From the NCBI GenBank assembly GCA_032718475.1, contig JAUCBJ010003591.1, positions 1 to 34,943 of the forward strand: a stretch of DNA of 34,943 nucleotides. The letters run 5' to 3'. The notes under the pieces were generated by a model. That model was not told where the DNA came from. It ran no database searches and saw only the letters and a program-made list of their open reading frames with translations. The translations under genes were made by a program, and so were the position numbers. This DNA is from Nemertoderma westbladi. Lineage: Eukaryota; Animalia; Xenacoelomorpha. Of the stretch, positions 1 through 34,943 are shown in pieces; positions within the stretch are counted from its first letter, which is position 1; each line of letters begins with the position of its first letter.

Positions 1-233
1 ACAACTCCATAATAAATTAAATATCCCGAAATAAATCTGTCTTTACTTGTTTTATAGGATATAGTCATATTTAAAGTTCAATTCTGCGAGTCTGTTACTA
101 TTAGACACATTTGGAATAATGTGTCCATTAAATTTAAGAAGTAAAATAATTTTTAACTGTAAATGCACTGCAATTGAACAATATAATAATATTACCAATA
201 AAATTAATAATGATACTGATATTTAATAAATTA

Positions 234-3012
234 TTAAACATAACTGTAGCTTATATTCTGCAGATTAGACTTTTCACTATATAAACCCCCACCGCACAAT
301 GTACGCTCAGGAAAAATAGTAACAGGTTCTAGTTTCAGTTTCGGGCTGTGCCTATTACCCGTGGTATTGGTGCCCCGTTTCCTATGCACTGTTTGTCGCG
401 GTGGCTTCACATGTAAATCACTACCCCCTTGGGTTTGGCGGCCATGAACGGTTTCCTTAGTAAAGAGTTTTCTCCAAGTCCTTAAGGTCTCTCTACTCCA
501 CAACCACACTGTGCAGGTGCACCCTGGTATAAGGGTCATAAAGGTCCGGAATAAATGAAACTGCAACAAAATAATTTTTGTTAATAATGAGTGTAAATAG
601 AGAACAAATTGCTTGAGAATAAATTCTACATTACTGTATTTTTGTTTGTTAGTCACGTGGAATCCAAACATTGAATCATATAAAAAAAATTCTTCTAGTT
701 TGTTTAATATAAACATTTCGGTTATTGAATAGTGATATTTTCGATCTTGGAGTTAATGTGCGTCCTTCCTTCCTTACAGGCAACTAAACAAAAAAAGTTA
801 TCATTGAAAGAATTTGGCTATGAGACTTAGGTTCTTACCTCATGGGGTATTTGGTCTTCACTCTCTGACACAAACTGATAGATGTAGCACACGAGGAGGC
901 TGCAAGATGGGATCATGTATAAAACACTGAATATGCCGATTCGTGCCATAAGTTGCTCGAATTCTACAATGCGTTTCCCGTTTCGTTTCAAAATTGTTCT
1001 AATTCTAAATACGGAAACAAATCCAGCAGTTAGTAAGGCAGTGCCGACAGAAAGTGATAAACTGAGCGGGATTATTAAAAAAAATAATAGATTATTCCGT
1101 GAGTGGACGATGAAACAGTTTCCTGCGAGAATATCACCATCGATGCGTTTACTCGCTAATGCGATAATGGTGCAAACACCTGGTACAGCCCAGCATACGG
1201 TGTGCAGATAGACACAGATCGAGTTGAGAGATTCTTTGGTCCACGAAGATGTCGATGAGAGAAACCAACACAGCGCGAGCGCAGCCCACCACATATGCGA
1301 CGCGAATCCGAAAAAAAAACCAACAATAAAATCCAACGTGCACGTGACCATGGAGTCCATCCCGCTGGATTGGAGAAGCGGTTTGTTTTCGTAGTCGACG
1401 CACGCGAGCCCGTTCGGTCCCGGAGTCAGCGCGGGGATCAGATAGGATGCCGAGTAGGCTGTATAGCAGATCGATATGAATACCACGGGTTTCTCTGGGT
1501 AGGGGAAGCTCGAATGGTTCAATGAGAACGTAATCACGGCTAGTAGACTAATTGCAAAGCATATCGCAGCCCAGATAAGGGTCCATACCGAAGCGAAGTT
1601 CCGTACTGATGGAGTGTAAGGCCAATCCTCCTGGCAAAGTGACACACAGACGTTAAGGCGGGATAGTAAGTGGTGGTGTGGGGCACACGGGGCTTGGGTG
1701 AGTGGATGGGTTTCCTCGTTACTGATTGGTTCCCCTCCGGTATAGGTTATTGGTTCGAGGTCGTTAGGTTGGATACACAATCCATTCGAGTTGCTAGGGA
1801 ATGTGGTGCAGTTGAATGGCCATGCAATACTATTTGCTACCATGATGGGTTCGCACGCTCCTTTTACCACCTGGAAAAAATACGCAAAACATAAGAATCA
1901 AACAATACTAGATCTGTACAATAGTAGTGGTTGTATGAAAAGTTAGTCACAATATAGTACGTCGAGTATATACTGGTCTAGGAGACCAGTATGTACTCGC
2001 CGTACTCGGACCAAATAAACAGAGACGCCCCCAAGTGAGAGTTTGGTTATGTAAAAAGTAAAATACAACCCTGGGCCGATGTTTTTCGATAGTACGAACA
2101 ACCCCATTCAAGAAATTAATTAAAATAATAAATCGACTTTGTGGAATAATACAATACCTACGGGGCCCACAACTTCCAAATTATTTTTAATTTATTGTTT
2201 GAAGTTCAGAATCGGTAGGAAATAGTTCGCATCACCATCAATGTTAGTTACAGGGATATGTCAAAATGTCATACTCCTGAATTTTGGACCAATGTAAGTC
2301 CCACACGGCTCACTATTAAATGTTAGATTAGATAGCTTACCAGGCAGAAATCCTTGCACGGGCCGATTTGTTGGTCGGCTTTGGGGTTACACATTGGTGC
2401 GTACAGCGAACACACGAACAAATTCAAGTGTTTATGGCAATTAACCGCAGTTAATGGGGCCCAATGCACTATTTGTGAGGCAGATTCAGCCTTCGAATTC
2501 TTTAGTATGGTGTTTGGGTACGACGTTAAATTATACCTAAAATCAATTGGGATAAGCATTTAAATTGTACCTAAAGTAAAATGGCGCCTGATTAAATTAT
2601 ACTTAAAATAAAAGGGTCTGAGGTTAAACAAAACATAAATTGCAGTTTATTTTATTATAGTATTTTTCTTATACGATCTAATTTTAAATTTGATGAATTA
2701 ATTAAATAATCTGAAAGCAAATTAATTTATACTAATTCAATGTTTTTCCTTTTACCATTTAAGCAAGAATCAAACACTGACAGGTATATGATAGGATAGG
2801 GTAGTAGCTAAGTACAATTATTAGTATACTATTAATCAATACTATAATATATAATTAGTATTAGTACATAATTACTATACTAACTCTACATCAAGGCATG
2901 TGCTTATTTCAATCGGCTCGCATTTAGAGTTGTGTTGTGTAACCATTGCCATGGTGAGAGCGATTTGGAACACCAAGATGAAACCGACGCAAATATTTCC
3001 AAATATTTCCAT
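234..3012 (-). CDS. fzd: Frizzled-family Wnt receptor, 4 exons (3012-2885, 2536-2341, 1870-839, 560-234), ~560 aa
   Basis: Manual splicing at GT-AG sites gives a continuous 1683-nt frame. It encodes a signal peptide (MEIFGNICVGFILVFQIALTMA), a CRD (CEPIEISTCLDVEYNLTSYPN...FVCSLYAPMC...PCKDFC...C), a 7TM region (FPYPEKPVVF, WWAALALCWF, DGDILAGNC, LMARIGIFSVLY), a WSRETLRTW tail motif and a C-terminal SYV. Subfamily not determined. Confidence 0.93.
1956..2006. repeat. 24-bp inverted repeat (hairpin) in frizzled intron 2
   Basis: agtacgtcgagtatatactggtct-agg-agaccagtatgtactcgccgtact; 2 mismatches, 3-nt loop. Confidence 0.8.
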
Positions 3013-3199
3013 TTTTCCTTAGATAATGAAGCCGAACAACACAAGCCTCAACGTTAATTATATTTCCATATGATAAGTCCAATAAATATTACTATTTTCG
3101 CCATTAACTACATAACTAAATTGTACAACATGTATAAAAATATGTAAATATAATGGTTGATTAAACATTAAAAATAAAATACCCACGGGACACGGGCTA

Positions 3200-3290
3200 G
3201 GCTAAGAATACTCACGGGCTAAGAATACTTACGTATACTAAGAATACTCACGGCTGCACGGGGTAAGATGCTAAGAATACTCATAGGCTA
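3200..3290. repeat. Short degenerate tandem repeat (gctaagaatactcacgg-like, ~4 copies)
   Basis: ctaagaatact recurs at ~3202, 3219, 3238 and 3271. Confidence 0.7.
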
Positions 3291-3809
3291 AAAGTAATGC
3301 AGTCTACAATATGGAGAGCAAGAAATTATTGGAGTGGAGAACAACTACTAGAAATTCTACAGTACCTAACGCTACAAGCTGACATAATGTGATGCCATCC
3401 CAGCAGTGGCAATCTTAAGTAACATGTGGTTTTATCTGGTTTTATATTTAACGCCGTCGGCATTTTACCTTGATCTACGTTTAATACGATATCGGTTTAA
3501 TCTATATATATAAGGGTCAAATACACAATGTTCACGTATATTTTACAAACACACGATATATATGCGACGAGTCCCATATATCCACTCAGGTTAAAGTGGA
3601 TTAAATTTGGCCGACGTTAAAATAAGTAAAGGTAAGTTACTGTTTGTATTATTATCGTGGCTATTATAGCGGAACTTAGAAGTTTGGGGTGAGTAGATAA
3701 GATTAGCGTATATTAGATTCACAACCAAAGGTGATAACGGTCTGTGTTTTGATTTTTATTTACCGCAACTCGCTGACTCAATATGAAGTTATTTGTTTTT
3801 AATATTATG

Positions 3810-4008
3810 TTGGATAGTATGCAGTACTGATATTATGTTTCTTTGATAATAATATATTAACATCGATTGACGCGTTTTCAATATTTCTAGGTCATGAGAT
3901 CAGCCTATTTGGATAGTATGCAGTATGATATTATGTTTCTTTGATAATAATATATTGACATCGATTGACGAGCTTTCAATATTTCTAGGTCATGAGATCA
4001 GCCTATTT
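3810..4008. repeat. ~99-bp tandem duplication
   Basis: tggatagtatgcagta...gtcatgagatcagcctattt occurs twice head-to-tail with few differences. Confidence 0.9.
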
Positions 4009-4084
4009 TTCCTACTATGAACTATGGCCCAAGTGAGTGAAGTATACCAGACTTTCTGCCGTTATATTTCACTTTGCAGTTACC

Positions 4085-4306
4085 CCCATGTGAAGAATAC
4101 CAGGTTTTCACCAAAAATACAGGTTACAGAAGGGCTGAATCTAACCAAAACAATAAACAAATTAGTATATGTACAGGTTATAAGACAGAAATAAGCGCTA
4201 TAAAACACTTAATAAAGATAAATTAAAGAAAATATAAAATCTTCATATATAAAATTCCAATAAAAAGTCGACCGAAAAGTGAAATCCTGGTATTCTATCA
4301 CATGGG
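4085..4306. mobile_element. Probable MITE (~220 bp) with ~28-bp imperfect terminal inverted repeats
   Basis: Left end cccatgtga-agaataccaggttttcac vs reverse complement of right end cccatgtgatagaataccaggatttcac; AT-rich interior; no clear TSD. Confidence 0.6.
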
Positions 4307-5554
4307 CGCTTTTAAAATTGGGAGATCTTGTGTACAAGTTTATAAGCTTTTTTTATAAGCAAATTTTTGTTTAATTAAAGCTATATAATATACATAAAGG
4401 TAACGTGCTCATTAATCTTACTTATTGTAATCATACTTTTGTTGTTTTGATTAAAACACCCCGGGTTTGTAATGTAACAACCTGCTCCTTTAAATATAAT
4501 TCAATATAATTTCCAATAGATGCAATATAAGAATAATAATTAATGATGTACAGTAATTACGCACGATTGATTTGATCTGTAGATATTTTTCTGTACGCGA
4601 TATATAAGAATTTGCACTTAGTAAAGTAAGTAAACAAAATAGCCTTGTCTGACAAGGTACGTAGCTAGTTAGTACGTTTACGTACCTCTAACAGTTGTAA
4701 CACAAACCAAAGTTAGGAGCTAAAGTTAGATAACACACATAACACAAACAATATTATTATGCAAAAGTAACAGTACGATTATCAGATTATAAGATTACAT
4801 TATAAACTTATTGAAGAAAATTTAAGTTAACTGTTCAAACCAAGACACTGCGGGAAACACAAACTATATAACGTACTATATAGGGCTACACCATTGGTTT
4901 AATGGGCAATACACCTGGTGTGTGTTGTGTGTGTGTGTTATAAAGCCAGCCAACTTCCCATGAATGTCGCCTTGTTGTTAAACCAAGCGGCGCTATTTCA
5001 TTACAAACGAATGTTAAAAGGGGAATGCCGCCCCTGTAAAAGTTTTATGGTTGCTGGTTTTATGTGTACTAGTTCCCCTCTGCGGGTATTCCTATATAGA
5101 AATATTAGTTTCTTTTACTTCAAAGGGCTGTTGGATTGAAGTTAGATGTCCTGTAATATAGTCTGCACTATAAACTTATTTAATACACATGAGTGCGTAC
5201 TGGTAGTCTGTCTATATATTATCTATAAGTTAAATTTTAGTCATCACATTTATGAAATTTAAACAACAACTATTAATTGGATTTTATGATTGTGCTTCGA
5301 ACCGGAATCAATCAATATAACATCATAGAAAATGTTGAATGTATAGGAAGAATAATAATTAAAAATAAAGGACATAAGATGATTTTATACTAGACTTTTT
5401 AGATTTTGTACTAAGAAATTTGGTGCTACCACCAAAATTTGCCATATTACGCAGAGAAAAACGCGTTGAAATGATATTGAGCATTGTAAATGTTATTATT
5501 TCATAAACAATTTCATTATTCCATTAGAATCAGCGCCCCAGAAAACGGGTGTAA

Positions 5555-8500
5555 ACGCTACGCCTACAGCTACGACTTCGCCTACACCTACGTCTACACC
5601 TACACCTACGCCTACACCTACACCTACACCTACACCTACACCTACACCTACACCTACACCTACACCTACACCTACACCTACACCTACACCTACACCTACA
5701 CCTACACCTACACCTACGCCTACACCTACGCATACGCCTACACCTACACCTACACCTACACCTACACCTACACCTACACCTACACCTCACCTACACCTAC
5801 ACCTACACCTACACCCTACACCTACACCTACACCTACACCTACCACCTACGCTACGCCTACACCTACACCTACACCTACACCCTACACCTACACCTACAC
5901 CTACACCTACACCTACACCTACACCTACACCTACACCTACACCTACACCTACACCTACACCTACACCTACACCTACACCTACACCTACACCTACACCTAC
6001 ACCTACACCTACACCTACACCTACACCTACACCTACACCTACACCTACACCTACACCTACACCTACACCTACACCTACACCTACACCTACACCTACACCT
6101 ACACCTACACCTACACCTACACCTACACCTACACCTACACCTACACCTACACCTACACCTACACCTACACCTACACCTACACCTACACCTACACCTACAC
6201 CTACACCTACACCTACACCTACACCTACACCTACACCTACACCTACACCTACACCTACACCTACACCTACACCTACACCTACACCTACACCTACACCTAC
6301 ACCTACACCTACACCTACACCTACACCTACACCTACACCTACACCTACACCTACACCTACACCTACACCTACACCTACACCTACACCTACACCTACACCT
6401 ACACCTACACCTACACCTACACCTACACCTACACCTACACCTACACCTACACCTACACCTACACCTACACCTACACCTACACCTACACCTACACCTACAC
6501 CTACACCTACACCTACACCTACACCTACACCTACACCTACACCTACACCTACACCTACACCTACACCTACACCTACACCTACACCTACACCTACACCTAC
6601 ACCTACACCTACACCTACACCTACACCTACACCTACACCTACACCTACACCTACACCTACACCTACACCTACACCTACACCTACACCTACACCTACACCT
6701 ACACCTACACCTACACCTACACCTACACCTACACCTACACCTACACCTACACCTACACCTACACCTACACCTACACCTACACCTACACCTACACCTACAC
6801 CTACACCTACACCTACACCTACACCTACACCTACACCTACACCTACACCTACTCACCTACACCTACACCTACACCTACACCTACACCTACACCTACACCT
6901 ACACCTACACCTACACATACACCTACACATACACATACACCTACACCTACACCTACACCTACACCTACACCTACACCTACACCCACACCCACACCCACAC
7001 CCACACCCACACCCACACCCACACCTACACCTACACCTACACCTACACCTACACCTACACCTACACCTACACCTACACCTACACCTACACCTACACCTAC
7101 ACCTACACCCACACCCACACCCACACCCACACCCACACCCACACCCACACCCACACCCACACCCACACCTACACCTACACCTACACCTACACCTACACTT
7201 ACTTCACCTACACCTACACCTACACCTACACCTACACCTACACCTACACCTAAACCTACACCTACACCTACACCTACACCTACACCTACACCTACACCTA
7301 CACCTACACCTACACCTACACCTACACCTACACCTACAACTACACCTACACCTACACCTACACCTACACCTACAACTACACCTACACCTACACCTACACC
7401 TACACCTACACCTACACCTACACCTACACCTACACCTACACCTACACCTACACCTACACCTACACTTACTTCACCTACACCTACACCTACACCTACACCT
7501 ACACCTAAACCTACACCTACACCTACACCTACACCTACACCTACACCTACACCTACACCTACACCTACACTTACTTCACCTACACTTACTTCACCTACAC
7601 CTACACCTACACCTACACCTACACCTACACATACACCTACACATACACCTACACATACACCTACACCTACACCTACACCTACACCTACACCCACACCCAC
7701 ACCCACACCCACACCCACACCCACACCCACACCTACACCTACACCTACACCTACACCTACACCTACACCTACACCTACACCTACACCTACACCTACACCT
7801 ACACCTACACCTACACCTACACCTACACCTACACCTACACCTACACCTACACCTACTCCTACTCCTACACCTACACCTACACCTACACCTACACCTACAC
7901 CTACACCTACACCTACACCTACACCTAAACCTACACCTAGACCTAGACCCACACCCACACCCACACCCACACCCACACCTACACCTACACCTACACCTAC
8001 ACCTACACCTACACCTACACCTACACCTACACCTACACCTACACCTACACCTACACCTACACCTACACCTACACCTACACCTACACCTACTCCTACTCCT
8101 ACACCTACACCTACACCTACACCTACACCTACACCTACACCTACACCTACACCTACACCTACACCTACACCTACACCTACACCTAAACCTACACCTAGAC
8201 CTAGACCTACACCTACACCTACACCTACACCTACACCTACACCTACACCTACACCTACACTTACTTCACCTACACCTACACCTACACCTACACCTACACC
8301 TACACCTACACCTACACCTACACCTACACCTACACCTACACCTACACCTACACCTACACCTACACCTACACCTACACCTACACCTACACCTACACCTACA
8401 CATACACCTACACCTACACCTACACCTACACCTACACCTACACCTACACCTACACCTACACCTACACCTACACCTACACCTACACCTACACCTACACCTA

Positions 8501-8697
8501 CACCTACACCTACACCTACACCTACACCTACACCTACACCTACACCTACACCTACATCTACACCTACACCTACACCTACACCTACACCTACACCTACACC
8601 TACACCTACACCTACACCTACACCTACACCTACACCTACACCTACACCTACACCTACACCTACACCTACACCTACACCTAGGCCTACGCCTACGCCT
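5555..8697. repeat. Hexamer microsatellite array 1, mainly (CCTACA)n
   Basis: ~3.1 kb of acacct with variants (acgcct, acaccc, acacat, aaacct, agacct, actcct, cacttacttcacc). Confidence 0.99.
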
Positions 8698-8876
8698 AAG
8701 GAAGTACTAAAGTTGCTAGGTGCTAAAGGTACTAAAGGAAGTACTAAAGAACGTACAAAAGGAAGTTTAGTACATATAAAAATAAAAGGAAATTTGGTAC
8801 ATAAGGAAGTTGGGTACATGAGGAAGTTTGGTACATAAGGAAGTTTGGTACATAAGGAAGTTTGGTACAAAAGGAA
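8698..8876. repeat. Satellite spacer copy 1, left part (18-bp aggaagtttggtacata subrepeats); continues at 20661-20728 after the LTR element
   Basis: Near-identical to 21962-22190; rejoining across the AGGAA TSD restores the sequence seen in copy 2. Confidence 0.92.
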
Positions 8877-10487
8877 TGTTGCCGTTATCCCAACACCAGG
8901 GGGGAAAAACGCCGATGCTGGAGACGTGACTTTACAGACCACTGAGCCCCGGCCAGTCACCGGATATTGATTTTGGAGAAGGAATGATTTCTGAGATGCA
9001 GGGTTGCGGTTGAGAAAAAGCTGCATTAGTTGGATATACTCTTTAATGTAACTGAACTCTGTTGAACCTTGTCAACAATATTGAACCCTGATTAAGAATA
9101 ATTTTGGGCTTCCCCAAATCAATATACACCAAATATTCACAATAATTATACACGATAATATAAATCCCTACGGTATATTATTTAATTACCCACTGTTCGC
9201 TCAGAATTTTAGCCTACCTAATGTTCCCCAGATTTTCCCTCGGTCCCAGTCTTAGTGCCGTAGTGTCGGTGTCGGTCGACCCTGTCGCGTGTCCGTTCCA
9301 CCCCTCACGAACCCCGAAGGGAACGATCATCGAGAACCAGCACGGCTTGGCTAAGGATCGGTCCAGTCGGTAGACTCTGTCGCGTATCCGTACCACCCCT
9401 CTCGAACCCCGAAGGGTTCGGTCATCGAGAACCAGTACGGCTTGGCTAGGAGTCTGTCGTGTCGGTGGACCCGTTCGCGTGTCCGTTCCACCCCTCACGA
9501 ACCCCGAAGGGTTCGATCATCGAGAACCAGAACGGCTTGGCTAAGGGTCCGTCAGTTCATCACAGAAACCCAACCACCTAGGCTTTCCGAGTCCGTTTCA
9601 GGCTCGTAGTCGCTTCGGCAGCCGAGAAACTGCTCCGAACAGTCGGTAGGCCAGTAGAGTCTAGTCGAGTCTAGTCCTTTGTCTTTCGACCCCATCGCGT
9701 GTCCGTTCCACCCCTCACGAACCCCGAAGGGAACGATCATCGAGAACCAGTACGGCTTGGCTAAGGGGTCTGTCGTCGGTTCCCGTCGCAAATCCCAGTA
9801 CAAGCAGTCAGCGTTCCGAGTTCTTTTCAGTCTCGTAGTAGCTGCCGTTGACCAGAGACCGCTAAGGGCAGTTCTCGTCAAACCCGTCCTGTGGCCAGCC
9901 CTTTCGCATGTCCTGTCCCACCCCTCACGAACCCCGAAGGGATCGGTCATCGAGAACCAGTACGGCTTAGGTCAGGGGGCAGTCGTTAGTTGGCCACCCG
10001 TTCGCGTGTCCGCTCCACCCCTCACGAACCCCAAAGGGAACGATCATCGAGAACCAGAACGGCTTGGCTACTAAGGGGCCGTCGGTGCCCGTCGCAAATC
10101 CCTGACACAAGCAGTCAGCGGTCCGAGTTCTTTTCAGTCTCGTAATGGCTGCTGTTGGCCAGGGACTAAGCGGTCAGTCCTTGTCCTTTAGGCCTGGCGC
10201 ATTACCAAATCCACCCCTACAGGCAGCAGGAAGTTGGCCAGGGCCTAATAGTACTCAGGCTAACCTGAATACTGCTTGCATTTTCCATCCCCCCCTGGCC
10301 CTTATAACTATGAAATTATTCCCGTACCCTGTAAGTTGCCCCAAAGTTCGCCCATAAATCGCCCCCAGTTTATTGAATGTGCCCAAAACCCATGGTCCCG
10401 CACCCAGTAGTAATATCGGAATAATCAATTTTAAATAAATACAAAAATATTCAACTCGCGTTATGGAAAGTTGAAATACCGCGAACA
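8877..10487 (-). repeat. 3' LTR (1611 bp)
   Basis: Matches 19050-20660 with roughly a dozen differences counted by eye; minus strand begins TGTTCGCGG and ends CGGCAACA. Confidence 0.96.
9278..10082 (-). ncRNA. Array of six ~70-95-nt structured repeats in the LTR (K-turn + C(UUCG)G hairpin); same array at ~19451-20254
   Basis: Conserved cores start at ~9285, 9380, 9475, 9695, 9904 and 10002; compensatory changes in outer and middle stems. The repeat is certain; its RNA function is inferred. Confidence 0.6.
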
Positions 10488-10496
10488 GTCCCCCCC
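10488..10496 (-). other. Polypurine tract
   Basis: Minus strand GGGGGGGAC immediately precedes the TGTT start of the 3' LTR. Confidence 0.8.
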
Positions 10497-10652
10497 AATG
10501 ACCTTCGTGAAGTCTGTCGGTCGATTGAGTTTGCGTAGGTCATTCCCAATATAAAAAACCCAAATTTAATATTGCATAGTTTTTAATTAATTTGGCCTAG
10601 AGTTTGTATAAAAATAAATGTTCGATAAATGTTCCTGGAATATCCCGATCCA

Positions 10653-13253
10653 CTATTTCTTTCTCTGATACGCCTTTCGTCTCTTCGCCCGTCGACTCTC
10701 ATCGATCGCTATGGCTGGTAGAGGAGCGTCAACATCCATCGTGAGTAACGCTTCGGCTTGTCTCCTGGCGGCTCTTCCTTTCGAAGGCATCGGGATCATG
10801 TCGGTTCGTCTCTCCAACTCAGATTTGCGTGCCTCTAGGAACCATTCTCCATCACCGAACTCCTCTTTATACGAGTATAATCGTCTAATGACTTCAAATG
10901 GACCGAATAATCCGGCGCTCAGTAGCAGATCCACGTAATGGAAGGGTAGCGTGGCCGACGTGTGGAGGCGTTCCGGGAAGGAGAAATATCCGCACGCCAT
11001 CTCCTGCGCGATATTCCGAGCGTTTCTCCGAACCTTGGTCTTTAAATGGCTGTTTGCGTATGTTTCAAACATGACCATATTGCCCATAGCGGTAACGTCT
11101 TTGGTTGGACATTTGATATAGCAGCGGGGGCTAGAGGAATGTCCACGGAAACCGCACGTGGTGCAGAGGTTATAAAGGATCGGGCAGACGGAAACGTCGT
11201 GGCCCGATGTCGCGCAGTATGGGCAATAGAGTATCCCGAGGAGCTGGAGGCAAGAATCGGTAACCCGATTCCTTCTGCCGCGTGGGCACTGCTCCGAGCC
11301 GCAGTCGCCGCATACCTCCAACTGCATCTCTCGACCGGGGAATATCGGAATCGGGACGCCGACGTAGTATTCGAGTCGTCGGTCGCTCTTCGGAATATTC
11401 TCGGTGGTCGGTAGCCCGCGGAATGCTAGGCTTTTGCGTAATAGGTTCTCGCTCCGATAACCTTCTTTGTGTCCCGCTGGTCTCAACTCGGATGACCGTT
11501 TCTGGCGGTGGATCCATTCAGTTTGCTCGGCGTACCAACGGGTTAGTCGCATAGGGTCCTGAGGAACGGCGGGTGTAGTAGCCACCGCTGGTCGGCGAAG
11601 AGGTGCCGGAGTTTTAGACGGAGGGATACCAAGGAGATCGTCGGGGGTCGGCGCATCGCTGGGGCCCTCCTCGACCAGTATCGCTGAGCGGGTCCGTTGA
11701 TGGCTGGTACTCGGAATCTCCGACGACCAATCTTCGCCACCCGGGAAAGGATACGGGGATAACCGTTGGCATATGTCGCCGAAGTCGCTCAATGCAGCTG
11801 TAGTAGCTACCTCCCTCGCGGGGCTACCGGAGCCGCGTGGGGTGTAAATGCCTGCTCTCTTCATCGGTTCGGCCGAGGCAACCCGTTTGGCGGCCGGTCC
11901 ATACGCGGCCTCCGGCTCGAGTTGTCGCTTCGGGGTGGAGAGTAGAACACCCTCGTTTAGCCATATCTCTTCTCCTTCCGAAGAGATCAGAGGCTCCTCC
12001 GCACCGAGAAGTTCGGTAATCGTAGGGATGTCGTAAGGTCCGCTCTCGTCCCAGGAATCGATAACGGAGGGCGTTTTCGATTCTCCCGGTGTAATGTTCT
12101 CGACCGCTTTAAACGCGTGGTTTATAACCTCATTCCAGTCGTAGTCGACGAAGGAAAGGGGGACCGCCGTAATAAGGTTATCGAGAGTTCTACAGATAAA
12201 CTTAGCGACGGTGTAGCACTCCATAACAATGTAAACGTAGTTCCGTCGATCGGGATTCTCCCACCTTTGGTGTATCGTCCATTTCCGATCAACGTCCTTC
12301 CATCGACCCTCTCGCTCGCTCTTTATTTCTAATCCCGGGTATCCACCGTATATTTTATTATAGTCCCGGAATTTCTGGGGTTTGAAGTCGATACCGCCGT
12401 TGAGCACAGCGAGGTAGCCGATCCCGGATTTCGTCGGTCTCACCTCTTGGAATCCTCGCATGAACTCGGCGAATCGTAACCAGGCTAGTAGCGTTTGAGT
12501 GTCGATGCAATGGCTAAGGGCGTTGAGGTCGTCTCGTCGGTTTCTTCCTGCAGGAGCGTTCGCGTAGTCGTTCCGGACGTCCGCCTTGATATCCGACCCG
12601 ATTTTAATGACGTCGAAGTCGAAGAGGATCTTTTGGATTTCCGGAGGCAGCAACCAGATCGCTCCGGCTGCCTGCACTTCCTGTCTGGGTGTCGGGAATA
12701 TTCGGCACACCAGTACCAAACCGTCCAGGGTTCCGAGGACGACGACTAAGGATCGACTGTATTCTTTCGCCCCGTACTTTTCCTGGTAGTCGTCTCGGTT
12801 CTGGATAATCGATATGCGTTCCTCGGGAAGCGTCGCCGTACATTCCGACAGGTTTCCCCAGTGGGTGAGGTACGTACTCTTGTCGTCGACGAAACTTTGA
12901 CATCTCTCCAACGTAATCGCTTTCGAGGTGGGCGTCGCGTTTCCCTCGTTGTCGTAGATCAAACATCGGGATATGTAGACGCTCTGCCGGAACGTTTCCC
13001 AAAACGACGAATCGTCCCCTCCGGTTGCCTTTGCGTTCCGAGTTCTTTTCAGTCTCGTACTAGCATCAGCTAACCGGAGGGCTCGTAGATTCTTAGAATC
13101 CGGTCCCTCTCGCCCGGTGAATTTAATGACTCGCACGTTCTCATTTAGCAGGGTGCTCCAATTTGTATCAAAGTCAGGGGATCCGGGTTGCGAATATTCC
13201 AGTAGATCTATCGTGTTACGTAATTCGCCGATAATTTGGCGATTTGGGTCCAT
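10653..13253 (-). CDS. 866-aa accessory protein: DEDDy-like (WRN/EXD2/RNase D-type) 3'-5' exonuclease domain, low-complexity linker, CCHC-like zinc knuckles
   Basis: ExoI-like IYDNEG; ExoII-like ILFDFDVIKIGSDIKAD; CIDTQ; SGIGYLA; ExoIII-like YVYIVME; C-terminal CGDC, CPYCATSGHDVSVC, CTTCGFRGHSSSPRC; intact ORF. Confidence 0.75.
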   Translation of the reverse strand: MDPNRQIIGELRNTIDLLEYSQPGSPDFDTNWSTLLNENVRVIKFTGREGPDSKNLRALRLADASTRLKRTRNAKATGGDDSSFWETFRQSVYISRCLIYDNEGNATPTSKAITLERCQSFVDDKSTYLTHWGNLSECTATLPEERISIIQNRDDYQEKYGAKEYSRSLVVVLGTLDGLVLVCRIFPTPRQEVQAAGAIWLLPPEIQKILFDFDVIKIGSDIKADVRNDYANAPAGRNRRDDLNALSHCIDTQTLLAWLRFAEFMRGFQEVRPTKSGIGYLAVLNGGIDFKPQKFRDYNKIYGGYPGLEIKSEREGRWKDVDRKWTIHQRWENPDRRNYVYIVMECYTVAKFICRTLDNLITAVPLSFVDYDWNEVINHAFKAVENITPGESKTPSVIDSWDESGPYDIPTITELLGAEEPLISSEGEEIWLNEGVLLSTPKRQLEPEAAYGPAAKRVASAEPMKRAGIYTPRGSGSPAREVATTAALSDFGDICQRLSPYPFPGGEDWSSEIPSTSHQRTRSAILVEEGPSDAPTPDDLLGIPPSKTPAPLRRPAVATTPAVPQDPMRLTRWYAEQTEWIHRQKRSSELRPAGHKEGYRSENLLRKSLAFRGLPTTENIPKSDRRLEYYVGVPIPIFPGREMQLEVCGDCGSEQCPRGRRNRVTDSCLQLLGILYCPYCATSGHDVSVCPILYNLCTTCGFRGHSSSPRCYIKCPTKDVTAMGNMVMFETYANSHLKTKVRRNARNIAQEMACGYFSFPERLHTSATLPFHYVDLLLSAGLFGPFEVIRRLYSYKEEFGDGEWFLEARKSELERRTDMIPMPSKGRAARRQAEALLTMDVDAPLPAIAIDESRRAKRRKAYQRKK

Positions 13254-13719
13254 ATTTACGATTATATCCGTTACAAATTAGATCGGTTAATTATAAGTCC
13301 AGAAAGTCTGAAACTATAGCGATAGCAGAATAATTCAGTTTTTTATTTAATTCAGTTTATTAATAACATTGCTATATAGGCATCTATCATCTTATTGCTA
13401 ATACATTCAGCATTTACAGTTACTATAGCTATACATTAATATCCAACCAGTTTTTTATGACTTTTTTGTCCTTTTCTTTTTTCTAATTCTTTTCTTTAGA
13501 CTTTTTTATACCTTTTTTTTTGTCTTTTTTCATTTCATTATTATTTCATCTCATTTCATTTATTTCCACATATATTTTAACATTTAGTTCCACCATTTAT
13601 TTCACATTTATTTATTTATTTCCACATCATCATTGGGTTTATAGCCCCCCGGCTATCATCATTGTTATAAGCGCAGCACCAGGGTGCGCATCATTACATT
13701 TTCATCAGCATACGCGTCA

Positions 13720-16700
13720 TCATTCAGGTTTACTTTTACCGAGTTGTTTTGGGCTGGCGCCTTGGCTTGATAAGTCCGCTGGGTTTTCCTTCCCGTTCAC
13801 GTGATGCCACTGTTCTCGGCCGGTACACTGTTTAATCTCCGTGGCTCGGTTTGCAACAAACGTGGTGTGACGCCGTGATGGAGAGTGGAGATAATAGAGA
13901 ACTATACTCGAATCTACCCAGAAGTGTTGAGATTCTATGGGGATCCGTAGATTCCGCATGACCATGCGATTCTGTCTTACTGCCCAAACTGCAGCTTGTA
14001 GCTCGAGTCTCGGGATCGTTGCTACGAATTCCCCGGATACTGTCTTTGCTTTGGAGAATAAGAAGCTTGTATCGCCGTTTCCATCGTTACTTAGTCTCCG
14101 TAGGAAGGTGACTACGCCGATTCCGGTATTCGAAGCATCCGAAAAGGTGTGGAGCTGGAAGATATCGGTGGGCAATTTATCGAGGAAGAACGGTCTAGGT
14201 ATCCGCATAAGATGTAGGTGTTCGAGCTGCTCCGTCCATTTTCTCCATTTGACGCTGAGGTATGGGGGGAGCTCTTCGTCCCATCCCAGTCCTTCTATCC
14301 ACATTTCCTTAATCAGGTTCATTCCGGCCAAGGTTACTGGGGATATGAAATTTAGTGGGTCGAAGATGGCGCTTTTTATCGACAAACATCCCCTTTTTGT
14401 CATAGGCTTGGGTAGGGGTTTATACTTGAAGATGAATTCGTCTGATTCTATGTCCCATTCAATCCCAAGTACACGATGTTCCACATCCTCCGAATACATT
14501 TTGTTATTTTCCAGCCGGATGTCCTCCGGAAACTTTTCCATAAGTGTTTTGTCGTGGGATCTGAACTTCACGAGCGGAAACCCTCCTTTCTTTAGACATT
14601 CTACCATCCCCATTGCTAGCCGATATGCCTCATCCACATTATCCGCGCCGGCGCATCCGTCGTCCACATAGAAGCATCGTCGAATGGTTTCTATGACGGT
14701 TGGAGGGAACTCGTTTTCGCACATAGTTGCTGTCCTCTTTAGCATGTCACTGCATGCTACCGGCGAGTCCTTAGCGCCGAAGATCCTGACGACCATACGC
14801 ATTACGTCTACGTCCTTTATCGTGAGTTGGCTAATCTCCTGTTGAGTAAGCGTTTTATCCATCCATAGGATACGTAGACAGTCCGAGTCTCTTGGTAACG
14901 TACGAACTTGATGAAACATGGCCTTGATGTCACAGGTGAATGCTACCCGGTTTTCCCTGAACCTGATCAATACGCCAATGAGTGTGCTATATATGTTGGG
15001 TCCCGTGTAAAGTTGACTGTTTAGGGATTCGCCCTGGTACATAGCGGCAGCATCATTTACCACTCGGATTTTCCCACCTTTGCGGGCTTCTACTACATAG
15101 TGGGTTGGGAGATAATATGTTCTTTCACCACCTTGCAGTTCATTCCGTGGTACCATTTCTGCTAATCCATCATCGAGATATCCTTGGATTACGGTATTAT
15201 ATTTCTCCTTTATTTCGGGTTGGTCATTCAGCCGGCGTAGAATCCCTTTAAGTCGCCTAAGTGCCATGCTGGCGTTGTTTGCCATTGGTTTGTTTGGATC
15301 CTTCCATAACATAGGTGAACACCAATGTCCGTCTTTAAACGTGGCCTGGTCGAGAACGTCCATACAATATTGGTCCTCTTCGGATGGGTTTTCGTCCTTT
15401 TCCGCGAACTCCTGGGTCTCCAAATTAAAATATTTCGTCATCTCTCGTTGGGTTTTCTCGGTTTCCAGAAACAAATCCTCGTCCAGATCTGAAGCTGAGC
15501 AATAACCCACAGAGGTTACATTCTCTTTAATCTGACATTTAGGAAGGTAGGTATAGGTATCCGTAGTTTCCTCCTTAATGCCGCAGAGTGTCCATCCCAT
15601 TATTGTTCGTTCAGCATAAAATCCATCATCCTGGTTTATAGATCGAGCGATATCTCCGGTGGGGATGTGTAGTTCCGGTGTATCAAGTCCAATCAGTAGG
15701 GTGATACGGTTCACGTCCAACTGCGGACACCTCAGGTCTACATCGTCTCGGTCTAATTGTATGAGGGGGGCATACTCGGCTGATTGTCGGAACCGCACCC
15801 GGAGGTCTGTGTGTACCAAGGCGTTCTTGATGGTTAACTTAGCCGTTTCGTAGCCCTTCATCACTCCTTCCATCTGGAGTTGTACCTCCCCGGACTCTAC
15901 CTCTCTGTTATCGGTGATGGTTTGTATGGGCCGTTTACAAGGTTCATATTCTAGGCCGAGTTGCTCGAGGAAATCCCGGTCGATGATGGTTCCGTCAGAC
16001 CCGTTATCGAGGAACGCGAGTGTCGTCAGAGATTTGCCGACTCCTTGGATCCTTGCTGGGATTACCTTTGCGAAAACCATGTAGCGGCGATTTATAAGAT
16101 TAATCGTGGCCGAAATATTGGTTACTTGTGGTGTATCGGTGGAGATCTTAAACGGGTTGGTTTCTCTCCGTTGGGTTGTCCGGGTTCCTTTGAAGATGTG
16201 GTTTGTTTCTCCTCTTCGCCTGGCTTCGATCCGAAAGGGGAGGGTAGTAAAATCGAAGTTCGCGGGGATGTGGAGGAGCGTGTGATGGCGTTGGTCGTTA
16301 CAGACAGCACAGCATGATCTTTGGTCGCACTCCCGAACATAGTGACCTGTTCCAAGACACCGGAAGCATCCTCGGTATTTCATTATCGCCTCGAAGCGTG
16401 AGACGAGTTCGGCGAACTGAAACTTTCTGCAGAATTCCACTTTATGTTTCTCCCCACAGAAGAGACAGAGCAGGGAATTTGTGATGCCTTCCCTTTCGGG
16501 TGCCCAACTCGCGAGATAACATGCCCATTCCTCGGCGGATGTCGGTTCCTCGTAGTCTTCGTCGTCGGAATCCTCGGCCATGGTGATGGCCATCGTACTC
16601 ACCGGTGGGGGGCGGAATCTCGGTTTCGGAGGGGTTATCTTACTCCTGGAGTTGCTTTCTATTCCGTCCAACTTTGCAAGACTTTGTTTTGAAAACATCG

Positions 16701-17331
16701 AGTCATTCATGGCTTCGGAGATATCGTCCAGGAATGCCGACATTTCAAGGAAGCTAGGATCTCGATCTGGATGTCTGCGCCGGAGATCTACACATTTATA
16801 AGCCCACTTACTTTGTAGCCATCCGGTGAACTTCCGGGCGATCTGTCGGAGGTTTAGAATGTTGTTCACCTGGTCTTCCTTATTTAAGGGTTTCAGAGTA
16901 TAGTAGGTATCCTTCATAGAGTCGGAGAATTCCTGTATGTTCTGTGGGTCCCCTAGTGATCCCGCGTCCTGTATCAGTCTCTCTAGAGTTTTATTAATTA
17001 TAGTTCCGGTATTTCCGTATCTTTTATCTAGAGTTTTCCATGCGTCATAGTATGCCTCATGAGAACCTCCTTCAAAACATGCAATAATTCTGCGTGGTTT
17101 GTCACCCAGGTATTGCGATAAATATACCAATTTCTGTGCGTCGGCTATGTCTGTTGATCCGATCTGCGCAAAGAACCGTTTCTTGAATCTGAGGTAATCG
17201 ACGGGATCTCCTTCGAAGGTGCGAATCTCCATCTTAGGCATGGCAAGGCGGTTCTCCAACGCCCGGATGATGCTGACGTCGTCTGAACTAGAGTGACTCG
17301 GAGGGTTATAGTTATTGGCACTCACTCCCAT
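13720..17331 (-). CDS. Bel/Pao Gag(core)-protease-RT-RNase H polyprotein, ending before integrase
   Basis: DUF1759-like PKMEIRTFEGDPVDYLRF; triple knuckle CLFCGEKH..C / CFRCLGTGH..C / CAVCNDQRHHTLLH; protease FLDNGSD; RT KIRVVNDAA, CDIKAMFHQV, FGAKDSP, YVDD; RNase H FSDAS, TIPRLELQAA, VDSSIVL, ENPADL. Confidence 0.96.
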   Translation of the reverse strand: MGVSANNYNPPSHSSSDDVSIIRALENRLAMPKMEIRTFEGDPVDYLRFKKRFFAQIGSTDIADAQKLVYLSQYLGDKPRRIIACFEGGSHEAYYDAWKTLDKRYGNTGTIINKTLERLIQDAGSLGDPQNIQEFSDSMKDTYYTLKPLNKEDQVNNILNLRQIARKFTGWLQSKWAYKCVDLRRRHPDRDPSFLEMSAFLDDISEAMNDSMFSKQSLAKLDGIESNSRSKITPPKPRFRPPPVSTMAITMAEDSDDEDYEEPTSAEEWACYLASWAPEREGITNSLLCLFCGEKHKVEFCRKFQFAELVSRFEAIMKYRGCFRCLGTGHYVRECDQRSCCAVCNDQRHHTLLHIPANFDFTTLPFRIEARRRGETNHIFKGTRTTQRRETNPFKISTDTPQVTNISATINLINRRYMVFAKVIPARIQGVGKSLTTLAFLDNGSDGTIIDRDFLEQLGLEYEPCKRPIQTITDNREVESGEVQLQMEGVMKGYETAKLTIKNALVHTDLRVRFRQSAEYAPLIQLDRDDVDLRCPQLDVNRITLLIGLDTPELHIPTGDIARSINQDDGFYAERTIMGWTLCGIKEETTDTYTYLPKCQIKENVTSVGYCSASDLDEDLFLETEKTQREMTKYFNLETQEFAEKDENPSEEDQYCMDVLDQATFKDGHWCSPMLWKDPNKPMANNASMALRRLKGILRRLNDQPEIKEKYNTVIQGYLDDGLAEMVPRNELQGGERTYYLPTHYVVEARKGGKIRVVNDAAAMYQGESLNSQLYTGPNIYSTLIGVLIRFRENRVAFTCDIKAMFHQVRTLPRDSDCLRILWMDKTLTQQEISQLTIKDVDVMRMVVRIFGAKDSPVACSDMLKRTATMCENEFPPTVIETIRRCFYVDDGCAGADNVDEAYRLAMGMVECLKKGGFPLVKFRSHDKTLMEKFPEDIRLENNKMYSEDVEHRVLGIEWDIESDEFIFKYKPLPKPMTKRGCLSIKSAIFDPLNFISPVTLAGMNLIKEMWIEGLGWDEELPPYLSVKWRKWTEQLEHLHLMRIPRPFFLDKLPTDIFQLHTFSDASNTGIGVVTFLRRLSNDGNGDTSFLFSKAKTVSGEFVATIPRLELQAAVWAVRQNRMVMRNLRIPIESQHFWVDSSIVLYYLHSPSRRHTTFVANRATEIKQCTGREQWHHVNGKENPADLSSQGASPKQLGKSKPE

Positions 17332-18611
17332 ACTTGATGGATCAATAATAGGTGGAGTTTTAATAATGACGCGGTACGAGTTTGTGGTGTGGATGTAAAT
17401 GGGTTGTTAGATCGGGGAGTGGCGTCCCGTTCCGAGTCCCTTTCAGGCTCGTACTTGGGTACACTCGCTGTCGTGGTGTTGGATGGGAAATAAGGTTCCT
17501 CATTCTTTAGCGTAGCCGGTGGGGGATGGAACACCGGTGCTTGTGCCGATAACGTAGACTGTTTGGTAGGCGGGATCTCGGGTTTCGGAAGTTTCGCCGC
17601 TGTTGGTGTAAATGACTTCTCTAATTCCGGTACCGGGATTGGCTCATATTCCTGATCTATATCCCTTTCCCAGTCCTCGTATAGTTGAATATCTCGTTCT
17701 ATAAGCGCGGCTTCGTATTCCGCAAGTTTCGCAATATCTGCATTCTTTTTGTGAGTGAGAATCGCTTGGGCCTCGGCGTGTTGTTTACACATTTCTGCTT
17801 CCCATTTACGTTGTTCGATCTCTTGTTTGGCCTCTCGTTCACGTTGTTCGATCTCTCGTTTGGCCTCTTGTTCACGTTGTTCGATCTCTCGTTTGGCCTC
17901 TTGTTCACGTTGTTCGATCTCCTGTCTGACCTCCTGTCTGCGTCGTTCGACCTCTTGTTCGGCCTCTCGCTTTTGTGTTTCGGCGGCTAATACATCTTGC
18001 TCGGTTTGCAGTTGAATATACTCATCTTCCATCCGAGCTTTGAGGGCTAATGCCTTCCGTTCTCGCAGTTGGTCTCGGAGTGGCTGACCCCCTTGAGAGC
18101 TATGCGCTGAGCCGGATCTCTCGCTCCTAGCGCTGGAGTGCTGATTTCTAGCGGACCCCGTTCTTTTTCGATGTACTGCCGTCCTGATGCTGGAGGATCG
18201 TACTGATTCCGCGTCTGTTCTTTCAGCCCTCTTGTAGTACTGTTCCTCATAGCCTCTCACAAGGCTGAGGGTCCTCCGGTGTTGTTTGCGGAACCCATCT
18301 AGATGTACAACGTGTTCTTCCAACTTGGGGTAGTTTTCCTGATCGGTGGAGGGAACGAGATCTTGGTACGCCTGTATCATTCTTTCGTACCGCTGTAGGA
18401 TATTTCGGATACTTTGAAGCTGAGTTTGTACCTCATTGAGGGGGGTTTTGACTCCCTTGAGTTGTTTCTCCATCCGTTGAAACGCTCGGGTTACTCCGCC
18501 TTTGAGAGCCCCTAGCCGACGGGTCATGTTCTTGACGTTTGGTACCTCGTCGGCTTCCGAGTCTGTGTGGTGATCCATCTCGTCGGTATCGGATACGTTA
18601 TTTGTCGTCAT
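17322..18611 (-). CDS. Gag N-terminal coiled-coil region (429 aa), out of frame with the downstream gag-pol
   Basis: Position, charged helical composition and EIEQREQEAKR repeats; the downstream (-1) frame is open from ~17408, so the frames overlap. Confidence 0.8.
   Translation of the reverse strand: MTTNNVSDTDEMDHHTDSEADEVPNVKNMTRRLGALKGGVTRAFQRMEKQLKGVKTPLNEVQTQLQSIRNILQRYERMIQAYQDLVPSTDQENYPKLEEHVVHLDGFRKQHRRTLSLVRGYEEQYYKRAERTDAESVRSSSIRTAVHRKRTGSARNQHSSARSERSGSAHSSQGGQPLRDQLRERKALALKARMEDEYIQLQTEQDVLAAETQKREAEQEVERRRQEVRQEIEQREQEAKREIEQREQEAKREIEQREREAKQEIEQRKWEAEMCKQHAEAQAILTHKKNADIAKLAEYEAALIERDIQLYEDWERDIDQEYEPIPVPELEKSFTPTAAKLPKPEIPPTKQSTLSAQAPVFHPPPATLKNEEPYFPSNTTTASVPKYEPERDSERDATPRSNNPFTSTPQTRTASLLKLHLLLIHQVWE
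17806..17970. repeat. 33-bp coding tandem repeat in gag
   Basis: ttcacgttgttcgatctctcgtttggcctcttg repeated ~4-5 times. Confidence 0.9.
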
Positions 18612-18799
18612 TGTAACGCCTCGTCGATAGCTAGATACGCGATGTCATAAAACAGTTCCTCGTAGGTATTGTACTCAGCTTGGACCACCCGAACGGTAAT
18701 CCTGAATCGTCCGACGTTCGTTCCTTGTACTTCAACTTCGACGTGCCAGATTCCTGGCTCAACTTGGATTATATCAATGGGTGTGATCGATACTTCCAT
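18608..18799 (-). CDS. Small 63-aa upstream ORF whose stop overlaps the gag start (ATGA)
   Basis: ATG start, protein-like composition, TGA at 18610-18608 overlapping ATG at 18611-18609. Confidence 0.4.
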   Translation of the reverse strand: MEVSITPIDIIQVEPGIWHVEVEVQGTNVGRFRITVRVVQAEYNTYEELFYDIAYLAIDEALQ

Positions 18800-19034
18800 T
18801 CCCTGTTAACAACTCTCCAAATATGTGATCTGCCGACTACGAGTTGGTTAGATCGAGTTTGTTGATTAATTAAACCATGACTTTGTCTCAACTCAAATAC
18901 CAGAGTTTCCTCGTAGTGGGTGCTGGCAAGCACGTAGAGAGTTTTGAAGAGTATTGAAGGATTCTCAACTTCCACCAGTTGAAGTTGACCGTAATTATTC
19001 TTAATTTTGACACCCTGTCAAAATTAACCGCATG

Positions 19035-19047
19035 AATTATTCTTAAT
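19035..19047 (-). other. Candidate primer-binding site (self-priming type), ATTAAGAATAATT
   Basis: Lies 2 nt inside the 5' LTR end; no TGG tRNA-type PBS; exact complement lies in the LTR at 19264-19276. Confidence 0.55.
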
Positions 19048-19049
19048 TT

Positions 19050-20660
19050 TGTTGCCGTTATCCCAACACCAGGGGGGAAAAACGCCGATGCTGGAGACGT
19101 GACTTTACAGACCACTGAGCCCCGGCCAGTCACCGGATATTGATTTTGGAGAAGGAATGATTTCTGAGATGCAGGGTTGCGGTTGAGAAAAAGCTGCATT
19201 AGTTGGATATACTCTTTAATGTAACTGAACTCTGTTGAACCTTGTCAACAATATTGAACCCTGATTAAGAATAATTTTGGGCTTCCCCAAATCAATATAC
19301 ACCAAATATTCACAATAATTATACACGATAATATAAATCCCTACGGTATATTATTTAATTACCCACTGTTCGCTCAGAATTTTAGCCTACCTAATGTTCC
19401 CCAGATTTTCCCTCGGTCCCAGTCTTAGTGCCGTAGTGCCGGTGTCGGTCGACCCTGTCGCGTGTCCGTTCCACCCCTCACGAACCCCGAAGGGAACGAT
19501 CATCGAGAACCAGCACGGCTTGGCTAAGGGTCGGTCCAGTCGGTAGACTCTGTCGCGTATCCGTACCACCCCTCTCGAACCCCGAAGGGTTCGGTCATCG
19601 AGAACCAGTACGGCTTGGCTAGGAGTCTGTCGTGTCGGTGGACCCATTCGCGTGTCCGTTCCACCCCTCACGAACCCCGAAGGGTTCGATCATCGAGAAC
19701 CAGAACGGCTTGGCTAAGGGTCCGTCAGTTCATCACAGAAACCCAACCACCTAGGCTTTCCGAGTCCATTTCAGGCTCGTAGTCGCTTCGGCAGCCGAGA
19801 AACTGCTCCGAACAGTCGGTAGGCCAGTAGAGTCTAGTCGAGTCTAGTCCTTTGTCTTTCGACCCCATCGCGTGTCCGTTCCACCCCTCACGAACCCCGA
19901 AGGGAACGATCATCGAGAACCAGTACGGCTTGGCTAAGGGGTCTGTCGTCGGTTCCCGTCGCAAATCCCAATACAAGCAGTCAGCGTTCCGAGTTCTTTT
20001 CAGTCTCGTAGTAGCTGCCGTTGACCAGAGACCGCTAAGGGCAGTTCTCGTCAAACCCGTCCTGTGGCCAGCCCTTTCGCATGTCCGTCCCACCCCTCAC
20101 GAACCCCGAAGGGATCGGTCATCGAGAACCAGTACGGCTTAGGTCAGGGGGCAGTCGTTAGTTGGCCACCCGTTCGCGTGTCCGCTCCACCCCTCACGAA
20201 CCCCGAAGGGAACGATCATCGAGAACCAGAACGGCTTGGCTACTAAGGGGCCGTCAGTGCCCGTCGCAAATCCCTGACACAAGTAGTCAGCGGTCCGAGT
20301 TCTTTTCAGTCTCGTATTGGCTGCTGTTGGCCAGGGACTGCTAAGGGCAGTCCTTGTCCTTTAGGCCTGGCGCATTACCAAATCCACCCCTACAGGCAGC
20401 AGGAAGTTGGCCAGGGCCTAATAGTACTCAGGCTAACCTGAATACTGCTTGCATTTTCCATCCCCCCCTGGCCCTTATAACTATGAAATTATTCCCGTAC
20501 CCTGTAAGTTGCCCCAAAGTTCGCCCATAAATCGCCCCCAGTTTATTGAATGTGCCCAAAACCCATGGTCCCGCACCCAGTAGTAATATCGGAATAATCA
20601 ATTTTAAATAAATACAAAAATATTCAACTCGCGTTATGGAAAGTTGAAATACCGCGAACA
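19050..20660 (-). repeat. 5' LTR (1611 bp)
   Basis: Direct repeat of 8877-10487; followed by AGGAA TSD. Confidence 0.96.
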
Positions 20661-20728
20661 AGGAAGTTTGGTACATATAAAAATTAAAGGAAATTTGGTA
20701 CAAAATGGAGTTTAGTACATATAAAAAT

Positions 20729-21961
<1,233 letters not shown>

Positions 21962-22209
21962 AAGGAAGTACTAAAGTTGCTAGGTGCTAAAGGTACTAAA
22001 GGAAGTACTAAAGAACGTACAAAAGGAAGTTTAGTACATATAAAAATAAAAGGAAATTTGGTACATAAGGAAGTTGGGTACATGAGGAAGTTTGGTACAT
22101 AAGGAATTTTGGTACATAAGGAAGTTTGGTACATGAGGAAGTTTGGTACATAAGGAAGTTTGGTACATAAGGAAGTTTGGTACAAAAGGAAGTTTGGTAC
22201 ATATAAAAA
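21962..22209. repeat. Satellite spacer copy 2, left part; continues at 25805-25858 after the LINE
   Basis: Same as 8698-8876 with extra 18-bp units; right part matches 20676-20728. Confidence 0.92.
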
Positions 22210-25200
22210 GAGGAGTAATACCAGATTTCAGTGGTGAACATCAGTATGATTTTCCATACCCGAAGTGCACATACGATGTTAGTGGAAATTGGTCTTCTCC
22301 AATATACTACTCACCGCACTCTGGTCAAAGTCAGAATATAGGAGACAGGGACTTCAGATCATATAAAAGAAGTCCCTACCCCATCCATCCACAAAGACAG
22401 CAGCGCTTTTAAATCGTCAAATCCTTCAAACACACCACCTCCAGTTTTCAACAATGATGAAACCAACAAGAGAAACTGTATGGGACTAAAACTGTTAACG
22501 TTAAATTGTGAAGGCTACATCAGGAATAAAAATTATGTGGTAGAGCTACTAGACAACATACAGCCTGATATAGTATGTCTCCAAGAGCATTGGCTTGGTC
22601 CAAGACAGGCTGAGGTCTGTCTAATGCGTAATAAAGTACACTTGGCATACTCCTGTGCAGCTCTGACAGTTTCAGATGGAATGCTCACACCCAAACCCCG
22701 GGTAAGAGGCGAGGGGGGAACTGTGTTATTGGTTAAAAATGAACTAGTACCATTCTGCGCCTCACTGACAACAAACTCTGACAGAGTGTGTGGGATAACC
22801 ATTAGATCACTATATGATCAGAGCTTAGCAATAATTAACACTTATATGCCAGCCAATTGTAATAGAGAAAACGATACGCATGACTATTTGCGAGAGACCA
22901 ACAACCTCAATGTCCTGATCACCGAGTGTATTAATTCTAATCTAACACCCATTATAATGGGTGATATAAATGGAACTATTCAACGTGATAACACCATACA
23001 ACCTAGAGGAGCCTCGCACTACTCTGCTTTTGGCAAGATGTTTTATGACAACATAATCGAGCCTAATGAATTCATTGCTGCAGATATGACAACAAAATCG
23101 TCTGGAATGCTGTTTACGTATTCAGCCAAGTATAATGGGGTTGACCACGCGAGATCTAGCTATATAGATCATATATTTATCCCTCAACAGTGGTTTGATT
23201 ATCTAATAAAATCTACAGTTGGTGAACCTGATAATAATAATGTTTCGAAACATCTACCAGTGTATGCAGTTCTCCAACTAGTAAAGGCAGAGAACACCGT
23301 ACCACTTAACTTCCGTAAGAAAAAACAAGATAACATTAGATGGAACTTCAAAAAGGCCACAACTGAAAATTTGGCAACCTACAAAGAAAACATAGAAAGT
23401 AATCTTACTAAACCAACATTAACCGAAACATCTGTTGATGGCAGAGCCAAGCATCTTATTAGAACCATATCGAATGCGGCACGTTCCTTTATTCCAATGT
23501 CGTATGTAAAATACCGGCCATACTCAAACAACGAATCATACGAGGACCATGTACAAGCTCTAGTAAACTCAAACCGAAATAACTCCAAATCTTTTTGGCG
23601 AAAAATAAAAACAAAAAAGCATCATGTTTTCACTGATAAGCAACTAATACAGGTTCATCAACGTGTGACTGATCAATTTAAATGTGATCAGTCCGATCAA
23701 GGTAGTAAAAAACAGGAGAATATTGTCATAGACCAGTCTGAAGCAGCCACGGTAAAACTTAAGATGGAAACCGTTATAGACAAAATGATAGAGCAATCTG
23801 ATGCAGATAATTAGGTACCGTGACCGTGAAACCAAAAGAAATCTCCCAACTAATTAACAAACTTAATCGCGGCAAATCAAATGACTTCTACCAACTCAAT
23901 ACAGAAAGCCTAGTATACGGACGCTCACCAGGATTATGTAGCTACATTGCAGATCTTTTTACAGATATCCAAAACAGTGGCACCTGTCCTGAAATTTTCT
24001 CCGTTAGTACCATATCTCCCATTCCAAAAGGACGAAGAGTCGGTACAATCCCACGAGACGTTAATTTTCTATTCATTTCCATTGCTCTAAGCATAGCAAA
24101 ACTCTGGGAACTGTCTCTGCTGGAAGAACTCTCTAAACTACCAACGAATAACTTGCAACTTGGTTATAAAGCGGGTTCAGGGTCTGACATCGCACACCAG
24201 GTTGTCAACAGTATTATTAACAAATTTACTAAGAAAAGATAGCACATGTATGCAATGTGTGTGGATTTAACATCGGCGTTTGATACGGTCTGTCACAGTA
24301 AGTTATTTGCTAAACTAAGGAGGACTGACGTCCAACCTCGAGTTATTGATGCCCTGGAATCCTTTTACAAGAACTCAACTTCCCACATCGCTGCAAATGG
24401 GCACTTCATCCACAAACCAATACAAATACAAAGAGGTGTGCGTCAAGGTGGCATCCTATCACCCATATTATTTAACTTCTATCTAACCGAACTCATACAT
24501 GACTTGGAAACAAGTGGTTTGGGTGCACATATAGGAGAGCAATCATTTTGTGTCGTCAATTACGCAGATGATATTATAATTTTGTCAACCCTGAAGACTG
24601 ACTTAGCAAAACTTCTAAAAACCTCATCTGATTACTTCAAGAATCACAACTTAGAGCTTAACATTGTAAAATGTCATTACCTGTCAATCGATGTTAAAGG
24701 GAATCCATCAATAGATGACACCATCATGCTGGAGGGAAATATATTGCGCGCAGTGAAATCATGTAAATATATGGGTATACCAATTCCAGCTGGCTGTAAA
24801 TCAATCTACAACTTCAACAATAGCAAAATCTGGAGTAATATGTCTCAAATGGAGCGGTCAGGACTTACATTAACCGACGTCCCACTGAGTATAGTATCTC
24901 GTATATGGAAAGCCATCTGCATACCGACCGAGTATAGCTTATGGCTCCTCAAGTCTCACCTCTGAAGGGATAAACAGTCTAGGCAAAGGTATGCGTAGCG
25001 TAAGGCGATGCGCAAAGTGATACACTTAAATAACCGTGTCTCCAATAACGTACTATATTCATTGTTCGATATTAATATAGATGCGTGTCTGCGGCTACAG
25101 CAGTTCAATTTTATATTCAGATTGTTTAACACAGGCAATCCGAAACTAAACTGGTTGTTTGGAAATATTTTGTGTGACCACTGTACGGGAAACAGAGTTG

Positions 25201-25804
25201 ATATTTTCTCATCATATCAGATATCATCGTTTTTGTACAACCTACCATCTTTGCTATCAATTGCAATATCTTCCTATTCCACCAAACTTTGTTCTAGAAC
25301 TGTGTATAACGCTACAAAACAGTGTATGTCAAATAGAGACGTTTTTATATCTATTTATATACAAGCGCTATTAAATAATTTTTCCTATGATGCGTGCTAT
25401 AGCCTGTCGGTTATTAAGGACTATTTAAAACTATTTTACATATAATATAATATAACTTTATTATAACGTGAGTTAAAATATTTTTAATACCCATATTTTA
25501 AGGATATATTATCGGTTATTAAGGACTATTTAGAATACTATTTTACATATAATAATAACTAATTTACTTACTCCTACAAAATATTTTTAATACACACTAT
25601 TTTTCGGAGATATAATATATTTTTAATACATAATTATCTTTTTACTAAGGGGCAGCTCTTAACCCCAAATTTATGCTAAATAAATGATAAAGTTATTGAT
25701 GGTTGTTATTCTGTATATTGTTATAGTTAATGTGAGTTAATTATTCAAATATTGATTAAATATAGCGCCGGGGCCATCCCGGATTTTCAAAAAAAAAAAA
25801 ATAA
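22210..25804 (+). mobile_element. 5'-truncated, degenerate non-LTR retrotransposon (APE-type LINE; clade not determined)
   Basis: EN + RT coding remnants, AT-rich 3' UTR, poly(A) at 25789-25801, candidate TSD ATAAAAA (22203-22209 / 25805-25811). Confidence 0.92.
22480..25445 (+). pseudogene. LINE ORF2 (APE endonuclease + reverse transcriptase), disrupted
   Basis: EN: LTLNCEG, CLQEHWL, NTYMP, MGDING, YIDHI, SKHLPV. RT: DLTSAFDTV, GVRQGGILSPILF, YADD. Frameshift near 23815; in-frame stops at 24240 and 24963. Confidence 0.92.
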
Positions 25805-25858
25805 ATAAAAATTAAAGGAAATTTGGTACAAAATGGAGTTTAGTACATATAAAAATAC

Positions 25859-26134
<276 letters not shown>

Positions 26135-28358
26135 TGTTTCGAACAAACTACCCGGCCTAACCAATAAAGACACAAAACTGCTCTATTTATTAAACAGGGC
26201 AATCAGGAGCGTATATTGCTAATGTAGGGCTGCGGAGTACAAAACCACTACTTACTGTTGGATGGCGCTAATCTGCCATCCGCTAATATATTTCCTAATT
26301 TTCTACGGCTCCTGCTAAATTCTCGTTCCTTTCTCTATCGATTACTCAATAGAGAGCTAACTGTTCGAATAAATGAGCCAAGCGGGAATAACCAAAACAA
26401 CAAACCCGAATCGGCTCCCTAAGCTGACTTAAAACGAGTGTGAGAGGCTCTACACTCAGAGTATATTCTTATGGCCTAATCTTACTGTTAAAACGCGCTA
26501 ATAATCACATCTTTTCTAATCTAATCTAATCTAATCGCGTCTAATCGCAAAGACTGGGGTTCCCTAACGGAATGTGTGAATGTGAGAATATTTTAATAAT
26601 CAAAACTTCTAGTACAGTATCTTTTAGGGCTAATACCTTTTGTGGGACTAAACTTGCCTACGGCTGGCTTTAGGCCAGCAAAATTACTAATGCGTGTTGC
26701 GTACTGTATACTGCGATCTAACTTATTGTCCGCTAATTAAATAACCGCCCAGCGTGAATAGTGTACGGTACTCCAAATGACTACCTTAACTACTCTCCGC
26801 TATGCTGCGTACAAATTCTTAATTTTACTAATTAATTACAGTCACAAGTATGTTACAGCGCACTAATTACTAAGTATCCCAGAATGCGCAATTCTAATTT
26901 ATTACGTAACTGGTTGTACTAGTAACAGTCTAATACCATATTATTTTCGACCTAATCAGTATTTATTTACAGTAAACTAAGAAATAGAAATCAATCAAAG
27001 GGGAAAAGAGCACCTATCCAAGCATTCGTGATTTATTAGGCACACCTTAGTAACACACCAATCAGCGTAACAATCCATATTTTATACTTACCAACTTAAT
27101 TCCTAACGCACAATTCACAATTAGCGATCAACAGTTCACAACTCGCAGTCTACTACTCAATTTGCGATGCACAATCCGCAATTCGCAATTCGCAATGTAA
27201 GGCACGTAGGCCTCTCCCGAGTACATCTAGGCTTCCTAACTAACCCAATTCCTGCCCCCCTAATACTACAAAATAGAGACAAAATCTGGATCATCAGCCC
27301 CTAATTACTGTATCGGCGAGTGGTCTCCGCTCTACACTGCCAACTGCCCGACCGCAACGGTGGCCTTCCCGCCAGCGCTGCCCACCTTTGAATCCTCCGC
27401 ACTCCCTTCGTCGCCAACCCCCGATGCGCCCGCCACGCTTACCGGTACCTTAGCCCTCCATTAAAATGAATAGCTACCGTAACGGCACATGCAAATCACA
27501 AAGTCTGACAGTCTAAGAAATCCCGTGGGATTATTGCGTCGAAAGGAATCACATAGAACCATTAACTAAAGGGTAGAAATCATAGTTCCAATTGTAATTA
27601 ACAGTAATCATCGGGATTGATTGAGAAACACAAGAATTGCAACAGAAATTACAAATTAGCGAATCATTGCAAGAAATAATCAAAAGATTCGAACTACACA
27701 GCATTAATTATTACACTCTAAAAGTACGCTGCTGAAGGTGACTGAAGGGTAACTGAAGTAAGGTACAGACACACTGGCAAACGCCAATTTATAGGTGATT
27801 CATGGAGGATGATGCAATCGCTCTCTCATTGGCTCCCCAATCCGCGCTATCATTAGACCAACCTTGAAACAGTTAGGCCAATAAGGAAGCCGGATTGTGA
27901 ACCTCTCGCTCCTTGAAATCACAAATCGTTACCATATATGGTAATTTTGCTGATACTTAATTTAGCGGTACTAATAACATGATGCACAAAGGTTAATTTA
28001 GCGCAATTATAAAGAAAATTATGACCAATGTAAGCTAGCCCTGTTGAGGCTAATAACAGCAAGCTTAAATCCAGGGTCCAACAAACTTGCTACCCTGGAA
28101 CTATCTACTTATATCCTATTACAAAATTACATAGGTAGGGCTACATACTATACAAAATTGGTAAAGTCAAATATATGGGCGTTTTATTTTCCTTATCTAA
28201 AATGTCATTGCGCGTTATCATGTCTTATCTAAATAATTATATTGCATAACGGACTAATATATTATACTATATAATGGACTAATATATTATACTGTACAAC
28301 TGCTAATATATGTACAGTATAACGGACTAATATATGTACAGCGCCATATACCGTAACA
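26135..28358 (-). mobile_element. Candidate 3' LTR (~2.2 kb) of a second Bel/Pao-like element
   Basis: Minus strand: purine-rich GGAGCGG then TGTTACGG at 28358; ends ...GAAACA at 26135 exactly where the microsatellite is cut; internal CCAAT/TATA; lies downstream of the exonuclease homolog as in element 1. No partner LTR seen in the window. Confidence 0.5.
27751..27885 (-). promoter_or_regulatory. Pol II promoter-like cluster within the candidate LTR
   Basis: CCAAT boxes (~27828-27883, both orientations), TATAAA (27793-27788), Inr-like TCAGTT (27756-27751). Confidence 0.4.
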
Positions 28359-28509
28359 CCGCTCCAAGGGAAATCATGCAATGTTTCCCTCCACTTGTAG
28401 AAGAGTATAAGGCGATGTATACAAAACAAAATAAATCGCTTTCAAAATAATCTAAATAACTATAATAACTCTACTAATTACAAATATTGCTATAGATATT
28501 GCATAATGA

Positions 28510-28655
28510 ATTGCATACAAATTAAATTTACAAAATATTATCTCTTCCGAAGTTAACGATTATTACATACAAATTAAAATTACAAAATACTGTTTCTCAT
28601 TCGTTCTACATAATGATTACTACATACAAATTAAATTTACAAAATATTATCTTTC
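28510..28655. repeat. Three ~55-bp AT-rich tandem repeats
   Basis: catacaaattaaa(t/a)ttacaaaata recurs at ~28514, 28566 and 28623. Confidence 0.8.
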
Positions 28656-29047
28656 AATATATAAAAATTTGCTAGGGCAGGTGAAAGGAGTAAGCCAAAC
28701 CCGCAGGTTTGTCTCCCCAATCACCTCCTTCGCCTCTCTCATAACATAAATTCAAATAGGTACGACTAGTGTATATGAGTCCAGTCGGATATTTACGAAA
28801 ATGCTACAATATACATCAGAGCGACGATGATGTATATATCTAGAGTCTGTCGCCCCGTGATATGAATGCATTACCGACCCGCTCCTGGGTTCTTTGGGCT
28901 CGCTCCTCTCTTTCGCCCCCTTCCCAGATACACCAAACGTCCTCCAATCGATTCTGTTGACATTGTCCGCGAGGCGTCACTCCCCGGAACCGGCGACGAT
29001 GTTCCCTGAGCCCCGACGGATTCCCGGCTCGTGCTTCTCCCTCGGCC

Positions 29048-32000
29048 TCATCCCAATTGTCGTGCTCCTGTGGTCGCTTCCGCCAACTCTTCCTTTTGCA
29101 ATTGCACGCGCGCCTTCTCCGACGCACCCTGCGCCTTGCGCTGCAATCGCTGAGCCTCTATAATAGAATGATAGTGGTCGTCCTTGACTTGACGCTTGTC
29201 TTGGACCTCTCCTCCTGGTTCCTTCCGTGAGCCTTGAGCTCCAACGGTCATCGTTGTGGGCGCTGCGGTTCGCTGTTCCTCGATTCTCTTGGCGGTCAAT
29301 GACCCCACCGGTACGTGAGTCAACAAAAACTCGTTGCGGTATTGTATAGCCGCCATCCTCCAATCTCCTCGCGCGCGCACCACTTTTCTAGTTTCCGAAA
29401 ACAAACCTTTCGTAATACGGTCGCAAATAGCAACAAAGTTCCAAGTGTATTTATTATCCATATTCAATTGTCTGAAGTATTCCCGAACCACGATGACTCC
29501 AGTGTTCTGTGGAAGGTCTTGAGCGGTTAGGATGAGCTCTTGATATAGTGGTAACGACTGTAGATATGGCTCATTCGCAACGTGTGATGGGTCTACCGCC
29601 CAAAATCCATATCCCGCCTTAAATGGTAACCAACGCATCTGCGCTTGAATGTGGTAGTCAGCCACACCCTCCCACTTATCTAGCATCTCCTGAAGTAGGT
29701 TAGCGCTATGGTTTTGGAAGGAATCGTCTCGCAGTTGGCATCTCGCGCTACGATGTCCATTTATTCCACAATATCCACATTGAGAAATGAATACGGTGCA
29801 CGTATGAAACGAATGGTCGGTCTCACTGCACCAACGGCAGACCTTATGCGCCGCCTCCACTACCGCGTCGCACGATTTTTGATTGTGCCTTGTGCTGCCG
29901 CACAACTTGCACCTACGCGCTTGTGGAAACCAAGCCCTCTCGTATATGAGGTCTCCAATCGGTTTCGCACTTCCTTCTTTCCCAATGTCTAATACGATGT
30001 CGTCCTCTCCGGTCAGCGGTTGTCGATCCGGAACAAAGTAAACATCCTCGCCCTTGTCCTCTATCTCCAATATTTCCTCCCGCGTTCGTTTCGGATATGT
30101 CTTCTCCACCGGAAGATCTACTCCAAACACCTCTACTAACATCTCCGGCCAACCCTCTCTAACAGGTCTATCAGCCTCCAAGTGGAAGGGAGTACCAAAC
30201 CCGCGGGTTTGATTCCAGAACCACTTCTCCAAAGCCTCTGGCGTCGGATACTCCATCGACGGTCGGTCTCCCAAATCTCCGATATTCTGTCGATATATCC
30301 CTTCGAATATCGCTAATCCTCTCCTAACCATCGACGTATTCTCTAACTATTGGTTGAAGAACGGGGTTAAGAAACGCTTCATCACGTCGGATTGGATTCC
30401 CCCTTTCGAGCGAACGTATTGATCTCCTCCGAACACCAATGGATGACGCTTCAAAACTCGCGCAACGATATCCACTAACAAACAAGTTACCGTGTTCGAC
30501 TCAAGCACCAAATAATATTGTAGTGACGCACGGGGTTGCGCGCAAATGTTCCAATACACTAACGCTTGCCGCTTGAAGTGGGATTTGAACTCCGCTCCTG
30601 GTGGCGTGTTATATTCACCATACGCCTCCTCGTATTTCTTCTGCGTCTTCAACTTGAAGTCCCAATTATACAACAAATGTGCTATGAAGCCCATACCAGT
30701 CTTGGCAGAGTTGGGATACTCCCTATAAATTCCAATGTCTTGTGCCCATAGCAACAATAGCTTGGTGTCGACAAACGGCCTCGGCAATCTATCTTCCAAA
30801 TCAGTCATGGCGTTAAAGTCACTCTCCAAATCACTCTGGACTCCCGATCCCACCTTGACGTAATCTTGGTTGAGAATAGCCTCTCTAACCTTCTTGGGTA
30901 ACATCCTGGCGTCGATACGCTCTGCTCCGTCCATACCTCCTCGCCTGCATACCTCCAAAATCTGTTCCCTAGGATCCTTTCCCTTCCGATATTGTGTCGT
31001 TATTATGGGCTCTGGTCTCTCTCGATCCACCCTTACGCGCATAAACACATGAGTCACACCATCGGCCGCGCGAATTTGAATGCATTTGCTAGTCAAGCAT
31101 TCCTGATGAGACTCTCCTTCATTGTCGTAGAACATCACTCTCCAATCCTGTAGTGATTCCTCCGTTTTCCTCCACTGACGCTGAATCTCGTCTGATGGGG
31201 TCCACATGCGCTCGATAGCCTTGTGGTCGTCATATCGGGTGTAAGAACCCTTCCTCCTCAGCCACGCCTGGTCTACCTCCTCGTCGTCTGGGAACGTAGC
31301 CACCGCGACCCATACCTTGATGTACTTATCCAACCATCCGAATAACTTACTCTCCTTCCCCGGAGCTCCAATCTTATCCAGTGTGTTATAATCCGTGATC
31401 TGCATCGGGACATCACGCAAGAACTTCGCGCATAAAACTTCCCGTAGACAGTCGACATTCCAATAGTCCGACATCCTCACCATCGGCAAGAATCTAATCG
31501 CTTCTCGCGACTCCGGGTGATCTACCAATATCGCAGGTTCGTTGCCATCGGAATAATACACCGGTCGGGGTTGAGATACGGCCTGTGGAACAAATCCGGT
31601 CACTCTCCTCGTCTCCTCCTGATGTCTATCCGCGGTCTTATTATATTCCGCTACCCGCGCTTCGAATAACTGTTTTGCCTTCGCTGCTCGCTCCTCCTGC
31701 CGCAACGCGTCTATGTCGTCCTGATGCTCAGGCGTGAGGTTTCTCGCTCGATGAGGCGAAGTAAACGTTGTCCAGGGACTCGAGAGCTCCAAACCCGCGG
31801 GTTTGGTACCCGAGTCCCGTGCCTCTTCGCGCCGTGCCTCTAGGTCCTTGTAGGCTCGGTACAGCGAAATGGCCGCTGCCGTCTCTATCAAACTAGGTGT
31901 CGAACAGGGTTTAATCTCCGTATATGGATCTAATGTCGTAACGGTCGGCGTAATGGGTCTTGGAGGTCGCTTTCCACTGAAGTCGATACTGATCATCGGG

Positions 32001-32578
32001 TTGTTCATTGGGTAACCTCCCTCGTTGTATCTAAGGAATTGGTGAGCTTGACATCGCGTTAATATTGGTTCAGGATGTTGCTTGTCCAATCGGTCGGGAA
32101 TCGCCATGTCTTTTTTGTTCATGCATTCACCACATTTATAGAACAACTTGTATACACTGAAGACCTTCGGAGTCTCTTGATCCTCACCTCGAGTCCTCCG
32201 GTACAGATGCATTCCGTCGAACTGATCTCGGACTGCAGGTAGAGGTTCGTCGTGTCGTAAATACATGTTCATATGGTACAGCCACGCAATCTCCTCGTCC
32301 TGATCTGCACTAATGTCACATACGTCTAACGCAAAATCGTAGGGATACCGAGTGCGATACTCCTTCCGCAAAACTTCCATATGGTCCCCCAACACTCTCA
32401 TTCTTTCCCTCCTTAATTCCTTATCATACGCGGGTTTATACTTTCCATTTAGCTCCATTACCGACCTTCCATGGTAGTAGACATTCGAATCTTTACATCC
32501 CAGTCGGGCAAATGGTAGTTCCGCCTCCTCTCTAGCAGTAAATCCTCTCCGCGGTTGCGCTCTAATTTCCTTCTCCAT
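29048..32578 (-). CDS. Second exonuclease/zinc-knuckle gene (homolog of 10653-13253), split by one in-frame TAG at 30349-30347
   Basis: ORFs 30347..32611 and 29048..30331 are in the same frame. Motifs: FYDNEG, ILNQDYVKVGSGVQSD, FVDTK, TGMGFIA, YYLVLE, CKLCGSTRHNQKSC, CRWCSETDHSFHTC, CGYCGINGHRSARC. First ATG at 32578. Confidence 0.75.
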
Positions 32579-33199
32579 TATGAGCCGCGTATATACATAT
32601 ATATATTCCAATAGGTTCCGTTACGTAACTAATTACACTGTGGGTAAATCAGTTAGATGCCGCCGAAGGACAGACCTCCCGACCCCCCCCCCCCCGCCTT
32701 CCAGCAGTTCAGGTTCGACTCTCTAGATCCCGTCTCATTCCTAACTATACTCTAACCTATTTCCATGCATAGCGCAAAACTTTGGAGATAAACTGGCCGT
32801 GACCATCTCACTTTTTGATGCCCAAACTACTCCCATTACTTGTATTAAACTACAGTAGTTAGAAAGGACAATAGTCTCATTGCTCGACTATACCAAACCC
32901 ACAGGTTTGATAATCGAACATCACACTTCACTGCAAACTACTGAGTGGGGTTGTGAGTAGTATATATTTGCTATGATACTGTATCAAGGTCACCCATAGC
33001 CCATCATTACCGTCCATTTCTAGTACTGCCTCCAATCAGAAGCCACCATTTCAACCTTTACCAGTGGTCGTTATTATTTCAACCAATCAGATGTCAGCAT
33101 TTCATCCGTAACCATGGTAACTTCTCAAGTTCCCGCATCTTCCGCTAGAGGCGTTATTAGTCACCCAACGCTAGTACTGCCTCCAATCACCAAGCCTTT

Positions 33200-33445
33200 A
33201 TTTTACAGGTGTTCGGGTGTCTACACTTAGCATCAGGTAACTTCTACTATTTTTCAAATCGCAATTTTTCACCAACCATTGTTTTCCATATTCACCAACC
33301 GTTATTTTACAGACGCTAGAGGTGTCTACAGGTAACTTCTACTATTTTTCAAATCGCTATTTTTCAGCAACCAGTATTTTCATATTCACCAACCTTTATT
33401 TTACAGACGCTAGGGGTGTCTACAGGTAACTTCTACTATTTTTCA
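33200..33445. repeat. Imperfect ~95-100-bp tandem repeats (ttttacag...ggtgtctaca...ggtaacttctactattttt, ~3 copies)
   Basis: Direct reading; tagtactgcctccaatca is also repeated at ~33021 and ~33172. Confidence 0.75.
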
Positions 33446-34943
33446 CCAGTAACTAAATTTAATTTTGCAATTTTTCAGATAACAAAATATTCATCCGGGT
33501 TCGAACTCGGGACCGTTATAACTCCCTCACATCTCTCCACTCACTCTTCCATCCAACCTCGAGAGAAAAAGGCGATAAATATCCGAGTTATAGCTGTTGA
33601 ATGCCAAGTAATAATTATTCAATATCGATTTATTCATCATAACTGGTCGCAGATGTTTACAAATAGCTTGTGGTAGTATCAATTATAAATTATTGTTCAT
33701 TGAATTCTATACTATAGCATATGTTACCAACGAGATCCAATTATTCTAATGATTTCGATAGCATAAAATGCATATTAATTAATACGAAATACATCTAACT
33801 AATAATAATAATTTACTTGTTCTACATACAGTATCAGTACAATATTGACAGGTTAATTACGTTTGAATATAAGATGGAATGATAATTAATGTTTAGATGT
33901 AGGGTATTGATTGTTGTGAGTATGTGCTAGATATAGCAGTAATAGTGTTATTCGATATGTAACATTATGAAACAATGTCTCATGTATACACTGTAGTGTT
34001 GCAACTATGTGTAGGTAAGTCAATGTGTCAGTGTTAATATAGTATATTACATTTTTTTATAATATATTGGTTCTACAGAGTGATGCTGGGTTTTAGCACT
34101 ATTAATTTGACATTTTTTTATTGCGAAATTAGATTCACTGAAAAATTCCATGAATAAACTTTGCGAGACATTCCTTAACTATTCTTTGACAACAAATTGT
34201 CTATCTATCTATTTTGAGTAAAAAATGTGAAAATTAAAATGCAAGTCTTAAAAACTGAGTAAGTACTGTTATATTTATTTAAAAATATGAAATTTCGTCA
34301 GTAAATGCGATACTGCTGTAATCATCTATTTTTTACTAAAAAATAATAAACTTACTGTATATATGTTGAAAACCAAGCATCATGCTACAGAAAAAATATT
34401 AATTTAAAATTCTTCACAAACTTATTAACTGAAAATAGTATCTAGCATATATTCAACGTTTAATTTTACATTTTTTTTAGTCAAAGGTAGATTCACTGAC
34501 ATTGTTCTAGAACTTAATAGAATTTGCTGTCATGTTGCAAATCATCCTTCATATGCTACCTATGGCGACTGATTTCACTTCTCTGCAAAATATTACACGT
34601 ATTTCCAGCATTTTTGAAATTTAGGTCTCCAGTTGTGATACTCGGAGCCAGCTTAAAAACGATTCCTAGCCATATGACTTCTGTTGGATCGGTTGTAATA
34701 CCTGTTGTCATAGGTTATGTCACATTGGTCATTACTGGGGTACGAGGTATGTTCAGATTGGTCTCTTAGATGAGGGTTTGGGAAGTGTTGATGTGGATAA
34801 TCATGTCTACTCACTCTGTGCTTCTGATACTGCTGGTATGTTTGACTTTGGTGTCGAGATGATTCTGCGGCATGTCTCCAAGAGTTCCTCACATACTCCG
34901 TATGCCTATTATTATCTTGCGGGATAGATTTATATTGATTACC

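Follow-up and report, generated by a model that had tools for sequence, protein, structure and literature searches.

The DNA analysed here is a window of 34,943 bases from Nemertoderma westbladi, to which all coordinates below refer. It harbors, on the minus strand, a Bel/Pao LTR retrotransposon, which is recognized as such by its paired LTRs with TG...CA ends, a target-site duplication and Pao-type domains. The 3' LTR occupies positions 8877-10487 (1611 bases) and the 5' LTR positions 19050-20660; the two are 99.0% identical over 1614 columns, with 16 alignment columns that differ. The element was inserted within a 17-base repeat and is flanked by a five-base target-site duplication (8872-8876 on the plus strand, second copy at 20661-20665), while a polypurine-tract-like G-run (10488-10498, minus strand) lies just before the 3' LTR. 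An ORF of 440 amino acids in the position of gag (17322-18644, minus strand) yielded no match in a Pfam search. It overlaps, in a different frame, the Bel/Pao ORF of 1228 amino acids (13720-17406, minus strand), which encodes DUF1759 (E 3e-14), a zinc knuckle, a protease and Peptidase_A17 (E 5e-38) and whose reverse transcriptase/RNase H part finds its best relatives among Bel/Pao polyproteins, with up to 42% identity. An integrase following RNase H was not found: all eight full-length relatives stop matching at 13741-13759, and no further match to them occurs elsewhere in the window. Without integrase this copy is non-autonomous, and the hairpin array that it carries in its LTRs may therefore be under relaxed selection. 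Downstream follows ORF3 (10653-13277, minus strand, 874 amino acids) with a predicted 3'-5' exonuclease-like domain and Cys/His knuckles. When the LTR was compared with one sequencing run, 4198 records aligned, with many variants; this abundance fits a multi-copy family, the depth giving no copy number. The stretch is partly present in six of nine sequencing runs, with no RNA run listed among the six, and four runs from three studies contain at least half of the sampled words. The window also contains a frizzled fragment, the mark of an animal host, that is at most 40% identical to those of named animals, and a tRNA gene search of the window found none.

The primer-binding position (19035-19047, minus strand) is located two bases inside the end of the 5' LTR, does not start with TGG and is predicted to serve as a self-priming site. 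It is complementary to 13 bases within the LTR (19264-19276, minus strand; 9091-9103 in the left LTR), which would mark the 5' end of the RNA. In a control, one of 1792 random 20-mers reached 13 complementary bases, and that one may be the duplicate at 18994-19009. TATA-like words are found at 9126-9162, that is 23-59 bases upstream of the presumptive RNA start, and ATTAAA is present at 9047. In the passages available to us on Tf1 and Tj1, self-priming likewise involves a primer-binding position that can pair with sequence within the LTR; the mechanism is implicated there from fungi to vertebrates, Bel/Pao not being named in that passage (PMC4600332). The present case differs in that 13 bases are involved, that the element belongs to Bel/Pao and that RNA start and cleavage are predicted. 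If the RNA starts near 19276, as is likely, this lies downstream of the array, and the array is consequently placed in U3 and thus in the untranslated 3' part of the genomic RNA, a position that we infer from the 13-base self-priming match. Some transcripts could end before the array, as an AATAAA is located at 10374, upstream of it in the 3' LTR.

The initial annotation had described six structured units on the minus strand of the 3' LTR, spanning 9278-10082. They are indeed present, at 9277-10077, and six more reside in the other LTR; the span covers all six of these units, which we term type A, but not the whole array, as a unit of a second type reaches about 10180. An anchor motif for type A had 13 matches, 12 of which are the LTR copies, the remaining one being an unrelated site in pol. 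On the minus strand, unit 1 extends over 9994-10077 and has an imperfect outer stem, unit 2 over 9896-9980 with one base more than in the right LTR, inserted at 9914, unit 3 over 9687-9770, unit 4 over 9467-9550 (z = -2.9), unit 5 over 9372-9455 (z = -2.7) and unit 6 over 9277-9360. All four outer stems quoted for the array were recovered. When every 5' flank was combined with every 3' flank and the energies were summed, the order in which each flank meets its own partner had the lowest energy of all permutations (rank 1 of 720) in each LTR, the flank windows having been chosen after inspection; in the pairing matrix of the left LTR, the own partner is the best one in only three of six rows. 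Compared with unit 4, unit 5 carries compensatory changes, two of them in the outer stem and one in the middle stem. Between the right-LTR units, mean identity amounts to 93% in the 68-base core as compared with 70% in the 14+14 flanking bases, and 11 of the 68 core columns vary in that LTR. The units are related, being recent duplicates, and thus do not represent independent sequences.

With regard to individual positions, the proposed covariation of the middle stem stands for one compensatory swap, but the variable position is a Watson-Crick pair in only three of the six units and a purine mismatch in the other three. A UUCG loop is present in all six units of the right LTR but only in five of six in the left LTR, where a C-to-U change at 10033 alters unit 1. 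The G.A pairs are invariant in all units as had been claimed, an observation of low information since 57 of the 68 core columns are invariant, and variation within the predicted kink-turn (K-turn) core is confined to the 3b/3n positions, with U:U in four units, C:U in unit 2 and C:A in unit 5. Folding z-scores of -2.5 or below were obtained for only 4 of 12 type A copies, the other eight ranging between -1.2 and +1.4, and minimum free energy (MFE) folds of the whole array failed to resolve all units as individual hairpins. The minus strand had the lower MFE in 10 of 12 type A windows and was tied with the plus strand in two; many G.U pairs work only on the minus strand. Selected RNA structure in the U3 of a Bel/Pao LTR, the central proposal of the initial annotation, is supported by the own-partner outer stems, the LTR anatomy and the self-priming match.

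A second type of hairpin had been overlooked. Read along the RNA, the three units of this type B and the six type A units follow one another as B A A B A B A A A, and the same 6+3 array recurs in the 5' LTR at about 19447-20352. Type B unit 1 (10085-10180, core 10122-10144; z = -4.3), unit 2 (9778-9870, core 9815-9837) and unit 3 (9555-9640, core 9586-9608), all on the minus strand, are built from a long lower stem, a 5x4 internal loop with an invariant A, UA and GA, which we take to be loop-E-like, a 4-bp stem and a C-UGAAA-N-G cap. A basal UUAGC/GCGA loop is common to most type A units and two type B units, among them unit 2; unit 3 has a different lower stem. The 23-base core occurs twice more in the 8562-base interior of the element, as compared with an expectation of 1e-8: once in the gag ORF (17431-17453, minus strand, phase 0), where the lower stem is weak (z = -0.3), and once in ORF3 (hairpin 13001-13092, core 13037-13059, minus strand, phase 2; z = -3.6), where a full lower stem is present that is unrelated to those of the other copies. 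Occurrence in two ORFs in different phases, together with the unrelated stem of the ORF3 copy, argues for a constraint on the nucleic acid rather than on the protein. Here, too, own partners pair best (rank 1 of 120), in a permutation test that comprised five of the eight copies, the three LTR duplicates having been left out, and that included the gag copy with its weak stem. A z-score of -2.5 was missed by four of the eight copies. The type B core alone exhibited no significant covariation: one of seven pairs changes on both sides, which was reached by 62 of 500 shuffles. A search with a type B model returned the eight known copies and no other match above 10 bits. The number of units is variable, as one contig of 886 bases skips 9317-10033 (717 bases) and retains one B and one hybrid A, a weak hint that B plus A is the minimal set.

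Every type A unit combines the features of a K-turn, namely C:G at position -1, a purine-purine-U bulge, which corresponds to the preference of K-turn bulges, the G.A and A.G pairs, a non-Watson-Crick 3b:3n pair and two G-C pairs beyond. By sequence, 12 of 12 copies place a 3-base bulge and then G.A and A.G between two helices. A strict K-turn pattern, chosen after the sequence had been seen, matched these 12 copies, nothing else on either strand of the window and 2 of 9000 shuffles, while a loose pattern was matched by 34-74 of 1500 shuffles per unit. The resemblance to standard K-turns such as Kt-7 or those of U4 snRNA and box C/D RNA thus comprises the 3-base bulge and the tandem G.A/A.G (PMC5061560, a source on K-turn biology, PMC4914095 and PMC8191799, each as far as available to us), and it extends to C:G at -1, Watson-Crick 4b:4n and non-Watson-Crick 3b:3n. 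According to the portions of these papers that we could use, C:G at -1 is common, C at 3b folds well and a Watson-Crick 3b:3n pair folds poorly (PMC8191799), and three natural K-turns with a U-U pair are listed (PMC4914095). Type A deviates from standard K-turns in that two of the four pairs of the C helix are G.U and that a slipped register competes, and from known K-turns in the lack of a box C heptamer within the units and in the presence of six copies in a retroelement LTR. The slipped, non-kinked canonical register is better by 3.6-5.1 kcal/mol in six of six units according to the Turner nearest-neighbor model, which contains no K-turn terms. The designation as a box C/D-type K-turn applies to no more than the U:U pair of four out of six units, a box C heptamer being absent from all of them. 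No covariation within the units of the window separates the two registers. One variant contig (depth 2.2) would leave four pairs intact in the K-turn register and have a C.A mismatch in the slipped one, the bases concerned preceding the bulge; it was read by eye, with the partner strand assumed to be unchanged and with two differences in the piece undisplayed, and a joint in a second sequencing run shows seven of the same letters. If the partner strand is unchanged, this contig hints at the K-turn register. All in all, the type A kink-turn is a good sequence match, the kinked fold itself being predicted.

Neither module could be assigned to a known RNA family. Rfam returned four weak matches (E 0.94-4.3) in 8800-20800, none of them in the array, and two (E 4 and 6.4) in 9200-10300. 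A box C/D RNA was rejected: scanning with the box C motif found a single match in the LTR, located in a linker and in none of the units, and Rfam had nothing at a useful E. A SECIS reading was set aside on the assumption that the short upper helix and the lack of an apical AA disqualify it. Exact patterns of the type A core were absent from viral contigs and occurred 16 times in prokaryote genomes, always in long open frames and with a best model score of 14.6 bits as compared with 97-112 for real units, so that they are probably due to chance; the type B core pattern had no match in either data set. Neither motif occurred in the ten metagenome loci that have Bel/Pao relatives at 32-39% identity, with no blastn match and none for the type B model, and no pol relatives were found in viral contigs. 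The best metagenome match of the type A model (20.6 bits, E 3e-4) was discarded, being located antisense in an ORF, without a K-turn, in five near-identical loci. Covariance models, a check that had been suggested for the array, could be built and searched, but homologues of A or B outside the family emerged neither from viral nor from prokaryote sequences nor from the ten metagenome loci, and the covariation therefore rests on few sequences. The initial annotation knew of no description of such an array in Bel/Pao LTRs, and our literature search, the coverage of which excluded most subscription papers, also found no description of a K-turn or hairpin array in an LTR.

ORF3 deserves attention as a possible reader of these structures. 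It had no Pfam match, and a full search yielded ten weak relatives, a word-index search none. A profile of these relatives matches EXD2 (E 7e-4) and CCHC proteins, and in the Atlas ORF3 falls into 3'-5' exonuclease clusters (score 0.91; 154 of 256 features shared). Structure prediction gave a model of low quality (pLDDT 39), with EXD2 as the best Foldseek row (E 0.33) and no Foldseek match at E <= 0.001, and a single-sequence search of the PDB gave no match. The first exonuclease-motif acids of the relatives P0023 and P0027 are not aligned in ORF3, in an alignment with only 19-25% identity. ORF3 may be an exonuclease-fold, zinc-knuckle protein that is likely to be catalytically degenerate. DEDDy exonuclease ORF3s are also found in the LTR elements Juno and Vesta of bdelloid rotifers, and in the passages at hand inactive DEDD RNA-binding proteins are put forward as a model, 3'-end processing is suggested as a function and the role of captured exonuclease ORFs is left open (PMC5408684). 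An extra exonuclease-like ORF downstream of pol is shared with these elements (PMC5408684, in the part consulted), whereas the ORF3 studied here resides in a Bel/Pao element, is fused to several Cys/His knuckles and probably lacks catalytic residues; those passages on Juno and Vesta mention no RNA motifs, in contrast to the hairpin array described here (PMC5408684). The window contains a second element with an ORF3 paralogue (29051-32620; E 1e-10). It bears a different hairpin in four copies, one of them upstream, another downstream and the remaining two within ORFs, where their phases differ, and its own-partner stems rank 1 of 24.

The explanation that we prefer, although tentatively, is that the array is a multi-site protein-docking RNP platform, in which type A would bind a host protein of the L7Ae family through its predicted kink-turns and type B a protein encoded by the element; it is drawn by analogy with known systems. 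Among the four functions envisaged in the initial annotation (RNP scaffold, decoy, nuclease-blocking element and processed small-RNA array), it is the scaffold that appears to be favored by the second module and its copies in ORFs. Loops that are conserved in sequence while the stems vary were counted in favor of docking, and protein recognition is favored mainly because two related ORFs are each accompanied by their own dispersed hairpin. The RNA would start near 19276 and the array would be transcribed as its 3' untranslated end, which would provide six A and five B per genomic RNA. Binding of a protein such as Snu13/15.5K may convert type A from the more stable, slipped register into the kinked form, and type B might be recognized by Gag or by ORF3, a zinc-knuckle protein with a putative and probably inactive exonuclease fold. 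The complex would then license export, stabilization or packaging of the full-length RNA, as Rec and RcRE do for HERV-K, and the number of units could change via recombination or template switching between near-identical cores. The RcRE is a 433-nt structured element in the U3 of HERV-K, and the array would resemble it as a structured RNA with a predicted place in U3, at the 3' end of the genomic RNA (PMC11379458, as far as available to us). A further parallel to Rec/RcRE may lie in an accessory protein, encoded by the element, as a potential reader of the structured RNA. The array differs from the single 433-nt RcRE in being modular, with a 6+3 arrangement, two motifs, a K-turn sequence and satellite copies in ORFs, and an export role of the Rec/RcRE type is proposed by analogy. 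A more specific version, which we regard as rather unlikely, sees a Rev/Rec-like system derived from a captured exonuclease, in which a dead DEDD/zinc-knuckle ORF3 reads a family-specific hairpin dispersed over the ORFs and U3 of the element and the six tandem K-turns recruit a host snoRNP or spliceosome protein of the L7Ae family.

Less probable still is a scaffold made of RNA only, in which the type B cap, as a GAAA tetraloop or a T-loop, docks into the type A basal loop within or between RNAs, the K-turns act as hinges and the genome is compacted or dimerized. The cap is UGAAA in eight of eight copies, can be read as a GAAA tetraloop in six and fits the YGNRA T-loop consensus in all eight, and each genomic RNA would offer six A and five B. 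T-loops follow the consensus YGNRA, and those of the riboswitch type have two extruded bases in the portion of the source available to us (bioRxiv 2022.12.26.521914); the type B cap has one extruded base instead of two (bioRxiv 2022.12.26.521914), which speaks against this reading. By sequence, the type A basal loop is organized like the 11-nt GAAA receptor, with a C2-G10 pair and an A4-A5 platform invariant in six of six units, and unit 2 has the canonical left strand. Likeness to the receptor, in the portions of the papers available to us, comprises C2-G10, A4-A5, A8, G6 with a pyrimidine and a pyrimidine at position 9 (PMC10243134, PMC2275092). The canonical receptor was nevertheless rejected: its U3.A8 core pair does not occur where position 3 is C, as in five of six units, unit 2 has a C.C mismatch at 1:11, and an extra unpaired A lies above the loop. 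In the measurements seen in part by us, the double mutants 3C7C and 3C9C cost at least 4.1 kcal/mol (the detection limit) and 7C11C, the combination that would apply to unit 2, 4.09 kcal/mol, so that a loss of about 4 kcal/mol or more applies to those measured double mutants that come closest (PMC10243134).

We consider it improbable, slightly more so than docking among RNAs, that the array functions in 3'-end processing, with units that block or guide exonucleases, either of the host or ORF3 from an active copy, and thus give rise to stable RNAs of 90-100 bases or a protected 3' end, which in turn would be decoys for silencing factors or for proteins that bind K-turns. In keeping with this idea, the units are compact and self-contained, the linkers between them are short, the element has an exonuclease-like ORF and 3'-end processing is suggested for such ORFs in the passages available (PMC5408684), but type B cores inside ORFs would mean that coding RNA is cut, and ORF3 appears to lack the first-motif acidic residues of P0023 and P0027, in a poor alignment. 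To the same low degree we credit enhancer repeats that act at the level of DNA, with cores that are transcription-factor sites and hairpins that are a by-product or function in single-stranded DNA. Enhancers of LTRs reside in U3, primary-sequence conservation is seen in the cores and the stability of most units is not out of the ordinary. Lower stems that fit their own partners in three motif families, G.U pairs that work on the minus strand only and the full, unrelated stem under the ORF3 copy are left unexplained by enhancers.

A new self-cleaving ribozyme array, analogous to the hammerheads of Penelope LTRs and retrozymes, is very improbable. The units are rich in conserved non-canonical loops, and ribozymes in LTR-like repeats are known: hammerhead ribozymes of Penelope LTRs and retrozymes also are structured RNA motifs inside the terminal repeats of retroelements, as described in the portion of the source at our disposal (PMC6765202), the difference being that the present array has nine units of two kinds instead of one ribozyme per repeat and no hammerhead core. 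For scanning, the hammerhead core motif was used, which had no match on either strand of the left LTR, and Rfam had none either. Twister-sister-like ribozymes have an internal loop with G7, U9 and a C10-A11 cleavage step (PMC11620745; also PMC6154101; both available in part), whereas the type A loop strand, compared by eye, carries A7, A9 and G11. Furthermore, a cut in U3 would detach the genome from R, and type B is also found in ORFs. Equally remote is the idea that one or two hairpins arose in the LTR by chance and were multiplied in tandem by neutral processes, which would agree with cores that are 88-100% alike between units and with the varying unit number seen in the contig with the 717-base skip, but drift yields no own-partner complementarity (1/720 and 1/120) and does not explain how two ORFs at a distance of 3-7 kb come to contain the 23-base core.

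As regards the docking platform, type A units provide a cheap test of whether a retroelement recruits proteins of the L7Ae family. With lengths below 100 bases, the units lend themselves to being probed one by one. The two neighboring elements, each with an exonuclease-like ORF and its own hairpin, allow a direct test of whether each protein binds its hairpin. If confirmed, self-priming in Bel/Pao would widen the range of a mechanism described for Tf1-like elements. How RNA is marked for export and packaging in invertebrate LTR retrotransposons is poorly understood, and if the reading with a captured exonuclease were true, the array would be without precedent as a K-turn array in a retroelement, located in a self-priming Bel/Pao element.

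The primer-binding position of the Bel/Pao element (19035-19047) is complementary over 13 bases to a stretch within the LTR (19264-19276), and because of this complementarity the sequence suggests that the element uses self-priming of the kind described for Tf1. Just downstream of the primer-binding position, a 16-base duplicate (18994-19009) and an inverted repeat are also present. On one sequencing-run contig, the LTR skips 717 bases (9316-10034), and a single B unit and a single A unit of the hairpin array remain. In the coding region, the gag and pol ORFs lie in different frames and overlap at 17322-17406, which may represent either a programmed shift or a lesion. The ORF in the gag position contains 4.8 copies of a 33-base tandem repeat (17808-17967), the unit of which corresponds to 11 amino acids. 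Two metagenome contigs from a distant Bel/Pao family, L001 and L002, have ends that overlap inside the coding region (1-365 and 6976-7371 in L001, 17-695 and 7036-7715 in L002), and as sequences both look circularly permuted.

The Bel/Pao element is inserted within a 17-base repeat. Long 6-base tandem arrays adjoin 17-base repeats at 5558-8876, 20661-22203 and 25805-26133, and the blocks 7449-8876 and 20728-22140 are 85% alike. Such 6-base arrays also flank a plus-strand non-LTR retrotransposon (22342-25445), which consists of four ORF pieces with endonuclease and reverse transcriptase matches. Pieces of a divergent frizzled gene occupy 237-752 and 830-1897 on the minus strand and share at most 40% identity with named animal proteins.

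A second element comprises two consecutive minus-strand ORFs of 757 and 432 amino acids (29051-32620) that are separated by a single stop; neither pol nor an LTR pair was found within 26100-33200. Scattered within and around these ORFs are four copies of a tetraloop-capped hairpin (28696-28711, 30196-30211, 31790-31805 and 32894-32909), the lower stems of which are mutually unrelated, each pairing with its own partner. Both ORFs resemble ORF3, the third ORF of the Bel/Pao element (10653-13277, minus strand), in the exonuclease-like and knuckle regions. In Pfam, nothing above curated cut-offs was obtained for ORF3 and its weak relatives P0018-P0027, and ORF3 is a member of an unnamed family of proteins, formed with these relatives, that combine an exonuclease-like region with multiple knuckles.

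Follow-up and report, generated by a model that had tools for sequence, protein, structure and literature searches.

Juno and Vesta are Ty3/Gypsy-like lineages of LTR elements. In bdelloid rotifers, these and the Athena/Terminon elements carry a third open reading frame (ORF3) coding for a DEDDy protein with a DEED tetrad, the activity of which is putative (Rodriguez, Kenefick and Arkhipova, PMC5408684, cited throughout from the part of the article available to us). This account is repeated in the available parts of PMC6338049, PMC5718144 and PMC6431247. Among cellular proteins, MUT-7/Nibbler belong to the DEDDy RNases and act in small-RNA pathways (PMC11347159, available part).

The Bel/Pao elements can also possess a third gene. 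The only ones named in PMC8742986 are env-like, as are those named in the available parts of PMC3118150, PMC9094657 and PMC554778, and the word exonuclease is absent from the main text of PMC3118150, PMC9094657, PMC535339 and PMC2774666. A literature search conducted mostly outside subscription papers turned up no Bel/Pao element reported to have an exonuclease gene. Some nematode Cer elements are said, in work by Malik, Henikoff and Eickbush from 2000, to carry an exonuclease-like domain; if so, such a domain in the ORF3 of a Bel/Pao element would be less novel.

The locus described here combines both situations, since a Bel/Pao-type element carries an exonuclease-like gene where env would be expected. 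The preliminary description of this DNA regarded only envelope genes as known in that position in Bel/Pao. This novelty was overstated: for rotifers, LTR elements with a DEDDy ORF3 in the place of env had already been published, although these were not Bel/Pao (PMC5408684, available part).

The host element and its third gene

Sequence analysis of the window (the whole stretch of 34,943 nt of DNA that was analysed) revealed a Bel/Pao-type LTR element of 11,784 bp on the minus strand, whose features are collected in Table 1. A Frizzled gene is located at 827-1843 of the window (family profile match), which points to an animal host.

Table 1. Positions of the element, of ORF3 and of related features in the window
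Feature	Positions	Strand	Remarks
5' LTR	19050..20660	-	1611 bp, TG...CA ends; from alignment to the other LTR
N-terminal gag ORF	17322..18611	-	429 aa; frame break before the next ORF in this copy
gag-PR-RT-RNase H ORF, Bel/Pao type	13720..17331	-	1203 aa; ends without integrase
A-rich spacer	13254..13719	-	between the pol ORF and ORF3; from sequence only
ORF3	10653..13253	-	866 aa; low-complexity linker between an exonuclease-like and a zinc-knuckle domain
Hairpin in ORF3 coding sequence	13033..13064	-	matches a hairpin of each LTR at 31/32 nt
Predicted DnaQ/DEDDy-like domain	12144..13001	-	residues 85-370; candidate catalytic D101, E103, D225, Y341, E345
C-terminal domain	10836..11393	-	residues 621-806; nucleocapsid-like CCHC knuckles and conserved downstream segment
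Polypurine tract (PPT)	10488..10496	-	G7; adjoins the 3' LTR
3' LTR	8877..10487	-	1611 bp; inner end 10487
LTR array	9265..10170	-	long hairpin units (six, with UUCG/UUUG caps) plus three short hairpins; a counterpart is present in the 5' LTR
Second divergent ORF3 homologue	29048..32578	-	not part of the element; ORFs of 743 and 427 aa

The two LTRs show 9 mismatches per 1608 aligned positions (99% identical), their ends are of the TG...CA type, and the element is flanked by a 5-bp target duplication, AGGAA. These features indicate a recent insertion. The 1203-aa ORF matches the families DUF1759 (E 3e-14), Peptidase_A17 (E 5e-38), aspartyl protease and zf-CCHC, and a YVDD reverse transcriptase motif can be read in its translation. 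Bel/Pao-specific Gag and Pol domains are thus present, in the order PR-RT-RNase H. The DUF1759 and Peptidase_A17 domains and the YVDD motif are shared with the Belpaoviridae, and the LTR-gag-pol-third gene-PPT-LTR layout is that of members with env, such as Tas, Cer13 and Atlas (PMC8742986; PMC9094657, available part). However, the third gene of those members codes for a fusion glycoprotein, whereas that of the present element codes for a predicted nuclease. The LTRs, 1.6 kb long and bearing a hairpin array, exceed the range of 0.2-1.2 kb given for the Belpaoviridae, and this copy, 11.8 kb long despite its lack of an integrase, exceeds the range of 4.2-10 kb (PMC8742986; PMC9094657, available part).

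The pol ORF of this copy stops about 20 codons past the RNase H motif ENPAD, and no integrase was found in it by family profile search or in the translation; the copy is therefore defective. At 13728 and 13732, contigs from two studies depart from the window, in keeping with extra sequence at this place in other copies, and from this we infer a deletion in the present copy. By Bel/Pao gene order, the missing part would be the integrase. At 17374, near the gag frame break, contigs of three runs also show a length difference to the window. Bel/Pao elements have an 18-nt primer-binding site for tRNA-Arg or tRNA-Gly; in this copy no TGG immediately follows the 5' LTR, and a candidate beginning with TGG lies about 70 nt inside.

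ORF3 is open from its ATG to its stop codon, without any internal stop, and ends 165 bp short of the 3' LTR, so that the intact ORF between pol and PPT reported in the preliminary description is indeed there. By sequence alone, a splice-acceptor-like TTTCAG can be recognised at 13313-13308, about 55 nt upstream of the ATG; tentatively, ORF3 might be expressed from a spliced subgenomic RNA.

The C-terminal domain, delimited by alignment with two homologues, contains Cys motifs starting at residues 648 (CX2CX4C), 677 (CX2CX4HX4C) and 697 (CX2CX4HX5C), and its profile matches retroviral nucleocapsid knuckles with E 4.6e-6, in agreement with the CCHC-like knuckles initially noticed. These knuckles bear on the reading that the location of ORF3 would first suggest, a divergent envelope or membrane protein. 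Besides the env position, this reading has in its favour one hydrophobic 19-mer (residues 168-186, mean hydropathy 2.08). However, that stretch aligns with the β2-β3 hairpin of the exonuclease fold, a hydropathy scan of ORF3 found neither a signal peptide nor a C-terminal membrane anchor, and knuckles are not in keeping with an envelope, which makes this reading highly unlikely.

As in the rotifer Juno and Vesta elements, ORF3 is a separate gene on the same strand as the others, in the env position between pol and the 3' LTR, and the likeness extends to a DEDDy-like domain, the replacement of an Asp of the acidic tetrad by Glu and the absence of a membrane anchor. Here, however, the host is a Bel/Pao-type element, the tetrad is D-E-D-E instead of DEED, and nucleocapsid-like knuckles and a long linker are present, the rotifer proteins being compared by their description only. 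The gene arrangement of the rotifer ORF3s is extended by this element to another element family.

Predicted fold and candidate active site

Relatives of ORF3 are scarce. Neither a significant Pfam or NCBIfam exonuclease match nor a Pfam HRDC match was obtained with ORF3 itself, and PDB sequence searches yielded 0 matches with ORF3 and 0 with the domain profile. An exhaustive search with residues 1-390 against 1.84 billion proteins gave three matches (E 1.5e-6 to 3.9e-4). These proteins, P0001-P0003, are ENA singletons without names, and P0001 has the architecture of ORF3, that is, an exonuclease-like domain, a linker and knuckles. Word-index protein searches gave no match among 7992 candidates with full ORF3; in further ones, P0002 was the sole match among 3841 candidates and there was none among 7997 longer candidates. 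Pattern searches of contigs produced 156 metagenome and 16 viral matches, with no confirmed relative.

The second homologue in the window, whose two ORFs are one frame split by a single TAG, is 24% identical to ORF3 and matches it in both domains (E 3e-11 and 5e-7), with an N-terminal region unlike that of ORF3. The five motifs on which the exonuclease assignment was originally based are all found in ORF3: YDNEG at residue 100, KIGSDIKAD at 217, IDTQ at 250, GIGYLA at 277 and YIVME at 341. Since they are common to the second window ORF (E 3e-11) and to the three proteins of the 1.84-billion library, they go beyond chance.

Different lines of analysis point to a DnaQ-like fold for the N-terminal domain. 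When a profile of four homologues was aligned by hhalign with ten bacterial RNase D/PolA exonuclease domains, a probability of 93.6% was obtained (E 2.2e-7) over 144 columns including all of ExoI, II and III. With ORF3 as first row the probability was 80.3% (E 1.4e-5, 95 columns), and with the two window copies alone it was 0.6% and 10%; the best of 30 column-shuffled controls reached 1.1%. The ESM Atlas linked ORF3 at 0.92 to a PF01612 cluster in which the family is present on 34% of the members, three unnamed clusters being ranked ahead, and the second window homologue at 0.91 to a PF01612 cluster under a named-only filter.

Structure models were of low quality: the single-sequence model had a mean pLDDT of 35 and was uninformative, and the model from five sequences had a poor mean of 43, with 51-69 across model residues 111-210. 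With such a low-confidence query, Foldseek found no match at E 0.001 or better, its top seven rows being WRN/EXD2, none of them significant. The best 30 of 48,161 chains in VIA-align (Z 3.1-4.5, none as high as 5 with this low-confidence query) were DnaQ-fold nucleases or polymerases bearing the domain; two of the 30 titles we take to belong to this fold. The structural check of the earlier proposal thus stands as regards the DnaQ-fold matches on top, but Foldseek significance was lacking and the model left the ExoI geometry vague. The tests agree with one another and none is decisive alone; taken together, they make it very probable that the domain is a highly divergent member of the DnaQ/DEDDy fold, as had been predicted from its motifs.

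The predicted fold, the order ExoI-II-III and the ExoIII Tyr are shared with cellular proteins of PF01612, such as WRN, EXD2, Nibbler/MUT-7, RNase D and Rrp6. ORF3 differs in that it has no direct sequence match to them (10-19% identity in structural alignments), carries Glu in ExoIII, has some 60 residues inserted downstream of the candidate ExoI, and gave no Pfam match to HRDC.

With respect to the active site, D225 of ORF3 occupies the column in which the reference profile has the Asp of ExoII. ExoIII corresponds to Y341-x3-E345, in which Tyr is kept and Glu replaces Asp; the domain is for this reason classed as DEDDy-like and not as strict DEDDy, which has Y-x3-D. This Glu, already noted at the outset, is common to four of the five family members, P0002 having Asp. 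All five sequences, at 21-25% identity, possess an acidic residue at ExoII and at ExoIII, and the ExoIII Tyr is invariant.

ExoI is the least clear motif. In P0001-P0003 its D-x-E is clear. The candidate in ORF3 is D101-N-E103, within YDNEG, about 60 residues upstream of strand 2 and in a part of the model with pLDDT 24-35. In the ExoI column of ORF3 the aligners have RDDYQE, a stretch lacking D-x-E, and an HMM of the strand 1-3 region placed ExoI in neither window copy. YDNEG, among the motifs noticed earlier, is shared unchanged by the two copies of the window (as high a score is reached in 2 of 500 shuffles), but its position is displaced and the aligners do not place it. An active two-metal site formed by D101, E103, D225 and E345, together with Y341, appears somewhat more probable than its absence on these sequence grounds, and exonuclease activity of ORF3 is plausible.

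The displaced or missing ExoI and the Glu of ExoIII also suit a different reading, in which the protein would be a pseudo-nuclease with weak or no catalysis that binds RNA as an adaptor or decoy, in the manner of EXD1, Maelstrom or Egalitarian. The VIA-align matches of the model include Exd1 and Egalitarian, and PMC5408684 (available part) mentions DEDD derivatives of the piRNA pathway that are inactive. However, conservation of the acidic residues and of the ExoIII Tyr at such low identity, as well as that of YDNEG, argues against loss of catalysis, and we regard this reading as less probable than the one we favour, though a close rival of it.

Copies, selection and shared hairpins

Half or more of the sampled ORF3 words were found in four DNA runs from three studies; one of these runs may be the source sample. 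Contigs of the three DNA studies are as continuous over ORF3 as over gag and pol, and ORF3 is joined to its surroundings by individual contigs: that at 12553-13660 links ORF3 to the spacer, and that at 10460-10745 links its end to the LTR. The gene is thus transposon-borne, as initially proposed. For selection, 53 single-letter differences in ORF3 were considered, namely the best 40 of 182 plus 13 more from the best 40 of 548. They are unphased, best-supported differences, so that the measure obtained is a proxy and not a formal dN/dS. Among those listed, 33 of 53 were synonymous, 19 non-synonymous and one a stop, the latter in an 81%-identical contig; the expected synonymous share is 24-30% (p 2e-9 to 1e-6, pN/pS 0.19-0.26). 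Codons 101, 103, 225, 341 and 345 are untouched by these differences, and the indels listed within 12100-13260 concern only one site, with three bases in total. ORF3 is a multi-copy gene under purifying selection inside LTRs, and the neutral decay among copies that had been named as a possible outcome was not seen.

These results weigh on the possibility that ORF3 is a passenger, that is, a captured host gene or nested insert neutral to the element. It is favoured by the second homologue, beside which no pol or LTR exists within the window. Nevertheless, the strong synonymous excess, the coverage equal to that of gag and pol, the contigs bridging ORF3 to spacer and LTR, its lack of introns and the hairpin it has in common with the LTRs have already largely refuted this possibility, which is very improbable.

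In the hairpin array of the LTRs, folding z-scores of five long units ranged from -3.2 to +0.3, covariation across the six long units was minimal, with 1 of 23 pairs, no Rfam match was found within the array, and a search of metagenome contigs with the unit pattern gave 0 matches. An Rfam row for RsmY in pol (E 0.94) was taken as chance. The K-turn consensus (C-stem, 3-nt bulge, tandem G-A pairs and NC stem) was matched in all six long units, themselves duplicates of one unit, and its 8 matches, against a mean of 1.2 over 200 shuffles, have to be read with this duplication in mind. Folding in the K-turn register costs 3.6-6.6 kcal/mol relative to the predicted minimum; the energy model used for folding has no K-turn term. 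The K-loop count in the LTR was no higher than chance, being reached by 33 of 200 shuffles. No report of K-turns in LTRs was found among the literature matches listed.

The region of the ORF3 hairpin (13010-13090) has a folding z of -5.65, and a hairpin related to it was found in gag. Its near identity to one of the short LTR hairpins gives ORF3 and the LTR an element-specific motif in common, from which binding of the protein to the array does not follow; it is the sole hint of a possible partnership between ORF3 and the array. A module of nuclease and RNA can be imagined, in which a knuckle-guided D-E-D-E exonuclease would degrade unprotected 3' ends, those of small RNAs or of their precursors, while the K-turn-like array would shield the element RNA or be trimmed into a stable snoRNA-like decoy, its binding partner being either ORF3 or a host protein of the L7Ae family. 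The hairpin inside ORF3 might then serve autoregulation or packaging. We consider this module improbable.

The same hairpins fit an active exonuclease serving replication of the element: the knuckles would hold genomic RNA, and the nuclease would trim the 3' end of element RNA or primer or edit cDNA ends inside the particle. The resemblance of the knuckles to retroviral nucleocapsid is in line with such a role, DNA-acting members (WRN, Pol I exonuclease and diDNase) rank level with RNases in the structural matches, and PMC5408684 (available part) puts forward such a function for the ORFs of rotifers. On the other hand, ORF3 is a separate frame and would not be packaged within Gag-Pol. Besides, no core replication step seems to need it, since in the sources as available the earliest rotifer branches are without ORF3 and few Bel/Pao elements with a third gene are described. 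This role is possible, if not the one we favour.

Possible role against small-RNA silencing

The preferred reading, to which we assign a probability of about 0.38, is that the ORF3 protein would be an exonuclease with knuckles which trims RNA 3' ends and blunts small-RNA silencing. Its knuckle part would bind single-stranded RNA, and the DnaQ/DEDDy domain would act as a 3'-5' exonuclease on RNA 3' ends. RNA is tentatively taken as the substrate, and the target might, again tentatively, be small RNAs or their precursors; trimming would then blunt the silencing of the element by the host. The protein would act in trans, so that even an integrase-less copy could supply it. This anti-silencing function, the replication role and the pseudo-nuclease are close rivals.

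Anti-silencing is preferred on two grounds: retroelements with different modes of replication repeatedly carry the DEDDy class, and the cellular relatives of this class act in small-RNA pathways. The presence of DEDDy genes in both LTR elements and Penelope-like Terminons (PMC5408684, available part) would fit a benefit independent of the replication route. However, in rotifers no unambiguous link of ORF3 type with transcription and copy number is reported in the available part of PMC5408684, and small RNAs still cover the ORF3s (same source); both observations count against anti-silencing.

ORF3 would represent a D-E-D-E family of its own, exonuclease-like with knuckles, carried by a Bel/Pao-type element and separate from the rotifer ORF3s as far as these can be compared by description, and the domain call is probably right. 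A separate, divergent nuclease-knuckle family in a recent, multi-copy element of this type would mean that DEDDy capture is recurrent across retroelement families. ORF3 is an intact gene under selection, suited to expression and assay. Should its product act against small-RNA silencing, this would be one of the rare enzymes that transposons encode against the piRNA/siRNA defence of animals.

Repeats at the insertion site and in the LTRs

The Bel/Pao-type element is inserted in a 17-bp minisatellite that adjoins long hexamer arrays (CTACAC, TACGCC). A LINE remnant is flanked on both sides by long hexamer arrays.

The hairpin units of the LTRs (9265-10170 and 19440-20340) match the K-turn consensus, in an ambiguous register, and the short hairpins of the same arrays fit K-loop or GAAA-tetraloop forms, their register also being ambiguous. 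LTR hairpins recur in two coding sequences of the element, one of them that of ORF3, the exonuclease-like and zinc-knuckle gene.

Features of the element, its surroundings and the second ORF3-homologue locus
Feature	Position	Strand	Details
Frizzled-family membrane region	827-1843	-	in 338-aa ORF
Minisatellite and long hexamer arrays	5558-8698, 20728-21962, 25856-26133		
LTR hairpin recurrence, ORF3 coding sequence	13033-13064		
Second G6 purine tract	13640-13660	-	inside small hairpin, directly past pol end
LTR hairpin recurrence, gag coding sequence	17427-17473		
Candidate primer-binding site	within 18960-19049		~70 nt from 5' LTR
LINE remnant	22480-23814 (endonuclease), 24246-24965 (RT)		
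16-bp palindrome, four copies	28696, 30196, 31790, 32894		across second ORF3-homologue locus
Second ORF3 homologue	29048-32578	-	~1175 codons, single in-frame TAG

Candidate priming sites

A short duplication separates the candidate primer-binding site from the 5' LTR, and contigs from two sequencing runs, when compared with the window, skip 44-48 bases of this interval. The second G6 purine tract is possibly a relic or a central polypurine tract.

The second ORF3 homologue

Of the palindromes at this locus, spaced at intervals of 1.1-1.6 kb, two are perfect and two carry one or two changes; two of the four lie in coding sequence. The 470-residue N-terminal region of the homologue, which matches no known family, contains a C-x2-C motif. 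Neither pol nor an LTR is found nearby in the window, and the homologue may be left over from a different element, or it may be a readthrough gene.

Follow-up and report, generated by a model that had tools for sequence, protein, structure and literature searches.

A Bel/Pao retrotransposon of Nemertoderma westbladi that probably primes minus-strand DNA synthesis with its own RNA

The stretch of Nemertoderma westbladi DNA that was analysed (contig JAUCBJ010003591.1 of assembly GCA_032718475.1, 34,943 nucleotides, hereafter the window) contains an 11.8 kb Bel/Pao element, which occupies positions 20660-8877 of the minus strand. Alignment of its two ends to each other delimited a 5' LTR (19050..20660, minus) and a 3' LTR (8877..10487, minus), each of 1611 nt and bounded by TG...CA, and a 5-bp target site duplication was read at either end (20661..20665 at the 5' LTR and 8872..8876 at the 3' LTR, no strand assigned). 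The 3' LTR is preceded by a polypurine tract, consisting of a G run, and a 2-nt spacer (10488..10498, minus); as this tract lies directly upstream of the 3' LTR it fixes the direction of the element. TG...CA LTRs, a target site duplication and a polypurine tract, as are characteristic of Bel/Pao elements, were all present. The element is young, the LTR pair differing by 9 mismatches in 1608 aligned columns together with small indels, and it belongs to a high-copy family seen in sequencing runs of the same organism. The insertion site is a 17-nt minisatellite flanked by long tandem arrays, one of 12-nt and one of 6-nt units (5400-8900, 20660-22250). Outside the element the window harbours a LINE that is broken and encodes endonuclease and RT domains (22342-24965, plus) and an ORF for a Frizzled/Smoothened membrane region, a host gene (827-1897, minus).

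Three open reading frames were located between the LTRs. ORF1 (17322..18644, minus, ATG at 18611) encodes an N-terminal gag-like coiled-coil region and matched no Pfam family at E<=0.001. ORF2 (13720..17406, minus) encodes a DUF1759 gag, an aspartic protease, a reverse transcriptase (RT) and an RNase H region (PF03564, PF13650, PF05380), which is a gag, protease, RT and RNase H set of the Bel/Pao type. Among the matches listed, the RT/RNase H part of ORF2 was related to Bel/Pao homologues at about 30-41% identity, the best relative stood at ~40%, and PF05380 was carried by all of at least 120 homologues. ORF1 and ORF2 overlap at 17322-17406 in different frames, while the two form one continuous ORF in a relative (L032); the change of frame may be a programmed shift or damage. 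No integrase was found in the window: ORF2 ends right after the RNase H with no integrase following, and the C-terminal 600 aa of 10 homologues matched only up to ~13730. Integrase families are present in relatives, unlike in the window copy, which is non-autonomous.

The place of the integrase is taken by ORF3 (10653..13277, minus, 874 aa), an extra ORF before the 3' LTR. ORF3 gave no significant PDB, Pfam or database match and matched none of the 78 related loci listed. The one lead, to a DEDDy 3'-5' exonuclease with CCHC knuckles (score 0.82, PF01612/PF00098 cluster), suggests from sequence that ORF3 is possibly an exonuclease-like protein. A paralogue of ORF3 with 22-26% identity was detected at 29048-32620 (minus) in two consecutive frames with one stop between them; four copies of a 30-nt motif lie around it, and no RT or LTR was seen nearby.

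The upstream part of the 5' LTR folds into six repeated hairpins of ~90 nt with UUCG loops (19444..20262, minus), and all six recur in the 3' LTR. The better fold was obtained on the sense strand in 6/6 repeats, a few base pairs covary and no Rfam family was matched. By eye, a GA/GA motif within the repeats resembles a kink-turn, and the repeats might serve in packaging, in export or in the binding of a protein.

The sequence-only reading of this DNA had drawn attention to the junction of the 5' LTR and the leader, where it placed a 13-mer at 19047-19035, separated by AA from the LTR end at 19050, and these positions were borne out. The 13-mer (PBS 1, 19035..19047, minus) is preceded by a 2-nt spacer (19048..19049, minus) mirrored by the 2-nt spacer after the polypurine tract, and it is a putative primer-binding site (PBS) of a non-tRNA kind. 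As had also been claimed, TGG is missing from the expected place, the first TGG being 72 nt past the LTR end; this TGG was rejected as a primer site, because of its distance from the LTR and its position within a hairpin. An 18-nt site for a tRNA 3' end, as expected for Bel/Pao, was not found in the element, and no tRNA genes were found within the window. PBS 1 is instead complementary to the element's own LTR, as in Tf1: the exact 13-nt complement reported at 19276-19264 was recovered there (19264..19276, minus) and again in the 3' LTR (9103-9091; 9091..9103, minus). This segment is the predicted self-primer, and its 3' end is situated 214 nt before the LTR end.

The caution that the match is AT-rich is justified, the 13-mer being 92% AT. 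A 13-nt complement was nevertheless reached by 0/500 dinucleotide shuffles of the LTR, and the chance expectation of the match was at most about 5e-4 even when six offsets were allowed and the local composition richest in AT was assumed. When the 13-mer was compared with 12 other Bel/Pao LTRs, the best match was 5-7 nt. The predicted primer/PBS duplex has an energy of -9.8 kcal/mol, relatives ranging from -7.7 to -18.1. A primer assembled across a splice junction in the window element was considered and rejected, as the best junction match (10 nt, offset 5) was inferior to the contiguous 13 nt.

An exact second copy of the 13-mer lies 42 nt downstream of the first (PBS copy 2, 18993..19005, minus). 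The interval given in the sequence-only reading began at a coordinate that takes in this copy; its text was silent on it. Sequencing depth over PBS copy 2 was similar to that of the internal region and joints that skip a copy were rare (depth 17-240 versus >10,000), from which two PBS copies appear to be the norm in most copies of the family. A second PBS copy was found in 0/14 relatives. An 11-bp hairpin (19002..19026, minus) is predicted to form with its 3' arm over the start of PBS copy 2, and the local cost of opening was 1.45 kcal/mol for site 1 and 2.07 kcal/mol for site 2. When the RNA was folded with its 5' end at 19276 the primer paired with site 2 (0.82) and with site 1 at only 0.03; with the 5' end at 19400 both pairings were lost, and these two outcomes weigh against the proposed priming. 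Of side duplexes like those of the Tf1 pretzel, the best candidate was 10 bp, mostly G-U, and lay over variable positions. PBS copy 2 is likely to be masked by the hairpin, or else to pair with the primer sequence of the 3' LTR.

The surroundings of the primer were then inspected for signals of transcription. The claim of a TATA-like AT-rich sequence upstream held in part: the region is AT-rich, and a TATAWA box is absent upstream of the primer. TATAAT occurs at -47 and TATATT at -23 and -59, and no canonical TATA box was found at -30 of 19276. Among the relatives a TATA box precedes the primer by 31 nt in L002 and by 124, 133 and 95 nt in L011, L059 and L032, respectively; the boxes 95-133 nt upstream in these three relatives imply that the RNA does not have to start with the primer. 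Downstream, the ATTAAA described at 19220-19215 is present (19215..19220, minus), 43 nt after the primer, and is a candidate poly(A) signal. Poly(A)-like signals occur 11-93 nt after the primer in 8/12 of the LTRs examined. A second ATTAAA is found upstream of the primer at 19359; as this ATTAAA precedes the first base of the primer by 83 nt, the idea of a primer located at the poly(A) site was rejected.

To place the pairing in a wider context, metagenome contigs were scanned for related elements, at least 546 relatives being confirmed and at least 78 loci kept; no relatives were found among viral contigs. In 12 loci, with an RT identity of 35-38%, the 5' LTR end could be fixed by comparison of the two LTR copies (L015 and L029 among these represent one family; L056, with unclear ends, and three tandem assemblies were left out). 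TGG was present in the first 8 nt after the LTR in 0/12 relatives. Compensatory change in related families, which the sequence-only reading had put forward as a check, was evident: 11/12 relatives have a stretch of 10-15 nt, starting 0-4 nt past the LTR end, that is complementary to their own LTR, against complements of >=10 nt in 3/154 cross-pairs and 3/78 downstream positions scored alike, one of the three downstream matches being the second PBS copy of the window element itself. The complementary sequences differ between the families of relatives. The exception, L031, gave no match to its own LTR, and its LTR ends without CA and without a polypurine tract. Ten further loci had only the LTR start fixed and their ends guessed; a match of >=10 nt was obtained in 3/10 of these (L003, L058, L018), and a fourth, L032, was recognized by eye.

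The complement is contiguous in three of the relatives (L011, L022, L047) and in eight (L002, L015, L023, L024, L029, L048, L059, L076) it becomes complete only when a GT-AG junction is spliced, with a GTAAG donor in 6/8. In L003, L032 and L058, too, the complement arises only across a GT-AG intron within the LTR. The L011 contig carries both an acceptor-containing version of the LTR and a diverged intron-less sister (1-326, 6694-7103); the presence of both on one contig indicates that contiguous primers can arise by intron loss, and the contiguous primer of the window element may have been derived in this way from a splice-junction primer like those of many relatives. In a midpoint-rooted tree, built without a tRNA-primed reference set, the window element sits on a long branch close to L013, L032 and a Clytia protein, the support being modest; the tree does not resolve the clade.

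Two geometric features mark the ends of the putative primer. In 7/9 relatives with a GGGGCCGG-type tract, the spacer between U5 and the PBS was equal to that between the polypurine tract and U3 (0/0, 0/0, 4/4, 3/3, 3/3, 2/2 and 2/2, the window element having 2/2), and the remaining two, L058 and L018, were off by one; in five further relatives the end of the tract was undefined or disagreeing (L022). Equal spacers are expected if the first base of the site is where DNA synthesis starts and if trimming is the same at the two ends. Furthermore, tandem duplications start at the 3' edge of the primer in 3/15 elements compared with 0.7% of other LTR positions (binomial P 1.5e-4, an optimistic value, as the test was designed after two cases had been seen). 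Such duplications would be expected if strong-stop DNA ended at this edge because the primer had been cut off the template.

Variation within the family of the window element was in keeping with this. The 10-nt unit directly after the primer (19254..19263, minus) has decayed copies 19 and 29 nt downstream, and exactly these 10 nt are tandem-duplicated in a family variant seen in the sequencing runs X1 and X3 (register by eye). Primer position 10 was changed from U to C in two clipped contig ends of X1, and PBS position 4 from A to G in one contig each of X1 and X3 (both registers by eye). These two positions are partners of one base pair, which would be converted from A-U to G-C; the variant bases come from separate clipped contigs, none long enough to span both positions. 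Among 30 variable places listed, none fell within the primer and site 1 (0/26 positions; P about 0.05), and the flanks were equally quiet, making this weak evidence.

These data suggest that the Bel/Pao element probably primes minus-strand DNA with its own RNA, and covariation in relatives, the family variant pair and the duplication footprints lend good support to the earlier proposal that a Bel/Pao lineage primes independently of tRNA. The 13 nt of LTR RNA at 19276-19264 would pair with site 1, 2 nt downstream of the 5' LTR, and cleavage after 19264 would give a 3' end for extension by the RT. The primer may be the extreme 5' end of the RNA, as in the strict Tf1 form with R starting at 19276, or may carry a 5' tail; the promoter cues are mixed. 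In Tf1, RNase H is the cutter of the self-primer, and the element's own RNase H would presumably act here. By analogy with Tf1, the RT would copy the 2-nt spacer and 214 nt of the LTR, giving a strong-stop DNA of ~216 nt that would end at 19263 and jump to the equivalent of 19263 in the 3' LTR, a point that lies before the ATTAAA. The predicted ends are 19264 for the 3' end of the primer and 19263 for the new 5' end of the template. An overhang of 2 nt at each DNA end would, again as in Tf1, be trimmed by integrase; the window copy has no integrase, so integration would need that of a partner.

Several other explanations of the pairing were weighed against this reading. That the match reflects AT-rich chance, or a fold-back duplication left over in a defective copy, is highly improbable. 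The composition of the 13-mer, a fold-back hairpin nearby in the leader and the missing integrase all lean towards it, against which stand the shuffles and the low chance expectation, the match running across the family and the same geometry in 11/12 relatives, which already largely refute a chance origin. The pairing could alternatively be structural or regulatory (circularization, a dimer contact or a switch), with priming left to an unrecognized RNA of the host, for instance an internal fragment of a tRNA. Two site copies with competing hairpins do suggest a switch, and some Copia lineages are reported to use half-tRNA primers without TGG (PMC6317226). However, in each relative the paired stretch starts 0-4 nt from the end of the LTR, and its sequence tracks the relative's own LTR; a PBS that changes by family in step with the LTR is something a fixed host primer would not allow. 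As spacer symmetry and duplication footprints additionally mark both primer ends, we regard this explanation as improbable.

A further possibility retains a primer made of element RNA and dispenses with the genomic RNA 5' end as its source. The primer might be a short trans-acting transcript of the LTR that terminates at the ATTAAA; or it might be the copy in the 3' LTR, trimmed to 19264 by, possibly, the ORF3 protein. The poly(A)-like signals behind the primer in most LTRs and the exonuclease lead for ORF3 are compatible with this, and a separate short spliced RNA would explain how the primer intron survives in the LTRs of relatives. The duplications at the 3' edge of the primer, however, fit a template 5' end made at that point, and ORF3 is unmatched in the 78 listed loci, many of which have the pairing; such a source of the primer appears unlikely.

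Tf1, Tf2, Tj1, Tosmo and the Tf1/sushi group (Ty3/gypsy chromoviruses) are described as self-primed in PMC4600332 and bioRxiv 2022.12.06.519325. Like these, the window element has no tRNA site and a site following the 5' LTR that complements a segment inside the LTR. Unlike them it carries Bel/Pao domains without an integrase or chromodomain, and neither the chromovirus-type RT of Ty3/gypsy nor the chromodomain integrase that characterizes the lineage was found. It further differs from Tf1 in that its primer site is doubled, the pretzel side duplexes are not clear, a primer formed by the RNA 5' end is only a candidate feature and many of its Bel/Pao relatives build the primer across an intron. 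Judged by its sequence, the element likely works like Tf1, yet is not a member of Tf1/sushi.

The ICTV profile of Belpaoviridae (PMC8742986) describes tRNA-primed elements whose primer site of 18 nt fits the tRNA-Arg or tRNA-Gly of the host, whose LTRs measure 0.2-1.2 kb and whose genome of 4.2-10 kb includes integrase, and terms Bel/Pao replication poorly understood. The window element shares with this family the DUF1759 gag, the order protease-RT-RNase H, PF05380, TG...CA LTRs, a 5-bp target site duplication and the polypurine tract, and is set apart from it by a self-complementary 13-nt site, 1.6-kb LTRs, a length of 11.8 kb, the lack of integrase and an extra ORF. Self-priming is also predicted for the plant Copia TAR lineage (Houba, Osr-1) and Tcn1, based on LTR complementarity of >=10 nt starting 0-5 nt past the LTR (PMC6317226). 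Self-priming in the window element was inferred by the same complementarity criterion; the element belongs to another superfamily and host, and an origin of self-priming in Bel/Pao would likely be independent of TAR and Tcn1. Bdelloid LTR elements are reported to have an ORF3 with a DEDDy exonuclease (PMC5408684). The window element resembles them in having an additional ORF, placed after pol and before the 3' LTR, for which a DEDDy domain is possible; it differs from them in that its domain call is only a lead and in that integrase is absent.

The sequence-only reading did not know self-priming to be described in Bel/Pao, and no report was found in the literature searched; most subscription journals, Repbase entries and supplements fell outside the search, and a prior mention is possible. 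Bel/Pao self-priming was not encountered in the available portions of PMC3601003, PMC554778, PMC8556966, PMC8220671, PMC6934838 and PMC7472051. A broader scenario can be offered tentatively, and we hold it to be somewhat doubtful as a whole: a broad clade of Bel/Pao elements of aquatic animals would have swapped tRNA priming for an RNA self-primer, mostly assembled by splicing of an LTR intron, and the window family would be an intron-less branch with a doubled primer site, one copy of which primes and the other holds the RNA 3' end for strand transfer, spreading without an integrase of its own and with an exonuclease-like gene.

Tf1 is so far the only element for which self-priming has been shown, predictions having been made for the Tf1 group and one plant Copia lineage, and the present element would place this known mechanism in a superfamily that is defined as tRNA-primed. 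A self-primed Bel/Pao clade, if true, would represent a further and probably independent origin of self-priming. Bel/Pao elements of this kind would escape control by tRNA fragments, and their self-priming would explain the primer sites that are missing when Bel/Pao elements are annotated on the basis of tRNA.
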